Source of the DNA: Candidatus Rifleibacteriota bacterium
Lineage (GTDB): Bacteria > Muiribacteriota > Ozemobacteria > Ozemobacterales > Ozemobacteraceae
Reading direction: 5' to 3'
Assembly (NCBI GenBank): GCA_012520995.1
Contig: JAAYNI010000046.1
Coordinates: 42,650-106,649 of the forward strand
DNA: 64,000 bases
Part shown: piece after piece, positions 1-64,000 of the stretch
Layout of the letters: the number at the start of each line of letters is the position of its first letter
Position numbering within the stretch: the stretch's first letter is position 1
The notes under the pieces: model-generated
The model's input: the letters and a program-made list of their open reading frames with translations, nothing else
What the model was told of the DNA's origin: nothing
The model's database searches: none
Translations under genes and position numbers: made by a program

Positions 1-1297
1 TGTAGAGGGTCTACTGGCTGAAAACATAAAAATTCTTGATTCTAATGCGAACGATCTGACAAGCCTAATAGAAGACGATGAAATCAAGCTGTTCAATGAA
101 ACTCAGGCACGTCACTTAAAAATTACCACTAACCGCGAAAAATCTCTTAAAGATCGCCTAACTAAAATTCTGCAAAGAGTCTTTGGCGTAGGCAATGTAG
201 AAGTTACTGTTTTTTTAGACATGGACTTCGACAAAAAAGAAGCTCTTAGAGATCTTGTAATTCCGCTTGAAGGAACAAACAGTGGTATAGTTCTTTCCGA
301 AAAGCTTGAGAATGAGGAATACAAAGGCAAAGATCTTGTAGAAGACGGCGAACCCGGAGTAAATTCGAACTTGCCTCCCGGCATGCCAGCCTATCCTTCC
401 ACAGATGAAGGCACCTACAATGAATACAAACGAGCAGGCACTACCAGAAACTATAAGATCAGCCAATCCAAAGAAAAATATATTAAAGAACAGGGCTCGA
501 TACGTCGAATGACCGCATCTGTTGTCATAAGCGGAGATCCTGAGCAGCTTAAAGCGATAGAAGACAAGATTACGGCAATAGCTCAAACAGCTATAGGTTT
601 TGACAAAGAAAGAGGCGACAAAATCACCGTAATGATCACGCCTTTTGAAAGCGAATCTGCCAAAAAAGCTCAGCGAGCTCTTGAATTAAAGAGGCTTCAG
701 GAGAAAAAAATGTTTAAAATATCCATAGCTGTCCTCCTCTCTATACCCATTCTGCTAGGATTAATTTATATTTTAAGCAGGCTTTCCAGAGCGAGGGCAA
801 TAGCCAAAGAGCAAAGACGTCTGCAAGACGCGGAACTCAGAGATGCAGAACTCAATCGTCTTAATGGGCAGCAAAACGAATACAGCCAAAGCCAACGGGA
901 ATTCGTTGATAGCGGATTTCAAAACATTCCCAACCTTTTTCCTGGAATAACCGACCCCGAAGAAAAGAACAACAAACTTCAGGAATTACGTATTCAAGCA
1001 TATCGATATGCTATGGCTAACGATGCTTTGCCCCCTAATTTCGAAAATATGACCCCCGAAGAGAAATATATTTTTAAAGAAGCTTTCACCAAGAAAGCAG
1101 AGGGCTCACTTGCTGCAGGGCTTGAAAATCTGGAAGCTATTTACGACAATCGCGAAAAGCTTAGAGAAGAAGAGCTTGCACGTCTGGACAGCGAAGCTCA
1201 TTCCCGTGAAGAACTTGAGCAACGCATTAGGGAATTAGTCTCCAGCAAACCTGAAGACGCTATAAAAGTTATGCGTCTCTGGCTTGCCAACAGTTAA
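1..1297 (+). CDS. fliF: Flagellar M-ring protein FliF, C-terminal part (5' end lies outside the window)
   Basis: The frame stays open from base 2 with no upstream stop, so the ORF continues leftward out of the window. It has the ...GVGNVEVTVFLDMDFD... block, a second TM helix (MFKISIAVLLSIPILLGLIYIL) and a charged C-terminal tail, as expected for the FliG-binding end of FliF. fliG follows directly. Confidence 0.8.
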   Translation, partial: VEGLLAENIKILDSNANDLTSLIEDDEIKLFNETQARHLKITTNREKSLKDRLTKILQRVFGVGNVEVTVFLDMDFDKKEALRDLVIPLEGTNSGIVLSEKLENEEYKGKDLVEDGEPGVNSNLPPGMPAYPSTDEGTYNEYKRAGTTRNYKISQSKEKYIKEQGSIRRMTASVVISGDPEQLKAIEDKITAIAQTAIGFDKERGDKITVMITPFESESAKKAQRALELKRLQEKKMFKISIAVLLSIPILLGLIYILSRLSRARAIAKEQRRLQDAELRDAELNRLNGQQNEYSQSQREFVDSGFQNIPNLFPGITDPEEKNNKLQELRIQAYRYAMANDALPPNFENMTPEEKYIFKEAFTKKAEGSLAAGLENLEAIYDNREKLREEELARLDSEAHSREELEQRIRELVSSKPEDAIKVMRLWLANS

Positions 1298-1314
1298 TAA
1301 ATACAGGATTCAAA

Positions 1315-2361
1315 ATGGCTGAAGCAGCAGATAAAAAACAAGCAAAAACGAGCGAAGACGCTTCTGAGTTGTCAGGAAGAGCAAAAGCGGCTATTCTAAC
1401 TATTATACTAGATCCCGCCGCCTCAGGTTTGTTAATGCAGGGACTTACTGAAGAAGAGCTGGAAATTCTCACAGCTGAAATGCGAAATCATAAAAAAGTC
1501 TCTACCGAACAAAAAATAGATGTCTTTTTGGAATTCGAACAGCTCATGATGGGCAGAGAGTTTTATGCTGAAGGCGGCTTGGAATACGCCAAAAAGCTTT
1601 TGGAAAAAACATTAGGACCCAAAAAAGCGGCTGAGATAATAAACAAAATCCAAACTCCCAAAAAAATTCAACCTTTCGAAGCGGCGAGACAAGCTGATCC
1701 TCTGGTTGTAGCTTCACTGATACAAAACGAGCATCCTCAAACCATAGCCTTAATTCTTGCTTATCTGCAACCCGCCAACGCAGCCCTTATCCTCCAATCC
1801 ATGCCGCAAGAAACACAGGTAAGAATTGCCAAAAGACTCGCTTTGATGGAGAGAACCAGTCCTGAAATAATAAGTGAAGTAGAAAGGTATTTAAAAGATC
1901 GCCTCACTGCCTCAGCTCAAGAACACACAGACTCTCCAGGCGGGATAGATTCACTGATCAATATTCTGAATGCTGTTGAACGTCCTACTGAGAAAAATAT
2001 AATAGAAACGATGGAAGTTCAAGAGCCTGGCTTAGCAGAAGAAATCAAAAAGAGAATCTTTGTATTTGAAGACGTTATACTTATTGATGACAGAGGCATT
2101 CAAAACATCTTCAAACACATTGATCTTAAAGACTTGGCTTTGGCTCTTAAGGGTGTCAATGATGATGTTCAAGATAAATTCTTCAGAAATATGTCTGAGC
2201 GTGCACGCGAAATGCTAAAAGAAGACATGACATACATGGGTCCAGTCAGAATTGCAGACGTAGACAAAGCTCAGCAGCGAATTGTTGGCGTAATTAAAAA
2301 CCTTGACTCTAAAGGCGAAATAATTATTTCCAGACCAGGCGAGGAGGATTTCGTTGAGTAA
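1315..2361 (+). CDS. fliG: Flagellar motor switch protein FliG
   Basis: 348 aa. Contains EHPQTIALILAYLQPANAALILQSMPQETQVRIAKRLALMER and a C-terminal FEDVILIDDRGIQ...DLALALKG...MSERAREMLKEDM...GEIIISRPGEEDFVE block, the typical FliG middle and C-terminal domains. Confidence 0.9.
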   Translation: MAEAADKKQAKTSEDASELSGRAKAAILTIILDPAASGLLMQGLTEEELEILTAEMRNHKKVSTEQKIDVFLEFEQLMMGREFYAEGGLEYAKKLLEKTLGPKKAAEIINKIQTPKKIQPFEAARQADPLVVASLIQNEHPQTIALILAYLQPANAALILQSMPQETQVRIAKRLALMERTSPEIISEVERYLKDRLTASAQEHTDSPGGIDSLINILNAVERPTEKNIIETMEVQEPGLAEEIKKRIFVFEDVILIDDRGIQNIFKHIDLKDLALALKGVNDDVQDKFFRNMSERAREMLKEDMTYMGPVRIADVDKAQQRIVGVIKNLDSKGEIIISRPGEEDFVE

Positions 2362-2797
2362 TATTTATCCAAGCGAAGAAAGAATTTCAGGTTTGAAAAT
2401 TCTCGCATCAATCATGGAACATTGTGACGCAAGAACCAACAACAATATTATTTCAGGTCTTGCAACTGAACTGCCTCAAATAGCCTCAAAGTTAAAAAGC
2501 ATGCTCTTAAGCTTTGATGATTTGCGTTACGCAAATCCGCAAGGCATAAAACTTTTGTTAAAACAAATCAGCTTCAGAGATCTGGCAGCAGCTCTGCGCG
2601 GTTCCGATGAACGCCTTTTGCCAGTTCTTGCAAAGCATATGTCCAGAAATAACTTACAAGATTTAAGAGAAAAAATAACCTTATCGAACAACATTTCTTT
2701 GGCTGACGTGCAAGAAGCCAGAGAGAAAATTCTTTGCGAAATGTCAGCTTTGATAAAAGAAAACAGGATGTATATAGATAAAAAATGGGCAGAATAA
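2354..2797 (+). CDS. Small FliG C-terminal-domain-like protein (FliG/MgtE_N fold paralogue)
   Basis: TTG start at 2354 with a GAGGAGGA ribosome-binding site 5 nt upstream; overlaps the fliG stop by 8 nt. FDDLRYANPQGIKLLLKQISFRDLAAALRGSDERLLPVLAKHMSRNNLQDLREKI lines up with the FliG_C motif (F-D-L..D..IQ.LL...D.DLA.ALKG...MS.R...LRED). Confidence 0.6.
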   Translation: MSNIYPSEERISGLKILASIMEHCDARTNNNIISGLATELPQIASKLKSMLLSFDDLRYANPQGIKLLLKQISFRDLAAALRGSDERLLPVLAKHMSRNNLQDLREKITLSNNISLADVQEAREKILCEMSALIKENRMYIDKKWAE

Positions 2798-3912
2798 TCA
2801 AAGCTGGACAGCTGGAAATAAACCGAAACAAACCCTATAAAATAGAAAGCAAGCAAGCCTTTCCTGATCTAAAGCCTAAAAAGGCAACCTCAGGCTCAAG
2901 AGTATTTCAAGCTCTCTCACCCGAACTTTTGGCAGGTTTAGGAGAGCAAATAAAAACCTTTGAAACTCCCGAAGCCCCTCCTTCTCTAGAAGATGAAAAG
3001 CTTCATGAAACCATGCTTAATGAAGCTGAATCACTGAAAAAAACGAATGAAACCGCCTCCGAGGAAGATCTCCCTTCCGAGCAAGAAGCAAAAAAGCAAG
3101 AAACTTTATCACAAAATTATGAGCGTAAAAAACTAGAGCTTATAAAAAAAGAAGAAAACCTAAAACTACGAGAAGCCACTATTCAAAAACATGAGCGCGC
3201 ATATTACGAGCTTGAAAAAAAATTTCATGAAGAAACAGCCGAAATACGCAAAAACGCTGAAGCTGAAGCGGCAAACACGCTTAAAATAGCTAAAGAAGCT
3301 GCCGCTTCTATAATGGAATCCGCCAAAGCGGAAGCCGAAGCAATCAAAAAAACCATAAAAATCGAAGAAGAATCCGTAAAAGAAAAAGCCTATAAAGAAG
3401 GTTATTTTCTCGGTGAAGAAAAAGGAATTGAAGCAGGGGAAGAGCAAGGCAGACATGAAGCCGAACTGGATTTCAAAAGCTTGATGCAAGAGGCCGACAT
3501 GCTCATAAAGGAAATACAAAGTTCCAGGACCAGAATTCTAAAATCCGCAGAGGAAGATATGATAAAGCTGGTTTCCGCTTTTGCGAAAGCTGTATTGAAA
3601 ACCGAGCCGCAATTTGACAGGAAAATAGTTTTGAACAACTTGGATGCCGCCTTGGCAAAACTCTCACAAACAGAGAAGTTGACAGTCAGAATAAATATCA
3701 AAGACAAGGCAATGTGCAAAGATCATAAAGATAAGTTCATGACAAAACTCACAGGCAAGCCCGAACTTGAAATAGTAGAAGATCCTGGTTTATTGCCAGG
3801 CGGCATAAGGCTTGAAACTTCATCGGGCGCTATAGACGCGACAATAGAAACACAGACCGCAAAACTGGAAGAAGCTCTCTTTGAAGCTTACAGACTAAGC
3901 ATGGAACAATGA
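2785..3912 (+). CDS. fliH: Flagellar assembly protein FliH with a long K/E-rich N-terminus
   Basis: Sits between fliG and fliI. The C-terminal region (...LPGGIRLETSSGAIDATIETQTAKLEEALFEAYR) matches the FliH/ATP-synthase-b-like stalk. The first ~200 aa are low-complexity and charged. Confidence 0.7.
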   Translation: MGRIIKAGQLEINRNKPYKIESKQAFPDLKPKKATSGSRVFQALSPELLAGLGEQIKTFETPEAPPSLEDEKLHETMLNEAESLKKTNETASEEDLPSEQEAKKQETLSQNYERKKLELIKKEENLKLREATIQKHERAYYELEKKFHEETAEIRKNAEAEAANTLKIAKEAAASIMESAKAEAEAIKKTIKIEEESVKEKAYKEGYFLGEEKGIEAGEEQGRHEAELDFKSLMQEADMLIKEIQSSRTRILKSAEEDMIKLVSAFAKAVLKTEPQFDRKIVLNNLDAALAKLSQTEKLTVRINIKDKAMCKDHKDKFMTKLTGKPELEIVEDPGLLPGGIRLETSSGAIDATIETQTAKLEEALFEAYRLSMEQ

Positions 3913-3913
3913 A

Positions 3914-5221
3914 GTGAAAATCAACTTCGAAGCTTATCAAGAAACTATACTAAAAACAGAGCCTGTCTCCGCAAGCGGGCGAGTAACTCAAGTTGTAGGT
4001 CTTTTAATAGAGGCTACAGGCCCGCAAAATCCCGTAGGCGACCTTTGCAACATTATAACTGAAGAAGGTGCTCTTCCATGCGAAATAGTCGGCTTCAGGA
4101 GAGGCTCTATTCTTTTGATGCCCCTCAAGCACACAGAAGGCATCAGACAGGGAAATGAAGTAGTTCCGGTAGGCACTCCGCTCACAGTGCCAGCTGGTCA
4201 CGAGCTTCTTGGACGTTTGCTCGACGGACTTGGCGAACCATTGGACGATCTCGGTTCATTGCCCTCAGGAATAACAAGAGTTCCAATAAACAGAGAACCT
4301 CCCAACCCATTTTCCAGAAAACGTATAAAAAATGTTCTTTCTACAGGAGTTCGAGTTCTAGACGGTCTTTTGACTATGGGCAACGGTCAGAGGATAGGCA
4401 TTTTTGCTGGTTCCGGAGTAGGCAAAAGCACATTAATGGGCATGATCAGCCGCTCCTCTTCTGCAGACGTAAACGTCATAGGACTTATAGGGGAAAGAGG
4501 CAGAGAAGTCAGAGAGTTTATAGAAAAAGACTTGGGAAAAGAAGGCCTTGCCCGTTCAGTTATAGTAGCAGCCACATCCGATCAGCCTGCTCTGGTAAGA
4601 ATCAAAGCAGCTTTTACGGCAACTGCCATAGCTGAGTATTTCAGAGATCAAGGCAAAAACGTTCTTTTGCTTATGGACTCAGTCACCAGATTTGCTCTGG
4701 CACAAAGAGAGGTCGGACTTGCAACTGGTGAACCCCCATCCACCAGAGGCTATACACCTTCCGTATTTGCCATGCTTCCAAAGCTCCTTGAAAGAGCCGG
4801 CACCTCCCAAAGAGGCACAATAACAGCAATTTACACAGTACTTGTTGAAGGCGGAGATATGGATGAGCCTGTAGCTGACGCTGTCAGAGGTATCTTAGAC
4901 GGGCACCTTGTTTTGAGCAGAACTTTAGCCCAACAAAACATATATCCTGCAGTAGATATTTTAGCAAGCATTTCAAGACTTATGCCTGATATAGCGGAAA
5001 AAGAACATTATAATCTGGCAAACAAAACCAGAAACTATTATGCTACCTATATGAAAAATGCCGACGTTATCAGCCTTGGAGCCTATAAATCTGGTTCGGA
5101 TCCACGTATAGACGAAGCTATAAAAAAACATCCGCTTATAGAAGACTATATCAAGCAGGGGATAAATGAAACCATCACTTTTGATGAAGCTGTCAAAGCT
5201 CTTCAAAAAATAGTATCGTAG
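3914..5221 (+). CDS. fliI: Flagellum-specific ATPase FliI
   Basis: GTG start directly after the fliH stop. Walker A GSGVGKST and Walker B LLLMDSVTRFA are present, with the F1-ATPase beta-like fold typical of type III export ATPases. Confidence 0.92.
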   Translation: MKINFEAYQETILKTEPVSASGRVTQVVGLLIEATGPQNPVGDLCNIITEEGALPCEIVGFRRGSILLMPLKHTEGIRQGNEVVPVGTPLTVPAGHELLGRLLDGLGEPLDDLGSLPSGITRVPINREPPNPFSRKRIKNVLSTGVRVLDGLLTMGNGQRIGIFAGSGVGKSTLMGMISRSSSADVNVIGLIGERGREVREFIEKDLGKEGLARSVIVAATSDQPALVRIKAAFTATAIAEYFRDQGKNVLLLMDSVTRFALAQREVGLATGEPPSTRGYTPSVFAMLPKLLERAGTSQRGTITAIYTVLVEGGDMDEPVADAVRGILDGHLVLSRTLAQQNIYPAVDILASISRLMPDIAEKEHYNLANKTRNYYATYMKNADVISLGAYKSGSDPRIDEAIKKHPLIEDYIKQGINETITFDEAVKALQKIVS

Positions 5222-5231
5222 GAGCTTCAAG

Positions 5232-5687
5232 ATGGCCTTTGTTTTCAAATTGCAAAAGCTCTTGGAGTTAGCCGAACATGAAGAAGAGCAAGTAAAGTTA
5301 GAGCTGGCGGCAAAGGATGCGGAAATAAAAGCCTTGGAAAAAAAAGATCGCGAAGCAGAACAAAAATACAATGCCACAATTGACAGCAGATACGAACATT
5401 TAAAGAATGGCGACATAATTCAGTTAAATATGTGCACAGCATACCTTGATATTATTACTAAAATTAGGTTACAATATAAAGAGGACTTGGCCGATCTCCA
5501 AGCGCAAAGACAGGAGATTGTCCAACGTCTCACAGAAAAGAGAAAAACAACCAAGACCTACGAAAAGATAAAAGAGAATGAAGAAGACAAATATAAAAAA
5601 CACATGCTCAAAATTGAGCAAAAGCAGTTGGACGAATTTGGAAGCAGGTTACGGACATCAGATCCGGAAGGAGAATACAATGCTTGA
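5232..5687 (+). CDS. fliJ: Flagellar export chaperone FliJ
   Basis: 151-aa coiled-coil protein immediately after fliI with a TAGGAG ribosome-binding site. The N-terminus FKLQKLLELAEHEEEQVKLELA is FliJ-like. Confidence 0.65.
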   Translation: MAFVFKLQKLLELAEHEEEQVKLELAAKDAEIKALEKKDREAEQKYNATIDSRYEHLKNGDIIQLNMCTAYLDIITKIRLQYKEDLADLQAQRQEIVQRLTEKRKTTKTYEKIKENEEDKYKKHMLKIEQKQLDEFGSRLRTSDPEGEYNA

Positions 5688-6051
5688 CAACATACAAAAT
5701 GTCACAAACCGCATCGACGTCATCAAAACAAATCTATCAAATCGTCTTCCTGTTATGAATCGTATGGTCTCTTCTGACTTCTCTCAAGAAAATAAAAATT
5801 CAAAAACTATATTTGATAATCAACTTTTAGGTGCAATTGAAATGGGCAGCAAACATATCCGCAACCTAAGGGCAGCTCTTAATAACTTGGTAGCTGAAAC
5901 TTGCATAAAAACAGGTCTTGAGCCTGATGAAGTAAGACAGCTTATTCATCAATTCACAGCAATAGACAAAGCTGATCCATTTTTAATCAATCTAAAGAAA
6001 AGTGCCCCTCGCCAGTTGCGCAATGCTATAAAGCTGGTAAAAATAGAATAG
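5680..6051 (+). CDS. Hypothetical flagellar-operon protein (123 aa)
   Basis: Start moved from the ORF-track position to the ATG at 5680, which has a GGAAGGAGAA ribosome-binding site 6-8 nt upstream. It overlaps the fliJ 3' end by 8 nt. I recognise no family. Confidence 0.4.
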   Translation: MLDNIQNVTNRIDVIKTNLSNRLPVMNRMVSSDFSQENKNSKTIFDNQLLGAIEMGSKHIRNLRAALNNLVAETCIKTGLEPDEVRQLIHQFTAIDKADPFLINLKKSAPRQLRNAIKLVKIE

Positions 6052-6064
6052 GAAAAAATACCCG

Positions 6065-6982
6065 ATGCCCAATCCGGAAGATCTTCTGCCGACTCCGGAA
6101 ACAATCAATGGGGAATCTGGAGCCCCTGCCACTCTAAAAACGAGGATTGCCAAACCTGTGAGTCCTCCTGAAAAACCCTCAATGTTTTTCTCACTCATAA
6201 AAAAAATGGCTTTCCTTGTTTTGCTTTTTGTTTTTATACTTTCTATCCTACTATCCTTGCTGACTTTGGATTTCTTGGATATTTTAGTCTTCAGACACAG
6301 CATTCCTGAAAAGTATGCAGAAAAGCCACTTATAAAAAAATATTTAGACTTTGTCAAACTCCACCAACTCCCGGAAGAAGAAAAATATTACCAACTAATA
6401 TATGAGCAAAGAATGAAATATAATCAGCTCATAACTGAAGGCAGCAGAGATCTCAAAAAAAGAGCCGATCTTCTGGAAAGCTCTTACAGAGATTTGATTA
6501 GAGTTCAAAAAAACAAATATTCCAATGAAATGGAAAATTTACGAAAAGCCAGAGAAGAAGCCGAGCTTGAAAAAAGCAAAACTGCCGCTTTGCAAGCTGA
6601 ACTGGACACGCAAAAAGCCAAACTAGAAAGCGCCAAAGCAGCTCTGGCATCAGAAGCCATCAAAATAGAAGCTGCTCTGATTAAATTCATGGAAAAAGAC
6701 AACCGCTTGGATCAAATTTGCAGCATAGCTGCTCAAATGGAGCCGTTGCCATTGGCCAAAATTTTTGACGAGATCTCAGACGATCAGCTTATATATGACA
6801 TATTAGGCGGTTTGGAGCCAGCTCACTCAGCTAAAGTTTTAGCAGGCATGGATAGAGAAAAAGCTGGCAAAATAATGAGAATAGGCGCAATACCTCAAAC
6901 TGTGCCAGGATATGAAGGAGTTGCTCAAGGACAGCTTCCACAAGAACTGCGACAAGCTCTTCAAAATGCGAAAGACATCTAG
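6065..6982 (+). CDS. Membrane-anchored coiled-coil flagellar protein with MgtE_N-like C-terminal domain (YlxF-like)
   Basis: One TM helix (FLVLLFVFILSILLSLL), a long coiled coil, and a C-terminus (QMEPLPLAKIFDEISDDQLIYDILGGLEPAHSAKVLAGMDREKAGKIM) resembling the MgtE N-terminal/FliG-like fold. Its position after fliJ mirrors ylxF in Bacillus-type fla operons. Confidence 0.55.
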   Translation: MPNPEDLLPTPETINGESGAPATLKTRIAKPVSPPEKPSMFFSLIKKMAFLVLLFVFILSILLSLLTLDFLDILVFRHSIPEKYAEKPLIKKYLDFVKLHQLPEEEKYYQLIYEQRMKYNQLITEGSRDLKKRADLLESSYRDLIRVQKNKYSNEMENLRKAREEAELEKSKTAALQAELDTQKAKLESAKAALASEAIKIEAALIKFMEKDNRLDQICSIAAQMEPLPLAKIFDEISDDQLIYDILGGLEPAHSAKVLAGMDREKAGKIMRIGAIPQTVPGYEGVAQGQLPQELRQALQNAKDI

Positions 6983-8100
6983 TGCTGTTCGAGAGTGATA
7001 TCGGCAATAAAAAGACTCAGAGTTCTTTCAGGATCGTCAGCTGCCCCCTTCATTTTAAGGTCGGTTTCAACCATCATTTCGGAAAAACGCAAAGCTTCAC
7101 TCAAACTGAAATTAACAGCTTGAGAAAGGTTTCTAATCTGCAAACTGTTTGTCAAACCCAAAGAGTCAGAAATTTTTTGCGGTAAATGCGCTGATATTTC
7201 TTGTATCTCTTTGACTATTTCTCTTTTTTGATTATTAGAAGCCCAATCCTCTTTGTCAGCTATTCTGGAATATCGTTTCAAAAGCTGGCTTACAGGAGCC
7301 AGCAAATCAGGTCTGTCAGCTTCAAGGGAAAGAAAAAGCCTTATCAGCCTTAGACGTTTTACCAGCATGAACCAAACCATTTGCGGTGCTTCACCGCTTT
7401 GCAAAAGTTTTTGCAATATTCTGAGCGACTTGCCCGTATCCCTGTCACCAACTGTGTTTAAAAAATCAAAAACATTGTCTTCTTTAGAATAGGAAACCTG
7501 TTTTTTTACATCCTCAAGCGAAATCTGAGCTTTTTTCTTCCCTGCCGAAAGCTTCACCAATTCAGAATAAATAACTGGCAAGCTAGTGCCTGTAAGCTCT
7601 AAAAGCAGCTCTGCCGCCTCAGTGCTTATAGCAGTGCCCAATCTACTTGCTTGCTCTTTAACCCATGCAGGCAATTTATTTGCGAAGGGCTTCCAGAAAT
7701 CTACCTGGTCAGATTGTCGTTTCAGAGCCGACTCAATTTCCTTAGCATGGCGAGAATTTGAAACTTCAAAAAGTATACAGGTATTAGATGGAATCTGAGA
7801 GTCCGAAAGACTTTTCAGAAGGTTTTTACGATCTGCGGCTTTTGCTTCAGAAAAATCCGAAAGATAGAGAAACCGCATATCGGAATTAAAGGAAAAAACA
7901 TTCAGCTCTCCAAAAAGAGCACTCAAATTATCGCTGCTTATTCTTATGTGATTTGCCGCTCTGTTCTCAGGAGCAACATAATTAGAGAGCAAAGACTGTA
8001 GTGCCTGCTCTTTTAAAAAAGGCTCGTTGCCCGCAAAAACATACGCGGGCAACAGAGCCTGTTTTTTTTTAATTATCTGTTCAAATTCTTCAGATTTCAA
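6979..8100 (-). CDS. holA: DNA polymerase III delta subunit
   Basis: N-terminal LLPAYVFAGNEPFLKEQAL... and a clamp-loader delta-like helical domain. It is convergent with the flagellar operon and overlaps its last gene by 4 nt. Confidence 0.7.
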   Translation of the reverse strand: MKSEEFEQIIKKKQALLPAYVFAGNEPFLKEQALQSLLSNYVAPENRAANHIRISSDNLSALFGELNVFSFNSDMRFLYLSDFSEAKAADRKNLLKSLSDSQIPSNTCILFEVSNSRHAKEIESALKRQSDQVDFWKPFANKLPAWVKEQASRLGTAISTEAAELLLELTGTSLPVIYSELVKLSAGKKKAQISLEDVKKQVSYSKEDNVFDFLNTVGDRDTGKSLRILQKLLQSGEAPQMVWFMLVKRLRLIRLFLSLEADRPDLLAPVSQLLKRYSRIADKEDWASNNQKREIVKEIQEISAHLPQKISDSLGLTNSLQIRNLSQAVNFSLSEALRFSEMMVETDLKMKGAADDPERTLSLFIADITLEQH

Positions 8101-8101
8101 A

Positions 8102-9526
8102 TCAGTAAGAATTTTCCATGAAGACCTTATAAGCGCTTACAGAATAATGGTAGTCAACTTTTGAAACAAGTTCAAATGGCGAGTGCAAGCAAAGAGTCGG
8201 CATACAGAGATCCACAACTTCCATGTTGTTGTTGGCAAGCATATAAGCAACAGTTCCGCCGCCGCCTTCCTCAACTTTTCCCATTTCACCGAACTGATAA
8301 GGAATATTTTCCTTATTGAACATTCTGCGGAGGTAACCTAGGAACTCCATGTCCACTTCACTGCTTCCCGACTTGCCATTCTTGCCGGAAAATTTGGCAA
8401 CCCAAGGACCTTTGCCGATTTTGCCTGAGTTCAATGGGTCATAGGCGCTTTCCCACGATGGGTCTATGGCAGCATTGGTATCGATCGAGAGAACCTTTGT
8501 GTTTACAATTGCATTTCTGATTGAAGCAAAATCCGTTTTGCCGGAAGTAGCTTCACAAAGCATAGCCATAAAATCTGCAACCAAATCGGACTGAGCTCCG
8601 TTAGGGCCTGTTGAACCTACTTCTTCTTTGTCGAGCATTAGAGCTGCTGCTGTATGCTCGGGAACATCTATCGAAGCAATAGCTTGAAAACCAGCATAAA
8701 CACAAACTCTGTCATCATGCCCATAAGCACCAATCATAGAGCGATCGAAACCAACTTCTCTGGGTTTATATGCTGGTACCACGCGAATTTCTGCCCACGA
8801 CAAATCTTCTTCTGTGATTTTGTATTCTTTTTTCAAAATCTCCAGAACCATTTTTTTGACTCTGTCCTGTTTTTCTTCTTCCGTACCTGGAGCAGTTCTG
8901 TGCCCCACAAGCAGGTTGAGTTCTTCGCCATGGATCAGTTCTTCGCTGGTTCTCGGCTTTTGAAGTTTGGCGGCAACGTGAGGCGCCAAGTCTGTTATTG
9001 TGAAAACGGGATCATCAGGTTTCTCCCCTATAACAAAGGATATTTCCTTGCCTTCAAGGCTCATAACGTTTACATGCAATGAAAGAGGAACTGTAACCCA
9101 TTGGTATTTTCTTATTCCGCCATAATAGTGGGTTTTGAAAAGAGCCATATTGTGTTTTTCATAAAGCGGATTCGATTTGACATCAATCCTGGGAACATCT
9201 AAATGGGCAGCTACCATGCGAATCCCTTCGCTGATTGGTCTCTTGCCAATAACAGCGAAACCTATCGCTTTGTTCTTATTTATAAAATAAACTTTTGAAC
9301 CAGGCTTTAAAGCTTTTCCAGCTCCAAGCGGCGGCAATTCTTTGAAACCGAGCTTTGCAGCTTCTGCTTTCAGATATTTGAGAGTGGCTCGCTCAGTTTT
9401 ACAAGCGCCCACAAACTTCATATAGTTTGCGACACGTTCATTCATCAATTTTTCTTCAGAGGGCGACAAAAGCTCCCAAGCTGAAGCATTTGAATAAAGC
9501 ACATTTTTATCTTTGGATTCTTGCAT
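8102..9526 (-). CDS. M18-family aminopeptidase (aspartyl aminopeptidase-like)
   Basis: 474 aa. Blocks AAHLDVPRIDVK, GAYGHDDRVCVYAGFQAI, EMGKVEEGGGGTVAY and LHSPFELVSKVDYHYSVSAYKVF resemble M18 (ApeA-type) zinc aminopeptidases. Confidence 0.65.
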   Translation of the reverse strand: MQESKDKNVLYSNASAWELLSPSEEKLMNERVANYMKFVGACKTERATLKYLKAEAAKLGFKELPPLGAGKALKPGSKVYFINKNKAIGFAVIGKRPISEGIRMVAAHLDVPRIDVKSNPLYEKHNMALFKTHYYGGIRKYQWVTVPLSLHVNVMSLEGKEISFVIGEKPDDPVFTITDLAPHVAAKLQKPRTSEELIHGEELNLLVGHRTAPGTEEEKQDRVKKMVLEILKKEYKITEEDLSWAEIRVVPAYKPREVGFDRSMIGAYGHDDRVCVYAGFQAIASIDVPEHTAAALMLDKEEVGSTGPNGAQSDLVADFMAMLCEATSGKTDFASIRNAIVNTKVLSIDTNAAIDPSWESAYDPLNSGKIGKGPWVAKFSGKNGKSGSSEVDMEFLGYLRRMFNKENIPYQFGEMGKVEEGGGGTVAYMLANNNMEVVDLCMPTLCLHSPFELVSKVDYHYSVSAYKVFMENSY

Positions 9527-9775
9527 GTTGTTTCCTTTCCAAATCTAGAATGATTCAGATCAATATATTAATTTAATAGCGTTTGGCTGATATGATATCA
9601 CAGTTGCCTATTTCGTCAACAAAGGCATTATTTTTAACCTGTTATTGAAAATCTGGGATTAACGCCTAGCAACATTGATGCAAAGCCAGATAACAAAGAA
9701 AGCATTGCAGAGTTGTATTGTAAATAATGCAAATTTTAGATGTTAAACAGAACTAGCTTATGTTAATCTTCTGCT

Positions 9776-11413
9776 ATGACAAACATTGAAGCCGAACAAT
9801 TAAACAAAATAAACGAAGCTGCAAGCGAAACTTCCGCTTCTGAAACCACAATAAATCTCAGCAGAATTGCCTTGGCCACTTCAGCAATGATTGCTTTGGC
9901 AGTCAGCCTGTTCGTTATTTTTTACAAAAAACCTGTATTAAATTTTGTTATTTTAGGAATGGGCAGGGGCAATGTTTATCCGACAAAAGGGAAATTTGAG
10001 CCGCATAAAGGCCGTACAGTAGGCGGCTATGAGACAATAGCAACTATGATTCAAAAACGCCTGGAAACATATCAAAAGAAAAAACAGCCTTCCTTTACAA
10101 TATCTCTTGGCACAGAACTCGTCGGGAGCGCTGAGGCTTTAATGACTGAAGGCGAAATAATTGTAGAAGCTTTCAATACTTTGGGAGTTGAAGCTATGCT
10201 TTTGAGCAATATAGACTTCACTTACGGAGTTTCTCGTCTTAAAGAACTAAAAAGAAAAGCAAAGTTCCCCTTTATTGCAACTAACGTTTCAGACGAAAAC
10301 CTGACTTCTCCGCCTTTCTACTCTTCCTATGCTGTAGTCAAACCCTCCGGAATCTTATTCCCAAGTTCTTCTATTAAAGTAGCATTTTTGGGCATCACCC
10401 CAGTAGACACCCCGAATCTGACTCCTGCGGAAAACATAGAAGGGCTAACCTTTCACAACCCAGCCAACATTTTATCCGAAGCAGTTCAAAAACAACGCAG
10501 CAATGGAGCAAACCTGGTAGTTTTAATGACGCAATACAGCCGTGAATATATTACAAATGCCGAATGGCAAGCCATAGCCAAAGCAGCCCCAGACATTTGT
10601 TTCATGCTAGATCACGCCATTGAAGCTCCAAGACCGTATATGCGCGACGGAATTCTTGTTTCTACTATAAGCGCCTATAACCGTACATACGAGACAGACT
10701 TCTTGGCAGTTGAAATAGAACCTTTCACAGGCAAGATTTCCAATGTCTCATATGAACGTCTTCCAAATGACTCCGCTATTTACGAAAAAAATCCAAAAAT
10801 GACGGCAATGCTAGCCTCTTCAACAGTCAAAATTGCATCAACCAGAGATGAAATTATAGGTTATTTTGCAAACTCTGCTGAAAAAGCTTACAAAAGCGAA
10901 TGCCCCATAGGAAACTTTATAACAGATATAATGAGAGAAACAACAAGCACCGACATTGCTTTCCAAAACAGCGGATCAATTCGTTCCTCTGTGAACGCTG
11001 GCGCCTTTACTTACGGAGATCTATGCTTGCTGCTGCCATTTGATAACAATATTGTTGAAATGGAGCTGACAGGCGAACAAATTATGACACTCTTAAGAAA
11101 GTCTCTCCATATGAAACGTGGGCTTTTACAGGTTTCAGGATTAAGATATAAAAAAGTTCCTTCTGAAAAACCACATAACTTTGAAATAGAAGTCACCCTG
11201 GACAACGAGACTCCTTTTGAACTGCAAACCACTTACAAAGTTGTAACCAACTCCTTTTTGGCTGGAGGCGGAGACCTTTTCCAAGAACTCGCTGAAGGCA
11301 AAAATATAAAACACTTCGGTTCTTTACGCGAAGCCCTAAAAAAAGCCATAGAAACCTCTTCTCCTGAAGCTCCCATAACCCTGAAGACCGAGGGCAGAAT
11401 TTTTGCCGAATGA
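9776..11413 (+). CDS. 5'-nucleotidase/UshA-family protein, membrane-anchored, with degenerate metallophosphatase motifs
   Basis: N-terminal TM helix. The C-terminal domain has the 5'-nucleotidase substrate-binding signature (GNFITDIMRE..., NSFLAGGGDLFQEL). The N-terminal phosphoesterase motifs are replaced: GMGRGNV for DHH, ISLGTELVGS for GGD, SNIDFTYG for GNHEFD. Confidence 0.55.
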   Translation: MTNIEAEQLNKINEAASETSASETTINLSRIALATSAMIALAVSLFVIFYKKPVLNFVILGMGRGNVYPTKGKFEPHKGRTVGGYETIATMIQKRLETYQKKKQPSFTISLGTELVGSAEALMTEGEIIVEAFNTLGVEAMLLSNIDFTYGVSRLKELKRKAKFPFIATNVSDENLTSPPFYSSYAVVKPSGILFPSSSIKVAFLGITPVDTPNLTPAENIEGLTFHNPANILSEAVQKQRSNGANLVVLMTQYSREYITNAEWQAIAKAAPDICFMLDHAIEAPRPYMRDGILVSTISAYNRTYETDFLAVEIEPFTGKISNVSYERLPNDSAIYEKNPKMTAMLASSTVKIASTRDEIIGYFANSAEKAYKSECPIGNFITDIMRETTSTDIAFQNSGSIRSSVNAGAFTYGDLCLLLPFDNNIVEMELTGEQIMTLLRKSLHMKRGLLQVSGLRYKKVPSEKPHNFEIEVTLDNETPFELQTTYKVVTNSFLAGGGDLFQELAEGKNIKHFGSLREALKKAIETSSPEAPITLKTEGRIFAE

Positions 11414-11453
11414 ACATATTGTTTAACTGGCAATTTATGGTAGAATATCTCAT

Positions 11454-13031
11454 ATGATAAGAACTCCATGGTTTGACAACAAACAAGTCTCAGCACGTGA
11501 AGCTGAACTTGCTAAAGAAAATGAGCTTCTAAAAAAGCAGATCAGGGACTTGCTCACTCTTGAGGAGACGGGTTTCTTTGTTGAGCTCGATTCTCTCTTA
11601 AGAGCCACTTTGAATAAAACTCTCATGCTCTGCAAAGCAGAAGCCTCTTTCCTTGCGTTGACCGGCGACAAACCATACGACCTTGATGTAAGAATCAGCA
11701 ACAGTGTTCCCGAAGAAAAACTTCAAGAAATAAAAGACGCATTCAAAGATATGTATGATGAATGGCAAGAACATGAAAGTAATATCATATCCATTAAGGA
11801 ATTTACTCTTCTTCCATTAATGCGCCGTCATAAACTGCTGGGAATGATCGGTCTGAAGCTCAATTCTTCAGCTCCTGACAATCTAATGGATATACTTCCT
11901 ATTTTGGCAAGCAGAGCGGCATCTTCATTAGAGAGTGCCATACTTTACGAAAAGATGTTCAAACGTCTGCTAGTTTTGAGCAATGTTTTTGTTCTTGGCA
12001 AGGAAATTGTCTCCAACATAGACATTAATTCACTTTTAGAAAAATTCAGTTCTATATCATGTGATGGAACTGAAAGCCAAGTCGCTTGCGTTTATCGTTT
12101 CCAAAACACAGATATAGCCTCACAATATGCTCGCTGCTCCATAGGAGGAGAAACAGTCATAGTATCAAACGTAAGGCTTTATACTCCTATTCTTGAAGAA
12201 GTCAGGAATAAAGGCAAAATGATACTGGAAAACGACTTAGAAAATTCAAAATATAAAGACACTGAGCCTGACAAGATCCCAGGAGTTAAATTAAAAGACA
12301 CTTTAATTATACCTTTGAGCCAACAAGACAAAAGCCTAGGCGCCATACAGGTAGCCAATAAGCAAAGCCCTGGCGGTTATACTGTTGATGACATAGATCT
12401 TTTGCAGATACTTGCCAATCAGCTGGCTTCCGTTTTGCAAAATGCAGATTTGTTTTACAATCTGCAAAAAGCTTACATGGACACGCTTTCTGCTCTAACA
12501 AGCGCAATAGATGCAAAAGACAGCTATACCAAAGGTCATTCAGACAGAGTCACAGAAATCAGCGTGACTTTGGGAGCAGCACTTAATCTGCCGCAAAGCG
12601 AGATAGAAAAACTCAGACTCGGCGGAATGTTGCATGATATCGGAAAAATAGGCATTCCGGAACTCGTTCTCAACAAGCCCGGGCACCTTAGCGATGACGA
12701 ATACAATATAATGAAGTCCCATCCCACACAAGGCGTAGCCATTCTCGAAAACGTTCAGTTTCTAGAAAATGTTATTCCGATAGTTCGCTCCCATCACGAG
12801 CGCTATGACGGACGAGGCTATCCAGATTCCCTCAAAGGAGATGAGATACCTTTTTTGGCAAGAATAGTCAGTATAGCTGATACCTATGACGCAATGACGA
12901 CAGATCGCCCATACAGAAAAGCTTTGTCAGCACAGGAAGCTGTTAAAGAAATTAAGAGATGTGCTGGCACCCAATTCGACCCGCATATTGCAAAAACTTT
13001 TATAGAATTAGTTGAGAAAACAAAGATTTAA
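11454..13031 (+). CDS. GAF-domain HD-GYP c-di-GMP phosphodiesterase
   Basis: The C-terminal HD-GYP block is HSDRVTEISVTLG...LGGMLHDIGKIGIPE...VRSHHERYDGRGYPD...IADTYDAMTTDRPYRKA. The N-terminal ~330 aa are GAF-like. Confidence 0.8.
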   Translation: MIRTPWFDNKQVSAREAELAKENELLKKQIRDLLTLEETGFFVELDSLLRATLNKTLMLCKAEASFLALTGDKPYDLDVRISNSVPEEKLQEIKDAFKDMYDEWQEHESNIISIKEFTLLPLMRRHKLLGMIGLKLNSSAPDNLMDILPILASRAASSLESAILYEKMFKRLLVLSNVFVLGKEIVSNIDINSLLEKFSSISCDGTESQVACVYRFQNTDIASQYARCSIGGETVIVSNVRLYTPILEEVRNKGKMILENDLENSKYKDTEPDKIPGVKLKDTLIIPLSQQDKSLGAIQVANKQSPGGYTVDDIDLLQILANQLASVLQNADLFYNLQKAYMDTLSALTSAIDAKDSYTKGHSDRVTEISVTLGAALNLPQSEIEKLRLGGMLHDIGKIGIPELVLNKPGHLSDDEYNIMKSHPTQGVAILENVQFLENVIPIVRSHHERYDGRGYPDSLKGDEIPFLARIVSIADTYDAMTTDRPYRKALSAQEAVKEIKRCAGTQFDPHIAKTFIELVEKTKI

Positions 13032-13112
13032 TTTAGAGCCGTTCTGCCTAAAACTTGCAGACGTTTGCTCGCATAGATATAGAGTTGCTCTTAAAGAAGG
13101 AGACTTTCTGAA

Positions 13113-14399
13113 ATGACTTTTGAAACAGAATATGCTGCCGGTAAGCAGGCTCATAAAGAGAAAAACTTCAAAAAAGCTAAGGAGCATCTGGAAAAAGCCT
13201 TAGCAATAAAGCCTAACGATGTTTACGCAATGAACAAACTGGCAGTGGTTCTCAGAGAAATGGGGGATTTAAAAGGAGCCGAAGATATCTTAGGCTATTC
13301 TTTGCAAGTTAAAAATGATGACCTTTACTCCAATTATCTTCTCGGAAATACTCTTATAGAAAAGGGCGATTTTAAGAGTGCTATAAAAAACCTTAAGCAC
13401 ACTTTAAAACTCAAACCCAACGACAAGTACACCCTAAACTCCTTGGCTTTGGCAAACAAAATGATGGGCGACTATGATGAATGTATCGTCATTCTAAAAA
13501 AAATCTTAGAAATAGACCCTGACGATCTCTATAACAAGGTCAGCCTTGCCACCACCTACATGGAAATGGGCGAGTTTGATTTGGCTCGTGACCTTCTTGA
13601 GGAAATACTGAAAAAAGATGAAACAAACGTTGACGCTAACGTTCTTGAAGGCAGGCTTTTTCTTGAAAACAAAGACTACCAGAGAGCCCAAAACAGTTTC
13701 AACAAAGCACTGAACACTAATCCCGAACATAGCGCTGCACATTATTATTTAGGCAGAGTATGCCTCGAAATAAACTACTCCGATGAAGCCAGATTGCATT
13801 TCAACGAAGCTTTGCGTTTTACAAGAAATCAAATTCCAATACTGCTGAATTTAGGCATTATTTTCACTAGTAAGCGCATGTACGATGATGCAGAAGAAAA
13901 CCTTTCAATGGCTTTGGATTTGGAAAGTGAAAATGCCGATGCTCTTACTAATATGGGAAAACTCCTTATACTGCAAGGCAAGCCCAATGAAGCAATATTG
14001 CACCTGAATAAGGCATTAGGACTTGATCCTAACTCTGCCTTCGCATATTACAACTTGGCAAAAGCCTATCAAGCTTTGAACAAGCCGGATAACGTTATAA
14101 AGAACCTCTATCTAGCCCTTAAATACGAACCGGAAGACTTCTATGCCGCTAACGAACTTGGCAAGCTTTTACTGGAACGAAAAGAATATGAAGAAGCCAT
14201 AAAAGTTTTCGATACTGGCGCAAAGGGAGCCTACCCTGACAAATATTCTCTTTTAGGCAAGGCTCAAGCTTTAAAAGCCTTAGGCAAAAACAGAGCAGCA
14301 CTCAAAATTGTAAAACAAATTGAAAAAGATTTTGATAACTTCACTGATTCTTTCACTGACGAACTCACTTATATGAAAACTATTCTCAAGGGTTCCTAA
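13113..14399 (+). CDS. TPR-repeat protein
   Basis: About 11 tandem 34-aa TPR-like units (A/Y/L periodicity); AAGGAGA ribosome-binding site. Confidence 0.7.
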   Translation: MTFETEYAAGKQAHKEKNFKKAKEHLEKALAIKPNDVYAMNKLAVVLREMGDLKGAEDILGYSLQVKNDDLYSNYLLGNTLIEKGDFKSAIKNLKHTLKLKPNDKYTLNSLALANKMMGDYDECIVILKKILEIDPDDLYNKVSLATTYMEMGEFDLARDLLEEILKKDETNVDANVLEGRLFLENKDYQRAQNSFNKALNTNPEHSAAHYYLGRVCLEINYSDEARLHFNEALRFTRNQIPILLNLGIIFTSKRMYDDAEENLSMALDLESENADALTNMGKLLILQGKPNEAILHLNKALGLDPNSAFAYYNLAKAYQALNKPDNVIKNLYLALKYEPEDFYAANELGKLLLERKEYEEAIKVFDTGAKGAYPDKYSLLGKAQALKALGKNRAALKIVKQIEKDFDNFTDSFTDELTYMKTILKGS

Positions 14400-15316
14400 T
14401 GCAAACGCAATTTACCATTGTTGTTCCGGATAACCTTGAAGAATCTCTGTTTTTATTAGGTGAAATAAATTATTTCCCGGTTTTCTCAGCTCCAGTCATC
14501 CTTGAAGAGGGAAAAACCGAAATGGGATACTCACTCACGGGGAAAACCTCTGTCACTTTGACTGCTTCCGGAGATGATGAAGCAAACAAGCTGAAAGAGC
14601 TATTGCTAATTTGGCTAAAAGAGAACGATATCCCTTTTTCTGCCATGACTTCTGAAAAATATGCAGAAAACAAAAACTGGATGGAAAACTTCAAAGAGTT
14701 TTTCAAGCCAATAGAAATAGCTGACAAAATTGTTGTAAGACCGACTTGGGAACCCCCGCTCCCTGCAGAAAATAAACCAGGAGCCACAATAATTCTCATT
14801 GAGCCTGGAATGGCTTTTGGCACAGGAACTCACGAAACCACGAAACTTTGCTTAGAATTGATGTCAGAAACAGACTTTTCTGGAAAAACTCTTTATGACT
14901 TAGGCGCAGGTTCAGGCATATTATCTTTTTATGCTTTAAAAAATGGAGCCAAGGAAGCTATCGCCATAGAAATTGAAGAAGAAGCCGTAGAAAACCTCAA
15001 AGAAAATGCGGCTTTAAATAAAATTCCTGAAGATAAGTTTCTTCCTGTTTGTGCAGATCTTGCAAACTTTAAGCCAGAAAAACCCGCCGATGTGCTTCTT
15101 GCCAATATCGACTCTCCCACAATACTGAAAAATTTAAATTTCTTCCCCAGTTACCTAAAAAAAGGAGGATTGGCCTTCTTTTCAGGTATAGGCATGAGAC
15201 TGGCTGAAGAAGTAAAACAGGGTCTCCAAAACAACGGCTGGGAACTTCTTGAAGAAAGACTAATGAATGACTGGCGAGCCCTTCTGGCACGTCTTAAGAA
15301 AACCAGTGATAAGTGA
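14399..15316 (+). CDS. prmA: Ribosomal protein L11 methyltransferase
   Basis: IEPGMAFGTGTHETTKLCLE and DLGAGSGILS (SAM motif I). The start overlaps the upstream stop (TAATG). Confidence 0.8.
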   Translation: MQTQFTIVVPDNLEESLFLLGEINYFPVFSAPVILEEGKTEMGYSLTGKTSVTLTASGDDEANKLKELLLIWLKENDIPFSAMTSEKYAENKNWMENFKEFFKPIEIADKIVVRPTWEPPLPAENKPGATIILIEPGMAFGTGTHETTKLCLELMSETDFSGKTLYDLGAGSGILSFYALKNGAKEAIAIEIEEEAVENLKENAALNKIPEDKFLPVCADLANFKPEKPADVLLANIDSPTILKNLNFFPSYLKKGGLAFFSGIGMRLAEEVKQGLQNNGWELLEERLMNDWRALLARLKKTSDK

Positions 15317-15428
15317 TAAATAGCGAGCAGGGAGTTTTAATAATGTAAAGTGTAGAATGTAGAGTGCAAAAACAAATGTTCGGTTTTCTGTTCTTTCTAC
15401 TCCCTACGCTCTAATCCCTACTCCCTGA

Positions 15429-15550
15429 GGCTGTCCGAAAACTCCATTTTTCTCCGATTTTCGAGATTTTTTTCAAACTCACTATTTAAGCCTATTTCAG
15501 AGACTGAGTTTTTTTTGAATTTTAAGTTTTTAGGTAGTTTTCGGACAGTC
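15429..15550. repeat. Inverted repeat (ctgtccgaaaact / agttttcggacag) in the convergent prmA/HD-gene gap
   Basis: 13-bp perfect inverted arms at 15431-15443 and 15536-15548, extendable to about 17 bp with one mismatch (gaggctgtccgaaaact vs agttttcggacagtctc). The arms are about 92 bp apart. Confidence 0.5.
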
Positions 15551-15626
15551 TCCCCTAATTTTAAGCTGTGCTTAAAATCCCGTCTTCGTAATCTGTGAAT
15601 AGAAAAGTTCTAGAGAAAAAGCAGCA

Positions 15627-16091
15627 TCAGGATGCGTCGTCGAACCTCTGGAATATAGCCAGAAGTTCTGTAGGCGGCACTTTGGAATTATGCATTAGCG
15701 CCTCTCTTGCGTAAACTTCAAACCCATCATATTTTTTAAGCAAATTATATCCTGTTATGCAATGAAGACTTTTAGAACGTCTCAACAAAATATCTGCAAC
15801 TTTTTTCAGAAGGCTTCTATGATTATTATACTTGCCTATATCATGAAGCAAAGCAGTCTTCTGCAAGTGAGCTCGTTCCTCATCCGACAAAAACTTTGCA
15901 GCTGTTATTTTTTTGTGTAGCCTGCAAAGATGTTTTTTATCTGCTTTGCTCATCAAACTTAACTTATCACGCAAATCTGCCGGCAATCCTTTGGAAGCCT
16001 CCATCAAGTAAACTTCGTCCAGCGGCTCTAAAATAGCTAGCGAAAACTGCCTGAAACGTATAGCAAAGGCTGACAAAATTTTAAAAATCAC
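15627..16091 (-). CDS. Small HD-domain-like protein (hypothetical)
   Basis: LLHDIGK motif with His residues spaced like an HD hydrolase. Overlaps the rarA stop by 4 nt, so it is probably co-transcribed. Confidence 0.4.
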   Translation of the reverse strand: MIFKILSAFAIRFRQFSLAILEPLDEVYLMEASKGLPADLRDKLSLMSKADKKHLCRLHKKITAAKFLSDEERAHLQKTALLHDIGKYNNHRSLLKKVADILLRRSKSLHCITGYNLLKKYDGFEVYAREALMHNSKVPPTELLAIFQRFDDAS

Positions 16092-17422
16092 TTTTTATAT
16101 CTCTCTGGCCAACGTTCTTTAAGTTGCTTGATAGCATTATTTTCCTTGCCTCTCGCATTAGGCTCATAAAATTGTTCAAAAGGCATTTCATCAGGAAAAT
16201 AATTTTCTTTTACAAAGGCATCTGGAAAATCATGAGGATATCTGTAATCTTTAGCATAGCCAAGATTTTTCATCAACTTGGTAGGCGCATTTCTTAGATG
16301 CTGAGGAACAGGATAATCCGGATTTTGTCTTATAAATGCCTTTGCTTTTTTCTCTGCCACATAAAGGCTGTTACTCTTTGGAGCCGCCGCCAGATAAACA
16401 GCCAGTTGAGCCAAAAAGAGATGACCTTCGGGAGGACCTGTATAATCAAAAGCTTGAGCAGCAGACATTGCTAATGTCAAGGCGAAGGGATCTGCCATGC
16501 CGACATCCTCCGCAGCAAACCTTATCATGCGCCTTAAAACAAACTTGGAGTTTTCTCCCGATTCTATAATTCTATAAAGCCAATAAAGAGCCGCGTCAGG
16601 ATCGGAGCCTCTTAATGATTTATGCAGAGCGGAAATAAGGTTATAGTGCTCTTCACCTGTTTTGTCATATTTAAAGACTCTGCTCTTGAATGTTTCAGCT
16701 AACAAATCCTGAGTTACGACCGGCTTTTCAGGGTTTACATTTCTAGCCAGATTCACAGCCGTTTCCAACATATTCAAAGCAATCCTTGCATCTCCTTGGG
16801 CATATTCGGCGATGCTTTCCAAGGATTCATCCGATATTTCTGGAACAACAGGAAAATTTATTTTTTCATCTTGAGCCAGAGCTCTTACAAGAGCCTGAAT
16901 AAGAGCAGATTTTGAGAGAGCTCTCAATACCACCACCCTGCATCTGGAGAGAAGTGCCGCAACCACTTCAAAACTTGGATTTTCCGTAGTAGCACCAATA
17001 AGCGTAATTAAACCTGATTCAACATGAGGTAAAAGAGCATCTTGCTGTGCCTTATTGAATCTGTGAATCTCGTCTACAAATAGAACAGTTTTCTTGCCGA
17101 CTTTCCGATTGTTTTTAGCTGCCTCAAAAGCATCTTTCAGATCTTTGACTCCTGAGGTCACCGCAGACAACTGTAAAAATATTGCATCAGCATAACGTGA
17201 CATGACTTGAGCCAAAGTAGTTTTACCGCAGCCAGGCGGTCCCCAAAATATCACTGAGCCAGCTTGGCCCGACTCAGCCAAAATACGGAAAGGCCTTCCC
17301 TCGCCTGTAATTTCCTCTTGGCCTACTATTTCATCAAATGTCACAGGTCTCATACGATCCGGGAGAGGGCTGTGGACTTCCGTAAATTGTGCCGAACCTT
17401 CGGAAAAATTGAATAAATCCAT
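16088..17422 (-). CDS. rarA: Replication-associated recombination protein A (AAA+ ATPase)
   Basis: GPPGCGKTTLA Walker A, VLFVDEIHRFNKAQQDALLPHVE, and a MgsA C-terminal domain. Confidence 0.9.
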   Translation of the reverse strand: MDLFNFSEGSAQFTEVHSPLPDRMRPVTFDEIVGQEEITGEGRPFRILAESGQAGSVIFWGPPGCGKTTLAQVMSRYADAIFLQLSAVTSGVKDLKDAFEAAKNNRKVGKKTVLFVDEIHRFNKAQQDALLPHVESGLITLIGATTENPSFEVVAALLSRCRVVVLRALSKSALIQALVRALAQDEKINFPVVPEISDESLESIAEYAQGDARIALNMLETAVNLARNVNPEKPVVTQDLLAETFKSRVFKYDKTGEEHYNLISALHKSLRGSDPDAALYWLYRIIESGENSKFVLRRMIRFAAEDVGMADPFALTLAMSAAQAFDYTGPPEGHLFLAQLAVYLAAAPKSNSLYVAEKKAKAFIRQNPDYPVPQHLRNAPTKLMKNLGYAKDYRYPHDFPDAFVKENYFPDEMPFEQFYEPNARGKENNAIKQLKERWPERYKK

Positions 17423-17493
17423 AGTTAGAGTGAAAATTCTCGCAATTATTTAATTACATTTAACAAATAACCTGTTATCATGCGATTATAGCA

Positions 17494-17499
17494 TATAAT
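17494..17499 (+). promoter_or_regulatory. Candidate -10 hexamer TATAAT upstream of the HIT gene
   Basis: TATAAT at 17494-17499, about 20 nt before the ATG at 17518. I found no convincing -35, so this is weak. Confidence 0.25.
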
Positions 17500-17517
17500 T
17501 TTTAGAGAGTTGCAACT

Positions 17518-18021
17518 ATGGTATATGACAAACAACTTTTTATTCCAAATAAGAGAGATTATATTAAGGGGGATAAACGACCCGATGTTGAATGCATAAT
17601 CTGCTCGATCTTGGATGAGGATCCTGAAGTAACAAATCTGCTCATTTGGAAAAACGATCAGCTCGGCATCTCAGTAAATCTCTATCCCTACAATGCCGGG
17701 CATGTTATGATTTTTCCTACCAGGCATGTCACAGATGTGCGTGAACTGACAGAGGAAGAAATGCTCAATATAGAGCGCTTAACTGCTAAAACCATGGACA
17801 TTCTGGATAAGCAATATCAGCCTGCCGGCTACAACATTGGCTACAACATTGGCTATGCCTCCGGAGCCAGTGTCAAACACCTTCACAAACACATTGTACC
17901 GCGATATATAAGAGAACTTGGCTTCATGGACGTAATAGGTGGTTCTAAGATCATCATAGAAGATCCCAAAGTCACTGTCAAAAACCTGACAGAGGCCTTT
18001 AAAAATGTTAAGCTGCCTTGA
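17518..18021 (+). CDS. HIT-family (histidine triad) nucleotide hydrolase
   Basis: HxHxHxx motif KHLHKHIVPR and the HIT fold pattern. Contains an internal GYNIGYNIGY tandem duplication. Confidence 0.75.
   Translation: MVYDKQLFIPNKRDYIKGDKRPDVECIICSILDEDPEVTNLLIWKNDQLGISVNLYPYNAGHVMIFPTRHVTDVRELTEEEMLNIERLTAKTMDILDKQYQPAGYNIGYNIGYASGASVKHLHKHIVPRYIRELGFMDVIGGSKIIIEDPKVTVKNLTEAFKNVKLP
17827..17856 (+). repeat. In-frame 12-nt tandem duplication (ggctacaacatt x2 + ggctat) inside the HIT gene
   Basis: Two perfect 12-nt copies at 17827-17838 and 17839-17850, then a partial third. They encode GYNI-GYNI-GY. Confidence 0.8.
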
Positions 18022-18116
18022 AAATATAAGCATATTTTTCTCTATAAAAAACTAAGAGAATATACCTAAGATGTGTTATACTTCCCCTGTTAATGTTTTG
18101 AAAGGAAAAGGTACAA

Positions 18117-18904
18117 TGAAAAAACTCCTTGCCTGTCTTCTAATTTTCGGTCTTTTAGCTTCTGCCAACACTCTTTTAGCTTTCTCAGAAGGCGATTGCG
18201 AATATTTTGGCTACTCTGATGACATGCGTGATTTCATAGCTGAAAACACTGGTCTTTTTCAAACAAAAGCTCAAAAAAAAGCAGAGGAAAGAGCAGCAAA
18301 AAAAGCCGCACAAGAAGCTGCCGCACTTGCAGCAAGACAAGGCAAGAATTCTTGTATTAACTGCCCCGAGCACTGTGGAGGGGTACATTCTTCTTTGCCG
18401 GCAGCAAAGGAACAAATAATTTCTGAAGCCTTAACAGAAGAAGCTGACTACACAACTGAACAGCTCAAAGAATTGGCTGTCACACGTTCAATTGATCCCA
18501 ATCAGCCTTCTAACGCTCTGGGGATTCACAGTAAAGTATACAGCTATTGGGACTACATGTCTCCTGCAGAAGGTCCTCAGCCTCTAAGCGAAGACATTAA
18601 ACAAGCTATCAAAGAAAACATGGCCTATGCCCTTCAGCAAAAAGGCTACCAGATTGTACAGTTAGAACTTTTACCTCTGCCGGAAAACAATCCTCAAGAA
18701 GCTCTCAGAGCACTTGTAAGAGTCACAAAACCTCTCAAGTCCAGACGTTCTTATAAAGAAATTCAGGGAAACTTGTCAGAAATAAAAAAGGTTTGTGCAA
18801 CTGCTGCAACCCTAGACGGTAAAAATTATCTTTCCGAGATGACCACCTTCATTGCTGAAAATCCGAGCAACCAGTATTATTACGAAAAGACAATACTTCA
18901 CTGA
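18117..18904 (+). CDS. Secreted hypothetical protein
   Basis: Start chosen at the ATG at 18117, which has an AAAGGAAAAGG ribosome-binding site. Signal peptide MKKLLACLLIFGLLASANTLLA. No recognisable domain. Confidence 0.5.
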
Positions 18905-18912
18905 GCTTCTCG

Positions 18913-19347
18913 ATGAAACTACCCAAGAGCAAAAACTTTGCAATTTTACAGTATGCTATGGGCTTGCTGCTAATAATAGCATTCTCTGCCATAGCATCTG
19001 TAATTTTGTATTCTTTTAAGCCGCAATTCGCTTTAATGGGAGTATTAGCAGGCGGTACCTTAGGAGCTGTGTTAGCTGTTCATGAATACACTGTTTATGG
19101 CTGTGTTGCAGGAATGCTTTTAGGCTTTCTGATAGCTCCGATCTTTTTCTTTGCTGTTGACTTGGAAACAGCAGGTTTAGCTCTCTTTATTTGCTCTCTC
19201 ATGGGCGCTATCTTGGGTGAACCTGCTAGAGCTTTTTTTATGCCGGAGACTTATGAAGAGCATAACTCCAAGTATTCTAATAAAACTCCCAAGAAATTAA
19301 AAGATGCCACAGAAGCAACGGCTTCCTCGCAAACTCTTGAGCGTTAA
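18913..19347 (+). CDS. Small integral membrane protein (hypothetical)
   Basis: 3-4 predicted hydrophobic helices (glycine-rich TM segments). Confidence 0.45.
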   Translation: MKLPKSKNFAILQYAMGLLLIIAFSAIASVILYSFKPQFALMGVLAGGTLGAVLAVHEYTVYGCVAGMLLGFLIAPIFFFAVDLETAGLALFICSLMGAILGEPARAFFMPETYEEHNSKYSNKTPKKLKDATEATASSQTLER

Positions 19348-19349
19348 CT

Positions 19350-19754
19350 ATGAGCCGTTTGCGTCTTCTTTTGCTATCCGAGAAAGAAAAAGTCTCAGGA
19401 CTGATTCCCTCATATGGGGTTTTGCCAGTTCTATACGCCGTTTCCACTGACCCTTCAGACTTAACAAACTTTTGGAACAATGTAAAAATAGCAGATAAGT
19501 CTTTAGAGAAGCTTTTTACTGCCGCAATAGACCCTTCCCCTACAATGAAACCTAACTCAGAAGGCCTGCTCGTAGTAAACTTTGCAGAAAAAATTATTTC
19601 ATCATTTCAAAGATATCTGCCTATAAGAAGAGCTGGCACCTTGTCTCATCACAACGGCTTATTTTCAGAGCAGGAACTCCCAGACTCACAGCCCCTTTTC
19701 TACAAGCTGCCAACCTCATGGCAAATAAAAAATTATCCCTTTGGAAAAAAGTAG
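19350..19754 (+). CDS. Hypothetical protein
   Basis: ORF co-directional with and abutting its neighbours. No recognisable motif. Confidence 0.35.
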   Translation: MSRLRLLLLSEKEKVSGLIPSYGVLPVLYAVSTDPSDLTNFWNNVKIADKSLEKLFTAAIDPSPTMKPNSEGLLVVNFAEKIISSFQRYLPIRRAGTLSHHNGLFSEQELPDSQPLFYKLPTSWQIKNYPFGKK

Positions 19755-19758
19755 ACCG

Positions 19759-22065
19759 ATGCAATGTCCAGACTGTAAAACTGTTAATCCCGACTCAGCC
19801 CTTTTTTGGTCTTTGTGCGGCAAATCTCTTAAGAGACCTTGCCCTGGTTGCGGTGTTCTTAATAAAATCACCGCAAACTTTTGCTCCAATTGTTTCCAAA
19901 GTTTTTTAGAACAGCCTACTTATCGACCCTACCAACCTCAAGAGCACAGCAAACAGAAGCTGCCAAAACGCCCTTTCTTTATGATATTGATAGGCACTGT
20001 CTCGTTTATGCTAGTAAACTTCACTAGTCTCTTCAGAGGAAATAACGCTATTTTTGCTTCAGCACTGCTTATAACTGCTGGAATAGCTCTGTGGGGCATA
20101 GGCGAATTAGTATTCCATCTTCTCTCTCAGGATCCCTACACCTCTGAACAGTTAAAAATCGCAAAAGATTTTCCCGCAGTCTATATTGAAGAGCTCTCTC
20201 AATCCTATCCCTCTTTTTCAGCCGCAGAAAAGGAACTTGAAGAAACTCAAACAGCAGTTCCCCACACTTCTCCGATCGCAACTTTAGATCATCTCCCTGA
20301 AACTTCCAGTCTCCTGACAGCACAGATAGAAGAAACTGTTAATCGTCTTGAATCAGAAACAAACACACAAGACACTCAATCTTCTTATTCTACAGTTGCA
20401 GAATTTCTGACTAAAAGTCTTGACTCAGAAATAGTAGAACTTCAAGAAAAATTTGATAAATCTCCCTCAAATACAACCATTGCAATGGATCTTGCTCGTC
20501 TATATGAAGAAAAAGGCGATCTAAGATCTGCTGAAAAAACCTTGAGGAACTTGGCAAAACGCAAGACACATAAAGCCGATCTCCCTCTTTACTATGCAAC
20601 TCTTTTACATAGACTTGGAAAAATTGAAGATGCAAAAAAATCCCTTGAAAAAGCTGAAAGCATAAACCCCTCAATGAGCAAAATCTTCTACAGAAAAGGC
20701 TTGTTAGCAGCTTCTGAAAAAAACTATGCCGAAGCGAAAACAGCTTTCCAACGCTGTATACAGCTTGCACCAGATGATCCTTACGCTCATTACCACTTAG
20801 GAATGATTTACAGAGCTTCCGGCGATCATGACCTTGCCATGCAAGCTATAAAACGAGCTACAATACTGCATCCTGATGACTCTTATGGGCACAGCAAGCT
20901 CGGTATCCTATGTCGTGAATCAGGAAACTACGCCGAAGCTCTCAAGGCCTTTTCTAAAGCTTTAAGCCTTAAGCCTGATGACATTTTTCTTTATAAACAG
21001 CTTGCCGAGATAACCTCTTTAAGCGGAGAATACGAAAAATCTTCGGAGCTTTACAAAGAAATTATAGTGAGAGAAAGCCCGCCGAAATCAGAAACCCTCA
21101 TAGATTTTTGCAAAGTTCTGCGAAAACTAAACGCATATGGAGATATAGAAGAAATTATAAATGAGGTTTTAACAGCTGAGCCAGAAAACAAAGAAGCTCT
21201 ACTCATAAAAGCTATAGCCTGTACTCGTTTAGAAAAATACAACGAAGCCAAGCCGATTTTTAAATACTTAGTAGCAGATCCTGATGTCTCTTATGAAGCT
21301 TGGTTAGAATTAGGAAAAATTTACCAAATAGAAAATCAATCTGAGAAAGCCTTGGTAGCTCTTGTAAAGGCTGCATCCACAGCTCCAGATCAAGCTGGCA
21401 TATGGAACCGTATCGGCATTCTGCTCTCAAAACAACAAGCTTATAAAGAAGCTCTTGCAGCCTTCAGAAAGGCCGCAAGCTTTGATTATACCGACAAAAA
21501 TATAAGCGGAAATCTAGCCGCTTTAACAGAAAAAGTAGAAGAAGACCTCAACCGAATAATAGAGCAATCCGCCCAAAGCATTTCTAGAAATCCTGATGAC
21601 GCTATATCCTACATGCAGATGGGCAATGCCTATGAAGACCTGAACCGCTTGGAAGAAGCTATGCTGGCATACCAAAAATGTATTTCCCTGCAGCCTGATA
21701 ATATAAACGCGCTCTCGCGTTATGCTGACATTCTCAGAAAAAGAGGCAATCTGCCACTTGCAATACGTTGCTGTAAAGAAATATTAAAAAGCAATCCTAA
21801 CCACATGGAAACTCATCTATTTTTAATTCAAGCATATCTAAACCGAGGCTTTGTGGATAAAGCTTTGAGATATGCAACTCAAGCAAAACAAATAGAAGAA
21901 AAAGATCCTAAGCTCCACTTCCTACTTGGCAAGATTTACTTTGCAAAAGGTCTGTTTAAGCGAGCCTTGGATGAATTCACAATTGTTTCTCAACTCCCTG
22001 TCGAGCCCGACATGATAGCATGGGCTGAACTCATGCGCAGACGACTCTTAAAAGCAAAAACGTGA
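19759..22065 (+). CDS. Double zinc-ribbon / transmembrane / TPR-repeat protein
   Basis: N-terminal CPDC...CPGC...CSNC zinc-ribbon pair, two TM helices, then more than 12 TPR-like repeats. The ATG at 19759 is preferred over the upstream TTG at 19741. Confidence 0.6.
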   Translation: MQCPDCKTVNPDSALFWSLCGKSLKRPCPGCGVLNKITANFCSNCFQSFLEQPTYRPYQPQEHSKQKLPKRPFFMILIGTVSFMLVNFTSLFRGNNAIFASALLITAGIALWGIGELVFHLLSQDPYTSEQLKIAKDFPAVYIEELSQSYPSFSAAEKELEETQTAVPHTSPIATLDHLPETSSLLTAQIEETVNRLESETNTQDTQSSYSTVAEFLTKSLDSEIVELQEKFDKSPSNTTIAMDLARLYEEKGDLRSAEKTLRNLAKRKTHKADLPLYYATLLHRLGKIEDAKKSLEKAESINPSMSKIFYRKGLLAASEKNYAEAKTAFQRCIQLAPDDPYAHYHLGMIYRASGDHDLAMQAIKRATILHPDDSYGHSKLGILCRESGNYAEALKAFSKALSLKPDDIFLYKQLAEITSLSGEYEKSSELYKEIIVRESPPKSETLIDFCKVLRKLNAYGDIEEIINEVLTAEPENKEALLIKAIACTRLEKYNEAKPIFKYLVADPDVSYEAWLELGKIYQIENQSEKALVALVKAASTAPDQAGIWNRIGILLSKQQAYKEALAAFRKAASFDYTDKNISGNLAALTEKVEEDLNRIIEQSAQSISRNPDDAISYMQMGNAYEDLNRLEEAMLAYQKCISLQPDNINALSRYADILRKRGNLPLAIRCCKEILKSNPNHMETHLFLIQAYLNRGFVDKALRYATQAKQIEEKDPKLHFLLGKIYFAKGLFKRALDEFTIVSQLPVEPDMIAWAELMRRRLLKAKT

Positions 22066-23210
22066 AACTTCTCGCAAGCTCTTTATTAATACTCTTACTT
22101 TTCTCTCACACTCCTGCAGCCATGGCAGCTTCAGGCTATTCACCCTTGAGAGATTACAACACAGCGGGAGATATTTTACTTCACTCTGAAAAACAGTCCA
22201 AATCTGACTCATATTACCTGCTGGCTCTCCAAGAGATCAAGAAAAACAACCCTCTCAGAGCTTTTAACTCAATTAATGCCGGGCTTAGAGAAAATAAATA
22301 TGATATAAGACTTTTGCGTCTGCGAGGATTTCTTTTTGCAAGGAGCGGCAAACTCAAAGAAGCTTATGCGGATTTTTCTCGAATTTTGCTTCTCTCTCCG
22401 GAAGATGAATACTCCACCTTAGCCCTTAGAGAAGTAAAAACGGCCATTGATAATGCCCAAAGCTCCATTGAACTTCTTTACACCCCGCCAGAAGAACAAA
22501 AAAATAGAAGTGCGAAAGACAAAGCTCCAAAAGTTGACGAAACTTCGGAAAAAACACCTGAAAAAATCCTAACTTCCTCATATTTCGACAATATGCGAGA
22601 TAAGCAACAATGTCTCCATAACATGGACACACTTCAAAGAGCTTACGAAAACTATAAAAAAACAAATTCAAACAAACCTTTCTCCATAAAAGATATGATG
22701 CTTTCATTAGCTCTTAAATTTGAGCCCTTATGTCCTAACAGAGGAAACTATACTTGGACTAATAATCAAATAGAATGTTCCGTGCATGGTAAAGAAAAAC
22801 CCTTAAGAGGTGAAGTAACAAAAATATTCGGCGACTTTAACAATGCTTTGCAGCAAAAACAAAGAAAAAATTACTTAGAAGCTGAAAAACTCTTCAAACA
22901 AGCTCTAATCTTTTATCCAAAATGGCCTGAACTCTATTATCAGCTTGGAGATACCTATTTTAAGATGGGGAGACTTCAAGAGGCCATAACCCATCTTGAG
23001 AAAGCTCTTTCCATGGCTCCTGACAATCTAGACATACAAATGCTTCTGGCTCATGCTCATTTTAAGCAAGGTAGCCGTGCTGCAGCTCTCGCCCATCTTG
23101 ACAAAATAATTAAAGAAAACAAAAGTGTTATTCACAGCATGTCAGCCAAAAGTATCGCAAGAAAAATTCGTGAAGGAAAATCTTATGAAGCCGTCTTCCC
23201 AACCTACTAA
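22062..23210 (+). CDS. Secreted TPR-repeat protein
   Basis: GTG start overlapping the upstream stop, signal peptide MKLLASSLLILLLFSHTPAAMA, TPR-like repeats. Confidence 0.6.
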   Translation: MKLLASSLLILLLFSHTPAAMAASGYSPLRDYNTAGDILLHSEKQSKSDSYYLLALQEIKKNNPLRAFNSINAGLRENKYDIRLLRLRGFLFARSGKLKEAYADFSRILLLSPEDEYSTLALREVKTAIDNAQSSIELLYTPPEEQKNRSAKDKAPKVDETSEKTPEKILTSSYFDNMRDKQQCLHNMDTLQRAYENYKKTNSNKPFSIKDMMLSLALKFEPLCPNRGNYTWTNNQIECSVHGKEKPLRGEVTKIFGDFNNALQQKQRKNYLEAEKLFKQALIFYPKWPELYYQLGDTYFKMGRLQEAITHLEKALSMAPDNLDIQMLLAHAHFKQGSRAAALAHLDKIIKENKSVIHSMSAKSIARKIREGKSYEAVFPTY

Positions 23211-24087
23211 TCAGGAAACTGCCAAAAAAATTTCCAGTTTTTTCTGTACATCTCACATTCTTAGAGCTCCTGATAAAACAACATTACAGCTGATTTTGGA
23301 TTGGGGAAAAAAAAACAATGTAGTCCTGAAGTTTTCCAAGGAACTCGCTTCTTTTTCTAATATGCCTGAAGCTGCTCCGGAAGATGAAGCAATCTTTCTG
23401 CGAGAATCAGCGGAAATGATTCTTGTTTTTGGAGGAGACGGTACAATCATATCTGCTGTTCGTAACTATGCGGACTATAACCTTCCGTTTGCTGGCATTA
23501 ACTTTGGAAACCTAGGTTTTTTGACCACCGCTGACCCTAAAAACATGCTTTCTGTTTTTGAGCATCTGAAAAATGGCATATATTGCCTTGAAAATCGCAT
23601 GATGCTCAATGTTTCTGTTAAGCGAGAAGGAGAAGAAGTTTTTTCCTGTGATGTGCTCAATGAAGTAGCCATGCAAAGACTTTTATTAAAAAAAGCCGCT
23701 AAAATTGATGTATATATTAGCGGCACTCATGTCAGCTCTTACGAAGGCGACGGAGTAATATTTGCAACTCCGACAGGCTCTACGGCCTATGCCCTTTCTG
23801 CTGGAGGTCCAATAGTCCCTCCTTGGGTAAACCTGATACTTATCTCCCCTCTCAACTGTCACACATTGGCAGTCCGCAGTGTTTTAACATCTGAAGATGA
23901 AATAATCACAGCTACCCTTGAAAATCCATACTCGGAACTCATATTAGTATTAGACGGACAAAAAGGCTATGAGCTTAAAACCGGCGACCAGGTAGAAGTC
24001 AAGAAAAGCAAAAAAAATTGCCGCACTGTTATAACAGATAACGGCAACTTCTTTGATATTTTACGCAGAAAGATGGGCTGGGGCTGA
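23185..24087 (+). CDS. nadK: NAD kinase
   Basis: GGDGTIISAVRNYADYNLPFAGINFGNLGFLT and DGVIFATPTGSTAYALSAGGPIV motifs. Start chosen at the ATG at 23185, which has an AAGGAAAA ribosome-binding site. Confidence 0.85.
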   Translation: MKPSSQPTNQETAKKISSFFCTSHILRAPDKTTLQLILDWGKKNNVVLKFSKELASFSNMPEAAPEDEAIFLRESAEMILVFGGDGTIISAVRNYADYNLPFAGINFGNLGFLTTADPKNMLSVFEHLKNGIYCLENRMMLNVSVKREGEEVFSCDVLNEVAMQRLLLKKAAKIDVYISGTHVSSYEGDGVIFATPTGSTAYALSAGGPIVPPWVNLILISPLNCHTLAVRSVLTSEDEIITATLENPYSELILVLDGQKGYELKTGDQVEVKKSKKNCRTVITDNGNFFDILRRKMGWG

Positions 24088-24125
24088 CTGGTGCTTTGCT
24101 TATACCCTAACCCCTAGTCCCTGAT

Positions 24126-24899
24126 TTAAAGTCCTGTGGGCAGATCTATAAATTCGTATTCAAGCTTGAATTTCTCTGCCACATGTTGAGTTAGAGCCTT
24201 CACTCCAAATATTTCAGTAGCATAATGACCAAGAGAAAGCATATTCACTTCTCTTTCTCTGCACATAGCCACCTGTTGATGTATAATCTCGCCTGTCAAA
24301 AGCAAATCTGCTTTTCCGTCATAGATAGCCGGATCTTTGACATAACTGCCTCCGCCGCCTGAAACTATGGCTATATTGCTGACAGTATCTTTGCCAAAGT
24401 CCAATTCAGTTATGATTTTTCCTATTTTAGATTCAGCAAGAGCTTTAAATTCTGCAAGTTTAATAGGCTTAGCTGTTTTAGCTATATAACCAATAGGATA
24501 ACCTTTTGTGACAGCAAAAGGACCTGTTATTGTCAAACCTAATTCTTTTGCTATACAAGCGTTATTGCCGAACTCTTTGTGAGCATCCAGCGGCAAATGG
24601 CTAGCATAAAGATTCAAGTCTATTTCATCCAAAGCTTTGAAAATTCTTTTATTCAGCCTGTCAAGCCTACTCCATTCCCCGCCCTTCCAAAAGAGACCAT
24701 GGTGAACTATAGCAAAATCCGCATTGCTTTTTTTAGCGGCATCAAAAAATTCCAAAGTGGCATCGACTCCAGCTACAATCTTCTTAACCTTAGGTTTGCC
24801 CTCAAACTGCAAACCGTTGTATGAATAATCCTCCATTTGATAATCTTGGAAGACTTCATTTAGATAATTCAGTATGTCAATTGTTTTTACACTTTTCAT
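24126..24899 (-). CDS. Nif3-family dinuclear metal-centre protein (YqfO/YbgI-like)
   Basis: FDAAKKSNADFAIVHHGLFW..., LYASHLPLDAH and LSLGHYATE motifs. Start at 24899 (AAGGA ribosome-binding site) preferred over the longer ORF-track start. Confidence 0.8.
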   Translation of the reverse strand: MKSVKTIDILNYLNEVFQDYQMEDYSYNGLQFEGKPKVKKIVAGVDATLEFFDAAKKSNADFAIVHHGLFWKGGEWSRLDRLNKRIFKALDEIDLNLYASHLPLDAHKEFGNNACIAKELGLTITGPFAVTKGYPIGYIAKTAKPIKLAEFKALAESKIGKIITELDFGKDTVSNIAIVSGGGGSYVKDPAIYDGKADLLLTGEIIHQQVAMCREREVNMLSLGHYATEIFGVKALTQHVAEKFKLEYEFIDLPTGL

Positions 24900-24924
24900 A
24901 AGTTTGTATCCTTCAATTTCAATT

Positions 24925-26649
24925 TCAATTTTGCAACAACACAAATTTGTAAGAGTGGGAAACGGTAAAGTCGAATTTATCTGAACGAGCTAAGCTGGAA
25001 AGTTCAAAAGCGTTTTGTTCCGCTTCAAGGTCAACACTGAAAATTATCTGGGTTGAAAGCATATTTTTGTGATAAGCCAAGTGCATAGTCGAATAAAGAG
25101 TAGGATCTATAGAAACCCAACCTCTGTTGTTCTCATAAACTTCCAGCCATTGATGGCCTACCGTGTCATCGGTGCCCAGCATCTCCTCTTTGATTAAGTA
25201 GCCGTTTACAAGCCTTGCGGGCATACCCTTTTTTAAAGCCAGAGCCAAGAAAAGTAAAGCATATTCTGTACAGTCACATTTTCCCGGATTATCAAATATC
25301 CAATCTAGACCGTATCTGGTTCTATTTTCATAGTAAGAGAGCCCTTGATTTACAACCCTGTTTGCATTGATTAAGAAATCGCCTTCAAGGCTGTTTACAT
25401 ATCTATAAAGCATTTCAAGACGTCTGTTTGTCAAATCCACACCGCTTTTCCGGATAATCTCGTTTATGTCAGGAACAGGTGCTTGTTGAGGTTTAAAGAA
25501 AGGTTTTACGCTGATTTTTCTGAGAACTTCTATAGAAAGCTTGGTTCCCCAAGCTGAACGCGGAATATCGACATAAAGGCTTCCGTCCTCTCTGGCTATA
25601 GGTTTCAAAATTGTTTTGCGGTTTCTGGAAATTACCGCAACTTCCATCAACGAGATGCTTTGTCTCTCAGACTCGTTTATTTGAGGCAAAGAACAAGTCA
25701 GCTTCTCCAACTCCGAAGCCATATTTAAAGAAGCATTTAAGGTAGACGTAAATAGATATGTCTTAGGTGTGAGGCTATTAATTATAAGTTCTGTAGACTT
25801 GGCATTGTCACTTTCCGGAAATTTTCTTAGCGCTTTCTGTGCTATCTCTAGCAAACCTTCATGCTTTCCAAGAGAAAATCTGGCTCTGACATAGGCATGA
25901 GCAAGAAAAGGGTCATTTTCTCTAGTCGGGGAAGTTTTTAAAAAAGCCTCAGCCTCATAAAATTTGTTTTTCTCAAAAAGAGCCGAGACAAGAAAAACTG
26001 CCGTCTGAGTATCTTGTGGCATTTTTCTCATATGCCCAAATGCCTGCTCTATGAGAGTTTTTCTGTATTTGCCTGTAGCATAAAGCGAAGCAACAAGGCT
26101 TTGAGTTATTTGTGTGTTATTAGGTTCAAACTTTGCCGCATAATGCAAATATTCCGCTGCACGCTTATAGTTATTAAAACTGTTAAAATAAATTGTAGCT
26201 GCCAACAAAGCCGCCTTGATATTGCGCGGATTAATTGCCAAAAGCCTGAGAGCTATCTCGTCCAAACGCTTTTCAAAGGCGATGTCTTTTACATTTTGAG
26301 TCATTTGGGCCTTCTGAGCCATAACCATCAGATAGTTATTCAAAATTTTTGCATCAAAAGGGTTATAAGCCAAAGCTTCATCAAAAAGCTCAATTGCACT
26401 GTCGAAGTCTTTCGACAGCGACTTGTTTATAGCCTCGTCATTCAAAGTGGCCGCATAGTATTTATTGTCATAGGAAACCTCTTCAAAACCTTCCTGAACT
26501 TCTAAAAAGTTCAAGCCGGAAGATTCAAAAACATCATCACGTGTTGTTTCAGGAGGCAATAAAAAGCTCTTTATATACGAAGTCTCTGCTGACAGCAGTG
26601 AGCAAAATATGAGACCAAGAGCCGTTAGAATGACAATTTTTACTCTCAT
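24925..26649 (-). CDS. Secreted TPR protein with C-terminal transglutaminase-like cysteine-protease core
   Basis: Signal peptide; TPR-like helical repeats; C-terminal GKCDCTEYALLFLALALKKGMPARLVNGY...GHQWLEVY resembles the transglutaminase-like Cys-His-Asp core. Confidence 0.6.
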   Translation of the reverse strand: MRVKIVILTALGLIFCSLLSAETSYIKSFLLPPETTRDDVFESSGLNFLEVQEGFEEVSYDNKYYAATLNDEAINKSLSKDFDSAIELFDEALAYNPFDAKILNNYLMVMAQKAQMTQNVKDIAFEKRLDEIALRLLAINPRNIKAALLAATIYFNSFNNYKRAAEYLHYAAKFEPNNTQITQSLVASLYATGKYRKTLIEQAFGHMRKMPQDTQTAVFLVSALFEKNKFYEAEAFLKTSPTRENDPFLAHAYVRARFSLGKHEGLLEIAQKALRKFPESDNAKSTELIINSLTPKTYLFTSTLNASLNMASELEKLTCSLPQINESERQSISLMEVAVISRNRKTILKPIAREDGSLYVDIPRSAWGTKLSIEVLRKISVKPFFKPQQAPVPDINEIIRKSGVDLTNRRLEMLYRYVNSLEGDFLINANRVVNQGLSYYENRTRYGLDWIFDNPGKCDCTEYALLFLALALKKGMPARLVNGYLIKEEMLGTDDTVGHQWLEVYENNRGWVSIDPTLYSTMHLAYHKNMLSTQIIFSVDLEAEQNAFELSSLARSDKFDFTVSHSYKFVLLQN

Positions 26650-26721
26650 GCAGCCTATTGTATCATTATCTTTTTTTCACGTAAACCAAAAGTAAGAATT
26701 ATCAGCAGACAAAAAACAGCA

Positions 26722-26793
26722 AGCAGTGCTCAGCGAGCAATGAAGCCGAAGCAATGTAAAGTATAGAGGGCTTCAATAAATTAGAAAGCACTG
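26722..26793. repeat. Short inverted-repeat element (gcagtgct ... agcactg) related to the ctagtgct/agcactag family
   Basis: 7-bp inverted arms about 57 bp apart in the gap between the transglutaminase-like gene start and the pilin-like gene end. It shares the agtgct/agcact core with the elements at 44.9, 49.1 and 61.0 kb. Confidence 0.35.
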
Positions 26794-26980
26794 TAAAGTA
26801 CAGAATTCAGAGTGTCAAAATCAAAAGAAAAAGACGTACACAATCGATTAGCAATATGCCGTCACACATAAAAAGAAGAAGAGAAACGTATAAAGTTATA
26901 AAGATATTAATAAAATCCGTCAATTAGCTTTATTGCCACACATCACTCACAAGTGTCTTTTAAGAGCAAATAGGATGCTT

Positions 26981-27478
26981 TCAGTGTTTTAGCAAATTCG
27001 GAGTAAAGAAAACAGCTCTATCCCAGAAAGTCTCAGAAGATTCGGTAGGGTCATAATAATAGGAAGACAAAAAAACAGTCGTCTTAGCTCCTGAGTTTTT
27101 GATACTGAAGTCCTTAATATTGTTTAATTTTAATGTAGAGTTTCCTTCTGGAATTGTCTTCCTCTCCAAGGTTTTATCATATTCTTTAAATTCATATGAG
27201 TATCCTTTGTCAGGGGAAAGCTTAGAGTAAATCTCCCAAGTTTTTATTGAGGGAACAGTAGAGTATATTATCTTTACAGCTCTGTTCAGATCCTGTTCCA
27301 CCGTAGTCATGACAGTTTTTGAATAGTTCATGCTGTAAAGCTGCTTATGTCCGTCTTGCCAAACGTTCCCCATCAAAGATACCAAGGACAGCAAAGACAA
27401 AAGTATCATGGACAAAACTATAGTAGCAGTCAGAACTTCTGCAAGACTAAAACCTCGGCGAACAAAGCAAATTGTCAT
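26981..27478 (-). CDS. Type IV pilin-like (prepilin N-terminal) protein
   Basis: N-terminus MTICFVRRGFSLAEVLTATIVLSMILLSLL: Gly plus FSLAEVL fits the prepilin-peptidase cleavage and methylation motif. Start chosen at the internal Met. Confidence 0.55.
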   Translation of the reverse strand: MTICFVRRGFSLAEVLTATIVLSMILLSLLSLVSLMGNVWQDGHKQLYSMNYSKTVMTTVEQDLNRAVKIIYSTVPSIKTWEIYSKLSPDKGYSYEFKEYDKTLERKTIPEGNSTLKLNNIKDFSIKNSGAKTTVFLSSYYYDPTESSETFWDRAVFFTPNLLKH

Positions 27479-27527
27479 AGTAAAACTCTCCCTTTCAATT
27501 TTACTCCAAAACAACTCCTTTCCGCAA

Positions 27528-27640
27528 TCTAGTGCTGTATTTTGTCTAAAACTTTCTTTTGAAAGACATCTTGCTCAACAATAAATCATAGTTGGCAGCT
27601 ACTAAGATCGCACCGTGGTGAGTGGCAAGTAAGAATCAAC
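27528..27640. repeat. Copy A of a dispersed intergenic element (ctagtgctgt...tctaaaac ... aagatcgcaccgtggtgagtgg)
   Basis: It shares both the 5' block and the 3' block with the elements at 61006-61130 and 49109-49245, with similar spacing between them. Confidence 0.5.
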
Positions 27641-27734
27641 ATTCATAACAGCCCTTCTATCCGCAGATGAGGGCAAAAACTCTTAAAGCAAGCTTAAGAT
27701 AAAACAGACTGCCAGAGGCTTTAGAGCAACTTTC

Positions 27735-27763
27735 TTGGAGTATTTTCAACGATATGTTATAAT
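27735..27763 (+). promoter_or_regulatory. Candidate sigma70-type promoter for glmM (-35 TTGGAG, extended -10 TGTTATAAT)
   Basis: TTGGAG at 27735-27740, 17-nt spacer, TGTTATAAT at 27755-27763. The TAAGGAG ribosome-binding site and ATG at 27797 follow. Confidence 0.45.
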
Positions 27764-27796
27764 CTTAAGCAACACTATAAGGAGTTCATTAAATAA

Positions 27797-29146
27797 ATGG
27801 GCAGACTATTCGGCACAGACGGCATTCGCGGAGTAGCCAATAAATTTCCCTTAGACGGGATAACCGTTTACAGAGTGGCTCAGTTGGCCGCAAAAAGATT
27901 GCTTTCCAACTACAAAAAACGCAACAGACCTTTTTTCATAGGTAAAGATACTAGAATTTCCGGCGGAATATTGGAACATGCTGTAGCAGCCGGAGTAGCC
28001 TCTACGGGGGCTGATGTTCGCTTGCTTGGAGTAGTTCCGACACCGGCAGTGGCATATCTTGTAAAAGAGCTTCAAGGGCTTGGCGGAATAATGATAAGCG
28101 CATCCCACAATCCCTTCCAAGACAACGGCATAAAAATATTCGGTTCTGACGGCTACAAGCTAAACGACGCTATTGAAGAGGCCATCGAAGATGACCTCTT
28201 TTCTAACACGCGGCACGAAACACCAATAGGCGAAAAGGTCGGCACAATCTCTTCAGACGAAAATTCAGCCCAGTTTTGGCTTTCACACGTGCAAAGAGCA
28301 TACGGCGACATACAGCCGTCAAAAAAGCTAAAGATAGCCATAGACTGTGCTAACGGTTCTTTATCTCGCTGGGCTCCAAAGTTTTTTGCTGATTTGGGTT
28401 TCAGCGTTGATGCAATAGGCGTAAACCCCAACGGAACAAACATAAACAAAAATGTCGGCTCAACATCTCTTGAAGCCATACTGAATGTTATGAGCAAAGA
28501 ACACTTCCATATAGGCTTTGCTTTTGACGGTGATGCGGACAGGGTTATAGCTATTTCGAGCGAAGGCGACATTATAGACGGCGATTATATACTGGCCATT
28601 ACAGCCAAATATCTCAAAGACAAAGAGAAATTGCCAGGCAACACAATGGTAACAACAGTTATGGCTAACCTAGGCTTAGATATAGCCATGAAGAACAACA
28701 ATATTAAAGTATTTAAAACCCAAGTAGGCGACAGGTATGTGCTGGAAGAAATGCAAAAGACCCAGTCTATACTAGGCGGCGAACAAAGCGGACACATAAT
28801 ATTGTCAGAACATGCGACCACTGGCGACGGACTTTTGACAGCCTGCATGCTTCTAAGAATAATGCATGAAACAGGTGCCAGCCTTAGAGAATTGAGCGGC
28901 GTTATGAGCAAACTGCCTCAACTTCTTGTAAACATTAAGGTTAAAGACAAGAACTACAAAAACTGTCCCGAAATACTTGAAGTTATCCGAAATACCGAAG
29001 AAAAGCTTGAGGGCAAAGGCAGATTGCTTATAAGACCTTCAGGCACAGAAGATCTTCTGAGGGTTATGGCTGAAGGCCCAGACGAAACGGAAATAAAAGT
29101 TCTGGTTAACGGTATAGCTAAAACCATATCCAAGTATCTTTGCTGA
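27797..29146 (+). CDS. glmM: Phosphoglucosamine mutase
   Basis: GRLFGTDGIRG..., active-site SASHNPFQDNGIKIF, GDGDADR metal-binding loop. Confidence 0.9.
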   Translation: MGRLFGTDGIRGVANKFPLDGITVYRVAQLAAKRLLSNYKKRNRPFFIGKDTRISGGILEHAVAAGVASTGADVRLLGVVPTPAVAYLVKELQGLGGIMISASHNPFQDNGIKIFGSDGYKLNDAIEEAIEDDLFSNTRHETPIGEKVGTISSDENSAQFWLSHVQRAYGDIQPSKKLKIAIDCANGSLSRWAPKFFADLGFSVDAIGVNPNGTNINKNVGSTSLEAILNVMSKEHFHIGFAFDGDADRVIAISSEGDIIDGDYILAITAKYLKDKEKLPGNTMVTTVMANLGLDIAMKNNNIKVFKTQVGDRYVLEEMQKTQSILGGEQSGHIILSEHATTGDGLLTACMLLRIMHETGASLRELSGVMSKLPQLLVNIKVKDKNYKNCPEILEVIRNTEEKLEGKGRLLIRPSGTEDLLRVMAEGPDETEIKVLVNGIAKTISKYLC

Positions 29147-29158
29147 GTTTAATGATCC

Positions 29159-29812
29159 ATGGATAAAAAAAGCCTAATTATAACAGGATTTGTAACAGCT
29201 TTTCTTACACTTCTCTTTTTAATTGGGCTTTTTATCATAGTTCCTGGTCTAGACCAACCTTCGAAAGAAGAAATAGAACATATAGAATCAGTTCTTCAAA
29301 GATACGATGGCATCGCAAAGGCTTTCATAGAAGAAAATCCTAACAGCAGAGAAGCAATCGAATTAAAAGCAACAATTAAAACCTATGAAAGATACGAAAA
29401 GCTCATAAAAGAAGCTGGAATACCTTTGCAGTCGTTGCCTTCAAATTCAAATACTGTCTCTGCAAATACAAATAAAACTTTGTTCGATGAGCCTTTTATC
29501 CCTAGCTCTTCCCATCCCGACTATCTGAAAGCTTTATCTCTCTTCAAGGAACAGAAATATGCGGGAGCCTTGGAGCTCTTCAGCCAAATAATGAAAGAAG
29601 CTCCTGACAGCAAAGAAGCTCTCTATTCTGAATATGCAATAGCTTACATATATTTTCGCACCAAAGACTTCAAAACAGCTCAAAAACTCTTCAAAACCTT
29701 GGCTGAAAAAGATCCATACGGCCACGTAGGTCAAAGCTCTTCGAATGCGGTCAAATATTTGGCAAATCTCGACAAACACGAAGACAACCTGCATTTTCCT
29801 ATAGAAAGATAA
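29159..29812 (+). CDS. Membrane-anchored TPR-like protein (hypothetical)
   Basis: N-terminal TM helix and C-terminal TPR-like helices (ALSLFKEQKYAGALELFSQI...). Confidence 0.45.
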   Translation: MDKKSLIITGFVTAFLTLLFLIGLFIIVPGLDQPSKEEIEHIESVLQRYDGIAKAFIEENPNSREAIELKATIKTYERYEKLIKEAGIPLQSLPSNSNTVSANTNKTLFDEPFIPSSSHPDYLKALSLFKEQKYAGALELFSQIMKEAPDSKEALYSEYAIAYIYFRTKDFKTAQKLFKTLAEKDPYGHVGQSSSNAVKYLANLDKHEDNLHFPIER

Positions 29813-29840
29813 TAAAAGGCGAAATTAAGGAGACTAAACT

Positions 29841-30311
29841 GTGAAGAGACAAGTAAACGCTTTTACACTCCTTGAAGTAATGATAGCCGCCTTCATTTTG
29901 GCAGCAACGCTCATCCCCGTTCTTTCTGTCTTTTCTGCAAGCAACAAGCAAACTGAAAGAAGCGCAATAACTTTAGAAGTAGCCGTAACCGCACAAGACT
30001 TGCTGGATGAAATTCGTCGTTCTAATATTTTGCGAAGTTCCTCTTTACCGATGAAAATAGAACTTCCTTCTGATATGTATCCGCAATTCCCAATATCAGA
30101 AAGAATTGCAAAGAAATATCAAGGCAAAGTTGTGATAACAATTTCAAATCCTGCAGGGCATACAGATCTGAGAGGAAAAAAAGAAGAGGACCTAATAGAG
30201 ATCATGGTTAAAGTAGACTGGACAGAAGGAGAAATGACGCCTTCATACACAGCAAGAGCCTATGTGACCCTGCTGGGTCAGCATTTAATAACCACAACGA
30301 GCGTGCCATAA
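29841..30311 (+). CDS. Prepilin-type pseudopilin/minor pilin
   Basis: GTG start with an AAGGAGA ribosome-binding site. N-terminus MKRQVNAFTLLEVMIAAFILAATLIP has the class III signal FTLLEV. Confidence 0.65.
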   Translation: MKRQVNAFTLLEVMIAAFILAATLIPVLSVFSASNKQTERSAITLEVAVTAQDLLDEIRRSNILRSSSLPMKIELPSDMYPQFPISERIAKKYQGKVVITISNPAGHTDLRGKKEEDLIEIMVKVDWTEGEMTPSYTARAYVTLLGQHLITTTSVP

Positions 30312-30949
30312 TGAAATCAACCCGCATTAAATCAGTAAGTTCCAAACAGTCGGCTTACACTCTTATGGAAGCTTTAATTGCAGTAGCCATCGCTTCCATA
30401 ATAAGCCTTACGATATTTGCCGCACTGCGAACCAGTCTTGCGAATGTCGCTTTAGGACAAAAAAAACTTAGAACAACTGAAAAGATACAGGCTATAACTA
30501 AATCGATTTTTTTCGATCTGAAGCGCACAGGCCTCTTAGCTCACGGATTTAACATTTCAGGAGAGACAAGAGGCAAATTCACTCCTCATAATGTCCTATT
30601 GCTCAAGTTCCCCGAAGAACCCTCAGACAATCTCCAAATGATTAACACATCCCCAGGACAAGGCAAAGGCACAACGACAGTCTACCTTCTCATAGACGAA
30701 CCGAATTCTCAATTGTCTTCATTGGTACGTATAAGCAAATCCGGTCCCATTATTCGCAGAATTACCAAGGTTGCAAACGCAATTAAAGACTTCAGGGTCC
30801 ATGCTGATCCTTACAACAAAAACAAAGTAAGAATCACCATGACAGTTTATGATAGCCTAGAACCAACTAGAAGCGAAAAATTAGATTTCAGCGTTCATCT
30901 GGATTCCGACCTTGTGCGTGCAAAACAGTATATTCTCGTAAAAGGATAA
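30311..30949 (+). CDS. Prepilin-type minor pilin-like protein
   Basis: N-terminus ...SAYTLMEALIAVAIASIISLTIFAAL, with a pilin-like hydrophobic helix after a T-L-M-E-A motif. Start codon abuts the upstream stop. Confidence 0.55.
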   Translation: MKSTRIKSVSSKQSAYTLMEALIAVAIASIISLTIFAALRTSLANVALGQKKLRTTEKIQAITKSIFFDLKRTGLLAHGFNISGETRGKFTPHNVLLLKFPEEPSDNLQMINTSPGQGKGTTTVYLLIDEPNSQLSSLVRISKSGPIIRRITKVANAIKDFRVHADPYNKNKVRITMTVYDSLEPTRSEKLDFSVHLDSDLVRAKQYILVKG

Positions 30950-30951
30950 AC

Positions 30952-31479
30952 ATGCAATATTTCAACAAAAACAAAGGCTATATAATGTTTACAGTGATAA
31001 TGTGCATAGTTTGTCTTGCAATATTTGCAGCCGGTTACTTTTATTATTCTGGAAGCATAAACACCAGAGTCTTTTCTGAAGCCCATAAAATCAAGGCTGT
31101 CAATTACGCCAAAGCAGGTTTGGAGAAAGCAAAGCTTGACATATACAACAGCTACTCCATGGGAATATATGATGTCTCCACAGAAAGCGGCAAGCTGATC
31201 AAGAATCGGGCTGGCTCAAACGAATACAAATTCGAGTTTCCTGACGGCGGATACGAAATAATATCTATTAAGGCACAAACTATGATGGTTCCCGAAAAGC
31301 CTGGCAGCTCCAAAATGGTGGAAGCTCCCGTAGCAGATATTGAGCGCACCTCAAAAGGAGAACCATCTGGCACATACGATATATGGATTATAGAAACTCG
31401 AGGTTATACTAAAAGGCCTTCTGCAAAAATAAAGCTGAGAACTTTATTGAAAATTTACAGGGATAAAAACTTTTTTTAA
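30952..31479 (+). CDS. Small membrane-anchored protein in the pilin operon (PilX-like position)
   Basis: Single N-terminal TM (MFTVIMCIVCLAIFAAGYFYY); co-directional and tightly packed with the pilins. Confidence 0.4.
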   Translation: MQYFNKNKGYIMFTVIMCIVCLAIFAAGYFYYSGSINTRVFSEAHKIKAVNYAKAGLEKAKLDIYNSYSMGIYDVSTESGKLIKNRAGSNEYKFEFPDGGYEIISIKAQTMMVPEKPGSSKMVEAPVADIERTSKGEPSGTYDIWIIETRGYTKRPSAKIKLRTLLKIYRDKNFF

Positions 31480-31505
31480 TTAAAAATATCAGGAGATATC
31501 TCACA

Positions 31506-32801
31506 ATGACATGCTGTACATGGCTGAATAAAAAATACAGCCAACTTTGTCTCTGCGTTGCCTTTTTTTTCATGAGCTCCCCTATGATACTCAATGCCCA
31601 AGCCGTACCTTCTGAACCTCCTTCAAACATAGTGCCCCTGGAAAGTGCCATTTTCACTACTCTTAGACCTTTAAGTGACCTAAACGAGGACGGATACACG
31701 GAACTTTTAGCCGGCGGCGTTGACGGCAACCTGAAATTGATTTCCGTAAATCCCAAGGAAACAGGTGAATACCTAGACTTTCCAAAGTGGCCACAATTTT
31801 TGGATGCTCCCTTAACAGGAGGTATTAAAACTATAGGAAAAGGTCACAAAACAGTCATAGTTGCTACCACATCGGGAGAATCGCAATATTTTTTCAACCG
31901 GAATGGCAGAAACATTTGCAATATGCAATTTCAGAAAACTCCTGGTTCTGAATGGCAAGTATATGAAACCGGAGAAGGCTCAGTCAATATGACCATTCCT
32001 GGTAAAGACCATATACATGTAGTCTCAGTATCCGATGGAAACGTTGCCTGTTTTGAACCGATAAAAGCCAAAGAACCTCCTATCGGAGACTCCATACTGA
32101 TACCCGGAGGACTTTTAGGTTACAAAACAAAAAATGGAAGAGTCTACGTAACCGACATGGAGGGAAATCCTCTAAAAGGCTGGCCAAAGACCACAAGTTC
32201 CAGCAACGACAGTTGGGGTTACAATATGGGCTCAGCAGACGTAGCCGGCGATGGCGGCTCGGTAATTTATACCACTACTGCCAGCAACCAATTTATAATG
32301 TGGGATCTTGAAGGCAATGAACTAAAAAAATTCAACATAAGTTCGCCCGCTTTTCCGGCACCCACTTTTGAAGACGTTGACGGTAATGGAATTACCGATG
32401 TAATAATTGCCCAAAAAAGTGGAGAAGTCATGGTTTGCAACTTAGACGGAAAACCTCTAAAAGGCTGGCCTTACAGGGGTTCCGGTTCAATACTTCACCA
32501 GCCCAAATTCATAGACATAGACGGAGACGGCCACAAAGACTTGGTGTTTGTGACCTCCCGACAAGGAGGACAAGGACGTTTGGTAGCTCTGGATCGTAAC
32601 GGCAAAACTCTATCCGGCTACCCTAAAGATCTTGGACAAACCTATAGCAATCCAGTATTTTCAGATATAAACAATGATGGATATATGGAGATTATCTTGG
32701 CCTCCATCAAGAACGAAGAGCCCCATATACATGTTTTCCCCACAAAGGCAAAAAGCAGAATCAGGATGGTAACTCTAGGACATGAGCTCGTGCTTGAATA
32801 A
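31506..32801 (+). CDS. Secreted FG-GAP-repeat beta-propeller protein
   Basis: Signal peptide. Repeated Ca-binding-like loops DLNEDGYTELLAGG, DVDGNGITDVIIA, DIDGDGHKDLVFV, DINNDGYMEIILA and a recurring PLKGWP motif. AGGAGA ribosome-binding site. Confidence 0.6.
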   Translation: MTCCTWLNKKYSQLCLCVAFFFMSSPMILNAQAVPSEPPSNIVPLESAIFTTLRPLSDLNEDGYTELLAGGVDGNLKLISVNPKETGEYLDFPKWPQFLDAPLTGGIKTIGKGHKTVIVATTSGESQYFFNRNGRNICNMQFQKTPGSEWQVYETGEGSVNMTIPGKDHIHVVSVSDGNVACFEPIKAKEPPIGDSILIPGGLLGYKTKNGRVYVTDMEGNPLKGWPKTTSSSNDSWGYNMGSADVAGDGGSVIYTTTASNQFIMWDLEGNELKKFNISSPAFPAPTFEDVDGNGITDVIIAQKSGEVMVCNLDGKPLKGWPYRGSGSILHQPKFIDIDGDGHKDLVFVTSRQGGQGRLVALDRNGKTLSGYPKDLGQTYSNPVFSDINNDGYMEIILASIKNEEPHIHVFPTKAKSRIRMVTLGHELVLE

Positions 32802-34200
32802 AAAACTTTTAACAATCTGTTTTTTTTTCCTGCTGATATGTTCAGTTCTCTTGGCAAGAGTTGAAGAAACCGCATCATTTCTGAAAGCAGGCCAATTGGC
32901 TTTTCTTCGTGGCGATTATAATGCAGCCGAAATAGAATTTTCAAACATACTTTTAATTGATCCTGAAAATTTTGAAGGCCGTATTTGGCTTGCTAAAGTA
33001 TACTTGGCTCAAAAAAATCTCACAGGTGCTTCAAAACTCCTATCTGAAGCCTCAAAACAAGCTCCGGCTCACTTCATGATTGTAAAGCTTCAAGATGAGC
33101 TCAGAGCTGAAGAAACAGATGAAAGCCTTTCCGGTATTGACCCGATGATGGAAGAGCGGCTCAGCCTTTTAAAAAATGACATTCCTGTCCGCAGATACGG
33201 TTTGGTAATACCCGAACAAAACATTCATATTCCAAGAGAAGAAACAAAAGACGTTCAATCACTTTTAGCAATTTTAAACGACACATACGAAGAGACATCT
33301 CCAATTGAATCTATAGACAATGAAGTTCTCCTAGATAAGCCAAGTGACTTTCAGAACCATTTTTCAATAAGCAAAAGAGAAAGCGGCAATCCATTAGAAA
33401 AAGTATTCGCAACTCTTGAGAGCAAAGGTATGAATGCGGCTCTGGATCTCTATGTCGAAATGGCTATAAACGACCCGAAAACGGGCACTTACTCCGACAG
33501 AGGCTTTTTACAAAGAGCCTCAGCTCTCTATCAGCAAAGAATGCGAGCCAACCCCTACGACTTGGAAGCCCAGTATTATTGCGCAGCCGCTAAATATTTT
33601 GACGGGCTCCATGACGATGCAGGAAAAATCATAAAAATGTTGAATCAGAGACCCTACGAGCCCAGAAAAAAAGAAATAGACTACATATCGAACAAGCTGG
33701 AGAGTTATTTTCGAAGCATAGCATCCTACAACAGACAGCAAGAACAAAGCAGAAGCGCGGCTGAAGCAAAAAAAGCATCTGAGGCAAAAGCAGCTGCAAA
33801 ACCAGATGGACAAGAGAAGTTTTGGAAAAAGCTGGAAGAAAAAAGAAGACTTGAAATCAACGAGCAGACAACAAAAGAGTCTCAATTTCTGCACGATGAC
33901 GGCTTTAAGCTTTATAAACAAGGCAGACTGGATGAAGCTATAAAAAAATACCGGCAAGCCTTGGAAATCAGCCCAAATAATCCGGAATTTAACTATCACT
34001 TGGGATTAGCGCTTTCTGACAAAGCCTTATCAGGAGAGTCCGTTTACTTCACACAAGCTCTGGAAGCTTTTAATAGAGCAGCTTTAGCCGATCCTTCTTC
34101 AAAGTATGCAAAAGATGCAAAGAAAATGGTCAATAATATAGAAGAAATGCAAGCCATATTAGAAGATCCTCATGGAGAAAAATACGATTCAGATTTTTAA
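32782..34200 (+). CDS. Secreted TPR-repeat protein
   Basis: Signal peptide MSSCLNKKLLTICFFFLLICSVLLA; TPR-like repeats at both ends. Confidence 0.55.
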   Translation: MSSCLNKKLLTICFFFLLICSVLLARVEETASFLKAGQLAFLRGDYNAAEIEFSNILLIDPENFEGRIWLAKVYLAQKNLTGASKLLSEASKQAPAHFMIVKLQDELRAEETDESLSGIDPMMEERLSLLKNDIPVRRYGLVIPEQNIHIPREETKDVQSLLAILNDTYEETSPIESIDNEVLLDKPSDFQNHFSISKRESGNPLEKVFATLESKGMNAALDLYVEMAINDPKTGTYSDRGFLQRASALYQQRMRANPYDLEAQYYCAAAKYFDGLHDDAGKIIKMLNQRPYEPRKKEIDYISNKLESYFRSIASYNRQQEQSRSAAEAKKASEAKAAAKPDGQEKFWKKLEEKRRLEINEQTTKESQFLHDDGFKLYKQGRLDEAIKKYRQALEISPNNPEFNYHLGLALSDKALSGESVYFTQALEAFNRAALADPSSKYAKDAKKMVNNIEEMQAILEDPHGEKYDSDF

Positions 34201-34248
34201 TACTAAATGTGATATTTTAAGACTGAAAAGAAGAACGGAGACAAAAAT

Positions 34249-34983
34249 ATGGAAAACATCAATCAATCCGGCATTGAGCTTGCTAATGACTCCTCACTGC
34301 TCCATGGAACCGTAACTGAACTTTTGCCAACGCTTCCATTTGATTTTTTTTCATATTTAAAAAAAGAGTACATAGATGAAGAAGAAGGAATAGATGAAGT
34401 AACTATCAGTTGCGCCTTCAGCCGAATAAATGAACCCGTTGACTGGAACAATATAAAAAGCTTTATAATGATGCCAGAATGGGGAACAACTCCTCTTAGG
34501 CGTTCTTGGATTGTACGAGTGCCCACTTATTACAAAGGCTCAGACAAATTTCTTTTCCACTACTATTTTCAAATCAAATATGCAGACGGCAAAGAAATAT
34601 TAAGTGAAAACTATACTCAGCTGATAACAGCCAAAGAATTCGAATATATAGACCACACATCCAGCCTCACAAATATTACTCTTCACTGGAGCCTGAATGA
34701 CTGGTCTTATCCCCAAGATACTCCGATGGAAGCTGAAGGCATAGATTGGGAAAATGAATGTTCTATCAGCCGTTCACCTTATAAAGCAGGTGACAAACTC
34801 TATCGAGAAGCCAGGCGTTTAAAAATTGAAAAGTTACCTCATCCCAGGCGCTTCAAAACAATCATAGCCGTTCCCTCAAAAGAAACAGTGAACTATTGTT
34901 TCAAGCTGGAAGGTTACAAAGAAGGAGAGCCATTTACCAAATGGGACAACAATGAAGGCAAAAACTTTCTTGTTCGCCTCTGA
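34249..34983 (+). CDS. Hypothetical protein
   Basis: 244 aa with no clear family. The C-terminal ...EPFTKWDNNEGKNFLV is loosely like the end of starch/glycogen-binding modules; that is speculative. Confidence 0.35.
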   Translation: MENINQSGIELANDSSLLHGTVTELLPTLPFDFFSYLKKEYIDEEEGIDEVTISCAFSRINEPVDWNNIKSFIMMPEWGTTPLRRSWIVRVPTYYKGSDKFLFHYYFQIKYADGKEILSENYTQLITAKEFEYIDHTSSLTNITLHWSLNDWSYPQDTPMEAEGIDWENECSISRSPYKAGDKLYREARRLKIEKLPHPRRFKTIIAVPSKETVNYCFKLEGYKEGEPFTKWDNNEGKNFLVRL

Positions 34984-35072
34984 TTTGCCACTAAACATTG
35001 AAAAATATACTCTGACGTTGTATTTTGGTATATTCTTGGACTTTCAACACTATCCACTTAAGGAGCTTTAAC

Positions 35073-36152
35073 ATGACCAAGGTTCTAATGAAAGGCAACG
35101 AAGCCATAGGAGAAGCAGCCATACTTGCGGGTTGCAGGCATTATTTCGGTCACCCGATGCCCCCCCAATCCGAGCTTCTTGCTTATCTAGCCAAGCGACT
35201 CCCCGAAGTAAACGGAGTATTTTTGCAAGCAGAAAACGAAACTGCGGCGATCCATATGACATATGGCGCAGGCAGTGCAGGTGCCAGAGTCATGACATCA
35301 AGTTCCAGCCCAGGAATGAGCCTTTTTCAAGAAGGTATTTCTCATATGGCAGGTGCTGAAATTCCCTGCGTTATAGCAGATATCATGAGAGGCGGTCCAG
35401 GTCTTGGCAATGTCTCCGCTGCACAAGCCGACTACTGGCAAGCAGTCAAATGCGGAGGTCACGGCGACTACAGAACTATAGTTTTTGCGCCGGCATCTGT
35501 TCAAGAAATGATAGATATGACTATAAGTGCTTTTGACTATGCTGACCGTTACAGAAATCCAGTGGTTATTCTTGCGGACGGCGTATTGGCACAGATGATG
35601 GAACCGGTTACTCTGCCGGCTCCGACAGATCATACTCCTGACAGCAAAAAATGGGCCTTAGGCAACAACTTCAAAGAAAAAAAGTCAGGAAACTATTCAA
35701 CTTCCATTTTCAAAGCTAAAGAAGAGCTGGAAGAACACAACTGGGGACTCTACCAAAAATATCAGGTTATTTCCGATCACTTCCGAAAAGACAAACCGGA
35801 ACTGACTTACGAAGAATATCTCTGCGAAGATGCGGACATCATACTGACAGGATATGGAATAATAGCCAGAGTCCTACAGACAGTTGTTGAAAAATGCCGC
35901 AAGAGAGGTATTAAAGCAGGTTTACTCAGACCAAAAACTCTCTGGCCATTCCCAGTTGAAGCTTTCCAGCAATATGCTGAAACAGCTTCAATGTTTTTAG
36001 CAGTAGAAATGTCTTGCGGACAAATGGTGGAAGACGTAAAACTGGCTCTTAACGGAAAAAAACCGGTATACTTCTTCGGCCGTGCAGGCGGTTCTGTCCC
36101 GTCAGACTTCGAAATCTTCAACGAAGTCGACAAATTGGCAGGAAGAAATTGA
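35073..36152 (+). CDS. korA: 2-oxoacid:ferredoxin oxidoreductase alpha subunit
   Basis: Start at the ATG at 35073 (AAGGAG ribosome-binding site). MTSSSSPGMSLFQEGISHMAGAEIPCVIADIMRGGPGLGN is the KorA/PorA signature. Confidence 0.8.
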   Translation: MTKVLMKGNEAIGEAAILAGCRHYFGHPMPPQSELLAYLAKRLPEVNGVFLQAENETAAIHMTYGAGSAGARVMTSSSSPGMSLFQEGISHMAGAEIPCVIADIMRGGPGLGNVSAAQADYWQAVKCGGHGDYRTIVFAPASVQEMIDMTISAFDYADRYRNPVVILADGVLAQMMEPVTLPAPTDHTPDSKKWALGNNFKEKKSGNYSTSIFKAKEELEEHNWGLYQKYQVISDHFRKDKPELTYEEYLCEDADIILTGYGIIARVLQTVVEKCRKRGIKAGLLRPKTLWPFPVEAFQQYAETASMFLAVEMSCGQMVEDVKLALNGKKPVYFFGRAGGSVPSDFEIFNEVDKLAGRN

Positions 36153-36162
36153 GGATATAACA

Positions 36163-36915
36163 ATGGCATACGAAAAAGACAACTCCAAAATTCTCTCAGA
36201 AACGGCTTTACACTGCCAAAACAACGATTATAAAATAATCCACGGAATAATAGTGGATACAATTGAAAAACTTAAACTTGAATCCTCTACTATAGGAGTG
36301 GTTTCAGCTGGTTTTTCTGTTTTCATAAAAGAACCCTATCTACCTGACCTGAGCGTAGCTCCCCAAGGCAGAGCTCCTGCGGTCGCAACAGGCATCAAAC
36401 GCGTCAGACCCAACTGCGTGGTTTTCACATGCCAAGAGGATGGCGACTTGGCCTCCAGCGGTCTCTCTGAAATAATTCATGCCGCCAACAGAGGCGAAAA
36501 TATAACAGCAATATTTATCAATCATGCTACTTATTCAACGGCAGATGATCAAATTCCTCTAGGTGAATCACCAGACGAAAAGCCAAGGCTTCTCACCTGC
36601 TCTTTCGGAGCAGCTGATGCCGCCAATCCTCCGAAAATTCCAGAAATCCTCGCAACCTTGGACAAGCCTGTTTACATCACAAGAGTTGCCCTTAACATCG
36701 AAGATAACGTTGAACAAGCCAAAAAAGCTATTTACAATGCTTTTAAACTGCAAAGCGAAAACAAGGGTTTTTCATTTGTCGAAGTTATTTCTCCCAGAGC
36801 TGCAAATGATAATGATGCCATTATAGAAGAGCAGCTTCAGGAATATCACAAAAAAGTTTTGGAGAAATTCCCCGTCAAAACATTCAAAGACACTTACAAC
36901 GTCGATAAACCTTGA
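36163..36915 (+). CDS. korB: 2-oxoacid:ferredoxin oxidoreductase beta-subunit homologue with divergent TPP-binding motif
   Basis: The backbone aligns to KorB/OorB (GRAPAVATGIKRV...HAANRGENITAIFIN). CPGCG is replaced by HCQNND, GGDGD by CQEDGD, and NNQIYGMTGGQ by NHATYSTADDQ. GAGGA ribosome-binding site. Confidence 0.6.
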   Translation: MAYEKDNSKILSETALHCQNNDYKIIHGIIVDTIEKLKLESSTIGVVSAGFSVFIKEPYLPDLSVAPQGRAPAVATGIKRVRPNCVVFTCQEDGDLASSGLSEIIHAANRGENITAIFINHATYSTADDQIPLGESPDEKPRLLTCSFGAADAANPPKIPEILATLDKPVYITRVALNIEDNVEQAKKAIYNAFKLQSENKGFSFVEVISPRAANDNDAIIEEQLQEYHKKVLEKFPVKTFKDTYNVDKP

Positions 36916-36941
36916 ACCGAGGATAAGGAGAAAGAAAAAGA

Positions 36942-37544
36942 ATGTCAGCAAAAGTAGAAAGAATAATTTTGGCGGGCTTCGGCGGACAAGGCGTACTTTT
37001 CTTAGGAAGGCTATTGGCAGAAGCTGCTTTAAAAGCGGATAAAAATGTCTCTTGGGTACCTTCATACGGTTATGAAATTCATACTCCGACAGCAAATTGT
37101 TCCTTAATTATAGCCGAAAATCAGATTGCCTCTCCTATGATTACGGTTCCGGACAGTGTTATTGCTATGAACACTCCATCCCTGAACAAATTCAGTCAAA
37201 AAATAAAAGGCGGCGGCATGCTGATGTACAACTCATCACTTATAGACAGACAAGAGTTCCGAGACGATATACGCTTAGTTGAAATCCCCGCTACCGATAT
37301 GGCTAACGATTTGGGCGATCCTTCTTTGGCCAGCCTAGTTATGGCAGGAGCCTATGCCAAGTTCAGCAATTTGGTTACCTATGAAGGCGTTGAAGAAGCT
37401 TTAAGAAAACTTTTAGAAAAGCAGCGCATAAAAGAAGATGAAATAAATCTCAACATTGAGGCTTTAAAGCAAGGTTTCAAATATGTTGAAGAAACAAGAT
37501 ACATGAGCGGCAGATATGCTCATGCGGTTTTCAGAGGAATATAA
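36942..37544 (+). CDS. korC: 2-oxoacid:ferredoxin oxidoreductase gamma subunit
   Basis: RIILAGFGGQGVLFLGRLLAEAAL...VSWVPSYGYEIHT matches the gamma-subunit (Pyr-flavodoxin/ferredoxin oxidoreductase domain III) fold. Confidence 0.75.
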   Translation: MSAKVERIILAGFGGQGVLFLGRLLAEAALKADKNVSWVPSYGYEIHTPTANCSLIIAENQIASPMITVPDSVIAMNTPSLNKFSQKIKGGGMLMYNSSLIDRQEFRDDIRLVEIPATDMANDLGDPSLASLVMAGAYAKFSNLVTYEGVEEALRKLLEKQRIKEDEINLNIEALKQGFKYVEETRYMSGRYAHAVFRGI

Positions 37545-37550
37545 CAACAA

Positions 37551-37913
37551 ATGCAAAATAACAGCTCTGTGAATAAAGAATTGCCAAAAGCTCTAAGTGA
37601 CATACTAGATATACTGCAAGATAAAAAGGTTGAGGACTTACAGGTTTTGGACGTTTCCAAACTTGTGTCCTACACAGATTATTTCATAATCGGTACCGCG
37701 AATAACACTCCTCACGCTCAAACTCTGATAAACTCAGTTGAAAGATATGTAAAGGTGCCAGGTGTTGGCGGCTTTGACTTGGAAAACGATCCAACAGCAA
37801 GCTGGCTGCTTTTTGACGGCGGCGACTTCATATTGCATATTTTCCAAGCTGAAACAAGAAAGTATTACAATTTGGAAGAGCTTTGGGAAGACGCGAAGCC
37901 AGTTGCAATATGA
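37551..37913 (+). CDS. rsfS: Ribosomal silencing factor RsfS (Iojap)
   Basis: LQVLDVSKLVSYTDYFIIGTANNTPHAQTL...DLENDPTASWLLFDGGDFILHIFQAETRKYYNLEELW. Confidence 0.85.
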   Translation: MQNNSSVNKELPKALSDILDILQDKKVEDLQVLDVSKLVSYTDYFIIGTANNTPHAQTLINSVERYVKVPGVGGFDLENDPTASWLLFDGGDFILHIFQAETRKYYNLEELWEDAKPVAI

Positions 37914-38623
37914 CCAAGCCCGTTTCACACGGCAGGGTTCTTGAAAAAGCGCCTGAAGGCCTTCTGAGTGAAGAAAACAGACACAGACTTATAAATGTTC
38001 TCAGAATGAAACCAGGAGACAGCTTTATTATTACAGACGGTTCGGGTCATGAAGCTGAAGCAGTTCTCCAAGAAAATGCCACTTACACGTCTAACGGCTG
38101 GGAAGAACCTATGCGCGAGCCAGCACTCAAAGCTATTCTTTATGCAGCCGTGACAAAAGGCGACAGGTTTGAGACCCTTATCGAAAAAGCGGTTGAAATG
38201 GGTACAGCCAAAATAGTTCCTGTCATTTCCGAAAGATGCTTGGTAAAACAACCAAATGAAAACAAACTTGACAGATGGCGAAAAATCGCTATATCCGCTA
38301 TGATACAATGTGGCGGCTGCATATTGCCAGAAATAGCCGACCCGGTTTTTTTCGATGAAATACCCGCGCCAGAAAAAGGAGCCAAAGCCTTTCTTTTTCA
38401 CGAGAAACCTCTAGAGCAAAGTATAAATTCTCTCCAAAAAGCAGATACCGAAAGCAAGAAAGTTTACTTGGCAACAGGTCCTGAAGGTGGTTTTACCCAA
38501 GAAGAAGCCGAAAAACTCATAAAGCTTTCGTGGCAACCAATATGGCTTGGCAAAAGACTTTTCAGAGCTGACACAGCACCTATCATCGCTCTGGCTAATC
38601 TTCTTTCTCCATACTGGATTTAA
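37910..38623 (+). CDS. rsmE: 16S rRNA (uracil1498-N3)-methyltransferase
   Basis: ATG at 37910 overlapping the rsfS stop. A PUA-like N-terminus and a C-terminal LATGPEGGFTQEEAEKL...WLGKRLFRADTAPIIALANL knot-type methyltransferase signature. Confidence 0.8.
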   Translation: MTKPVSHGRVLEKAPEGLLSEENRHRLINVLRMKPGDSFIITDGSGHEAEAVLQENATYTSNGWEEPMREPALKAILYAAVTKGDRFETLIEKAVEMGTAKIVPVISERCLVKQPNENKLDRWRKIAISAMIQCGGCILPEIADPVFFDEIPAPEKGAKAFLFHEKPLEQSINSLQKADTESKKVYLATGPEGGFTQEEAEKLIKLSWQPIWLGKRLFRADTAPIIALANLLSPYWI

Positions 38624-38631
38624 AACTGAAT

Positions 38632-39867
38632 ATGTACACATTTTCCATAAAAACTCTTGGCTGCAAAGTGAGTCAATGCGACGCTGACAACTTGGCAAAA
38701 CACCTTACTGATTTGGGCTTGCAAATGTCAGAAAACTCTCCTGAACTTTGCATAGTCCACGGCTGCTCTGTAACTGGGCGAGCTTCCCAAAAAACAGCGC
38801 AAACTATCAGATCCTTGAAAAAACGTTTTCCCTCCAGCACAGTAATTCTTTCTGGATGTGAAGCTTTGCTTGCCGAAAAATCAGGCAAGAGTTTACAGAA
38901 TGCCGATTATATTTTAACAGAAACAACAAAAGAAGCTGTCAAAAAAATGCTGGATGTATTCGGAATAGAAGCAACGCAGAATAATACTGCTCACTATCAT
39001 AACGGCCATACAAGAGCTTTTTTAAAAATTCAAGACGGCTGCTCACAGTTCTGTTCCTATTGCATAGTTTGCAGAATTAGAGGCAAAGAACGTTCAAAAG
39101 CTATATCCGAAGTTTACAATGAAGCTCAGGAATTAGTTAAGCAAGGTTTTAAAGAAATAGTATTAACAGGAATTCACTTAGGACACTATGAGCCCTCGCT
39201 TCCAGAACTTTTAAGAAAACTGGAAAAAATAGAAGGTATTGCAAGGATAAGGCTAGGTTCAGTTGAATCTCTGGAAACCACTGATGAGCTTATAGAACTG
39301 GCACAAAGCTCAAAAAAGATCTGCCACCACTTCCATATGCCACTGCAATCTGGCTGTGACCGTATTCTCAAAGCAATGAATCGCCCATACAAAGCCGTTG
39401 ACTATCTTGATACGGTCAACAAAATAAGAAACACAATGCCGAACGCTTCTATAGGAACAGACCTTATAACAGGCTTTCCAGGCGAAACAGATGAAGAACA
39501 TCAAGAAACCTTGGCTTTCTTGGAAAAAATAGGGTTCGCAAGAATTCATATTTTCAGATATTCCAAAAGATCAGGAACTCCAGCAGCTGAAATGCCAGAC
39601 CAGGTTCCAGAAGATATTAAAATCAGACGTTCAGGCGAAATAGAAAAATTACGCGACAAGCTTGTATTAGAAGCCTATAAGGGCTATGAAAACAAACAGC
39701 TCAGAGTAATCTGGGAAACACTTGAAGATGGCTACTATTGTGGTCTCTCTGACGAATATATTCCCTGCAAGGTTTTAGCTCCTCAAAAGAACTTAAGCGG
39801 TTCAATAACTCTTGTTAAAGCTTTACAAGCTGAGCCAGATGGACTTATTGTCGAATTACAGTCTTAA
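38632..39867 (+). CDS. MiaB-family radical-SAM methylthiotransferase (MtaB/RimO-like)
   Basis: N-terminal MTTase domain (IKTLGCKVSQCDAD...), radical-SAM CSQFCSYC and a C-terminal TRAM-like domain. 411 aa. Confidence 0.75.
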   Translation: MYTFSIKTLGCKVSQCDADNLAKHLTDLGLQMSENSPELCIVHGCSVTGRASQKTAQTIRSLKKRFPSSTVILSGCEALLAEKSGKSLQNADYILTETTKEAVKKMLDVFGIEATQNNTAHYHNGHTRAFLKIQDGCSQFCSYCIVCRIRGKERSKAISEVYNEAQELVKQGFKEIVLTGIHLGHYEPSLPELLRKLEKIEGIARIRLGSVESLETTDELIELAQSSKKICHHFHMPLQSGCDRILKAMNRPYKAVDYLDTVNKIRNTMPNASIGTDLITGFPGETDEEHQETLAFLEKIGFARIHIFRYSKRSGTPAAEMPDQVPEDIKIRRSGEIEKLRDKLVLEAYKGYENKQLRVIWETLEDGYYCGLSDEYIPCKVLAPQKNLSGSITLVKALQAEPDGLIVELQS

Positions 39868-39934
39868 AGCAGCGAATATTTTCAGAAGAAATTTTATGTT
39901 TTTATGTGGCTTTTCAGAAGTTTGTTAGGTATTA

Positions 39935-40330
39935 TTGTTGAAACAAGGCGATTGGATACTATCTATGAAAGATTTCATGTGGAAATGGCTGTTTCAATTC
40001 TCTTCGGTTTTTTGCGTTCTTTTAGCAGCCAGTTTAGTTTTAGCTTACACACTTTATAACACAGCCCCATCCAACGCCTATACCCCTGTTTTTGCTTCCG
40101 CATTCGGTTTTGCTTTGGGCTTTATAGGCCTCGGCGCATTTATTATTAATTGCTTTGATAAACTTCAACATGCAGAACCTATTTTTGAAGAAACTAAACA
40201 CGAAATAATGAACAGGGTTATAAGAGAAATGCCATTTTTCTTTTTTGCCCTCCTCTACTTTTTTTCCTTAGCACTCTACATGGGTCTTTTCATACTTTTC
40301 TTAACCTACATCAGAAACACATTTATATGA
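39935..40330 (+). CDS. Small integral membrane protein (hypothetical)
   Basis: Three hydrophobic helices. Confidence 0.4.
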   Translation: MLKQGDWILSMKDFMWKWLFQFSSVFCVLLAASLVLAYTLYNTAPSNAYTPVFASAFGFALGFIGLGAFIINCFDKLQHAEPIFEETKHEIMNRVIREMPFFFFALLYFFSLALYMGLFILFLTYIRNTFI

Positions 40331-41514
40331 AAAAACGCGACAACTTTATCATTGCTTTTATCAAGAACTTGACTAAAACACTTAAAGGATTCGACATATA
40401 TCAATTGTCTGCTATTCCTCTTCTAATGCTTGTTTTATTTCTTCTATTGGATTTCCAAAACAACACAATTAAAATCGGAGTAATTTTTCCCTTCACAGGT
40501 GAACATTCTGAACGTTCGAAACAGGCTTTAAACGGATTGATACTAGCAAGAGATAATATTAACGAAGCTGGAGGCATTCAGGGAAAAACCATTGAACTGC
40601 TAATCAAGGACACTGAAAATAATCTTGAAAAAACGGCTCAAACTGCAAGAGACCTGATATATAAAAACCATGTCACAGCTATCATAGGCGGTTTTTTGCC
40701 CAAAGATGCAAGAATTATTCAATTACTTGCGGAGCGTTCAAAAACTCCTTTTTTAACTCCAATTTGCACTCATTTCGATATTGCGAAAAGTTCGCAGTAC
40801 ACATTCAGAACTATAAGTGACGACATAGCACAATTTGAAGCCCTTGTTAATTACACTAACGATATCCTCAAAGCTAAAAGTTTTATAATAATTTATGACA
40901 ACGAACTATACGGATATGAGAGTGCAAAACGCTATATTGACTTGGCACAAAAAGCAGGGCAAAGTCTGTCGGTCACTCTTCCTGTATCTAATAAGGAACT
41001 CAACTTCAAAGAAACTTTGGATGTGTTGAAGGTTTATAACCCTGATTACACTCTGATACTAGCTCCCGAAAAAACTTCAGCTCTTCTCGTCCTCCAACTG
41101 CGTGAAATAAAGTACGAAAACACTATCTTAGGAGCCAACCGTATGAGCTCCCAATCCTTTATAAGGCTCGCAGGAATGGACTCCGAGTCAGTAGTAGTGA
41201 CCTTGCCATTCAACCCACGCTCCGGCGGACAAAGAGCCGACTATTTTCTCTCAGCCTACAATGAAAAGTTTGAAAAAATCGCAAATGCTGACGCAGCTAT
41301 ATCTTATGAAGCAATGATGATTTTAGCTATTGCACTCAGACAAGAAACAGCAGACAGAAAAATCATCAGAGAGATACTGGGCTCTCTGCACGGATGGGAC
41401 AGCATAATAGGCGCAGGCGGCTTTGACAAATACGGCAACCAAGTGCGCCCATCGGAAATTGCCATAATAAAAGGCAAGCAAGCTGTACCGCTCACAATGG
41501 AGGAAATGTTCTGA
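40327..41514 (+). CDS. ABC-type periplasmic substrate-binding protein, branched-chain amino-acid (LivK/Peripla_BP_6) family, orphan
   Basis: TM anchor followed by IKIGVIFPFTGEHSERSKQALNGLILARDNINEAGGIQGKTIELLIKDTEN...AIIGGF. No permease or ATPase genes are adjacent. Confidence 0.7.
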   Translation: MKKRDNFIIAFIKNLTKTLKGFDIYQLSAIPLLMLVLFLLLDFQNNTIKIGVIFPFTGEHSERSKQALNGLILARDNINEAGGIQGKTIELLIKDTENNLEKTAQTARDLIYKNHVTAIIGGFLPKDARIIQLLAERSKTPFLTPICTHFDIAKSSQYTFRTISDDIAQFEALVNYTNDILKAKSFIIIYDNELYGYESAKRYIDLAQKAGQSLSVTLPVSNKELNFKETLDVLKVYNPDYTLILAPEKTSALLVLQLREIKYENTILGANRMSSQSFIRLAGMDSESVVVTLPFNPRSGGQRADYFLSAYNEKFEKIANADAAISYEAMMILAIALRQETADRKIIREILGSLHGWDSIIGAGGFDKYGNQVRPSEIAIIKGKQAVPLTMEEMF

Positions 41515-41515
41515 T

Positions 41516-42634
41516 ATGACAAACCGCAAACCTTCTTCATCCATACCTGGCTGGATTCATCTGCTATTCATTTTAGCGGTTTTTTTTATTCTCCGACAAG
41601 TTTCAACCACCAGCCGTGAAAAACCTCCTAGAAAAGAAACAGCTTATGTCACAATTGACACTTCCGCTTTGCTAAAAGAAACCACCCAGCTGATTACTCC
41701 AGTCAAAAGTTCATCTGTCATACCGACACCTTTCAGCAACTTGATAACCACTGCTCCTGTCAACGACATTTTAATAGAGCCCGACGGAAGCGTCTGGGCA
41801 GCGACAGAAGAAGGTGCAGCAACATATATAAACGGCCATATAACCGAGTATACTTCAGCAGACGGCACCTTCCCTTTTGAACAGGCAACCTCACTCTTGC
41901 TTTCAAAAGATACTCTGTTTGTCTCAGGATTTTACGGGGTAGCTAAAAGAACTAAAAACAAATTTATCACATCAAATATAGACATATCTCTCATTTGGGA
42001 TTCTCTGCAAGATGGGGCTTCCACTTGGTTTTCCACACAAACTGGTCTTTATTTAGTAACAGAAAAAGACGAAAACCCAGTAAAAATAGACAAAGACTCC
42101 ACAAATAACGGGCTGCGATATAATTGGTGCAGAAACCTTCTCAGAACCGGTTCAAAACTTTTTATTATACAAGACTCTTGCCTCAGTATTTGGGAACTTT
42201 CTCTACCCGCTTCCAACCCTAACTCTTGGAAAAGAATCGAATATTCAGACTTAAACATCAACTCCCCTGTCAACTCTGTCGGCTTTGACGGAACGCATCT
42301 ATGGCTAGCAACAAACAGCGGTCTCTTCCGCATTTTACCTCCATTGAATGAGTTCGGCATGCCAATAAAACATTCCGCTGAACTATTTACCACACTTAAC
42401 AACCTGCCCTCCAACAAAATAAATACTGTTCTTGGACACAAAGGCAATCTCTGGGTAGGCACAGAGCAAGGCTTGGCAGTTGTAACCCAAGGCGGCTCTA
42501 TCAAACAAATAGTGCCAGACAAACCCTATAGACCTTTGCCCATCAGAGCGCTAAGCTTTTATGGCGAGATTCTTTGGATAGGCACGGACAGCGGTTTGCA
42601 GTTTATTAACACAGCTATGTTTCAACTCACATGA
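41516..42634 (+). CDS. Membrane-anchored beta-propeller protein with two-component-regulator-propeller-like repeats
   Basis: Recurring LWLATNSGLFRI, LWVGTEQGLAVV, ILWIGTDSGLQFI blades after an N-terminal TM helix. Confidence 0.55.
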   Translation: MTNRKPSSSIPGWIHLLFILAVFFILRQVSTTSREKPPRKETAYVTIDTSALLKETTQLITPVKSSSVIPTPFSNLITTAPVNDILIEPDGSVWAATEEGAATYINGHITEYTSADGTFPFEQATSLLLSKDTLFVSGFYGVAKRTKNKFITSNIDISLIWDSLQDGASTWFSTQTGLYLVTEKDENPVKIDKDSTNNGLRYNWCRNLLRTGSKLFIIQDSCLSIWELSLPASNPNSWKRIEYSDLNINSPVNSVGFDGTHLWLATNSGLFRILPPLNEFGMPIKHSAELFTTLNNLPSNKINTVLGHKGNLWVGTEQGLAVVTQGGSIKQIVPDKPYRPLPIRALSFYGEILWIGTDSGLQFINTAMFQLT

Positions 42635-44868
42635 CAAAAACTCCTGAAATTCAAATAAACTCTCTAAGAGAACAAATAAGACACCACGAATATCTATATT
42701 ATGTAAAATCGGAACCTGTCATATCTGATCAGGACTTCGATTACATGATGAAAGAACTCGAAAAGCTTGAAAGTGAAAATCCGAATCTAATCACTCCAGA
42801 CTCCCCGACTCAAAGAGTCGGAGAAGACAGCACTTCATTTGAGAAAGAAACACACAGAGTTCCAATGCTCAGCATAGACAACTCCTACAACGAGGCTGAA
42901 ATAGCAAACTGGCTGGAAAGATGTGAGAAAACTTTAGGTAAAAACCCTTTTCCGGTTGTAGCCGAATTAAAAATAGATGGTGTCTCAGGCTCTTTCAAAT
43001 ATCAAGAAGGATTACTGCAAACAGCTGTAACAAGAGGAGACGGTCAAACTGGCGATATTATAACAGAAAATGCCAGAACAATACGCAACCTGCCTCTCAA
43101 AATTGCTTCCGACTTTGACATGGATATAAGAGGCGAAATTTATACGCCTTTATCCACCTTCAATCAATGCAATGAAGAAATTATACAAGAAGCGGACAAA
43201 AAACTTGAAGAAAAAGAAATGGAGCTTTCTCAGATCGAAAAACAATTGCAAAGTTCTCTAACTCTTAGCGGTGCTCCTGATCCGCAACTTCAAGAAAAGC
43301 TTGAAAAATATCAAGAAGCATTTGAAAAGCTTAGTCACCAAAAGCCAAAACTTTTCAAAAACAGCAGAAACTTCACCTCAGGCACAATTAAATCATTAAA
43401 GCCAACGACAGTGAGCAAGCGAGGCCTGAGAGTCATGGTATATGGCATAGCTCAAGCTTTTGAACTTGGTTTTGAAACTCACACTCAGGTGATGAACTTC
43501 CTCCACAAAGAGGGCTTCAACATAAATGTGCGATGGAAAACCTGCTCAACATTTGAAGAAATTACGGCTTTTATAAACAACATAAAAAATGAAAAGGCTG
43601 ATTTCGACTTCGACATAGACGGCATTGTCTTGAAAATAGACAATCTGGCCGCTCAACAAGAACTTGGAACCACAGCTAAATCGCCGAGATGGGCATTAGC
43701 CTACAAATATCCTCAGGAAGCTGTAAAAACAAAAATTATAAACGTCAGATGGCAACCTGGCAGAACCAGACTGACCCCCGTAGCAGATCTCGAGCCTGTT
43801 CAAATTGCTGGTACAACTGTTTCAAAAGCCACTCTTCATAATGCGGATTTTATCAAAGAAAAAGACATAAGGCTCGGTGACGTTGTTTTCCTTGAAAAAG
43901 CCGGCTATATAATTCCGCAAATAATAGAACCAATCGTAGAAGAACGCGACGGAACCGAAAAAATAATTGAGCTGCCTACTATTTGCCCACTTTGTTCTAT
44001 GCCTACTGAAATAACTTCTCAACTTAGAAAAGTCTCTTCTTCAGACAAAAATGAAGATGCAGATCCAGACGAAGAAAATTCAGAGCAAGATTCAGATGAA
44101 AACATACTTCCAAGCATGCGTTCATTCACTCTAGTAACCTGCTCAAACCCTGAATGTTTCGGTTTTCTGCTGAACAGAACTCTAAACTTTGTTAAATGTG
44201 CTGAAATAGAGCATTTCGGCATAAAAAGAGTTGAAGGCGCAATAGAAAGTGGATTAATCAACAAGCTTGAAGACATTTTTACTCTGAATGAAACAGATTT
44301 AGCTGCCGTTGACTCTATCAAAGAAAAATCCGCTCAAAAAATAATTGCCAGCATAGCAGAAGCAGCAAAACAGCCTCTTGCCAATATAATTTGTGCCCTT
44401 GGCATACCCAATGTAGGCAAAGTTAGAAGTGCTGAGCTCGCCGATTTGGCAAATAATTCATTAGAAAACTTTTTAAGTTTTACTGAGAAAGATCTTCTTG
44501 AGGAAGAAAAAGAAGAAGCTGTAATAGGAAACAGTGTTCTAGAATTTATCAGAACTCCTTGCAACAAACCCCTGTTTGAGGCAATAGCCAAGTGGTGGAA
44601 AGGCCCGGACAAACAACAAAGTACAGAAGAAAGCAAACTCAAAGGTTTGGAATTTGTTTTTACAGGCTCTGCCACAATGCCTCGCAACAAACTATCAGAA
44701 CTAGCTGTTGCAAACGGCGCAAAAGTGAAATCTTCAACCACCAAACAAACAGACTATTTGGTAATAGGCTCCAATGAACCGCTGGATTATAACTCTTCTA
44801 AAAAGCAAAAAGCCGAAAAGTTCGGAGTGAAAATAATCAATGAATTTGATTTTTTAGCAATGCTCTAA
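42631..44868 (+). CDS. ligA: NAD-dependent DNA ligase
   Basis: Adenylation motif KIDGVSGSF, OB fold, Zn-finger CPLC...CSNPEC, HhH repeats and a C-terminal BRCT domain. At 745 aa it is long because of two insertions. Confidence 0.9.
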   Translation: MTKTPEIQINSLREQIRHHEYLYYVKSEPVISDQDFDYMMKELEKLESENPNLITPDSPTQRVGEDSTSFEKETHRVPMLSIDNSYNEAEIANWLERCEKTLGKNPFPVVAELKIDGVSGSFKYQEGLLQTAVTRGDGQTGDIITENARTIRNLPLKIASDFDMDIRGEIYTPLSTFNQCNEEIIQEADKKLEEKEMELSQIEKQLQSSLTLSGAPDPQLQEKLEKYQEAFEKLSHQKPKLFKNSRNFTSGTIKSLKPTTVSKRGLRVMVYGIAQAFELGFETHTQVMNFLHKEGFNINVRWKTCSTFEEITAFINNIKNEKADFDFDIDGIVLKIDNLAAQQELGTTAKSPRWALAYKYPQEAVKTKIINVRWQPGRTRLTPVADLEPVQIAGTTVSKATLHNADFIKEKDIRLGDVVFLEKAGYIIPQIIEPIVEERDGTEKIIELPTICPLCSMPTEITSQLRKVSSSDKNEDADPDEENSEQDSDENILPSMRSFTLVTCSNPECFGFLLNRTLNFVKCAEIEHFGIKRVEGAIESGLINKLEDIFTLNETDLAAVDSIKEKSAQKIIASIAEAAKQPLANIICALGIPNVGKVRSAELADLANNSLENFLSFTEKDLLEEEKEEAVIGNSVLEFIRTPCNKPLFEAIAKWWKGPDKQQSTEESKLKGLEFVFTGSATMPRNKLSELAVANGAKVKSSTTKQTDYLVIGSNEPLDYNSSKKQKAEKFGVKIINEFDFLAML

Positions 44869-44876
44869 AAGACATT

Positions 44877-44935
44877 GGCGAGTGCTGAGTGACGTGCAAG
44901 AAAGTTTTAGACAAAAACAAAGCACTAGAGTTTTT
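44877..44935. repeat. Partial copy D of the agtgct/agcactag element, terminator-like, just after ligA
   Basis: ggcgagtgctgagtgacgtgc ... caaagcactagag followed by TTTTTC. 6-bp inverted arms agtgct/agcact. Confidence 0.4.
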
Positions 44936-45028
44936 CATTGGCATATCTTGCATTTAAAAGGCTTTTCTTGTATGCTGTATTTGTTTGCAAAAGACAATTG
45001 TTAACTGGTTAAACAAAGGATAGACAGA

Positions 45029-45724
45029 ATGAAAAAACTTCTTAGCTTAACAAATCTGACCGCGTTGTTTGTGTCAGCTTGTTTGTTTGTGTCCGTTTTC
45101 GCCATACCTTCCATGCTTTCAGCACAGGAACCCGAGTATTTTTCTCCCGCTTTATTGCAAAACGCCTATCAGTATTATGCTGAACAACGCTTCGAAGAGG
45201 CTCACAACGAAATACAAAACCTTTTCAACAGAATACCTCCCGCAGGATACAATTACGAAAACGACAACCCTGACGAAGATGAACTAATCTCTGCAGAAGA
45301 ACTCAGGCTCTTTGACATATCAGTTTGCATTTCAGCAGCCTATGACAGCTTCTTCAATATGACGCCTGAAGCTCTTTGGATAACCAGAGCTGTTGAAGAA
45401 ACAGCCAAGCTCCAAGATGAAGCAACAACCGAAGAAATCATGGCTCTCCTTGACACAGCTAATGCGGTTTCCATGATTTGCAGCATGTATCAAAATGAAG
45501 ACTATGGCGATGTCCTAGACGCTATTCTTGAAACAGAAAAAGAAGCCGCACCCACGGATCACGAGTTTTTCATGTTTGAAATTAAAGCTCTAATCTCATG
45601 CGGTGAAAAACTGCTCAACCGAGACCTGATCAATCAAGCTCATTCTCTCTACAAGTTTGCCGTTGATGAAATGAAGCTTGAAGATTATAAAATGGCTCGT
45701 CTCAAAAAGATTCTCGGATATTGA
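45029..45724 (+). CDS. Secreted hypothetical protein
   Basis: Signal peptide MKKLLSLTNLTALFVSACLFVSVFAIPSMLSA. Confidence 0.45.
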   Translation: MKKLLSLTNLTALFVSACLFVSVFAIPSMLSAQEPEYFSPALLQNAYQYYAEQRFEEAHNEIQNLFNRIPPAGYNYENDNPDEDELISAEELRLFDISVCISAAYDSFFNMTPEALWITRAVEETAKLQDEATTEEIMALLDTANAVSMICSMYQNEDYGDVLDAILETEKEAAPTDHEFFMFEIKALISCGEKLLNRDLINQAHSLYKFAVDEMKLEDYKMARLKKILGY

Positions 45725-46491
45725 GCCTCAGATATAATCCTCAATCTTACGAGAAACAGCTCTCAAAATCAGGACTTCTCTCTGACAATAGTGCAGAGAC
45801 CCTTTCCGAAGACCTCAACATCAGAGTACAACAGCTGCTCGGAAAACCTGGGTTCAAGATTCCTAACCCTATAAAAAACTTCACAAATCTTGAACCTCAG
45901 GTTTTTAAAGAGTACGGCAGCGATGCCGTAAGACTCGCGTTGCTTACAGACCATGATAATCCCGAGAGCCTCTATGACTCCGCATATAACAGGCTCAGCC
46001 ATTGGTTTTCTCTTCTCAATATCGAGCAAAAAGCAGCTGAACAAGAGACAGATCTTGAAACAAGCTTCTTGCTCACCGCCCTCATGAGACTTGAAGAACA
46101 AATACTAGAAAGAAACAAACCCCACGCTGTGATTTCAATGGCTGCGAACTTCTTTAACCGACATAAAACCTTGAGCCTCTCTTACAGAACCAGAAAACTT
46201 CTGGGAACCTTGCTTTATCCTTTTGTGCCTGTTTTCGCAATTTCAGAGCTTCTTGATTCTTCCGCTGTGCCTGTTATTAACGAAATATATGATTTTTTTC
46301 CTGAATATCTCTTCACAGAATATAAAATAGAGAAAAGCTCTTGGCAAAAAATAGCTATAAAAAACGACCCGGCCGCTGGTAAAAGCTTTGAAAAAAGTTT
46401 ACTGGACTTGCCAAGACTTCAACCCTTGAGGAAAAATGGCGAGATATTATTTAAAACTACCCAAAGAGGTATCTTGATATGCCTCGCCTGA
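45721..46491 (+). CDS. Hypothetical protein
   Basis: ORF overlaps its neighbours by 4 nt and 13 nt. No recognisable motif. Confidence 0.4.
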   Translation: MSLRYNPQSYEKQLSKSGLLSDNSAETLSEDLNIRVQQLLGKPGFKIPNPIKNFTNLEPQVFKEYGSDAVRLALLTDHDNPESLYDSAYNRLSHWFSLLNIEQKAAEQETDLETSFLLTALMRLEEQILERNKPHAVISMAANFFNRHKTLSLSYRTRKLLGTLLYPFVPVFAISELLDSSAVPVINEIYDFFPEYLFTEYKIEKSSWQKIAIKNDPAAGKSFEKSLLDLPRLQPLRKNGEILFKTTQRGILICLA

Positions 46492-46916
46492 ATTCACAAA
46501 ACTGCAAGCATTTGCGTATTCTTATTTCCTTAGTATTAGCCTTAGGAGCTTTACATCTTTTTATGAAGCCTCCAGTTACACAAGCAAAAGATATTTTCAA
46601 AGAGAGTCTGCAAAAGCTTGATGTAACAATATACAAACAAGGAAAAAAAATTGCGGTACAATCTGTAACTCAGTCTTACCAAACAGCCTCGCCCGAACTA
46701 ATCACTTTTAATGACGCAACCTATTCGGAATTAACAGCCTGTAAATATATTTCTCCTGCAATAGCCGATCAGATCATAAAAGAACGAAAGAAACGTCCTT
46801 TTGATGATTGGGATGATTTTTCAAAAAGAATCAAAGGCATGGGAAAAGAAAAAATCTCATACTATAAAACAATAGGTCTAAAAATAAACAGAGAGCAAAA
46901 ACTTGAGACCCCCTAA
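46479..46916 (+). CDS. comEA: ComEA-like helix-hairpin-helix DNA-binding protein
   Basis: Signal/TM segment plus C-terminal ...ITFNDATYSELTACKYISPAIADQIIKERKKRPFDDWDDFSKRIKGMGKEKI, which resembles the ComEA HhH domain. It directly precedes comEC. Confidence 0.5.
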   Translation: MPRLNSQNCKHLRILISLVLALGALHLFMKPPVTQAKDIFKESLQKLDVTIYKQGKKIAVQSVTQSYQTASPELITFNDATYSELTACKYISPAIADQIIKERKKRPFDDWDDFSKRIKGMGKEKISYYKTIGLKINREQKLETP

Positions 46917-49077
46917 GAATGTTGTCAAAACCCTGAAACTCGACACTGTGACTCTCTTCACAGCTCTTTTTATTTCAGGCCTCCTTGTATCTTCAATTTT
47001 CCCTACTGAGTATGCCCTCCTCTGGCTTGCAGCTTCAATTCTTTGCTTTGCGGCATCTTTCAAAGCAAAGAATAAAAAAGCTTTAATATCTTTGCTTGCT
47101 GCAGCTGCCATTTTAGCCTCCATGTTTTATGCTGCAGTCAAATTTACTCCAAGCTTAGCCACAAAAGATCTTCAAACCCTTGAGGGAACAAAAGGGGAAA
47201 TCACAGGCATATTTTCAGGTTCCATAAAAAAGCTGAAGGACGGCTCATGCTCATTTCTTTTACGTGAATCCTATTACAGAACAGGTGAAAGGCTCTTAAG
47301 TCTTCCTATGCCAATAAGATGTAAAGCTCCAGCATCTGCCTGCCACATAGTTTCAGACAGTAAAGTCACCTTAACAGGCTATATGGAGGCATTGCCAAAG
47401 AGCAACCGAGTCCGTTTTGAAGCTGAAAATTGCAAGCTGGGAGAAAAAATTATAAAGTCCCATGTTTTCGCCTATTTTGATACACTTAGAAACAAAATAA
47501 TCACAAAGCTTCAGAGCATTTTAAAACCCGAACATGCTTCTTTCATATCTGCCATAATATTTGGCGAAACTTCATTTTTGGAAAACAACGAACTCTATCG
47601 CAAAACGGGAATCACTCATTTAATGGCTGTCTCTGGTCAACATTTAATGATCTTGGCTTTATTTTTGACTGCGATTCTCTACAAAACAGGAGTTCCCCCT
47701 CTTTCCAGAATCATATTCGTATCTGTATGCCTCTTGTTTTATGCGTTATTAACGGCAGGTTCACCATCGGTTTGGAGAGCCTTGCTCATGTATGTTTTCG
47801 TAGCCTTGACAGCCTATTTGGATGCGGAACACGTGCCAACCAGAGCAATTTCAATAGCCGCCCTGCTTATTTTGCTTTATAACCCTGCAAATCTGTACAG
47901 CCCTGCCTTTGTGCTCAGCTTCATAGCAGTGTTGTCTATAATATTTTTAAGAAAGCCTCTTGAAAAACTATTTTCCAAGCTCCGCCTGCCCCAATCAGTC
48001 AACCGATACTTGGCTGCGAGTACTGCCGCAAACATAGGCACTTTACCAGCTTCAGCCTGTTTATTTGGCTCGCTGCCCATTTCAGGTCTCATTGTAAACC
48101 CGCTTATTCTCTGGATATTTGCATATATATTCCCAATGTCTTTTACAATAGCCATTCTAGCTCTTATATCGCCAGAATTCGCCTTAAAATTCGTTCCCTT
48201 TCTCTCACTTGTCTTAGATGGAGTGACAATATTTTTGGAGTTTTTTGAAAAAAACTTGGGTCTATATTTTGAGTTCAACAAAATCTCTCCCTTCATAGCC
48301 TCCTTGCTGTATGCGATATTATTTGCCGCTGCAGCTTATTTCAACAGAAAAGAAGCAGAAACAGCAAAAGAAACTGCCAACTCTCTTGAAACAATCCGAA
48401 AAAAACGTTCTCAGCGACAAAGACAAAATCGTATTGAACAAGAGACTCAAAGTGAAAAAGAAGAACCAAAAGCTATAAAAGTCCCTCCTAAAAGGAAAGC
48501 CTTGGAAAACAGAAATTTATTGCGCGAAATAGATAATAGACTGATGCAACTTCCAAGACTTCCTGTTAAAGGCTCAGAATTGAAAATACATCCTAAGCTT
48601 GATCCAAAGCTCCTTCAAATAAACGCACAAAACCTTTACCATCGTGTCATGGAAGCTGACTCAAAACTATACATGGAAAGTCCTGACAGACTTTTAGAAT
48701 CTTGCACATCTCTTTTAGGAATAGTTTCCATGGAACTTCTTTCAAGAGTTTCGAGACTTTCCTCCAAGCCCAATTTTTCTCCATCTGATATAAAAATTAA
48801 GTTTCGCGTGGAACACAGAGAATTAGCTATGGCAGCAATTACTGACAGCATATTGGCTCCAGCCTTCATAATAGAAGTTCCTGACGAAAAATTTAAAATA
48901 ATGCTCTCAGAACTCCAAGGATTGTTCAATAAAGCAAGCGACCTTCTTGAAGGCCTTCTCTCGCCAACAGATTTATCAAAACTCCAAAAAGATTATGAAC
49001 TGCTGCGCAGCGAGCTTTTTTCTTGGTGCAGCGACTTTATAACTCTAGATCTGAATCAAAAACACAAAAAACCTTAA
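46903..49077 (+). CDS. comEC: ComEC/Rec2-family DNA-uptake channel protein lacking the metallo-beta-lactamase domain
   Basis: Competence-domain signature TGITHLMAVSGQHLMILALFL and a multi-TM core. The C-terminal ~240 aa are charged and helical, with no HxHxDH motif. The only start codon I see is the TTG at 46903, which is uncertain. Confidence 0.7.
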   Translation: MRPPKNVVKTLKLDTVTLFTALFISGLLVSSIFPTEYALLWLAASILCFAASFKAKNKKALISLLAAAAILASMFYAAVKFTPSLATKDLQTLEGTKGEITGIFSGSIKKLKDGSCSFLLRESYYRTGERLLSLPMPIRCKAPASACHIVSDSKVTLTGYMEALPKSNRVRFEAENCKLGEKIIKSHVFAYFDTLRNKIITKLQSILKPEHASFISAIIFGETSFLENNELYRKTGITHLMAVSGQHLMILALFLTAILYKTGVPPLSRIIFVSVCLLFYALLTAGSPSVWRALLMYVFVALTAYLDAEHVPTRAISIAALLILLYNPANLYSPAFVLSFIAVLSIIFLRKPLEKLFSKLRLPQSVNRYLAASTAANIGTLPASACLFGSLPISGLIVNPLILWIFAYIFPMSFTIAILALISPEFALKFVPFLSLVLDGVTIFLEFFEKNLGLYFEFNKISPFIASLLYAILFAAAAYFNRKEAETAKETANSLETIRKKRSQRQRQNRIEQETQSEKEEPKAIKVPPKRKALENRNLLREIDNRLMQLPRLPVKGSELKIHPKLDPKLLQINAQNLYHRVMEADSKLYMESPDRLLESCTSLLGIVSMELLSRVSRLSSKPNFSPSDIKIKFRVEHRELAMAAITDSILAPAFIIEVPDEKFKIMLSELQGLFNKASDLLEGLLSPTDLSKLQKDYELLRSELFSWCSDFITLDLNQKHKKP

Positions 49078-49108
49078 TAATAAAATCTCCATGTTTCACA
49101 TGAAACCA

Positions 49109-49245
49109 CTAGTGCTGTGTAGCATCTAAATGTTTATTGTCGGACAGATTTTTTTCTATCCACAGATGGACACAGATAGGATTTTTAAGCTAGCTTAAAA
49201 ATCAGTGCTGGGTGGTGAGTGACGAGTTGAATTATTTAGATTCAA
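49109..49245. repeat. Copy C of the dispersed intergenic element (ctagtgctgtgtagcatctaaa ... gtgagtgacgagttgaatt)
   Basis: Matches element B (61006-61130) at both blocks with similar spacing, and shares the 5' block with element A. Confidence 0.5.
49180..49203. promoter_or_regulatory. Perfect 24-bp palindrome gatttttaagctagcttaaaaatc upstream of the second pilin operon
   Basis: Self-complementary over all 24 nt. It lies about 230 nt upstream of the 49431 start codon. Confidence 0.5.
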
Positions 49246-49430
49246 ACACTAAAACTGACAACTGCTTTAAGATGCTAATAAATAGTCGAAACTTTAAGAT
49301 TTGAAAAATAGAGAACAACCTTGATGCAACTTTAATATACCAGACAGCAACAGAAAAGGCGGTTCACTTGCCCCCATTTTCCTTCTCATGTTAAAGTCTA
49401 TAGGCGACTTAATACATTTGGAAATTTAAC

Positions 49431-49889
49431 ATGATATCTCGTATAAAAAATGCCTATACTCTTCCAGAGCTTCTGATTACTGTTTTGCTGCTGGCAATAC
49501 TGCTATCCTTGGGCATTGTTTTTTCCTCAATAATGGCAAAAGGGCAAAAAAACAAGAGTTATGCAGTCGCTCTAGCTTTTGCTCAGCAAGCCATAGAGTT
49601 GGCAAGAGGCGCTCCCTTTGAAATCTTAAGTTCATCTGATGCTGGTGAAGCCAGTGTTGAATATGATCTGAATAACAAATCCAGCGACAATGATTTGCTT
49701 ATTCCTACTTTAGAAAACGGTGAAGCTGTTTATACCAGAACAGTGAAAATAAGAGACATAAAAACAAAAGATGACCCTGACAGTAACGCTGGCTTGAAAC
49801 ATATCAGCGTAAAAGTTGAATGGATCTCCCCTGAAAATAACAAGCCTGATACTCTTGAAATTAACTCGCTGATAGCCAATATCAACTAA
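49431..49889 (+). CDS. Prepilin-type pseudopilin/minor pilin
   Basis: N-terminus MISRIKNAYTLPELLITVLLLAILLSLGIV. Confidence 0.65.
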   Translation: MISRIKNAYTLPELLITVLLLAILLSLGIVFSSIMAKGQKNKSYAVALAFAQQAIELARGAPFEILSSSDAGEASVEYDLNNKSSDNDLLIPTLENGEAVYTRTVKIRDIKTKDDPDSNAGLKHISVKVEWISPENNKPDTLEINSLIANIN

Positions 49890-49890
49890 T

Positions 49891-50640
49891 ATGTACAAAA
49901 GTTTCAACAAAAACCTATCGGAAAAAAGAGCCTTCACTCTAACAGAGATGTTATTGGCCTTAGCTCTCACCGCAATGGTTTTAGCAGCCGCTTACAAAGT
50001 TTTTATTGAACAACAAAAACTGGTGAAATTTTCGGTTGAAACCGTTCATGCAAATGAATCTTTCAGAAAAGTGACCTTCTTTATGGGAGAAGACATAAAG
50101 AAAGCCACCCGCATAGTCAGACCTACGCCAGTTCCATTGGCCTCCGCTTCCGAGCTGATAACAAAAGTCGGCACTATTATGACCGTACAGACTTCCGAGA
50201 TAGATCCAAGAATCAAATTTGACAGTTCTCTTGGCACGCAGATTGCCAAGAGAACTCACATTGACTACGAGCTGGAACTTATGCCAAACTTCAATGAAGA
50301 TTCCGAAGAAGTGCCCGTTTACAGACTAATACGAAATGCCGTTCTCGACGAGGAAGACGGAACCCATTCAGGACAAAGACAAGTGATAGCGGAAAACATA
50401 CAAGATCTTATAATCTACAGAACTGTTCGCGAGCCATTCAAAATTCATTCACTCTCAGAACCTTCAGATCGCATGATTGAGCCTAGAAGTCTAAGCGAAA
50501 CAGGAACAGGCAATAATATAATACACGTAAAAATGGCTATCGAGCGTGACAGATATAAAAAAGAAAAGGGCTCGGTTTACTCGGTTACTATGGAAACCTC
50601 CTTTTACAAACGCGGAAAAGAGATATTCCTGAACCCATGA
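49891..50640 (+). CDS. Prepilin-type minor pilin (PilW/GspJ-like)
   Basis: N-terminus ...KRAFTLTEMLLALALTAMVLAAAYKVF. Confidence 0.6.
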   Translation: MYKSFNKNLSEKRAFTLTEMLLALALTAMVLAAAYKVFIEQQKLVKFSVETVHANESFRKVTFFMGEDIKKATRIVRPTPVPLASASELITKVGTIMTVQTSEIDPRIKFDSSLGTQIAKRTHIDYELELMPNFNEDSEEVPVYRLIRNAVLDEEDGTHSGQRQVIAENIQDLIIYRTVREPFKIHSLSEPSDRMIEPRSLSETGTGNNIIHVKMAIERDRYKKEKGSVYSVTMETSFYKRGKEIFLNP

Positions 50641-52886
50641 AAAATTTGCTGAATTCAAAAAGAGGATACGGAATTATCATTGTCATTCTTTTCATGACAG
50701 TGATGTTTGTATTGTTCGCCGTTTATTTTAAGATGCAAAGCGCTCATTCCTTTTTATATTCCAAGCATGTCAGACGCTCAGTCGCTTCAAACCTTGCGGA
50801 AGGCGTTTTAAACTGCATTATTGCCGAACTGGATGCTAACAGAACATTCGCCACTCACTGGAACTACGACGCAAAAGACACATACACTTTCAAAAGCCCT
50901 GTAAAAAGCCGTGAAACATCCTTGGGGCCTATACCAAACTTTAAAATTGGAGGAGTAAAAAACGGAATTTACTATGGAAGCAGCGACTATGGCACTTTTA
51001 AAGCAAAGTTCGCCCCTTGCTTCGGAGGCTTCGAAAACCCAAAAACCAAAACTCTTTCTGAAAGCAGCATGTACACAAAAGCCGAGATAGCAGTTAAAAC
51101 TGAGGCTGGAAAAACCTCAAAAGATGAGCCTGTCTGCATCAAACTTTCAGCTATTCTCGAAAGACGATTCCCTTCGGCAGAACATGCTCTATATGACGGA
51201 GAAGTATTAGACATAGGCGCTTTGGGTCCATATAACAGCAGCCCCAACGAAATTCGCAGAGCAAGACTTTACGGACATCACTCCATTTTCTTCACTTCAA
51301 AAGGCGCAGGCGATCATGGAACAGAGCTTTTCGAAATTGAAAAAATCGAAACTCCAGGAATGATAAGAGTTACATCAGATACAGATGTCAAATTTTCTGA
51401 CAACACCTCTACTGTGCTGTGCCCTGAAAACGACTCTTTGAACATAACCGCCTTCAACTCTTTTGAAGGCTATCTGATAGACGGCACACATGGAGCTCAC
51501 TCTATAAAACTGAATCGCATTCCTAAAGAGAGATTGCTGAATTACGTGCAAACATATAAGAAAAGCTCTGGAGTTTACATAGACAGTTCGACTTTGCCAG
51601 AATCTGAATATAGAAATCCTTATGATCCTCAAACAAAGTATTACGATCTTGACTTCGGCGAATACAGATTAACAAGCGAGGGCGAAAAACTCGGAAGCGA
51701 CGATCCAAAATGTATAAAAGAAAAAAACGGAGAAAAAATTGTTGTTTATTCAAAAGTTCCCTTAAGAATATGGGGCTCTCCCGACAAAAGCATAACCATC
51801 TACAGCGAAAAAGATATTGTTATAGCCGGTGATTACAACCAAAAGCATTCGACAAGACAAGTATATAAGGACAACCGATATTTAGACTATGCTACAAGAA
51901 TTTACAACGGGAAATACAACCATAAAGTAGGCTCTCTGATAATGACCGAAGGAAGAATAATCATAGACTATTCTGATCCTTCTCTATTTGCAAAAAACGA
52001 AATAAAGCCATATTTTCTTTGGAAACTTGCTGAAAGCATGAATCCCTATTCCCAGAAAATAGCCGGCGAAATCAAAACCGCCCTAGCTCCTCCAGATCCC
52101 TCTGAGAGAACAGCTATTTTCGGAGTTGAAGAAAACATAGACGCTACAGGCAAACTTATACCCAGACTTGGCACCATAGCGTTTCTCTACAACTTTCCTG
52201 AAGTTGATGAAGGCGGCAGCTATAATGCAAACATGGAAGACCTCATAGCATTTTTCACTCCAGGAACTCCAAAATCCATATTCCCTATAAAAAATACACA
52301 GGGTCGCGAAGAGCTTATAGAAATAATTAAGGATGCTTGCAGAACAAACGGCGATTTGACGCTAGCAGAGCAAGATGAAATATTCAACTTTGCTTGGCAA
52401 AAAGCTCTAGAAGACCGTAAAGAAGCTCCTGACGAAAAATGTGCAATAATGGAGATAATTCCCCATCTCTTTAAGGATGCCGCCAAAGACCACAGGGACG
52501 GTCTATTTATACCGGAAATGACAATAAACTCTTTCCTGATCAGTTCAGAAAAACGTTCCTCAATCTGGAGACAAGGCAATAATTCCAACAAGGCCATGGA
52601 TGAAATAGGCAACGTCGGAGATAAGAAATATATTAAACCGCCAGGATTTATAATACTTAGAATTTACGGCGGATATGCTCGTATAGGACGAAAAGAACCT
52701 TCATATTTTATTTCAGGAGAACATACCACAAAAACAGGAGTTCTCAGACGCATAGTCTGGGACAATACTAACCTGACAAATCAAGACTATCGCCCATTAG
52801 AGCAGCCTGTTACCCACAACGTGCTGACAATAAGCGAAACTTTAATAACAGAAAAAGAATATGAAGAGTTTAGCGGCAAAGAATAA
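50637..52886 (+). CDS. Large pilus-associated protein (PilX/PilY1-like position), N-terminally membrane-anchored
   Basis: 749 aa. N-terminal TM GIIIVILFMTVMFVLFAVYF; overlaps the upstream pilin stop. No recognisable catalytic motif. Confidence 0.45.
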   Translation: MKNLLNSKRGYGIIIVILFMTVMFVLFAVYFKMQSAHSFLYSKHVRRSVASNLAEGVLNCIIAELDANRTFATHWNYDAKDTYTFKSPVKSRETSLGPIPNFKIGGVKNGIYYGSSDYGTFKAKFAPCFGGFENPKTKTLSESSMYTKAEIAVKTEAGKTSKDEPVCIKLSAILERRFPSAEHALYDGEVLDIGALGPYNSSPNEIRRARLYGHHSIFFTSKGAGDHGTELFEIEKIETPGMIRVTSDTDVKFSDNTSTVLCPENDSLNITAFNSFEGYLIDGTHGAHSIKLNRIPKERLLNYVQTYKKSSGVYIDSSTLPESEYRNPYDPQTKYYDLDFGEYRLTSEGEKLGSDDPKCIKEKNGEKIVVYSKVPLRIWGSPDKSITIYSEKDIVIAGDYNQKHSTRQVYKDNRYLDYATRIYNGKYNHKVGSLIMTEGRIIIDYSDPSLFAKNEIKPYFLWKLAESMNPYSQKIAGEIKTALAPPDPSERTAIFGVEENIDATGKLIPRLGTIAFLYNFPEVDEGGSYNANMEDLIAFFTPGTPKSIFPIKNTQGREELIEIIKDACRTNGDLTLAEQDEIFNFAWQKALEDRKEAPDEKCAIMEIIPHLFKDAAKDHRDGLFIPEMTINSFLISSEKRSSIWRQGNNSNKAMDEIGNVGDKKYIKPPGFIILRIYGGYARIGRKEPSYFISGEHTTKTGVLRRIVWDNTNLTNQDYRPLEQPVTHNVLTISETLITEKEYEEFSGKE

Positions 52887-52892
52887 AAGCCT

Positions 52893-53261
52893 TCAAAATA
52901 TAACTGGTTTAGGCGAAGCATTTATAGCGACAACAAGATCAAAGTGATTGGCTAATCTGCCTGCCCTGAGAGAGTTTTTAATTTTAAATTTTGTGACAGC
53001 CTGTTCCGAAACAAGGATTCTGACTCCAGCTTTTTCCAGCTCAAGAACTGCCGGCAAGAGCTTATGACCTTCCGAACAAACCTCAGCCGCTTCATTCCAG
53101 AAAACCACTGTTTCAGGCACATTGTAATTTTCAGCCAAAGCTTCTAAAAAGGATTCAAAAGAGCTGACTCCCAAGTCGTTATTTTCGCCTATATAAGGTT
53201 TGGTAAACATTATAAGATAGGGAAGCAATCTCTCAGGAGGTTCCCAGATATTCTGTCGCAT
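52893..53261 (-). CDS. DsrE/DsrF (YchN)-like small protein
   Basis: 122 aa with a layout reminiscent of the DsrE fold (hydrophobic N-terminal strand, ...VVFWNEAAEVCSEGHKLL..., C-terminal ...DLVVAINASPKPVIF). Weak. Confidence 0.35.
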   Translation of the reverse strand: MRQNIWEPPERLLPYLIMFTKPYIGENNDLGVSSFESFLEALAENYNVPETVVFWNEAAEVCSEGHKLLPAVLELEKAGVRILVSEQAVTKFKIKNSLRAGRLANHFDLVVAINASPKPVIF

Positions 53262-53373
53262 TGATAGATACTCGAAAAATATATCCTGTTTAATATTATT
53301 GCTCCTTAGTGTGATCCCTAAGAAATTGTACTATAACAAAAAGAAAAATTGAAGATTAATTATTTCTATATTC

Positions 53374-53402
53374 TTGACAGAGATAAGGCAGTGTGCTAAT
53401 TT
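53374..53402 (+). promoter_or_regulatory. Candidate promoter (-35 TTGACA, TG-extended -10 TGCTAATTT)
   Basis: TTGACA at 53374-53379, 17-nt spacer, TAATTT at 53397-53402 preceded by TG. It lies 95 nt upstream of the ATG at 53497. Confidence 0.4.
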
Positions 53403-53496
53403 TGTTATGTTATTAAGCCCGGAAAAGCTGACGGGTATATTATCTTTTAAACAGCCTCTAAATACTTAGGAGGACTTGAAAGGAGACTTGTTTTAC

Positions 53497-54270
53497 ATGA
53501 TGAAACGCATCTCAATTATAGCGACGGCAATACTTTTTATCTCTGCCGCATTTACCGCTACCGCTGCAGACAGTGTGCTGTTGCAATATAATCCCGCAGC
53601 AGGAACCACAACCAAGTATCAGATGAATCTGAAGGGCAATACAACTGTTGCCGCTTATGGGCGCTCCCAGACCACCAACCTTGAAACCAATATGCTGATC
53701 CAGCAAAAGGTTACAGGCGTTGATAGAGTCGGCAATGTCACCATGGAAACCCTTATTATGGATGGCAAAATCCTGATTAACGGTCAAGCCACACAGCTCC
53801 CTGAACTCGGCAACCTCACAACCGTCAAAATGGCAAAAGACGGCGAAATTCTTGAGCAATCTGAAGGCATGGGCGATGCTACACAGCAAAACGCTCAAAT
53901 GCAAATCAGATTCCCCAAAACTCCCGTAAGCGTAGGTCATACTTGGAAAAGCAGAATTGAACCCAATCCTCAGCTTCCCATTCCTATGGAAACAACCTAT
54001 GAAATCGTTTCCCTCACCGAAATGGTTAATGGTGAAAAATGTGCTGTTATCAAATCTACAGTCACAACCGACAAAGCAGCTGGCGGCAGCATCAACCTTG
54101 ATGTCAGAGCTGACGGCACAATCTGGTTTGCCTATGAAAAAGGCATAATGCTCAGAAACGAAGTCAGATCCAGAATGCTCATGCTCATGCAAAACGATAT
54201 GGGCGACGGCAACAAAGAAAACATTCAGACCAGAATGAATCTCATTCTCAGAATGGATGTAGTAAAATAA
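53497..54270 (+). CDS. Secreted hypothetical protein (beta-rich)
   Basis: Start at the ATG at 53497 after AGGAGG / AAAGGAGA. Signal peptide MMKRISIIATAILFISAAFTATAA. Confidence 0.5.
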   Translation: MMKRISIIATAILFISAAFTATAADSVLLQYNPAAGTTTKYQMNLKGNTTVAAYGRSQTTNLETNMLIQQKVTGVDRVGNVTMETLIMDGKILINGQATQLPELGNLTTVKMAKDGEILEQSEGMGDATQQNAQMQIRFPKTPVSVGHTWKSRIEPNPQLPIPMETTYEIVSLTEMVNGEKCAVIKSTVTTDKAAGGSINLDVRADGTIWFAYEKGIMLRNEVRSRMLMLMQNDMGDGNKENIQTRMNLILRMDVVK

Positions 54271-54282
54271 TTTGTCGACCTC

Positions 54283-54311
54283 TTGACGTTTCCCGTACAT
54301 AACCGTATAAT
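54283..54311 (+). promoter_or_regulatory. Strong sigma70-type promoter (TTGACG-17-TATAAT)
   Basis: TTGACG at 54283-54288, exactly 17 nt, TATAAT at 54306-54311. It lies about 80 nt upstream of an intrinsic terminator. Confidence 0.55.
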
Positions 54312-54394
54312 TGTTGTAAAGCATCAAGCTAGGCTCATTGACAACAATATATGGAGTTGGAAACCAGCTTAACGGCTATTAACTTTGTGTTCTT

Positions 54395-54430
54395 GGCTCC
54401 GCTTTTACCCGAGGCGGAGCCTTTTTATAT
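54395..54430 (+). terminator. Rho-independent terminator (ggctccgc-loop-gcggagcc + T-run)
   Basis: 8-bp GC-rich stem at 54395-54402 and 54414-54421, then TTTTTATAT. Confidence 0.7.
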
Positions 54431-54513
54431 ATCCCGATACTACCCGGTATCACGTTCTTTTTTTTACCTACCCAATCAATATCACTACACTTCTTTATGA
54501 AGGAGGACAATCT

Positions 54514-55422
54514 ATGAGATTGACTAAGAGGCTTATGCGACTGACAGCAGCTACTCTCGTAGTAACCGTGCTGTTCATGACAATGCTCACAGCTCCCGCA
54601 GAAGCCGCCGGACTCTTCTCCAGGCTCAAAAAGACAGCAACTGAGAAGAAGTCTCCTGTCAAGACAGCTCTTGTAGGTGTAGCTGCGGTTGGCGGCGCTA
54701 TTCTGGCAGCCCCACTTCTGTCCACTGCTCTCGGATTCGCATCCGGTTCAGTTGCAGGTTTGGCTGGCGGAGCGACGACAGCGTTGGCTGCAGCAGGTAC
54801 TGGCTTGGCTGGAATCGGAGGCGCAATTTGGGGTGGACTATCAGCTGCAGGCGGTTTCGTAACAGGCGCTATTGGCGCACTGGGCGGAGCATTAGGCAGT
54901 ATGTTCGCAGGGATTGCAGGCTTCATTGGTTCAATTATCTCAAGTCCGTTGCTTGTCCCGGCTCTTTTGATAGCAGGAGCAGCAGTTGCAGGTTATTATC
55001 TGTATAAGAAATACAAGAGACAACCCCAGACCATAACCAACAGCAACAATATTCCCGCAAAGAAAGCAGACGCCATCAAGCAACAACCGGTCACAACCGT
55101 AACAGCTCATAAGGCTGAGATACCAATAGCAGCTTCACAAGCGCAAACACAAGCACAAGAAGAAACGGCTATGCCCGTTACACAAGGAAATGCGCCGCTG
55201 CCAGCAGTATCAGGCTCTGATGAACTCACTCAGGCTCACGCCGCTTACGTAAAAGCATATAACGACTATATGAGTAAGGTAACAAGAATCGGCGGCTCTG
55301 AAAATCCTGATGAGGAAATGAGATCCAATATGCTCCGCGATGACACTCAGCAAGCTCTGAACGAATATCGCAAGGCATATAACAAGTATGTGACTCTCTT
55401 GAGAGCGAACAAAAGCAAGTAG
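54514..55422 (+). CDS. Secreted/membrane Gly-Ala-rich glycine-zipper protein with conserved C-terminal YRKAYNxY motif
   Basis: Start at the ATG at 54514 (AAGGAGG ribosome-binding site). Signal peptide, about 130 aa of GxxxG/A-rich hydrophobic sequence, a basic KKYKRQP stop-transfer segment, and C-terminal ...QALNEYRKAYNKYVTLLRA. Confidence 0.6.
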   Translation: MRLTKRLMRLTAATLVVTVLFMTMLTAPAEAAGLFSRLKKTATEKKSPVKTALVGVAAVGGAILAAPLLSTALGFASGSVAGLAGGATTALAAAGTGLAGIGGAIWGGLSAAGGFVTGAIGALGGALGSMFAGIAGFIGSIISSPLLVPALLIAGAAVAGYYLYKKYKRQPQTITNSNNIPAKKADAIKQQPVTTVTAHKAEIPIAASQAQTQAQEETAMPVTQGNAPLPAVSGSDELTQAHAAYVKAYNDYMSKVTRIGGSENPDEEMRSNMLRDDTQQALNEYRKAYNKYVTLLRANKSK

Positions 55423-55433
55423 CCCTGAATAAA

Positions 55434-55467
55434 ATACCCGGGAGTTCTTCCCGGGTATTTTTATTTT
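55434..55467 (+). terminator. Rho-independent terminator (atacccggg-loop-ccgggtat + T-run)
   Basis: Stem at 55434-55442 and 55451-55458, followed by TTTTATTTT. Confidence 0.7.
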
Positions 55468-55743
55468 AGCCAAAATGAAAAATACAAGAACTTTTGAAAG
55501 CACAAAAACAAAAAAAAGTTTTTTACTACGAAAAATCATATAAACCATAGAAACCAGAATGTCGTTTTTTTTTCTGATGTAGAGTTTTGCCGGTTTTCAG
55601 ACCATCTCCACTCTTTATCAGCAAAATTTTAGAAGCACATATACCTATAAACTGTAAATAAATTTGTCCTTCTTCTACTGGTTTTTTAGCTCTAGAGCCT
55701 TTATACTGCTTATAGATAATATTTAATACAGAAAGAGGATTAA

Positions 55744-58365
55744 ATGAAAAGAAAAATTTTTATTCTGCTTCTTTTGCTTTTGATATTGCCCCCCTTTTTT
55801 ACACCTTATAAAGCTCATGCAACATCAGAGCAAAATCCCGTAGAGATTATTGGCACATGGAATCTGATCAACAAAAAAGAATATCATGACACTGAAATTC
55901 TTCAGGTATTGCCTACTCGCGACGGAAAGATAAACACTCTTTCAATTGATCAAAATGGAACCTTTGTAAATACTCGTTACGAAGAAAGTCGCCTTAACTT
56001 TAACAAACAAGGGCAAAAACTCCCTCAATACGAAATGAAAGATGGGGGCACAACTAGAACAGTAAATTCTTGGACTTGCAGCGGCAACCTTTTGAAATTG
56101 AAAAACCGAGGCGACTGGTATTATGAACTAAAAGACAATAATCTCTGGCTGAAAGATCGTGCTGAAAATGCAAGAGTAATACGTGTGTTCAGCAAAACAA
56201 AACAACCTTCGCCATTGCCTGGCGATCTTCTTCTGGGAACATGGCATATGACTCAGCTGAAAGAGTATCATGATTCTGAACCTCTTCAGGTATGGCCTAA
56301 CCAAGCAGGAGAAACAAACACTCTGCAAATAAATAAAGACGGAACTCATACTACCATAAACTATCAAAAAGAGCGTCTTAATTTTGAGCGACATGGTTAT
56401 AACTTGCCACAATATGAAATAAAAACTGGAGATACAGTAACCCAAAAAGAAGGTCACTGCAAAGCTTACAATAACTCTGTCTTGTGGCTGGAAGGACAAG
56501 ATGCTTGGGCATACAAACTTAAAAACGACAATCAGGAATTGTGGCTCCAAGATCGTGCCGACAAACCAAATACAATATATGTTTACTCTAAAACTCCGCC
56601 GAAAAGCACCTTACCCTCTACGGAGCTTATAGGCACTTGGCATATAATCAAACAAAAAGAGTATCATGATTCTGAACCTCTTCAGGTATGGCCTAACCAA
56701 TCAGAAAAAACTCATACTCTGGTAATCAATAAAGACGGAACCCACTCAAGAACTGATTATGAACAATATCGTCTCAATTTCAACAACTATGGTCATGAGT
56801 TGTCACAATATCAAATAAAGGATGGAGGCACAGCAGTCCAAAAAGAAGGCTACGCTAAATCCTATTATGACAATGTTTTATGGCTGGAAGGCAAAGACAA
56901 CTGCACATACGAATTAAAAAACGACAATCAGGAGTTGTGGCTGAAAAACCGTGTCAAAGATGCCAATACAATATATATTTACAGCAAGAAGTCGCCACAA
57001 AACACCTTGCCGACTGCTGATTTGACAGGCACTTGGCACATGATTCAGCTTAAAGAGTATCATGATTCTGAACCCTTCAAGATATGGCCTACCGAAGACG
57101 GAAAAAACAACACTCTAATTATTAATAAAGACGGAACTCATACTACCATAAACTATCAAAAAGAGCGTCTTAATCTCAGCCGCTACGGTTATGAGCAATT
57201 ACAATACCAAATAAAGAATGAAGTCTCAGAAAAGAAGGAAGGATACGCTAAATCTTATTACGGCGATGTTTTGCGATTAGAGAATCAGGAAGACTGGTAT
57301 TACGAACTTAAAGGCAACGAATTATACCTTAAGAATCGCCTTAAAGATGCCAATACAATACGTATTTACAGCAAAACTCCTCCACAAAGCCCTTTACCGC
57401 AAGCATCTCTCATTGGCACATGGAATATCTATAAGATAAAATGGCATGACAGCGATCTGCATAGGGTAACACCACACGAAGATGGAAATAGAGACAGCAT
57501 AACTATTGATGCAAAAGGAACCCACTCAAGCGCTACTTATAACCACAGCCGCCGCCAATTTGCAAACGAAGAAAAAACATATACAACACACGGCGATCCG
57601 AAAAAACGCTCAGGTTTCTGCAGATCATATTTTGGAAATGTTCTAATACTTGAAAATATGGGAACCTTCAGTTATGAAGTTAATGACAATGAACTGAGCC
57701 TTAAGGATCTCCCAACAGACCCTCGAAGCATTGACCTTTACAAAAAAGTTTCTTCACCGAAAACCCCAGCAGAGGGCACAGCCGTTGCAACAAAACCTGT
57801 CACCTCTGACACAAAAGTTTCAGGAGCAACTCAAGAAGCAAAGACTGGAGCTACCAGCACAAAAACTTCAGGAACAACCCAAGGAACAAAGACTGAAACT
57901 GCTGGCACAAAAACTTCAGGAACAACTCAAGAAGCAAAGACCGGAGCTACTGGCAAAAAAACTACAGATTCAGCTCAAGAAGCAAAAACTGGAGCTGCCG
58001 GCACAAAAACTACAGGTTCAACCCAAGAAACAAAGACTGGAACTACTGGCACAAAAGCTTCGGGAACAACCCAAGGAACAAAGACGACCTCGCCCACACA
58101 AAAGACGCAAACATACGATGAAGCATATGACACAGATATACCGCCTTTTCCTGCAAATCTGCCTGTTCCAACAGAAGAAGATGACTATGAATTTATGCAG
58201 GTTTATCTAGATTACGTAACAACGCATAAAGAATACACAATTCTTAAAGCTTCAGCTAAAGAACTCGGCGTCCGCATACCTCCAGGCAAACTTGAACAAG
58301 CGCTGGACGCTTATCGGAAGGCATATAACAGATATAAAAATATGGCTCTCACCAGGAAGAAGTGA
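55744..58365 (+). CDS. Large secreted protein: 5 tandem ~130-aa GTW-motif domains + Thr/Gly/Lys-rich 13-aa repeats + conserved C-terminal YRKAYNxY motif
   Basis: AGAGGA ribosome-binding site; signal peptide. Five repeats each begin L(I/L/T)GTW(N/H)...KEYHDSEPLQVWP, then TSGTTQEAKTGAT-type repeats, then a C-terminal ...QALDAYRKAYNRYKNMAL. Confidence 0.7.
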   Translation: MKRKIFILLLLLLILPPFFTPYKAHATSEQNPVEIIGTWNLINKKEYHDTEILQVLPTRDGKINTLSIDQNGTFVNTRYEESRLNFNKQGQKLPQYEMKDGGTTRTVNSWTCSGNLLKLKNRGDWYYELKDNNLWLKDRAENARVIRVFSKTKQPSPLPGDLLLGTWHMTQLKEYHDSEPLQVWPNQAGETNTLQINKDGTHTTINYQKERLNFERHGYNLPQYEIKTGDTVTQKEGHCKAYNNSVLWLEGQDAWAYKLKNDNQELWLQDRADKPNTIYVYSKTPPKSTLPSTELIGTWHIIKQKEYHDSEPLQVWPNQSEKTHTLVINKDGTHSRTDYEQYRLNFNNYGHELSQYQIKDGGTAVQKEGYAKSYYDNVLWLEGKDNCTYELKNDNQELWLKNRVKDANTIYIYSKKSPQNTLPTADLTGTWHMIQLKEYHDSEPFKIWPTEDGKNNTLIINKDGTHTTINYQKERLNLSRYGYEQLQYQIKNEVSEKKEGYAKSYYGDVLRLENQEDWYYELKGNELYLKNRLKDANTIRIYSKTPPQSPLPQASLIGTWNIYKIKWHDSDLHRVTPHEDGNRDSITIDAKGTHSSATYNHSRRQFANEEKTYTTHGDPKKRSGFCRSYFGNVLILENMGTFSYEVNDNELSLKDLPTDPRSIDLYKKVSSPKTPAEGTAVATKPVTSDTKVSGATQEAKTGATSTKTSGTTQGTKTETAGTKTSGTTQEAKTGATGKKTTDSAQEAKTGAAGTKTTGSTQETKTGTTGTKASGTTQGTKTTSPTQKTQTYDEAYDTDIPPFPANLPVPTEEDDYEFMQVYLDYVTTHKEYTILKASAKELGVRIPPGKLEQALDAYRKAYNRYKNMALTRKK
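55846..57790 (+). repeat. Five in-frame tandem coding repeats, period about 384-396 nt
   Basis: The GTW codon triplets recur at 55852, 56236, 56632, 57028 and 57415. Repeats 2-4 share long near-identical DNA stretches, for example aaagagtatcatgattctgaacctcttcaggtatggcctaaccaa. Confidence 0.8.
57780..58110 (+). repeat. About 39-nt (13-aa) tandem repeats encoding a Thr/Gly/Lys-rich linker
   Basis: Repeating acaaaaacttcaggaacaac(c/t)caag(g/a)a(a/g)caaagac(t/c)gga... units, about 7-8 copies. Confidence 0.75.
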
Positions 58366-58409
58366 TGTATGCGGAAAACTGATGCAATATAGAATATAGA
58401 GTATAAAAA

Positions 58410-58445
58410 AACATCGCAGTTATTAAACTGCGATGTTTTTTTATT
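58410..58445. terminator. Bidirectional rho-independent terminator between convergent genes
   Basis: aaaaaaacatcgcagt-tattaa-actgcgatgttttttt: an 11-bp stem flanked by an A-run on one side and a T-run on the other. Confidence 0.65.
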
Positions 58446-58533
58446 CTGTTATTTGATTATCAAAAGAATTCAAGGCGATTTTTCTATCCAAGCAAGGGAG
58501 TTAGGCCTTATGCACTAATCCATACGCCCTAAA

Positions 58534-60516
58534 TTAGTATGTATTTAAATGAACTTTTGAAGGATCATATTTCTCTTTGGGTTTTTCGCCGCCTAGAGGA
58601 TAACCAATGGGAATCACGCATAGAGGAACAACATTCTCAGGCAGATTCAAGATCTTTTGCAAGTTAGCAGTGCGTTCATCTGAAGGATAAACTGAATTCC
58701 AGACAGCTCCGAGTGAATAACTCTCAGCCGTAAGCAAGATATTCTGAGCTGCTATAGCACAGTCCAGCATCCAGAAAGGAAGAGTATTTCCTTCTTCGGC
58801 TATTTTCAAGTCTCCGCAGACTACTATGGCTCCGCCTGCCGTATTCATAGTTATAGGTCTTATAATACCTTCAAGAGAGTGCAAATGCGAATGTTCTATA
58901 ATAACAAAACGCCAAGGCTTTACATTCATAGCAGTAGGAGCCGCCGATCCTGCTTTTACCAATGCGTAAAGCACATCAGTAGAGACAGGCAGGCCTTTAA
59001 ACTCTCTAACGCTCTTTCTGGCAAAAATATTTTTAGTAACTTCGTTTGATAGGGTTATTTTTTCAGTAACAGTTTGTGATTGATTCAAAATCGGCTGATT
59101 CAATGGCTGACTAGGTTCAATCGTCTTTGCAGCGCCTTTAGTCTCAATTAGAGGCATTGTTTGTTGCACCCCGGTTTCGTAATCTTTAGGCAAATATAAA
59201 ATCACAACGACAATCGCTATGACAAAAATAATGTTGAAAATATCAGAAACACTCATTCGTTTCTCTCCAGAATCCCCTTCCTGTTTTTTATATCTGCACT
59301 TCTCTAGAGCCTCGCCCAATGGACAAATATAATTGCACCAAGGCCGTGGCACAAACAAAGCAAGCAAGAGCACCACAAGTACTATTACCTTGACCGATCG
59401 AGCTGTAGTTCCTATATAAAATATGGAAAATGGCTCAACTTCACTTAAGTTTAACCTAAATCCTAATAAAAAGTAACATAATAGTAATATAAAAATCGAA
59501 ATACGCAAGTGTTTAAAGTATTTTAAGTATTTATGTTTAATTTTGTATTCTTTTGATACACATTTGTTAGATAATTCTTGCAAGGCTCCAAAAGGGCAAT
59601 ACCAAACACAATAGAAGTTTCTATTGAAAACAAGAGGAATAAAAAAAGCACAGAAGGCTAAGATTATCAAAAAAAGATCTTTCTTTAAGCTTATGCCATT
59701 TACAAGTGCAGAATAAAGCATATCTGCCGACAAAAGACTTGGAAATATAACACCTGGTATAAGCACAGCTAAAAACAGCCAAAACTTACGATATTTAGCC
59801 AAAGAGCCCACATTGAAACAAGCTGCAAGGGCTAAAAGCAAAAATATGGAAAGCGCCGAGTATTTGCGACGGTTTTGTTTGCTTTGCTGTATTTCTTTTG
59901 CAACAATATTTTCATAATTTGAAATTGTCCTATTCAGACTCTGTATCATACAAGAGCTGCTTCTTGTAGCCCTTGTTATTGTGTCAGGAGCAAAAGTAGC
60001 CGCTTCTTTTGTATGTTTGCCTCTATAGGCCTTTAAAAGGCCAGCGTCTTCTATTCTTTTCATAAAGCTGGGAGTTTCTGAGTTTTTATGAACAAGAATA
60101 TCCAAAATCATGTTGTCCATATCCAGAATCACCGACATGGGAATATTAGAGGAAAATCCTATTAGATCTTGGCAAAGAGGCATAGTCTGCAAAACTCTGC
60201 CGATCTGATTGCCATTGGCATCCAAGATTGCCGCTTGAGCCTTGCCTTTTTCTTGTTCTATTATTTCGGCTAAGTTCAGTTTTGCAATTTGCTTTATATC
60301 ATTTATCTTGGGCAATTCAGGTATATAAGGTTTGACTATTGCCTTTTCTTTGAAGTCATGACCGAAAAAGCGTTTATCCTGATAAGAAATTATAGCCGCA
60401 AATAAAATAAATATTAATATAATGGGTAATTTAGCTTTGGTTTGTTCAATAAATTTATTCTTTGTCTTCACTGAGTTTTCTCCAAGATTTTCAAGGTTTT
60501 TCTTGATTAATTTCAT
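58534..60516 (-). CDS. Tripartite membrane redox protein: FMN-bind-like periplasmic domain + NapH/NosR-like 2x(CX3CP) polyferredoxin membrane domain + C-terminal nitroreductase domain
   Basis: N-terminal TM, then GFSSNIPMSVILDMDNMILDILVHKNSETPSFMKRI (FMN_bind-like). TM region with CVWYCPFGALQE and CNYICPLGEALE. C-terminal FARKSVREFKGLPV...APTAMNVKPWRFVIIE...LDCAIAAQNILLTAESYSLGAVW (nitroreductase fold). Confidence 0.6.
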   Translation of the reverse strand: MKLIKKNLENLGENSVKTKNKFIEQTKAKLPIILIFILFAAIISYQDKRFFGHDFKEKAIVKPYIPELPKINDIKQIAKLNLAEIIEQEKGKAQAAILDANGNQIGRVLQTMPLCQDLIGFSSNIPMSVILDMDNMILDILVHKNSETPSFMKRIEDAGLLKAYRGKHTKEAATFAPDTITRATRSSSCMIQSLNRTISNYENIVAKEIQQSKQNRRKYSALSIFLLLALAACFNVGSLAKYRKFWLFLAVLIPGVIFPSLLSADMLYSALVNGISLKKDLFLIILAFCAFFIPLVFNRNFYCVWYCPFGALQELSNKCVSKEYKIKHKYLKYFKHLRISIFILLLCYFLLGFRLNLSEVEPFSIFYIGTTARSVKVIVLVVLLLALFVPRPWCNYICPLGEALEKCRYKKQEGDSGEKRMSVSDIFNIIFVIAIVVVILYLPKDYETGVQQTMPLIETKGAAKTIEPSQPLNQPILNQSQTVTEKITLSNEVTKNIFARKSVREFKGLPVSTDVLYALVKAGSAAPTAMNVKPWRFVIIEHSHLHSLEGIIRPITMNTAGGAIVVCGDLKIAEEGNTLPFWMLDCAIAAQNILLTAESYSLGAVWNSVYPSDERTANLQKILNLPENVVPLCVIPIGYPLGGEKPKEKYDPSKVHLNTY

Positions 60517-60535
60517 GCTATCATGAACTCTGCAT

Positions 60536-61009
60536 ATGATTGAAATAGAAAGAAAATTTTTAACAAAAAATTCTGATTGGAAAAATTTAATTTCCTATTC
60601 CCAAAGTTTAAAACAAGCTTATTTGCTTTCGTCGAAGGAAATAACACTGCGAGTTCGCACAATAAATCAAAGCGAAGCTTTTCTAACCATAAAAGGCAAA
60701 AACTTAAATTCAGGTTTAAGCAGAGAAGAATTTGAATATTCCATTCCTTTCGCCGAAGCCGAAGAAATGATTAAAAGTTTTTGCAGAGGTAAGACAATAG
60801 CAAAAACACGCTATATTTGCTTTTTTGAGGGAAAAAGGTGGGAAATAGACGAGTTTGAAGGGGAACTGGCTGGCTTGACCATAGCAGAAATAGAACTTGA
60901 AAACGAAAACGAAATCTTTGCCAAACCTAATTGGATAGGAAAAGAAGTCACAGGCGACCCAGCTTACTATAATGCTGTCCTCTGGAAAAAAATCAATAAC
61001 AATGCCTAG
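60536..61009 (+). CDS. CYTH-domain protein (triphosphate tunnel metalloenzyme / CyaB-like)
   Basis: N-terminal EIERKFL signature plus the characteristic alternating acidic/basic beta-strand residues (RVR, KGK, EFE, EIDEFEGE, EIELE). Confidence 0.75.
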   Translation: MIEIERKFLTKNSDWKNLISYSQSLKQAYLLSSKEITLRVRTINQSEAFLTIKGKNLNSGLSREEFEYSIPFAEAEEMIKSFCRGKTIAKTRYICFFEGKRWEIDEFEGELAGLTIAEIELENENEIFAKPNWIGKEVTGDPAYYNAVLWKKINNNA

Positions 61010-61166
61010 TGCTTTGTAACATCTAAAAATTTCCTGTTAGCCTTTCAAAATTCACAAGACAATATCCACTTATAAGATCGCACCGTGATGAGTGGTGCGT
61101 GGCGAGTGACGAGTTGAATTGTTTAAAACGGCTTAAAAGGAAGTTGAAGCTGAAACGAAGCACTAG
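61006..61166. repeat. Copy B of the dispersed intergenic element, with inverted termini ctagtgct / agcactag embedding both convergent stop codons
   Basis: 5' block cctagtgctttgtaacatctaaaaat, core aagatcgcaccgtgatgagtgg...ggcgagtgacgagttgaatt, 3' end gaagcactag. The CYTH stop TAG sits at 61007-61009 and the rsmG stop (reverse-complement TAG) at 61163-61165. Confidence 0.55.
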
Positions 61167-61897
61167 CAGAGAGGTTTTGCGGCAGCAATTCCTGGACGTC
61201 TTGGATATTTTTTAGGCACACTTTTCATTCGCCGAGCTATAAAAAAGTTTCGCTCATATGGCAACTGCTCTGAAGAAAATCGCTTTATAGACATATTTTC
61301 CGGTGTTATCCCAAATATTTTCATAGAATTAACAGCTTCAGAAACTTCTTCATCGAGCTTTGGCCCCTTATAAAAAATTGCTTGTCCGCCTTTTTTTAAA
61401 AGAGGCATTGAAAACTCCAACAAAACACTCAATGAAGATAAAGCTCTTGAAACAACGATATCAAATTGCTCACGATACAGAAAATCTTGTCCGAAATCTT
61501 CAATTCTGCATTGCAATACTTCCAAGTTGTTCAAATTAAGCTTTTCTGCAATTTTAGAAACAAAGTCAGCTGATTTTTTCCTGGAATCTACTGCCATTAT
61601 TTTCGAATCCGGCAACATAATTGCCAAAGGCAAAGCTGGAAAACCGCCTCCTGTACCCAGATCTACAACTCGCTTCCCTTTCAAGGCTTCTTTCGAAAAA
61701 ACAAGAGGCAAAAGCGAATCCAAAACATGCTTCAAAGCGTATTCTTCTGGTTCAAATATAGTAGAAAAAGTCTTGTACATAGAATCCGAAAGCATTTCAA
61801 AACGCATTTTTTCCAAGGAATTAAATTCTTCCTGCGTAATCTGTAAATGCAAGAATTCCAAATATGGCTTTAAGGTTTCATAAAGAGCTGTTGTCAT
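61163..61897 (-). CDS. rsmG: 16S rRNA (guanine527-N7)-methyltransferase
   Basis: VVDLGTGGGFPALPLAIMLPDSKIMAVDSRKKSADF... The gene order mnmG then rsmG is conserved. Confidence 0.9.
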   Translation of the reverse strand: MTTALYETLKPYLEFLHLQITQEEFNSLEKMRFEMLSDSMYKTFSTIFEPEEYALKHVLDSLLPLVFSKEALKGKRVVDLGTGGGFPALPLAIMLPDSKIMAVDSRKKSADFVSKIAEKLNLNNLEVLQCRIEDFGQDFLYREQFDIVVSRALSSLSVLLEFSMPLLKKGGQAIFYKGPKLDEEVSEAVNSMKIFGITPENMSIKRFSSEQLPYERNFFIARRMKSVPKKYPRRPGIAAAKPLC

Positions 61898-61900
61898 GAT

Positions 61901-63763
61901 TCAAGCCTTTTTAAGAGAAATTAAGATGGTAGCCAAGTCTCCAGCTCTGACAGCAGAAATTCTGGAAAGCTCTTCAACATTGGATGGTCTCACAGCTTTT
62001 ATTTTAAGCTTTGCCTCTGTACTGAGAGCTTTAGGCATATTTTCATAGAATGAATCATCCAACTTTACCTCTTTCATGGAATCAAGAAGCTTAAATTCCT
62101 TGAGCTGCTGCACAAAATAACCTTCATATTTTATTAAGGTTTCCACCTCATTTTTTGCCAATTGAGGCAGCGAGGAGAATTCCGGAATATATTCTGTTAT
62201 ATCTTCAAAAGTGTATTGAGAAGATTTAAGAAGATCGGAAACAGAAACTCGCTTTTTACTCCCTGGATTAAAATCAGGAAAATCTTCGGATAGTTTTTCT
62301 AAAGGAATCTCTGTATTTTGGCAGGCATTCAAAGCTTCATGAGAATACTCAATTAAGGAAAGAATCTTTCCGTATTCTTCTTCAGTAAGCAAACCATAGC
62401 GAAAAGCAATCTCAGAAAGCCTATTTTCCGCATTAGACATTCTCAAGTTGAGCCTAAACGGAGAGCGTGAAGTAAAAACTCTGTAAGGCTCAATTATTTC
62501 CCTGGTAGTAATATCATTGATCATAAGACCAGTATAAGATTGTTCCGGCGGCATGATCAGCATTTGTTTTCCAAGAACAATAGCAGCCGCATTAAGCCCT
62601 GCCAATAGACCTTGAGCAGCGGCTTCCTCATAGCCCGATGTTCCGTTCACTTGCCCTGCCAAGAAGAGATTTGGCAAAGTTTTAGACATAAGAGTCGGAA
62701 AAAGATCTGCAGGATTAAAAATATCATATTCTATAGCATAACCGGGCCTAACAATCTCCGCTTTTTCAAGACCTTTTACGCTTCTTATAACTTCAGCTTG
62801 AACTTCTTCTGGCAGGCTGGTTGAAAGACCCTGTAAGTAAATTTCTGAGCTTTCAGAGCCTTCTGGTTCCAAAAAAACTTTGTGAGCCTGCTTATCAGGG
62901 AACTTCTTGAGCTTATCCTCAATCGAAGGACAATATCTGGCTCCCATTCCTGTAATTTTGCCAGAATACATTGCAGAACGTTCGAAGTTTTTGCTTATAA
63001 TTTCATGGGTGAGATCGTTTGTGTATGTTATATAACAAGGCTTAGACTTAAAAGGAGAAGTAAAAGATCTGTAAGAAAATGGCGGCACTTCAGCTTCGTC
63101 TTCTTGAAGCTGCAAACCTTCAACATTTACTTGTGAAGCGTTTATACGCGGCGGAGTACCCGTTTTGAATCTCATGGGTTGTAAACCTGCATTCACAAGC
63201 GATTCTGTAAGCTTAAGCGAAGGAGGTTCCCCTGCCCTGCCCGCAGGATAAGAAACATCGCCTATATGAATCATGCCGTTTAAGAAAGTTCCAGCAGCAA
63301 CAATGATAGCTCCGGCATACCAAGTCTCACCAGAAACGGCTCTCACTCCTACAGCTTTACCGCTTTCTCTAATCACTTCTGTAACTTTCATCTGCAAAAG
63401 GCGAAGATTGGGTTGCTTCAAAATTGCCTGCAACATTGCCGAACTATATGCTTTTTTGTCCGACTGAAATCTATTGGCTCTTACAGCCATGCCTTTTCTG
63501 GTATTAAGAGAACGTCTCTGCAAACTTGTTTCGTCTGCAATAATACCCATGATGCCGCCCATAGCATCAACTTCTCTAACCAGCTGAGCTTTGCCTTGTC
63601 CTCCGATACTCGGATTACATGGGAGATCTGCTACAGTATCCAAGTTAATCGTACATAATAATGTTGAGGCACCAGCTCTTGCGGCTGCCATAGCCGCTTC
63701 ACAACCAGCATGCCCCGCTCCGACCACTATAACGTCATAAGTATGATTCTGTTCTGTTTTCAT
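61901..63763 (-). CDS. mnmG: tRNA uridine 5-carboxymethylaminomethyl modification enzyme MnmG (GidA)
   Basis: FAD-binding YDVIVVGAGHAGCEAAMAAARAGASTLL, full-length 620 aa, MnmG C-terminal domain. Confidence 0.95.
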   Translation of the reverse strand: MKTEQNHTYDVIVVGAGHAGCEAAMAAARAGASTLLCTINLDTVADLPCNPSIGGQGKAQLVREVDAMGGIMGIIADETSLQRRSLNTRKGMAVRANRFQSDKKAYSSAMLQAILKQPNLRLLQMKVTEVIRESGKAVGVRAVSGETWYAGAIIVAAGTFLNGMIHIGDVSYPAGRAGEPPSLKLTESLVNAGLQPMRFKTGTPPRINASQVNVEGLQLQEDEAEVPPFSYRSFTSPFKSKPCYITYTNDLTHEIISKNFERSAMYSGKITGMGARYCPSIEDKLKKFPDKQAHKVFLEPEGSESSEIYLQGLSTSLPEEVQAEVIRSVKGLEKAEIVRPGYAIEYDIFNPADLFPTLMSKTLPNLFLAGQVNGTSGYEEAAAQGLLAGLNAAAIVLGKQMLIMPPEQSYTGLMINDITTREIIEPYRVFTSRSPFRLNLRMSNAENRLSEIAFRYGLLTEEEYGKILSLIEYSHEALNACQNTEIPLEKLSEDFPDFNPGSKKRVSVSDLLKSSQYTFEDITEYIPEFSSLPQLAKNEVETLIKYEGYFVQQLKEFKLLDSMKEVKLDDSFYENMPKALSTEAKLKIKAVRPSNVEELSRISAVRAGDLATILISLKKA

Positions 63764-63803
63764 GCTGCATAATTGTTTCTAATTGTTATATATAGAGTAA
63801 AGT

Positions 63804-64000
63804 TTAAAGTTTCTTTTTTGAAATCATGGACTTAACTGTGTCATTGGGATCATTAAGCATTTTTTTCGCAAGCTCTGAAAATTCAGGAGTATTTCGTCTG
63901 ACCAAAATTTTTGCAGCTGAAATTCTAACCGCATCATTTTTATGTTTTACAGCAACTTCTAAGAGATGCAGCTGATCTTCCCCCATAACAAACATCATGT
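63804..64000 (-). CDS. C-terminal end of a HEAT/PBS-lyase-like repeat protein (5' part outside the window)
   Basis: The ORF runs to within 2 nt of the window edge. ...HKNDAVRISAAKIL...NDPNDTVKSM resembles HEAT-like repeats. Confidence 0.3.
   Translation of the reverse strand, partial: MMFVMGEDQLHLLEVAVKHKNDAVRISAAKILVRRNTPEFSELAKKMLNDPNDTVKSMISKKKL

Follow-up and report, generated by a model that had tools for sequence, protein, structure and literature searches.

We found that Candidatus Riflebacteria carry, between fliG and fliH, a gene encoding a stand-alone copy of the C-terminal module of FliG, the protein at the center of torque generation and switching in the flagellar motor. This gene, hereafter the mini gene, is confirmed to be real and to be conserved throughout the sampled Riflebacteria with enough sequence downstream of fliG. 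It is apparently an undescribed flagellar accessory gene: literature searches on FliG_C, FliG paralogues, Riflebacteria flagella and Ozemobacter gave no account of the fliG–mini–fliH arrangement. We analyzed it in a 64-kb stretch of DNA (the window) from a Candidatus Riflebacteria metagenome-assembled genome, in which the following features were annotated.

2..1297, + strand: fliF, 3′ part, running off the window start (Pfam YscJ_FliF_C, E = 9.9e-25)
1315..2361, + strand: fliG, complete canonical rotor protein of 348 aa, with FliG_N, FliG_M and FliG_C matched
2341..2348, + strand: Shine–Dalgarno sequence GAGGAGGA of the mini gene, read from the sequence, inside the fliG codons for E-E-D
2354..2361, + strand: 8-nt overlap TTGAGTAA combining the mini TTG start and the fliG TAA stop, a translational-coupling junction
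2354..2797, + strand: mini-FliG_C gene, 147 aa, TTG start, C-terminal module of FliG on its own
2387..2503, + strand: ARM_C sub-domain, residues 12–50, from alignment to Thermotoga maritima and E. coli FliG
2504..2515, + strand: hinge LLSF, counterpart of the FliG MFXF (E. coli equivalent MFLF, 233–236)
2645..2692, + strand: torque-helix equivalent, residues 98–113, RNNLQDLREKITLSNN, with a degenerate charge pattern in the alignment
2785..3912, + strand: fliH, 375 aa (Pfam FliH, E = 1.1e-23), its ATG overlapping the mini gene by 13 nt
3914..5221, + strand: fliI, flagellar export ATPase (in locus L001, this gene matches Pfam ATP-synt_ab and T3SS_ATPase_C)
5232..5687, + strand: fliJ (Pfam FliJ, E = 2.3e-11; TIGR02473, 65 bits, cut-off 50)

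A preliminary description of this DNA had reported a 147-aa open reading frame at 2354–2797 with a TTG start and the ribosome-binding site GAGGAGGA, and both were seen in the list of open reading frames and in the sequence itself. The GAGGAGGA element precedes the TTG at 2354 by 5 nt, and the fliG stop codon TAA (2359–2361) falls within the mini reading frame. The same description held that the preceding fliG already has an intact C-terminal domain; this was borne out by the three domain matches and by the FliG equivalog model TIGR00207, which matched the window FliG at 368 bits over positions 4–337 of 338 (cut-off 226.7). The flanking genes were likewise recognizable. FliF, truncated here, is 631 aa in full on the contig of locus L001, and NCBIfam FliH models matched the window fliH below their cut-offs. 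Other flagellar genes, for example motA or fliM, were not found in the rest of the 64-kb window. An identical mini protein is encoded by 15 contigs of several metagenomes, those of biogas origin among them.

The domain match was far stronger than expected by chance. The mini protein matched Pfam FliG_C (PF01706) with an E-value of 1.6e-17 and 64.2 bits, compared with a gathering cut-off of 23.3, and the match covered mini residues 36–139 and profile positions 3–106 of 108. All four motifs listed in the preliminary description (FDDL, IKLLLKQ, RDLAAALRG and MSRNNLQDLREKI) were present in the translation. Its designation of the fold as FliG_C/MgtE_N stood for FliG_C only, as the HMM search returned no match of the mini protein to MgtE_N (PF03448) at E ≤ 1; MgtE_N instead scored 33.5 bits in the M region of the adjacent full-length FliG. 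FliG_N and FliG_M gave no match in the mini protein at the same threshold in the HMM search. Against TIGR00207, the mini protein reached 52.3 bits, below the cut-off of 226.7, and aligned to model positions 197–324 only. It begins at the position of the FliG Gly-Gly linker and shares 26% identity with the window FliG across residues 209–344. By alignment, ARM_C helix 1 of the mini protein (SGLKILASIM) corresponds to the FliG hydrophobic-patch helix adjoining this linker. To the description first given it should be added that ARM_C and the hinge are included along with the torque domain: the mini protein is the FliG module that follows the Gly-Gly linker, made up of ARM_C, an MFXF-type hinge and a six-helix torque domain.

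Structure prediction agreed with this assignment. The AlphaFold2 model of the mini protein had a pLDDT of 84.1 and contained 10 helices, and all 15 Foldseek matches in the PDB with E ≤ 0.001 were FliG. Superposition on FliG_C, one of the three checks proposed at the outset, gave an rmsd of 1.4 Å to 1qc7; a TMq of 0.76 and an rmsd of 2.3 Å were obtained for 8wiw_3, and the whole model was superposed on clockwise-state Salmonella FliG at 2.3–2.5 Å. FliG_N binds the C-terminus of FliF, and FliG_M, with its EHPQR motif, binds FliM. Since the mini protein has neither FliG_N nor FliG_M, it cannot bind FliF or FliM as FliG does.

To define the distribution of the mini gene, we carried out a genome survey anchored on FliG; for junction counts, the window and two more genomes were added to the GTDB set. 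The mini gene occupied the same slot in every one of the 33 GTDB loci whose fliG is of the Riflebacteria type and whose downstream DNA is complete. Among truncated contigs, L030 and L036 carried the 5′ part of the gene, and another five were uninformative; the sequence of Wallbacteria locus L046 ends at the fliG stop. The gene was absent from all 29 non-Riflebacteria fliG loci in which fliH was identified, and also from between fliG and fliH in E. coli. This survey is in keeping with the initial remark that the arrangement was not familiar from canonical operons, and the core of the preliminary reading was upheld by each of the checks it had proposed (HMM match to PF01706, structural superposition and neighborhood survey). 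The order flgB-flgC-fliE-fliF-fliG-mini-fliH-fliI-fliJ was common to six genome contexts, and the reading frame was intact, at 146–156 aa, in 34/34 genomes where it was fully readable. A word-seeded single-sequence search recovered the identical sequence only, so that exhaustive HMMER searching and a profile were needed for the family. In the exhaustive search, the best full-length matches were all of the Riflebacteria mini type, and a profile of the mini family scored about 32 members at 156–216 bits (193 bits for the window protein), the next match falling to 113. One further candidate, a 150-aa FliG_C match from another lineage (P0191), was rejected as a mini gene and proved to be a frameshifted fliG fragment on a contig of 2x coverage.

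The junction between fliG and the mini gene was also conserved. The TTG start, GAGGAGGA and the 8-nt overlap with fliG were found in 33 of the 34 Riflebacteria loci with a full-length mini gene; in locus L041, the mini gene has its own ATG after a 24-nt spacer. In 17 Firmicutes-type loci, fliH itself uses the TTG/8-nt-overlap junction after fliG, and fliG and fliH of E. coli likewise overlap by 8 nt. In addition, the I-x-RPG motif of the FliG C-terminus is retained near the end of many mini proteins. The shared junction and the I-x-RPG motif together fit a duplication that took in the 3′ end of fliG. We also considered whether the N-terminal DPW/SPF of many mini proteins was inherited from FliH. 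This was rejected, as FliH starts with MA(K/R)I(F/Y)KA or MS(K/R)(V/I)IKA; the mini proteins and the FliH N-termini of Riflebacteria and Firmicutes are alike in the first two residues only, which are forced by the overlap.

Analysis of sequence divergence showed vertical inheritance of the mini gene, with purifying selection acting on it. In close pairs, its dN/dS was 0.009–0.07, and mini distances correlated with FliG distances (Spearman 0.73). Mean pairwise identity was 0.48 for the mini proteins versus 0.85 for the FliG_C part of FliG, and the mini proteins evolve approximately 3.5 times faster than FliG_C. ARM_C helix 1 was among the best-conserved mini segments (0.72 versus 0.82 in FliG), and the most relaxed were the torque helix (0.60 versus 0.96) and ARM_C helix 2 (0.49 versus 0.96). 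In a neighbor-joining tree, bootstrap support was 46% for monophyly of the mini proteins, 0% for their grouping with Riflebacteria FliG and 59% for their grouping with other stand-alone FliG_C proteins, the last of which is probably long-branch attraction. Mean identity of the mini proteins was only slightly higher to the FliG_C of Riflebacteria (31.7%) than to that of other phyla (28.4%).

We then compared the residues that contact the stator. All five charges were present in the cognate FliG proteins of 34/34 loci, and the window FliG carries K, R, E, D and R in its torque helix. At the positions of E. coli K264, R281, D288, D289 and R297, the window mini protein has R, N, E, K and S, such that two of the five charges are kept and one is reversed (K107). 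Across the 34 mini proteins, charge was kept at K264 in 28 (K/R), at R281 in 21 (R), at D288 in 18, at D289 in 33 (E/D) and at R297 in 19; the R281 position is Asn in about a third of the family, and some members, such as the mini protein of Ozemobacter sibiricus (P0164), keep all five. In the hinge, the last Phe was invariant (34/34), and the first Phe position was occupied by L, F, M, I or V. Contact with MotA is probably retained in the five-charge lineages and reduced in the lineage of the window. The preliminary description had proposed a stator-interface or regulatory subunit. The stator-interface option is weakened for the window copy because only two of five charges are kept, the D289 position is Lys and the torque helix is relaxed; a regulatory or accessory role is the reading that we infer to be best.

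Our preferred explanation, to which we assign a probability of roughly 45%, is that the mini protein is a mimic of FliG_C that arose by partial tandem duplication of fliG, docks through its ARM_C and modulates rotor assembly or switching. According to a review (PMC7355467), FliG rings assemble by intermolecular ARM_M–ARM_C stacking in a domain swap, and the ARM_C hydrophobic patch adjoins the Gly-Gly linker. On the mimic reading, the mini gene, itself real, would be expressed and have an accessory role in the flagellum. Partial tandem duplication of the 3′ third of fliG may have taken place in the ancestor of the Riflebacteria, and the duplicate would have taken over the ancestral TTG/8-nt junction, which couples translation of the next gene, fliH in related operons, to that of fliG. 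The conserved ARM_C helix 1, with its hydrophobic patch, may dock where the ARM_C of a neighboring subunit normally sits, the putative docking surface being the ARM_M of a FliG seated on FliM_M. Lacking an ARM_M itself, the mini protein would be unable to lengthen the domain-swap chain and would thus cap or modulate FliG polymerization and the switch, not act as a main torque generator.

Several observations count against the mimic. In closed C-rings of known structure, such as those of Salmonella from 2024, every ARM_M is reportedly taken by a neighboring ARM_C, so that a stable docking site for the mini protein is not obvious, and a mimic would have to compete with the intramolecular ARM_C of FliG in solution. 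The acidic residue at D289 (33/34) and the charge at K264 (28/34) suggest some surviving stator-facing function, which a pure cap would not need. Lastly, monophyly of the mini proteins has 46% bootstrap support in the neighbor-joining tree, and the family does not group there with Riflebacteria FliG_C.

These surviving charges are also an argument for a soluble stator-binding factor, in which the torque helix would bind the cytoplasmic face of MotA and the protein would act as a brake, a decoy or a chaperone of unengaged stators. R281 is kept in 21/34, and the five charges of P0164 point the same way. We nevertheless regard this role as unlikely, since the torque helix is among the segments most relaxed relative to FliG, the window protein keeps only two of the five charges and reverses one, and Asn stands at R281 in roughly one family member in three; an inhibitor made constitutively, with its translation coupled to that of fliG in a core structural operon, would, moreover, be unusual. 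The mini protein might instead belong to the rotor itself, supplying the C-ring with a further, stoichiometric set of FliG_C torque domains, related to FliG as FliN is to the C-terminal domain of FliM or SctQ-C to SctQ; it would then add or specialize stator contacts. Its fixed position in the core operon of every sampled Riflebacteria genome and the translational coupling at both ends of the gene in the window are consistent with this idea, and stand-alone C-terminal-domain paralogues in the C-ring and the sorting platform offer a precedent. We consider it quite improbable, however, given that no unoccupied docking site is known, that the stator-contact ridge varies and that the protein diverges about 3.5 times faster than FliG_C; the TTG junction elsewhere drives fliH, a lower-copy component, which would fit poorly with ring stoichiometry. 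A bolder form, equally doubtful in our estimate, would be a two-gene FliG, in which free FliG_C modules form a permanent stoichiometric second rotor layer, related to FliG as FliN is to FliM. If true, stator-contact sites would be doubled or dedicated to a distinct stator type, and the C-ring architecture would be unlike that of every motor solved so far.

Two readings would deprive the mini gene of an independent product or of a function altogether. That the mini gene is a functionless relic, left decaying after a partial duplication of fliG, or an error of gene calling might be suspected from the fast divergence (identity 0.48) and from the degenerate charge ridge of the window copy. This is strongly disfavoured by the reading frame being intact in 34/34 genomes, by the start, ribosome-binding site and overlap conserved in 33/34, by the low dN/dS and by the confidently predicted fold; a true artefact, P0191, was recognizable as such. 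The 8-nt overlap of the frames in 33/34 genomes could suggest programmed +1 frameshifting where fliG ends, yielding a rotor protein with two C-terminal modules fused in one chain. That is hardly credible given that a strong ribosome-binding site and a correctly spaced start codon are present in every genome, that locus L041 has a spacer and its own ATG, that a slippery motif was not seen by eye and that the identical overlap serves an ordinary fliG/fliH pair elsewhere.

The occurrence of the ARM_C-plus-torque half of FliG as a separate polypeptide offers a ready means of probing the domain-swap model and the rotor–stator contact. Should the mini protein cap or remodel the chain of FliG subunits, it would be an assembly or switch modulator of a new kind; were it part of the ring, the architecture of the motor would itself be new. 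It may also illustrate a route of gene birth, in which a partial tandem duplication takes over an existing translational-coupling signal. The mini protein adds to the accessory basal-body proteins recently found in less-studied phyla, such as FlgV (PMC11607428).

Compared with known systems, the mini protein is closest to FliG itself. It shares domain and fold with T. maritima FliG (1lkv and 1qc7) and Salmonella C-ring FliG (8umx and 8wiw) at 26–29% identity, with rmsd values of 1.3–1.4 Å for the torque domain and 2.3–2.5 Å for the whole module; unlike FliG, it lacks FliG_N and FliG_M, keeps the charges only in part and evolves approximately 3.5 times faster. FliN relative to FliM_C/FliY, and SctQ-C relative to SctQ, are stand-alone C-terminal-domain copies that assemble with the full-length protein, SctQ-C being internally translated. 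Like these, the mini protein is a C-terminal-domain copy beside or within its parent gene; the likeness is one of analogy only, and the folds differ (SpoA for FliN and SctQ-C, armadillo-like helical for the mini protein). The same single-domain architecture is found in other FliG_C-only proteins of about 145–160 aa (Bacteriovoracaceae P0044 and metagenomic P0099 and P0075), none of which has been characterized. These are encoded away from flagellar operons, beside epimerase, kinase, DnaJ or AMP-binding genes, and score ≤113 bits against the mini profile, whereas Riflebacteria mini proteins score 156–216. The Leptospira LIC10244 family (NF047717) comprises 252-aa proteins with a FliG_C-like C-terminal part, termed a fliG paralog in transcriptome work (PMC13066512). 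Both it and the mini protein contain FliG_C without being FliG, and they resemble each other weakly across the FliG_C region (E = 1.1e-4); the mini protein is not a member of that family, as it scores 21.7 bits against a cut-off of 475 and differs in architecture. A study of Vibrio MotV/MotW used PF01706 only for collecting FliG sequences. Finally, spirochetes possess full-length FliG paralogues, FliG1 and FliG2 of B. burgdorferi, as cited in PMC11607428. Those proteins have three domains and are encoded at separate loci, whereas the mini protein is the C-terminal third and lies between fliG and fliH; in each case, a second FliG-derived protein is present in one flagellar system.

Between fliG and fliH, the window carries a small gene (hereafter the mini gene) whose junctions are as follows.

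2341-2348, forward strand: GAGGAGGA, 5 nt upstream of the mini start codon
2354-2797, forward strand: mini gene, 147 aa, TTG start
2359-2361, forward strand: fliG stop codon TAA, inside the mini ORF
2785, forward strand: fliH start codon ATG, 13 nt before the mini stop

Because the fliG stop codon falls within the mini ORF, fliG and the mini share 8 nt (TTGAGTAA). The preliminary description, which took this ORF for an extra FliG_C protein, had its coordinates, length and TTG start right, and all four motifs that it quoted are present in the translation. As it also stated, the preceding fliG encodes an intact C-terminal domain: the upstream FliG is complete (FliG_N, FliG_M and FliG_C; TIGR00207, 368 bits). 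The mini ORF is therefore not a piece split off a broken fliG.

Both HMM and fold place the mini protein in the FliG_C domain family. Its Pfam match is FliG_C (E = 1.6e-17; 64 bits against a cut-off of 23; residues 36-139), whereas MgtE_N, named alongside it in the fold suggested earlier, gave no Pfam match at E ≤ 1. The protein is not a FliG, since it has neither the N nor the M domain and reaches 52 bits on the FliG equivalog model, below the cut-off of 226.7. It shares 26% identity with residues 209-344 of its own FliG, and its best solved relatives are middle/C-terminal fragments of T. maritima FliG, which align from residue 9 on. Aligned with E. coli FliG, it starts at the Gly-Gly linker (G194-G195) and runs through ARM_C and the hinge (LLSF in place of MFLF) to the six-helix torque domain. 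An AlphaFold2 model built with 31 family sequences (mean pLDDT 84.1, pTM 0.69) bore out the expected FliG_C fold: Foldseek placed the torque domain on 1qc7 at 1.4 Å, and all 15 PDB matches with E ≤ 0.001 were FliG. Treated as one rigid body, the whole model fitted best on clockwise-state Salmonella FliG 8wiw_3 (TMq 0.76, 2.3 Å) and 8umx_B (0.74, 2.5 Å), with H. pylori 3usw also among the best fits; on counter-clockwise FliG structures the deviation was ~8.6 Å. The modelled relative orientation of ARM_C and torque domain is that of clockwise-state FliG, which is a weak hint at most.

In a Candidatus Riflebacteria MAG, a protein identical to the window mini bears the annotation 'hypothetical'. 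Identical copies are encoded on 15 contigs of biogas and other metagenomes, and the gene order around them never varies: flgB-flgC-fliE-fliF-fliG-mini-fliH-fliI-fliJ. Five more genome contexts share this order. We searched 1.84 billion representative proteins exhaustively with HMMER and obtained 1619 matches at E ≤ 1e-3, headed among full-length matches by proteins of 146-155 aa that ranked above every full-length FliG. On a family profile built from these proteins, ~32 proteins of 146-156 aa scored 156-216 bits and all others at most 113 bits; every named member belongs to Riflebacteria or Ozemobacter. We then analyzed 80 loci returned by a FliG-anchored scan of GTDB species representatives, defining Riflebacteria-type FliG by at least 61% identity. 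The mini gene lay directly 3′ of fliG in 33/33 loci with such a FliG and complete downstream DNA; two contigs ending early (L030, L036) hold only its 5′ part, and five further contigs stop within or just past fliG and give no information. A second FliG_C-like ORF was absent from both strands of all 40 non-Riflebacteria loci (Firmicutes, Spirochaetota, Chloroflexi and others); where FliH was recognized (29 of these loci), fliH starts from 59 nt before to 185 nt after the fliG stop, and in E. coli it lies immediately 3′ of fliG. This neighborhood survey agrees with the initial impression that the arrangement differs from canonical operons.

Four loci with a mini gene and a Riflebacteria-type fliG (63-65% identity to that of the window) come from MAGs (L020, L022, L039, L090) whose labels read Candidatus Methylomirabilis, Erysipelotrichia and, for two of them, Candidatus Avigastranaerophilus; these are probably mislabelled bins or contaminating contigs rather than a sign of wider distribution. 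The database protein P0191, a 150-aa FliG_C-only product (locus L012, 6661-7453), was rejected as an artefact: it stems from a frameshift-broken fliG on a 2x-coverage long-read contig, where a 126-aa FliG_M ORF lies upstream and overlaps it. It is a warning for counts of stand-alone FliG_C proteins in metagenome catalogues.

The set of 34 genomes compared here comprised 31 GTDB loci, two loci known before that scan and the window; 33 of them combine the TTG start, the upstream GAGGAGGA and the 8-nt overlap. The exception, L041 (3999-4473), starts with ATG after a 24-nt spacer and lacks GAGGAGGA; this sole Riflebacteria-type locus with a mini uncoupled from fliG also has the lowest family-profile score (158 bits). 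Distances between minis follow those between FliG proteins (Spearman 0.73), indicating vertical inheritance, and mean pairwise identity is 0.48 among minis and 0.85 among the FliG_C parts of their cognate FliG proteins, so that the mini changes ~3.5 times faster. Its dN/dS is 0.009-0.07 in closely related pairs, and the median over 57 usable pairs, the distant ones affected by saturation, is 0.35 versus 0.13 for fliG. Judged by these sequence comparisons, the mini is a functional gene; that it is a dead remnant or gene-calling artefact appears extremely improbable, and just as improbable is a frameshift fusion with FliG.

In 17 Firmicutes-type loci (within L047-L083), an 8-nt overlap joins fliG to a fliH with a TTG start, and the E. 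coli genes overlap by 8 nt too (L013, 3869-3876); the junction looks like a widely conserved translational-coupling signal. In Riflebacteria it is the mini that starts at this TTG/8-nt junction, with fliH further downstream and beginning with ATG except in L041 (TTG). Many mini proteins also show, within a few residues of their C-terminus, an 'I-x-RPG' motif like that of FliG. The simplest history would be that the final third of fliG, 3′ end included, was duplicated in tandem in the Riflebacteria ancestor. A bootstrapped neighbor-joining tree supported mini monophyly at 46%, did not resolve the origin and did not group minis with Riflebacteria FliG_C, to which their mean identity (31.7%) is only slightly higher than to FliG_C of other phyla (28.4%).

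The five charges of E. coli FliG known to contact MotA (numbering confirmed on the E. coli sequence) are intact in 34/34 cognate FliG proteins and kept to differing extents in the minis.

K264 position: charge kept in 28/34 minis; R in the window protein
R281 position: charge kept in 21/34 minis, Asn in 11; N in the window protein
D288 position: charge kept in 18/34 minis; E in the window protein
D289 position: charge kept in 33/34 minis; K in the window protein
R297 position: charge kept in 19/34 minis; S in the window protein

The window mini keeps 2/5 of these charges and is the only one of the 34 with Lys at the D289 position. Over 27 dereplicated genomes, ARM_C helix 1 shows nearly FliG-like conservation (mini 0.72 vs FliG 0.82), and torque-domain helices alpha-1 and alpha-2 of the mini are also well conserved (0.70 and 0.75); the greatest losses fall on the torque helix (0.60 vs 0.96) and ARM_C helix 2 (0.49 vs 0.96). 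Ahead of ARM_C, many minis (P0011, P0005 and P0164, for instance) carry a short conserved aromatic motif, either D-P-W or S/N-P-F, and then G-R-K/R-G; this could be a docking peptide. It bears no resemblance to the FliH N-terminus, and the window mini lacks it in the family alignment (MSNIYPSEERISG).

The GG linker adjoins the ARM_C hydrophobic patch, where helix 1 sits, and ARM_M of one FliG molecule stacks on ARM_C of another to build the ring, a domain-swap polymerization (PMC7355467). Our leading, still tentative reading (probability about 0.45) is that the mini is a FliG_C mimic whose universal function would be exerted through the ARM_C docking surface. That surface would occupy an ARM_M/FliM_M site; docked there, the mini would be unable to extend the FliG chain and so would serve as a cap or modulator of FliG assembly or of the switch, with stator contact kept to varying degrees among minis. 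The mimic reading has two weak points: we know of no free ARM_M site in closed C-rings (2024 Salmonella structures), and the Glu that nearly all minis have at the D289 position hints that some role facing the stator survives. A soluble MotA-binding factor is an unlikely identity for the mini, and a stoichiometric extra rotor subunit following a FliN-like logic is a little less likely again. Domain identity and distribution are well supported, while its function is something we only infer. The mini is a natural test case for domain-swap assembly of FliG and for contact between rotor and stator, though in an uncultured phylum.

Other parts of the window also contain features of interest.

5680-6051, forward strand: 123-aa ORF immediately past fliJ (start as called in locus L001)
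6065-6982, forward strand: 305-aa ORF two genes past fliJ; hydrophobic segment at the N-terminus, long charged region in the middle
13113-14399, 19741-23210 and 24925-26649: TPR-repeat proteins at unusual density
29159-34200 and 49431-58365, forward strand: two clusters with pseudopilin-like proteins

The 123-aa ORF matched nothing in Pfam or NCBIfam; five other Riflebacteria genomes have a 211-251 aa SLT (lytic transglycosylase) domain protein in this slot, so the window lineage carries a different or very diverged gene. The 305-aa ORF matched no Pfam model and no PDB sequence. Its sole family signal, weak and below threshold, came from NF047368, the model for FlbB, a flagellar collar protein of spirochetes (21.7 bits where the cut-off is 110; E = 1.4e-4); the ORF product may be a divergent FlbB/YlxF-type basal-body protein. 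The TPR proteins include one of 774 aa with an N-terminal double zinc ribbon and another combining TPR with a transglutaminase core. The pseudopilin-like proteins bear an N-terminal methylation motif (30311-30949, 49891-50640). TPR and FG-GAP proteins flank their clusters, as do several large ORFs without a Pfam match (749, 873, 345 and 264 aa), and the clusters may encode type IV pili or systems resembling type II secretion, some of whose components lack annotation.

We found no description in the literature of a FliG_C-only gene between fliG and fliH; the mini is a real and apparently undescribed gene, present in every sampled Riflebacteria genome with complete DNA downstream of fliG. The Leptospira LIC10244 family is only distantly similar to it. 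Unlike the mini, other stand-alone FliG_C proteins, such as those of Bacteriovoracaceae, are encoded away from flagellar genes, and on the mini family profile they score far below the minis.

Follow-up and report, generated by a model that had tools for sequence, protein, structure and literature searches.

Introduction

PilY1/PilC is credited with three roles in type IVa pili, those of plug, adhesin and mechanosensor. To our knowledge, most phyla are without PilY1. In P. aeruginosa, Neisseria and Myxococcus, the gene belongs to a fimU-pilV-pilW-pilX-pilY1 unit that stands alone, away from the genes of the pilus machine. PilX stabilizes PilY1, and strand complementation between the two has been predicted (PMC7541494, PMC13190605). 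The absence of Glu5 is a published hallmark of PilX and of GspK (PMC7541494; bioRxiv 10.64898/2026.02.12.705559). In Myxococcota, pilX-pilY1 pairs and a dependence of PilY1 on PilX have been reported. In the type II secretion system (T2SS), the GspI-GspJ-GspK tip is believed to make contact with a globular protein of the periplasm. For lineages without PilY1, a bulky, beta-rich module on a Glu5-less capping pilin has been proposed as the plug or adhesin, and bulky PilX domains are the proposed replacement for PilY1 in cyanobacteria, Thermus and Saccharibacteria (PMC11623550; bioRxiv 10.64898/2026.02.12.705559). In PilX2 of Saccharibacteria the module is an RCC1 7-bladed propeller fused to the pilin (PMC11623550), and in Thermus ComZ and cyanobacterial PilX it is a beta-solenoid (bioRxiv 10.64898/2026.02.12.705559). 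Our literature searches on Riflebacteria pili, or on FG-GAP together with minor pilins and PilY1, returned nothing relevant.

Here we analyze a locus in a 64-kb stretch of DNA from a Candidatus Riflebacteria MAG; the stretch as a whole is called the window below. An earlier note on this DNA proposed that the locus mirrors PilV/W/X plus PilY1, with a propeller that differs from that of PilY1. The proposal is partly supported. The minor-pilin-like genes A, B and C and the propeller gene P stand in pilV-pilW-pilX-pilY1 order, and P gave no match to the PilY1 domain PF05567 in a Pfam scan and has eight predicted FG-GAP/VCBS blades. The A-B-C-P gene set is kept across three candidate phyla, which suggests a new stand-in for PilY1.

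Results

A six-gene operon with a conserved core

An ORF check of the sequence found four plus-strand ORFs in 29841-32801, at exactly the coordinates reported earlier. These four genes, which the earlier note described as an operon, are its core; two flanking TPR genes (TPRu and TPRd) had been missed. The genes are as follows.

29159..29812, + strand: upstream TPR protein TPRu, 217 aa; N-terminal membrane anchor; Pfam TPR_19 at 1.3e-8
29841..30311, + strand: minor pilin A, 156 aa; PilV/GspI-like prepilin, N-terminus NA|FTLLEVMIA
30311..30949, + strand: minor pilin B, 212 aa; PilW/GspJ-sized prepilin, N-terminus SA|YTLMEALIA
30952..31479, + strand: protein C, 175 aa; Glu5-less, interpreted as a minor pilin of PilX/GspK type
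31506..32801, + strand: propeller P, 431 aa; Sec-exported FG-GAP/VCBS propeller, predicted to be 8-bladed
32782..34200, + strand: downstream TPR protein TPRd, 472 aa; N-terminal signal or anchor; Pfam TPR_19 at 2.2e-17 and TPR_11 at 5.9e-15

TPRu is the first gene of this tightly packed set. It starts 12 nt past glmM and ends 28 nt before A, the GTG start of which is preceded by an AAGGAG ribosome-binding site. A and B overlap by 1 nt, B and C are 2 nt apart, the 26 nt between C and P hold an AGGAG site, and TPRd overlaps P by 20 nt. The locus is a six-gene operon, TPR-A-B-C-P-TPR, with A-B-C-P as its conserved core. A promoter and terminator scan gave counts at shuffle level and defined no operon boundaries.

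Like fimU-pilV-pilW-pilX-pilY1, the cassette is a stand-alone unit away from machine genes. The ORFs that were scanned in the 64-kb window include no pilus ATPase, platform protein, secretin, prepilin peptidase, major pilin or T2SS machinery. The cassette differs from the core set of type IVa pili in having TPR genes at its flanks and no fourth, GspH/FimU-type minor pilin, its pilin-like genes numbering only three in all lineages. Lone prepilin genes that are not syntenic occur elsewhere in the window (e.g., 26981-27514, minus strand), and the window also holds comEA/comEC and a second pilin-like triad.

The pilin-like proteins A, B and C

We defined a class III leader as a short basic leader followed by a G(A)|F/M-x-x-x-E motif and a hydrophobic helix (PF07963 / TIGR02532). 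Both A and B have such a leader, the cleavage/methylation motif and a hydrophobic helix of about 20 residues, i.e., the features of type IV pilin-like proteins, and their earlier description as pseudopilins with class III signals is borne out. They match PF07963, the prepilin N-terminal methylation motif, at 21.5 bits (A) and 23.1 bits (B), with a Pfam curated cut-off of 21.2. This margin is narrow because the window copies are atypical, the least canonical of all, with Ala instead of Gly at -1 in both (NA|FTLLE and SA|YTLME) and Tyr at +1 in B. The orthologues in related loci have the canonical G|FTL[IV]E (22 of 24 in the case of B), and Glu5 is kept in 21/22 A orthologues. TIGR02532 is matched by three of five A members and four of six B members.

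The finer assignments of A and B come from weaker matches. All five A-family members match the PilV model TIGR02523 (best E 1e-7) and the XpsI/GspI models (best XpsI E 3.7e-6), in each case below the curated cut-off, and B has weak matches to PRK10557 (2.1e-5), ComGF and Verru_Chthon cassette protein C. There is no equivalog-level match of A or B to PilV/PilW/PilX or GspI/J/K, all being far under curated cut-offs, and the PilV, XpsI and PRK10557 matches cover chiefly the N-terminal third. PDB sequence-profile searches with A and B matched pilin N-terminal helices only. B is 26% identical to one of its orthologues (L001) over the full length.

C had been described as a small transmembrane protein. 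The membrane anchoring stands, as a single N-terminal hydrophobic helix, but C is better read as a minor pilin of the Glu5-less PilX/GspK type. Its N-terminus is NKNKG|YIMFTVIM, after which comes E-A-x-[KR]-I-K-A-x-N-x-A-x-A, a motif conserved in the family. A [KR][KRQ]G|F[IV]A N-terminus is found in 26/30 members of the C family, and Glu5 is absent from 28/30. Thus, the family has the leader of PilX/GspK capping pilins, which is a prepilin-like leader and helix without Glu5. Family searches gave no significant match for C: PilX_N (PF14341) was hit by one of eight members at E 0.17 and ComGG by one of eight at 0.041, and T2SSK (PF03934/PF21687) was matched by none of the members searched. A sequence-profile search of the PDB with C gave nothing meaningful, and no solved pilin was matched. 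From its N-terminus and its position, C is best read as the third minor pilin of the set. As judged from sequence, the trio is V/I-like (A), W/J-like (B) and X/K-like (C), and this reading of C makes the analogy with PilV/W/X-PilY1 stronger than first stated.

The trio is also like GspI-GspJ-GspK, in that there are three consecutive genes, the last without Glu5, and the A family matches GspI/XpsI. A-B-C could be the GspI-J-K-type tip of a T2SS-like pseudopilus that secretes P as a dedicated substrate. P would then not ride on a filament tip but be released, to act as a Ca-binding adhesin of the matrix or surface in the manner of the 8-bladed Vibrio Bap1/RbmC propellers. We consider this unlikely. 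The C proteins are small, at 156-187 aa roughly half as long as GspK, and are without the large GspK alpha-domain or a T2SSK match. The genes for gsp pseudopilins usually lie within gspC-M operons, whereas the cassette has no such operon nearby in the 64-kb window and carries a dedicated propeller gene of its own. A stand-alone V-W-X operon with a partner gene is the pattern of type IV pili. In addition, the strict 1:1 adjacency of C and P and their start/stop overlap suggest a stoichiometric complex rather than an enzyme-like handling of cargo.

P is a predicted 8-bladed propeller

The earlier note described P as a secreted protein of 431 aa with FG-GAP-type Ca-binding loops and recurring PLKGWP blades, and the sequence shows a signal-peptide-like segment, loops of the Ca type and GxxLxG[WY]P motifs. 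Three parts of P are referred to below.

31506..31604, + strand: signal peptide of P, residues 1-33, ending ...ILNAQA|VP; a helix in the model
32373..32690, + strand: best-conserved blades of P, with DxDxDGxxD/E Ca-loop motifs at 290, 337 and 387 and GxxLxG[WY]P at 315 and 366
32727..32798, + strand: C-terminal tail of P, with the family motif h-K-h-A-V-L-G-x-E-h-x-[FY]

All P orthologues have an N-terminal hydrophobic leader. P matches FG-GAP_3/VCBS (PF13517) with E 2.4e-15 and 57.3 bits (cut-off 26.9) and FG-GAP (PF01839) with 2.6e-8 and 34 bits (cut-off 22.1). Scores over these gathering thresholds, together with the propeller model, place it in the FG-GAP/VCBS superfamily. There are four DxDxDG loops, at residues 58, 290, 337 and 387, with a degenerate fifth at 245, and GxxLxG[WY]P occurs three times in a motif scan (220, 315 and 366). 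In an alignment of 11 P sequences, the columns D290, G295, D337, G340-G342, D387 and G392 are invariant, and the best-conserved blades have the highest pLDDT (86-94).

A structure prediction for P had been called for in the earlier note. The AF2 model (pTM 0.74) is a propeller, as had been expected; it is predicted to have eight blades, and the fold resembles BamB, YxaL and Bap1, not the 7-bladed propellers of integrins or PilY1. The FG-GAP propellers of integrins have seven blades. Almost every full-length orthologue shares the conserved tail, though the window copy ends in ...LGHELVLE, without the terminal aromatic residue of the family motif. The monomer model leaves the tail unplaced, with pLDDT < 50 for residues 420-431. 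We regard it as a candidate strand for docking on C.

Three traits of the PilY1 type are all present in P: a type I signal peptide, a gene directly 3' of a pilX-like gene, and a putative Ca-binding DxDxDG-type site. The cassette is like the minor pilins of type IVa pili with PilY1/PilC, where V-like, W-like and Glu5-less X-like proteins are followed by a Sec-exported DxDxDG propeller. The differences are that the model of P shows 8 regular FG-GAP/VCBS blades, where PilY1 has a modified 7-bladed propeller (PF05567, PDB 3HX6), and that P has only 431 aa, without the variable N-terminal (vWA/DUF4114) adhesin domain. With PilX2, ComZ and cyanobacterial PilX, the cassette shares the pairing of a beta-rich module with a Glu5-less capping pilin. 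However, the bulky domain there is within the PilX polypeptide, whereas P is a separate Sec-exported protein, as is PilY1, and its fold family, an FG-GAP/VCBS 8-blade, is different.

P is 12-15% identical to the 8-bladed propellers of BamB, Bacillus YxaL and Vibrio cholerae Bap1/RbmC. BamB is among the nearest solved folds, and an M48 peptidase gene follows P in two phyla. Both points would agree with an envelope-assembly module in which P, a BamB-like scaffold that never leaves the periplasm, works with the TPR proteins (BamD/BepA/pilotin-like) or the M48 peptidase in the insertion or quality control of an outer-membrane component such as a secretin, and the pseudopilins are clients or neighbors. 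We find this improbable. In a separate comparison, P did not match the definition of BamB (a lipobox Cys, a PQQ-like 8-bladed fold and membership of BAM); it has no lipobox. P also differs from Bap1 in having no beta-prism/lectin insert, and none of BamB, YxaL and Bap1/RbmC is encoded with pilins, unlike P. Tol-Pal, with its YbgF TPR protein and TolB propeller, was considered separately and rejected, given the clear prepilin motifs of A and B and the lack of TolQRA-like genes.

C and P are linked across lineages

Orthologues of P are rare and are found in Riflebacteria, Wallbacteria and Muiribacteriota. The family was recovered by an exhaustive HMMER search. A word-indexed homologue search returned one orthologue for P and only itself for B, and a profile of 11 sequences added two more. 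One 421-aa candidate (P0160, locus L057) was rejected as an orthologue; its neighborhood is of archaeal type and has no pilins.

The earlier note named two observations that bear on the link, namely co-occurrence of the propeller with the same pilin trio in other genomes and, against it, a propeller mostly unlinked to pilins in homologous loci. We looked for both and found the first: P directly follows C in every one of the ~29 related loci with enough DNA. The 28 distinct sequences of the C family fall into 8 lineages when grouped at 50% identity, with P after C in 8/8, and two prepilin genes lie directly upstream of C-P in 6 of the 8 deep lineages. The search that started from P orthologues gave 11 loci. 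A metagenome scan with a motif built from 4 C sequences, and so independent of P, gave 20 metagenome loci, all in the order TPR-A-B-C-P-TPR as far as the DNA reaches. In every lineage C and P lie side by side, and they are often translationally coupled, with start/stop overlaps of 4 nt in L063 and L065 and of 0 nt in L064. The pair persists where A and B are not adjacent (L062/L064), which parallels the pilX-pilY1 pairs of Myxococcota; in type IVa pili, too, linkage is tightest between the X gene and its partner, and the proteins diverge fast.

As a negative control, we took 53 generic FG-GAP propeller loci (686 kb) from a contig scan with a two-sequence propeller alignment, which chose the generic IDIDGD motif. 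They span many phyla, with no Riflebacteria among them. Pilin neighbors (an A/B/C match or a prepilin motif) were found in one locus only, L007, which is a true orthologue locus from Wallbacteria; the other 52/53 are without them.

Most of the supporting loci are from Riflebacteria. Here an orthologue of TPRu precedes A (the two overlap by 4 nt in L060 and L061), TPRd follows P, and the housekeeping flanks (glmM, POR and a gene for a 244-aa protein) are syntenic too. The linkage is therefore in part shared ancestry, and operon conservation within Riflebacteria alone is weak evidence. It could be argued from these flanks that the pilin-like genes and the propeller gene stay together merely by conserved gene order, with no functional link. 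This is very improbable and is largely refuted by retention across phyla: A-B-C-P, set among entirely different neighbors, is kept in Muiribacteriota (L065), in Wallbacteria (L007 and L064 have different flanks and keep the module) and in the L061/L086 lineage. In other lineages, TPRd is replaced by an M48 peptidase, DUF2344, alpha-2-macroglobulin or histidine kinase gene. Moreover, the genes overlap or abut, and pilin neighbors are missing from 52/53 of the generic FG-GAP loci of the control.

The cassette proteins are 22-36% identical between loci, as against 44-76% for the flanks (GlmM 68-73%, POR 76%). Such fast divergence would be expected of surface-exposed tip proteins.

Discussion

We suggest, with a probability of about one half, that A-B-C-P encodes a complex that primes a type IV filament (a pilus or a related pseudopilus) and sits at its tip, with a propeller other than PilY1 docked on a PilX-like subunit. 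The tip or adhesin role of P is drawn from gene order, translational coupling, the fast rate of divergence and the analogy with PilX-PilY1. After cleavage by prepilin peptidase, A, B and C would form a GspI-J-K / PilV-W-X-like trimer in the inner membrane. Periplasmic P would then dock on C, the topmost of the three, and may do so by way of its own conserved C-terminal strand, in parallel with the predicted beta-strand complementation of PilX and PilY1. The major pilin, polymerizing beneath, would carry the complex to the filament tip, where P may combine the part of a plug with that of a Ca-dependent adhesin or receptor. P would thus be a functional analogue of PilY1/PilC and not a homologue. 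The TPR proteins may be accessory or stabilizing factors specific to Riflebacteria.

A more detailed proposal, which we put forward tentatively, is that Riflebacteria, Wallbacteria and Muiribacteriota, the hosts of the cassette, have a hitherto unrecognized class of tip complex independent of PilY1. In this class, a small PilX-like pilin that has no Glu5 would bear as its cap an independently encoded, Sec-exported 8-bladed FG-GAP/VCBS propeller of the Ca-binding type, attached via a conserved, aromatic-terminated C-terminal strand and convergent with the PilX-PilY1 plug/adhesin. The same genome would also carry a second, "bulky-PilX" set beside comEA/comEC.

If the link between C and P is not physical, the locus is an ordinary minor-pilin operon beside a common repeat protein. 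If the tip-complex reading is true, three uncultured phyla would have a third solution, next to PilY1 and the bulky PilX domains, in which a propeller not homologous to PilY1 is encoded apart from the PilX-like pilin but locked to its gene. Capping pilins and beta-propellers would then have been paired on more than one occasion. A set of proteins now called "hypothetical" or "VCBS repeat" would gain a function, and there would be a handle on surface attachment in the Riflebacteria-type organisms of digesters and aquifers.

Gene organization of the cassette

The four open reading frames named in the earlier note, here A, B, C and P, are all present on the + strand, at exactly the coordinates listed here. 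With the flanking TPR genes they make up the cassette.

27797-29146, +, glmM, part of a close-packed gene run with the cassette
29159-29812, +, membrane-anchored TPR protein, between glmM and A
29841-30311, +, A, PilV/GspI-like prepilin, 156 aa, GTG start, AAGGAG ribosome-binding site
30311-30949, +, B, PilW/GspJ-like prepilin, 212 aa, one base common to A's stop
30952-31479, +, C, 175 aa
31506-32801, +, P, FG-GAP/VCBS propeller, 431 aa, AGGAG ribosome-binding site
32782-34200, +, second TPR protein, 20-nt overlap with the P gene
34249-34983, +, 244-aa protein with a weak CBM53/CBM21-like match, always after the downstream TPR gene in Riflebacteria

An NCBI entry annotated as "hypothetical protein", from a MAG of Candidatus Riflebacteria, matches P at 100% identity. 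The rest of the window is housekeeping (NAD kinase, PrmA, pyruvate/2-oxoacid:ferredoxin oxidoreductase, ligA, comEC, mnmG), with fliF/G/H/I at its start. No genes for a pilus or T2SS ATPase, platform, secretin or prepilin peptidase were found within the 64-kb window. Since there is a flagellar block (221-5221, +; fliF C-terminal part, fliG, fliH, fliI), the organism is probably flagellated as well as piliated. An 873-aa secreted protein (55744-58365, +) has about five tandem repeats of ~130 aa (…GTWHMIQLKEYHDSEP…LWL[KQ][DN]R…), a repetitive, Thr/Lys/Gly-rich C-terminal region and no Pfam match.

The propeller

The sequence of P marks it as an FG-GAP/VCBS-family propeller with Ca-type loops. 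As the earlier note had claimed, it is secreted (signal peptide end AQA/VP; the slash marks cleavage here and below) and carries FG-GAP-type loops (FG-GAP_3/VCBS match, E 2.4e-15; four canonical DxDxDG loops) and recurring PLKGWP-type motifs (three GxxLxG[WY]P). The structure prediction which that note called for yielded a propeller: the AlphaFold2 model (11 orthologues; pLDDT 75, pTM 0.74) has eight predicted blades of four strands, which span residues ~48-418, and leaves the final ~12 residues unplaced. The designed Cake8, Bagel8 and Ika8 can be set beside this eight-bladed model. By every test run P falls outside the PilY1 family. The C-terminal tail is conserved in the family (h-K-h-A-V-L-G-x-E-h-x-[FY]; window 32727-32798) and looks like an unpaired strand. 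The tail in the window, …LGHELVLE, is the least typical of the family and is missing the terminal aromatic residue.

The minor pilins

A and B were proposed to be prepilins, and both pass the Pfam prepilin methylation motif, narrowly (21.5 and 23.1 bits; cut-off 21.2). Their leaders in the window, NA/FTLLE and SA/YTLME, carry Ala, not Gly, at the position preceding cleavage and are the least canonical of their families. The family A leader is [GA]/F[TS]L[IV]E, and 21 of 22 members have Glu5; that of family B is G/FTL[IV]E (22 of 24 members). All five A members tested match the PilV model (best E 1e-7) and likewise the GspI/XpsI model, below curated cut-offs. B members match PRK10557, ComGF, HpsC and Verru_Chthon cassette protein C weakly, again all below curated cut-offs.

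C had been described as a small TM protein. The hydrophobic helix is there, but in 26 of 30 family members it is opened by [KR][KRQ]G/F[IV]A, a prepilin-like leader, and 28 of 30 are without Glu5, which favors a PilX/GspK-like reading. Published work takes a leader of this kind, lacking Glu5, as the hallmark of two capping subunits, PilX and GspK (PMC7541494; bioRxiv 10.64898/2026.02.12.705559). Searches of family C against PilX_N, T2SSK, ComGG and solved structures gave no significant match, and its putative pilin identity is drawn from the N-terminus and the gene position. On these sequence features, A, B and C are a V/I-like, W/J-like and X/K-like trio, respectively.

Linkage of the propeller to the pilins

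HMMER, run exhaustively over 1.84 billion representatives, returned many thousands of generic FG-GAP proteins and only about ten clusters of stand-alone, full-length P orthologues (404-453 aa). The named orthologues are from Riflebacteria, Wallbacteria and Muiribacteriota.

Gene order at related loci (L numbers) in other genomes and metagenomes
L001, L059, L060: glmM-TPR-A-B-C-P-TPR
L061, L086: TPR-A-B-C-P, then DUF2344
L065 (Muiribacteriota): A-B-C-P-M48 peptidase
L054: B-C-P-TPR
L063: C-P-alpha-2-macroglobulin
L062, L064 (Wallbacteria): metallo-beta-lactamase-fold gene-C-P-histidine kinase; in L064, further prepilin-like genes 1.7-5 kb off on the opposite strand

A metagenome scan with the C-family motif, in which P was not used, returned 20 loci, and all of those with enough DNA have TPR-A-B-C-P-TPR. 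In a control set of 53 loci (686 kb) retrieved with generic FG-GAP motifs, A/B/C matches or any prepilin motif were absent from all but one. This one, L007, comes from a Wallbacteria genome and has the whole A-B-C-P-M48 cassette. At 50% identity, the 28 distinct sequences of family C fall into 8 lineages. P follows C in all 8, and A and B are directly upstream of C in 6 and non-adjacent in one, while in the remaining one the contig ends there. C, mostly with A and B, thus accompanies P elsewhere, and the propeller is not, as the earlier note had allowed, mostly unlinked to pilins.

Most loci are from Riflebacteria, where glmM, POR and the 244-aa gene are also syntenic, so it is the lineages with other flanks (L061/L086, L065, L007, L063 and L064) that carry the argument. 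Because the cassette is retained across phyla despite these flanks, mere synteny with no functional link is very improbable. The C and P genes overlap by 4 nt in both L063 and L065 and abut (0 nt) in L064, which suggests that the two are translationally coupled as a stoichiometric pair. The only C-P interruption seen is a 348-aa ORF in the metagenomic locus L081 (4492-5535), with no Pfam match.

The gene after P encodes an M48 metallopeptidase in Wallbacteria (L007, 5159-6556) and Muiribacteriota (L065, 3175-3921), and a TPR protein in Riflebacteria. Since BepA-type proteins combine M48 and TPR, these genes may be alternative accessory factors. P could also be a BamB-like periplasmic scaffold for envelope or secretin assembly, with TPR or M48 (BepA-like) proteins as its partners, as its fold matches and M48 genes follow it in two phyla. 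We regard this as distinctly unlikely, because P has no lipobox, the downstream partner gene varies and the proteins evolve fast.

Divergence of the cassette

Between the window (27797-37544) and related Riflebacteria loci (L067, L071, L072, L075, L076, L078, L081, L082), the six cassette proteins are 22-36% identical, against 44-76% for the flanks in the same genome pairs.

Identity to the window
GlmM: 68-73%
POR: ~76%
Downstream 244-aa protein: 44-52%
A: 30-32%
B: 22-28%
C: 30-33%
P: 29-31%
TPR proteins: 28-36%

The cassette diverges much faster than its surroundings. Surface-exposed proteins of pilus tips usually diverge fast; for housekeeping assembly factors this would be unusual.

Other prepilin genes in the window

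A second pilin-like triad (49431-52886) directly follows comEA and comEC.

46479-46916, +, comEA-like gene
46903-49077, +, comEC
49431-49889, +, prepilin, leader NA/YTLPE
49891-50640, +, prepilin, leader RA/FTLTE, weak PRK10557/GspJ matches
50637-52886, +, 749-aa protein, PilX/GspK-like Glu5-less N-terminus, no domain match

By analogy with Thermus ComZ and cyanobacterial PilX, this triad may be a competence-pilus "bulky PilX" set. L059 also has a large PilX-like gene (648 aa), and L064 has two (429 and 469 aa). A lone prepilin-like gene (26981-27514, -; RRG/FSLAE), which matches nearly the full ComGF model at E 9e-6, is upstream of glmM in divergent orientation and adjoins a gene for a secreted TPR and transglutaminase-core protein (24925-26649, -). 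Neither is syntenic in related Riflebacteria loci.

Discussion

In its working, the cassette may be likened to fimU-pilVWX-pilY1. It lies outside that group, since P has no PilY1 domain, there are three minor pilins instead of four, and its proteins have no equivalog-level matches. Nor is it a Gsp operon. Public annotations of P-type proteins are hypothetical, VCBS/FG-GAP repeat and, once, BamB, and our literature search found no paper that links FG-GAP propellers to minor pilins.

We propose, with a probability of about 0.5, that A, B and C form a trimer topped by docked P and carried to the filament tip. Prepilin peptidase would process the three pilins into a GspIJK/PilVWX-like priming trimer with the Glu5-less C uppermost. 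P, exported by Sec, would dock on C, possibly via its C-terminal strand, and the major pilin polymerising below would carry the complex to the tip. There the Ca-loop propeller would serve as a plug and bind a surface or receptor. Behind this model stand the observed motifs, fold class, export, gene linkage and rate of divergence; its physical steps are all inferred. Alternatively, the pilins could build a T2SS-like pseudopilus tip with P as cargo, released as a Bap1-like matrix adhesin, which we consider possible but unlikely.

The proposed tip association, to which the genomic evidence points, has parallels. PilY1 depends on PilX (PMC7541494), in agreement with the proposed docking of P on C. 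[quoted passage not shown] Pairs of pilX and pilY1 are kept where the remaining minor pilins are unlinked (PMC13190605), in agreement with C and P as a pair.

Taken with the cassette, the second triad recalls cyanobacteria, for which "two specialised core minor-pilin sets" were recently reported (bioRxiv 10.64898/2026.02.12.705559). By this analogy, the division would be between a competence-linked bulky PilX set and a set of a small PilX with a separate tip protein. Examples of bulky beta-rich tip modules are PilX2 of Saccharibacteria, to which an RCC1 propeller is fused (PMC11623550), and PilX/ComZ proteins with a beta-solenoid (bioRxiv 10.64898/2026.02.12.705559). A position of P at the tip would fit the emerging view that lineages without PilY1 place other bulky beta-rich modules there.

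Follow-up and report, generated by a model that had tools for sequence, protein, structure and literature searches.

A ComEC channel protein without TM11 and with a lineage-specific helical domain in a relative of Candidatus Riflebacteria

A comEA-like/comEC gene pair in an uncultured bacterium

What does a ComEC channel protein carry in place of its nuclease domain, and on which side of the membrane does that part lie? The question is raised by a 64,000-nucleotide stretch of DNA (hereafter, the window) from Candidatus Rifleibacteriota bacterium (GCA_012520995.1, JAAYNI010000046.1:42650-106649), an uncultured, deep-branching relative of Candidatus Riflebacteria. A literature search returned nothing on competence in Riflebacteria, and outside Firmicutes little is understood of how ssDNA passes from ComEC to proteins of the cytoplasm (PMC12455585, PMC12663950). 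An initial annotation of the window had described a comEA-like/comEC pair, and we recovered both open reading frames where it had placed them, on the plus strand: the comEA-like gene (145 aa, ATG start; 46479..46916), with an HHH_3 match, and comEC (724 aa, TTG start; 46903..49077), with a Competence match. The TTG is, as annotated, the start of comEC: no in-frame start precedes it, AGAGAG lies 7 nt upstream of it, and the resulting N-terminus can be aligned with those of homologs; the use of TTG is unremarkable. The pair closes a four-gene block opened by orfX (231 aa; 45029..45724, plus strand), which encodes an N-terminal hydrophobic signal or anchor, and continued by orfY (256 aa; 45721..46491, plus strand), which encodes no TM segment and is conserved alongside comEA and comEC. 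Neighboring genes overlap by 4 nt (orfX/orfY), 13 nt (orfY/comEA), and 14 nt (comEA/comEC). By domain content, comEA and comEC appear to be a genuine DNA-uptake gene pair.

The ComEA-like protein matched HHH_3 (PF12836; Pfam) over residues 75–126 with 30.2 bits against a cut-off of 27 (E=4.8e-7), which gives it a C-terminal helix-hairpin-helix (HhH). Inspection of the translation by eye showed a hydrophobic stretch, LRILISLVLALGALHLFM, at residues 12–29, which constitutes an N-terminal membrane anchor or signal, and the HhH domain is therefore put outside the cytoplasm. The NCBIfam model TIGR01259 (comE) scored 27.4 bits (E=2.5e-6) and did not reach its cut-off of 152. Judged from its sequence, the protein is a short, divergent, putative ComEA-like receptor without an SLBB or oligomerisation domain.

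An OB fold and an intact channel

The window ComEC opens with three TM helices (residues 15–80; 46945..47142, plus strand), seen both as hydrophobic segments and as helices 15–30, 35–54, and 58–80 of the AF2 model; their position ahead of the OB fold agrees with the cryo-EM structure of ComEC (PMC13539106). The OB fold itself (DUF4131; residues 97–179; 47191..47439, plus strand), predicted to be periplasmic, is modeled as beta strands forming a beta barrel, and Foldseek matched it to the OB folds of PriB and SSB with a probability of 1.00. DUF4131 remained below its cut-off in the window ComEC (E=0.031, 14.4 bits versus 31.6) and was matched by 19 of the 28 family members, with a best E of 6e-8. 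The channel follows at residues 219–482 (47557..48348, plus strand) and consists of NS helices, TM4–TM9, NS6/NS7, and TM10. Here, Competence (PF03772) matched over model positions 2–269 of 270 with 153 bits against a cut-off of 23 (E=1.2e-44), and the motif TGITHLMAVSGQHLMIL lies at residues 235–251, so that the channel domain can be called intact, as annotated. Pfam found the same domain in all 28 aligned family members, and the family profile aligned with the solved ComEC 30bt_A over residues 208–496 (E=9e-46).

The full-length AF2 model (mean pLDDT 83.5, pTM 0.62) places its elements in the order TM1–3, OB, NS1–4, TM4–9, strand, NS6, NS7, strand, TM10, and both this helix order and the two short strands flanking NS6/NS7 agree with the cryo-EM description. 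A Foldseek search with this model matched the OB fold only, the cryo-EM structures of ComEC being absent from its results; it is therefore the sequence-profile match that supports the ComEC fold assignment. The cut-off of TIGR00360 (ComEC_N-term), a domain-level model, was reached (71.3 bits versus 36.5); the equivalog TIGR00361 (ComEC_Rec2), at 83.4 bits, did not reach its cut-off of 190 and was covered at positions 109–367 of 663 only. The window ComEC belongs to the “OB fold + channel” type and shares the order of TM1–3, OB fold, and channel up to TM10 with the canonical three-domain ComEC/Rec2 (B. subtilis; Neomoorella carbonis cryo-EM, PDB 30bt; PMC13539106), where comEC is likewise paired with comEA. 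Beyond that point, the canonical protein continues with TM11 and a periplasmic metallo-beta-lactamase (MBL) nuclease, whereas in the window ComEC a helix, predicted to be cytoplasmic, leads through a basic linker to an all-alpha orphan domain.

Absence of the nuclease domain

Lactamase_B, Lactamase_B_2, and Lactamase_B_3 (Pfam) gave no match to the window ComEC even at E<=1, and Lactamase_B families matched 0 of 28 family members at E<=0.1 and 0 of 25 isolated tails at E<=10. The pattern H.H.D. was absent from the whole window ComEC and from five full-length homologs. The initial annotation had reported neither an HxHxDH motif nor a beta-lactamase nuclease domain, and this holds by sequence, motif, and predicted fold; the counter-finding that it had named, an alignable degenerate Lactamase_B in the C-terminus, was searched for by Pfam and not found. 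That the tail is nevertheless an MBL too degenerate for Pfam to detect has some precedent, in that other ComECs without a Lactamase_B match seem to hold MBL remnants (TM11 followed by a VxxxDxGxG-like strand). The tail, however, combines the lack of TM11, of HxHxDH, and of any Lactamase_B match at E<=10 with a model (pLDDT 92.9) that holds no beta strand, an MBL being a beta sandwich, and its HMM scored at most 0.1 bit against the C-terminal tails of other Lactamase_B-blank ComECs. A degenerate Lactamase_B was thus rejected by Pfam (25 tails, E<=10), by motif search, and by the all-alpha model, and we give it practically no credence: the nuclease domain is truly absent, and both it and TM11 were lost, or never present, in this ComEC lineage.

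The comparison with other ComECs that are blank for Lactamase_B is instructive on this point. Ten long ones from other lineages (P0009, P0024, P0036, P0043, P0027, P0029, P0050, P0068, P0073, and P0033) resemble the window ComEC in that Pfam shows DUF4131 and Competence only and leaves 170–400 C-terminal residues unexplained. Unlike the window family, all ten carry a TM11-like segment, and many of their tails begin with a strand like the first strand of an MBL; because of these two features, we take their tails for probable degenerate MBL domains in the periplasm. Kinship between them and the window tail was considered and rejected (HMM <=0.1 bit).

The initial annotation also treated the absence of Lactamase_B as special, which cannot be upheld, as about half of Competence-domain proteins do without it, transformable species included (PMC6299819). 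The domain occurs in 52% of 4,935 such proteins, leaving ~48% without, and 20 of 51 ComECs of known transformable strains lack it (PMC6299819); H. pylori, for example, is transformable with a ComEC that has no nuclease domain (PMC12455585). What sets the window ComEC apart is the lack of TM11 together with a lineage-specific helical domain; the nuclease-domain absence itself is ordinary.

Topology of the C-terminal tail

The nuclease of canonical ComEC lies in the periplasm, to which TM11 leads the chain, and a cytoplasmic helix sits between TM10 and TM11 (PMC13539106). The last TM of the tail-bearing ComEC family aligns to residues 474–496 (TM10) of the solved ComEC, in which the nuclease starts at residue 532, and a hydrophobic segment after TM10 was found in none of the 28 tail-bearing family members. 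All six canonical ComECs compared have a strongly hydrophobic 17-mer (KD 2.0–3.0) between the end of Competence and the start of Lactamase_B, while the maximum 19-mer hydropathy of the 28 tails is 0.9–1.8; the value of 1.76 reached at residues 641–660 of the window ComEC comes from a helix buried in the soluble domain, at a place where relatives are not hydrophobic. As the tail-bearing family has no TM11, the chain is predicted to run from TM10 into the cytoplasm.

The segment concerned, residues 483–535 (48349..48507, plus strand), comprises the continuation of the TM10 helix to ~516 and then a basic linker of low confidence, without TM11. In the AF2 model, a single helix spans residues 463–516, with TM10 running on for ~35 residues past the membrane, and pLDDT falls below 50 at residues 513–530. 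Across the family, the linker varies from 42 to 120 aa, is poorly conserved in sequence, and has a median pI of 9.7. Taken together, homology to the solved ComEC topology, the positive-inside rule, hydropathy, and the AF2 model lead us to infer a cytoplasmic location for the tail. With TM11 absent and the linker basic, the tail is predicted to be separated by the membrane from the place where the non-transported strand is degraded.

A closer parallel than the canonical protein is offered by short ComECs (H. pylori; candidate-phyla proteins, among them P0046 of Falkowbacteria; “DUF4131 + Competence” or “Competence only” architectures; PMC6299819), which likewise lack both nuclease and TM11, so that the chain ends on the cytoplasmic side and another enzyme must degrade the non-transported strand. 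These proteins stop 6–14 residues past the TM10 equivalent, with K/R-rich C-termini, whereas the window family adds ~240 residues that include a conserved folded domain; on sequence grounds, the tail-bearing protein resembles a short ComEC that has been extended. Domain surveys should be read with a practical caution: “ComEC without Lactamase_B” takes in at least three kinds of protein, namely those ending at TM10, those with TM11 and a probable degenerate MBL, and those without TM11 but with a domain predicted to be cytoplasmic.

Structure, conservation, and distribution of the tail domain

The ~240-aa C-terminal region had been annotated as one charged, helical module. A different, conserved module is indeed present, but the region is not a single module; it has three parts, namely the helix from the last TM to ~516 and the basic low-confidence linker to ~535, both described above, and a conserved folded domain at ~536–722. 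The motif RKKRSQRQRQNRIEQETQSEKEE lies at residues 501–523, and in the window ComEC the linker amounts to ~50 aa and the folded all-alpha domain to ~185 aa. This orphan domain (residues 536–722; 48508..49068, plus strand) is predicted to be cytoplasmic. Structure prediction of the C-terminal region, as suggested by the initial annotation, returned a confident all-alpha fold (pLDDT 92.9, pTM 0.90, helices only), unlike that of an MBL. Profiles of 6 and 25 tail sequences matched no known family or solved structure by sequence, Foldseek of the domain against the PDB gave nothing significant, and no OB, HhH, KH, or other known DNA-binding fold was found in the tail.

Invariant residues are retained in the domain across sequences that are merely 18–32% identical. 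Conservation peaks in its N-terminal half (D544, L571, Q576, R596, and E611) and not in the C-terminal hairpin. Conserved arginines include R596 (kept in 27 of the 28 family members), R639, and R702, and position 658 is Arg in 24/28. Position 601 is Q in 13 of the 28, H in 10, Y in 2, and C, S, or V in one each, the Cys being that of the window ComEC. The window copy in fact departs from the consensus at three positions that are otherwise polar and conserved (601, C for Q/H; 658, E for R; 698, Y for H), and with these changes it may have diverged in function. The folded domain also varies widely in charge, with pI values of 4.6–10.0 and a median net charge of −1; the gut clade has strongly acidic versions of it.

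Among 1.84 billion protein representatives, 34 matched the tail, all of them at the C-terminus of proteins of ~700–800 aa or in fragments; the 28 full-length ones that were aligned all carry the Competence domain. A word-index homolog search with a profile of 6 tail sequences recovered fragments only. At the 31 genomic loci, a ComEC channel precedes the tail wherever upstream DNA exists, and it does so directly in 17 genome and 11 metagenome loci having such DNA. The tail was not found in viral contigs. These observations show that the tail is a real folded domain, confined to the Riflebacteria-type lineage and to ComEC.

A possible role at the channel exit

Our best guess is that the tail has a docking or hand-off role at the channel exit. 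The tethered domain would act at the cytoplasmic side as a module that recruits or positions receivers of ssDNA, which could be ComFC/ComF, DprA, SSB, RecA, a PriA-like motor, or the product of orfY; the basic linker may touch the ssDNA as it emerges, and the non-transported strand would be degraded by something other than ComEC, as in H. pylori. Docking is favored over electrostatic DNA binding because the pI of the domain varies from 4.6 to 10.0, and over catalysis because the sole candidate catalytic motif is not conserved. In Firmicutes, contact between ComEC and cytoplasmic ComFC is functionally essential, but the “hook” on which this contact depends is Firmicute-specific, so that coupling in other phyla is open (PMC12663950). 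The ComEC-ComFC-ComFA complex (PMC12663950) is likewise a module at the cytoplasmic exit of ComEC that receives ssDNA, and we use it as a functional analogy only: the Firmicute partners are separate proteins, of which ComFC docks by the Firmicute-specific hook and ComFA is an ATPase, whereas the window tail is part of the ComEC chain itself, shows neither an ATPase nor a phosphoribosyltransferase-like signature, and would act through a hypothetical partner. For the account as a whole, that is, ComEA with a TM11-less, nuclease-less ComEC whose tail serves for cytoplasmic docking or hand-off, sequence and model evidence together suggest to us a probability of roughly 0.5. A bolder version, in which the tail is a built-in receiver that captures the strand or recruits recombination mediators, possibly with orfY, seems to us doubtful as it stands.

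Several other roles were weighed against docking. The initial annotation took the tail to replace the nuclease and, on the outside of the membrane, to perform or direct a non-canonical processing of the strand that is not transported, and the tail does occupy the place of the nuclease domain in the linear sequence of a protein from which the nuclease is truly absent. Yet TM11, present in 6/6 canonical and 10/10 other long Lactamase_B-blank ComECs, is missing in 28/28 tail-bearing ones, the linker after TM10 is basic, and the domain is all-alpha without a metal-binding motif; with the module predicted on the cytoplasmic side, strand processing of this kind is very improbable. A HEPN-like domain, either a cytoplasmic nuclease on incoming nucleic acid or an inactive nucleic-acid-binding HEPN as in Roquin, is somewhat easier to entertain but still unlikely. 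The His of the Rx4-6H motif known from the HEPN domains of RnlA/LsoA toxins and Roquin is not conserved in the tail family, where R596 is near-universal but position 601 varies; there is furthermore no sequence-level relationship, Foldseek was negative, and the genomic context of HEPN is wholly different.

Slightly better placed, though each still improbable in our judgment, are two further roles. The tail might bind emerging ssDNA and, as a ratchet or guide on its tether, favor movement inward and so partly replace a ComFA-like motor, ComFA being confined to Firmicutes (PMC12663950); the basic tether at the channel exit and the several conserved arginines (R596, R639, R702, and position 658) fit such a role, while the unconserved net charge of the folded domain, the unconserved linker sequence, and the lack of a known DNA-binding fold do not. 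It might instead serve self-association, gating, or localisation, by dimerizing via the C-terminal helical hairpin or by plugging the channel until competence, with no part in hand-off; here, the conservation maximum in the N-terminal half rather than in the hairpin speaks against it.

A ComEC to which a conserved cytoplasmic domain is flexibly tethered would be a fusion made by nature that hints at what occupies the channel exit, and the tail-bearing protein offers a tangible starting construct for structural studies or a search for partners. A built-in receiver, if true, would amount to an unrecognised channel-to-cytoplasm coupling in a phylum without the ComFA/ComFC-hook solution of Firmicutes. 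The impact is limited by the uncultured lineage, by the putative nature of the tail's role, and by the fact that nuclease-domain loss is already well documented.

Gene neighborhood

The block orfX-orfY-comEA-comEC is conserved, downstream of ligA, in Riflebacteria-type genomes. In 16 of 18 genome loci, orfY-comEA-comEC is immediately preceded by an orfX homolog. The ComEA-like gene accompanies comEC at all loci with upstream DNA, and the adjacency of comEA and comEC is kept in 16 genome and 8 metagenome loci; in Rifleibacterium amylolyticum, two genes separate the pair. OrfX has no Pfam match and only weak TPR-like matches to BamD/PilW (E 0.005–0.03). OrfY matched nothing in Pfam, NCBIfam, or the PDB, and contains 30 invariant columns in 10 sequences. 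Derivation of orfY from a class-I aminoacyl-tRNA synthetase, considered for its GADALR-like motif, was rejected, the window copy alone, and no other member, matching LeuRS (E=0.13).

Two pilin operons had been annotated nearby, and pilin-like genes with N_methyl motifs were indeed located at 29841..30949 and 49431..50640. The cluster downstream of comEC (49431..52886, plus strand) comprises two type IV pilin-like genes (49431..49889 and 49891..50640), with N_methyl (PF07963) scores of 17.7 and 25.6 bits against a cut-off of 21.2, and a gene for a 749-aa protein with an N-terminal TM (50637..52886). We regard the cluster as context for comEC; in relatives, the gene that follows comEC is a DUF218 gene and the cluster is not found at that place.

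Domain content of the comEA-comEC pair

The initial annotation described a comEA-like/comEC pair, and both ORFs were recovered, overlapping, on the + strand: a ComEA-like ORF with an ATG start (46479..46916, 145 aa), whose product clears the Pfam gathering threshold for HHH_3, and a ComEC ORF with a TTG start (46903..49077, 724 aa). The Competence domain, reported as intact, is complete at residues 219-482 (Pfam, E=1.2e-44), and both quoted motifs were found in the ComEC translation. The TTG start that had been noted is plausible and of no special significance; a purine stretch, AGAGAG, lies 7 nt before it, and the resulting N-terminus is collinear with homologs. We also confirmed the lack of the beta-lactamase nuclease domain, as no Lactamase_B family matched the protein in Pfam even at E<=1, and a motif search found no H.H.D. 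pattern in it or in the five full-length homologs nearest to it. In NCBIfam, the domain-level ComEC_N-term model scored 71 bits (cut-off 36.5) and the full-length equivalog ComEC_Rec2 (TIGR00361) 83 bits, below its cut-off of 190, a shortfall expected if the C-terminal third differs. Overall, the protein is a ComEC family member by its Competence domain, OB fold, and TM layout, and departs from the three-domain form in TM11, the metallo-beta-lactamase (MBL) domain, and the TIGR00361 score.

Predicted membrane side of the tail

In N. carbonis ComEC, as solved by cryo-EM, three TM helices precede the periplasmic OB fold, after which come TM4-TM10 with non-spanning helices; a short helix on the cytoplasmic side separates TM10 from TM11, and the periplasmic nuclease follows (construct beginning at residue 532) (PMC13539106). 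A profile of the ComECs that carry the window protein's C-terminal tail (hereafter the family) aligned to residues 208-496 of the solved chain, and the last hydrophobic helix (~460-482) therefore corresponds to solved residues 474-496, i.e., TM10. Between the Pfam Competence end and the Lactamase_B start, six canonical ComECs have 35-41 residues, in every case a short K/R-rich stretch and then a strongly hydrophobic 17-mer (KD 2.0-3.0) that represents TM11; hydropathy revealed nothing comparable after TM10 in 28 family members. The full-length AF2 model of the window ComEC (pLDDT 83.5) matched the published element order, including two short strands flanking NS6 and NS7, and its last TM runs on as a single helix (463-516), with low confidence at 513-530 and only helices thereafter. 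Throughout the family the linker has a basic character (median pI 9.7), in keeping with the positive-inside rule. Short ComECs (420-520 aa) stop 6-14 residues past the TM10 equivalent and have K/R-rich C-termini; those with OB fold and channel are the closest kin in architecture.

From homology, hydropathy, and modelling, we conclude that the family is probably the short ComEC form ending at TM10 with a cytoplasmic extension, and we assign this architecture and topology a probability of about 0.85. A tail so placed could not positionally replace the periplasmic nuclease, which argues against the module taking over strand processing, as the initial annotation implied.

Nuclease-domain loss in other ComECs

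A missing nuclease domain is ordinary rather than novel. Of 4,935 Competence-domain proteins surveyed, just 52% carried Lactamase_B, which was also absent from 20 of 51 ComECs of known transformable strains, with repeated gains and losses inferred (Pimentel & Zhang, PMC6299819); the domain is missing from ComEC in H. pylori, and EndA is used instead in S. pneumoniae (PMC12455585). In ten long ComECs of other lineages without a Lactamase_B match (P0009, P0024, P0036, P0043, P0027, P0029, P0050, P0068, P0073, and P0033), Pfam gave DUF4131 and Competence, yet 170-400 C-terminal residues remain. These tails are unrelated to that of the window family. A TM11-like segment is kept in 10/10, and because the tails open with this helix, often followed by a VxxxDxGxG-like strand resembling the first MBL strand, they are probably degenerate MBL domains. 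Surveys relying on Pfam matches would thus overcount true domain losses.

Conservation and distribution of the tail

Five database proteins aligned to 97% of the window ComEC, tail included, at 33-35% identity. Searched against 1.84 billion representative proteins, the tail profile returned only 34 matches, the full-length ones all being 700-800-aa proteins with the domain at the C-terminus and the rest short fragments. Among the 28 full-length family members, Pfam detected Competence in all, DUF4131 in 19, and Lactamase_B in none. The tail divides into a linker of low conservation (42-120 aa) and a ~180-aa domain in which L571, Q576, R596, R702, E611, D544, R639, and W708 are invariant or nearly so. 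The window copy departs from consensus at three conserved polar positions, with Cys in place of Q/H at residue 601 (48703..48705), Glu in place of Arg at 658 (48874..48876), and Tyr in place of His at 698 (48994..48996); judging from these substitutions, it may have diverged functionally from the copies of gut and digester Riflebacteria.

A scan of GTDB species genomes placed the tail in 16 loci, nearly all labelled Candidatus Riflebacteria, Rifleibacterium, or Ozemobacteraceae. Three loci (L015, L016, and L017) are labelled Erysipelotrichia or Candidatus Avigastranaerophilus (Melainabacteria), probably wrongly, since they share full synteny with MAGs labelled Riflebacteria and have LigA proteins 63-80% identical to those of such MAGs (97% to locus L001). 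The window LigA is only 50-53% identical to those of all tail-bearing relatives compared, so the window derives from a deep-branching relative. Wherever a genome locus extends far enough upstream, the ComEC channel directly precedes the tail, and it does so in 11/11 loci with upstream DNA among 13 further metagenome loci; the order ligA ... orfX-orfY-comEA-comEC is kept across genome loci. A viral contig search found no tail.

Possible role of the tail domain

Modelled alone from 25 sequences, the tail domain was very confidently all-alpha (pLDDT 92.9, pTM 0.90) and ended in a long helical hairpin, which, with its conservation across the family, supports the different C-terminal module initially described. 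The domain had no Pfam match and no PDB sequence match, and Foldseek against the PDB returned nothing significant (best E 0.24, TM 0.28). The long central helix carries at its N-terminus a family motif, EPERLLQA[H/Q], that resembles the HEPN Rx4-6H. A canonical HEPN nuclease is nevertheless unlikely from the alignment, because the His position is not conserved (Q in 13 members and H in 10, with Cys in the window ComEC) although the Arg is present in 27/28; an inactive HEPN-like binder is a low-probability alternative. Family members differ widely in the pI of the folded domain (4.6 to 10.0), which speaks against generic electrostatic binding of DNA; as no catalytic residues are conserved either, a role in protein interaction is the favoured reading.

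We infer the whole functional part of the mechanism as follows. Membrane-anchored ComEA, with its HhH domain outside, would hold incoming dsDNA, and the periplasmic OB fold and channel of ComEC would pass one strand inward; since a ComEC of this type has no nuclease, removal of the other strand would fall to a separate enzyme, as it does in H. pylori. Where the channel opens into the cytoplasm, the helix of TM10 would project ~35 residues and a basic flexible tether would keep the 185-aa domain nearby, most likely to dock or position proteins receiving ssDNA, a docking role we offer tentatively and at somewhat below even odds. The co-conserved and apparently cytoplasmic orfY product would be a candidate partner. 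In Firmicutes, an essential ComEC-ComFC contact is made via a Firmicute-specific hook, with coupling in other phyla unresolved (PMC12663950).

Searches of the open-access literature gave no account of a ComEC bearing a conserved cytoplasmic domain at its C-terminus, nor any paper linking Riflebacteria with ComEC. The inverted placement predicted for the module and its strict fusion to ComEC make it a noteworthy lead for specialists, of a weight limited by the routine nature of nuclease absence, an uncultured lineage, and a tail function that is predicted only.

Neighbouring genes

orfX and orfY (45029..46491) show translational coupling to comEA-comEC, and all related loci that include upstream DNA keep this gene order. 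The orfX product (231 aa) has a signal or anchor and weak TPR-like matches, and that of orfY (256 aa) has no TM and 30 invariant columns among 10 sequences; a GADALR-like motif is present in the latter, and a link to aminoacyl-tRNA synthetases was unsupported. In Candidatus Rifleibacterium amylolyticum (L004, 4283..6312), a pair of additional genes (333 aa and 323 aa) stands between comEA and comEC and interrupts the tight overlap found in all other loci. The window LigA (42631..44868), an NAD-dependent DNA ligase, has 745 aa compared to ~675 aa in 14 Riflebacteria relatives. Insertions specific to its lineage lie at three places: residues 192-241 (50 aa, charged and helical in appearance), 465-478, and 485-499 (acidic, inside the zinc-finger region).

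The nearby pilin genes of the initial annotation were present as type IV pilin-like N_methyl genes in two clusters. The first (29841..34200) has two such genes (29841..30949), then a protein with FG-GAP repeats and a TPR protein; in the second (49431..52886), N_methyl genes (49431..50640) precede a 749-aa protein that has one TM, at the N-terminus, but no recognisable domain. Synteny of the second cluster with comEC does not extend to relatives, where a DUF218 gene comes next instead. Elsewhere in the window, a 660-aa protein (58534..60516, - strand) joins FMN_bind, Fer4_5 (4Fe-4S), and Nitroreductase domains in an unusual fusion.
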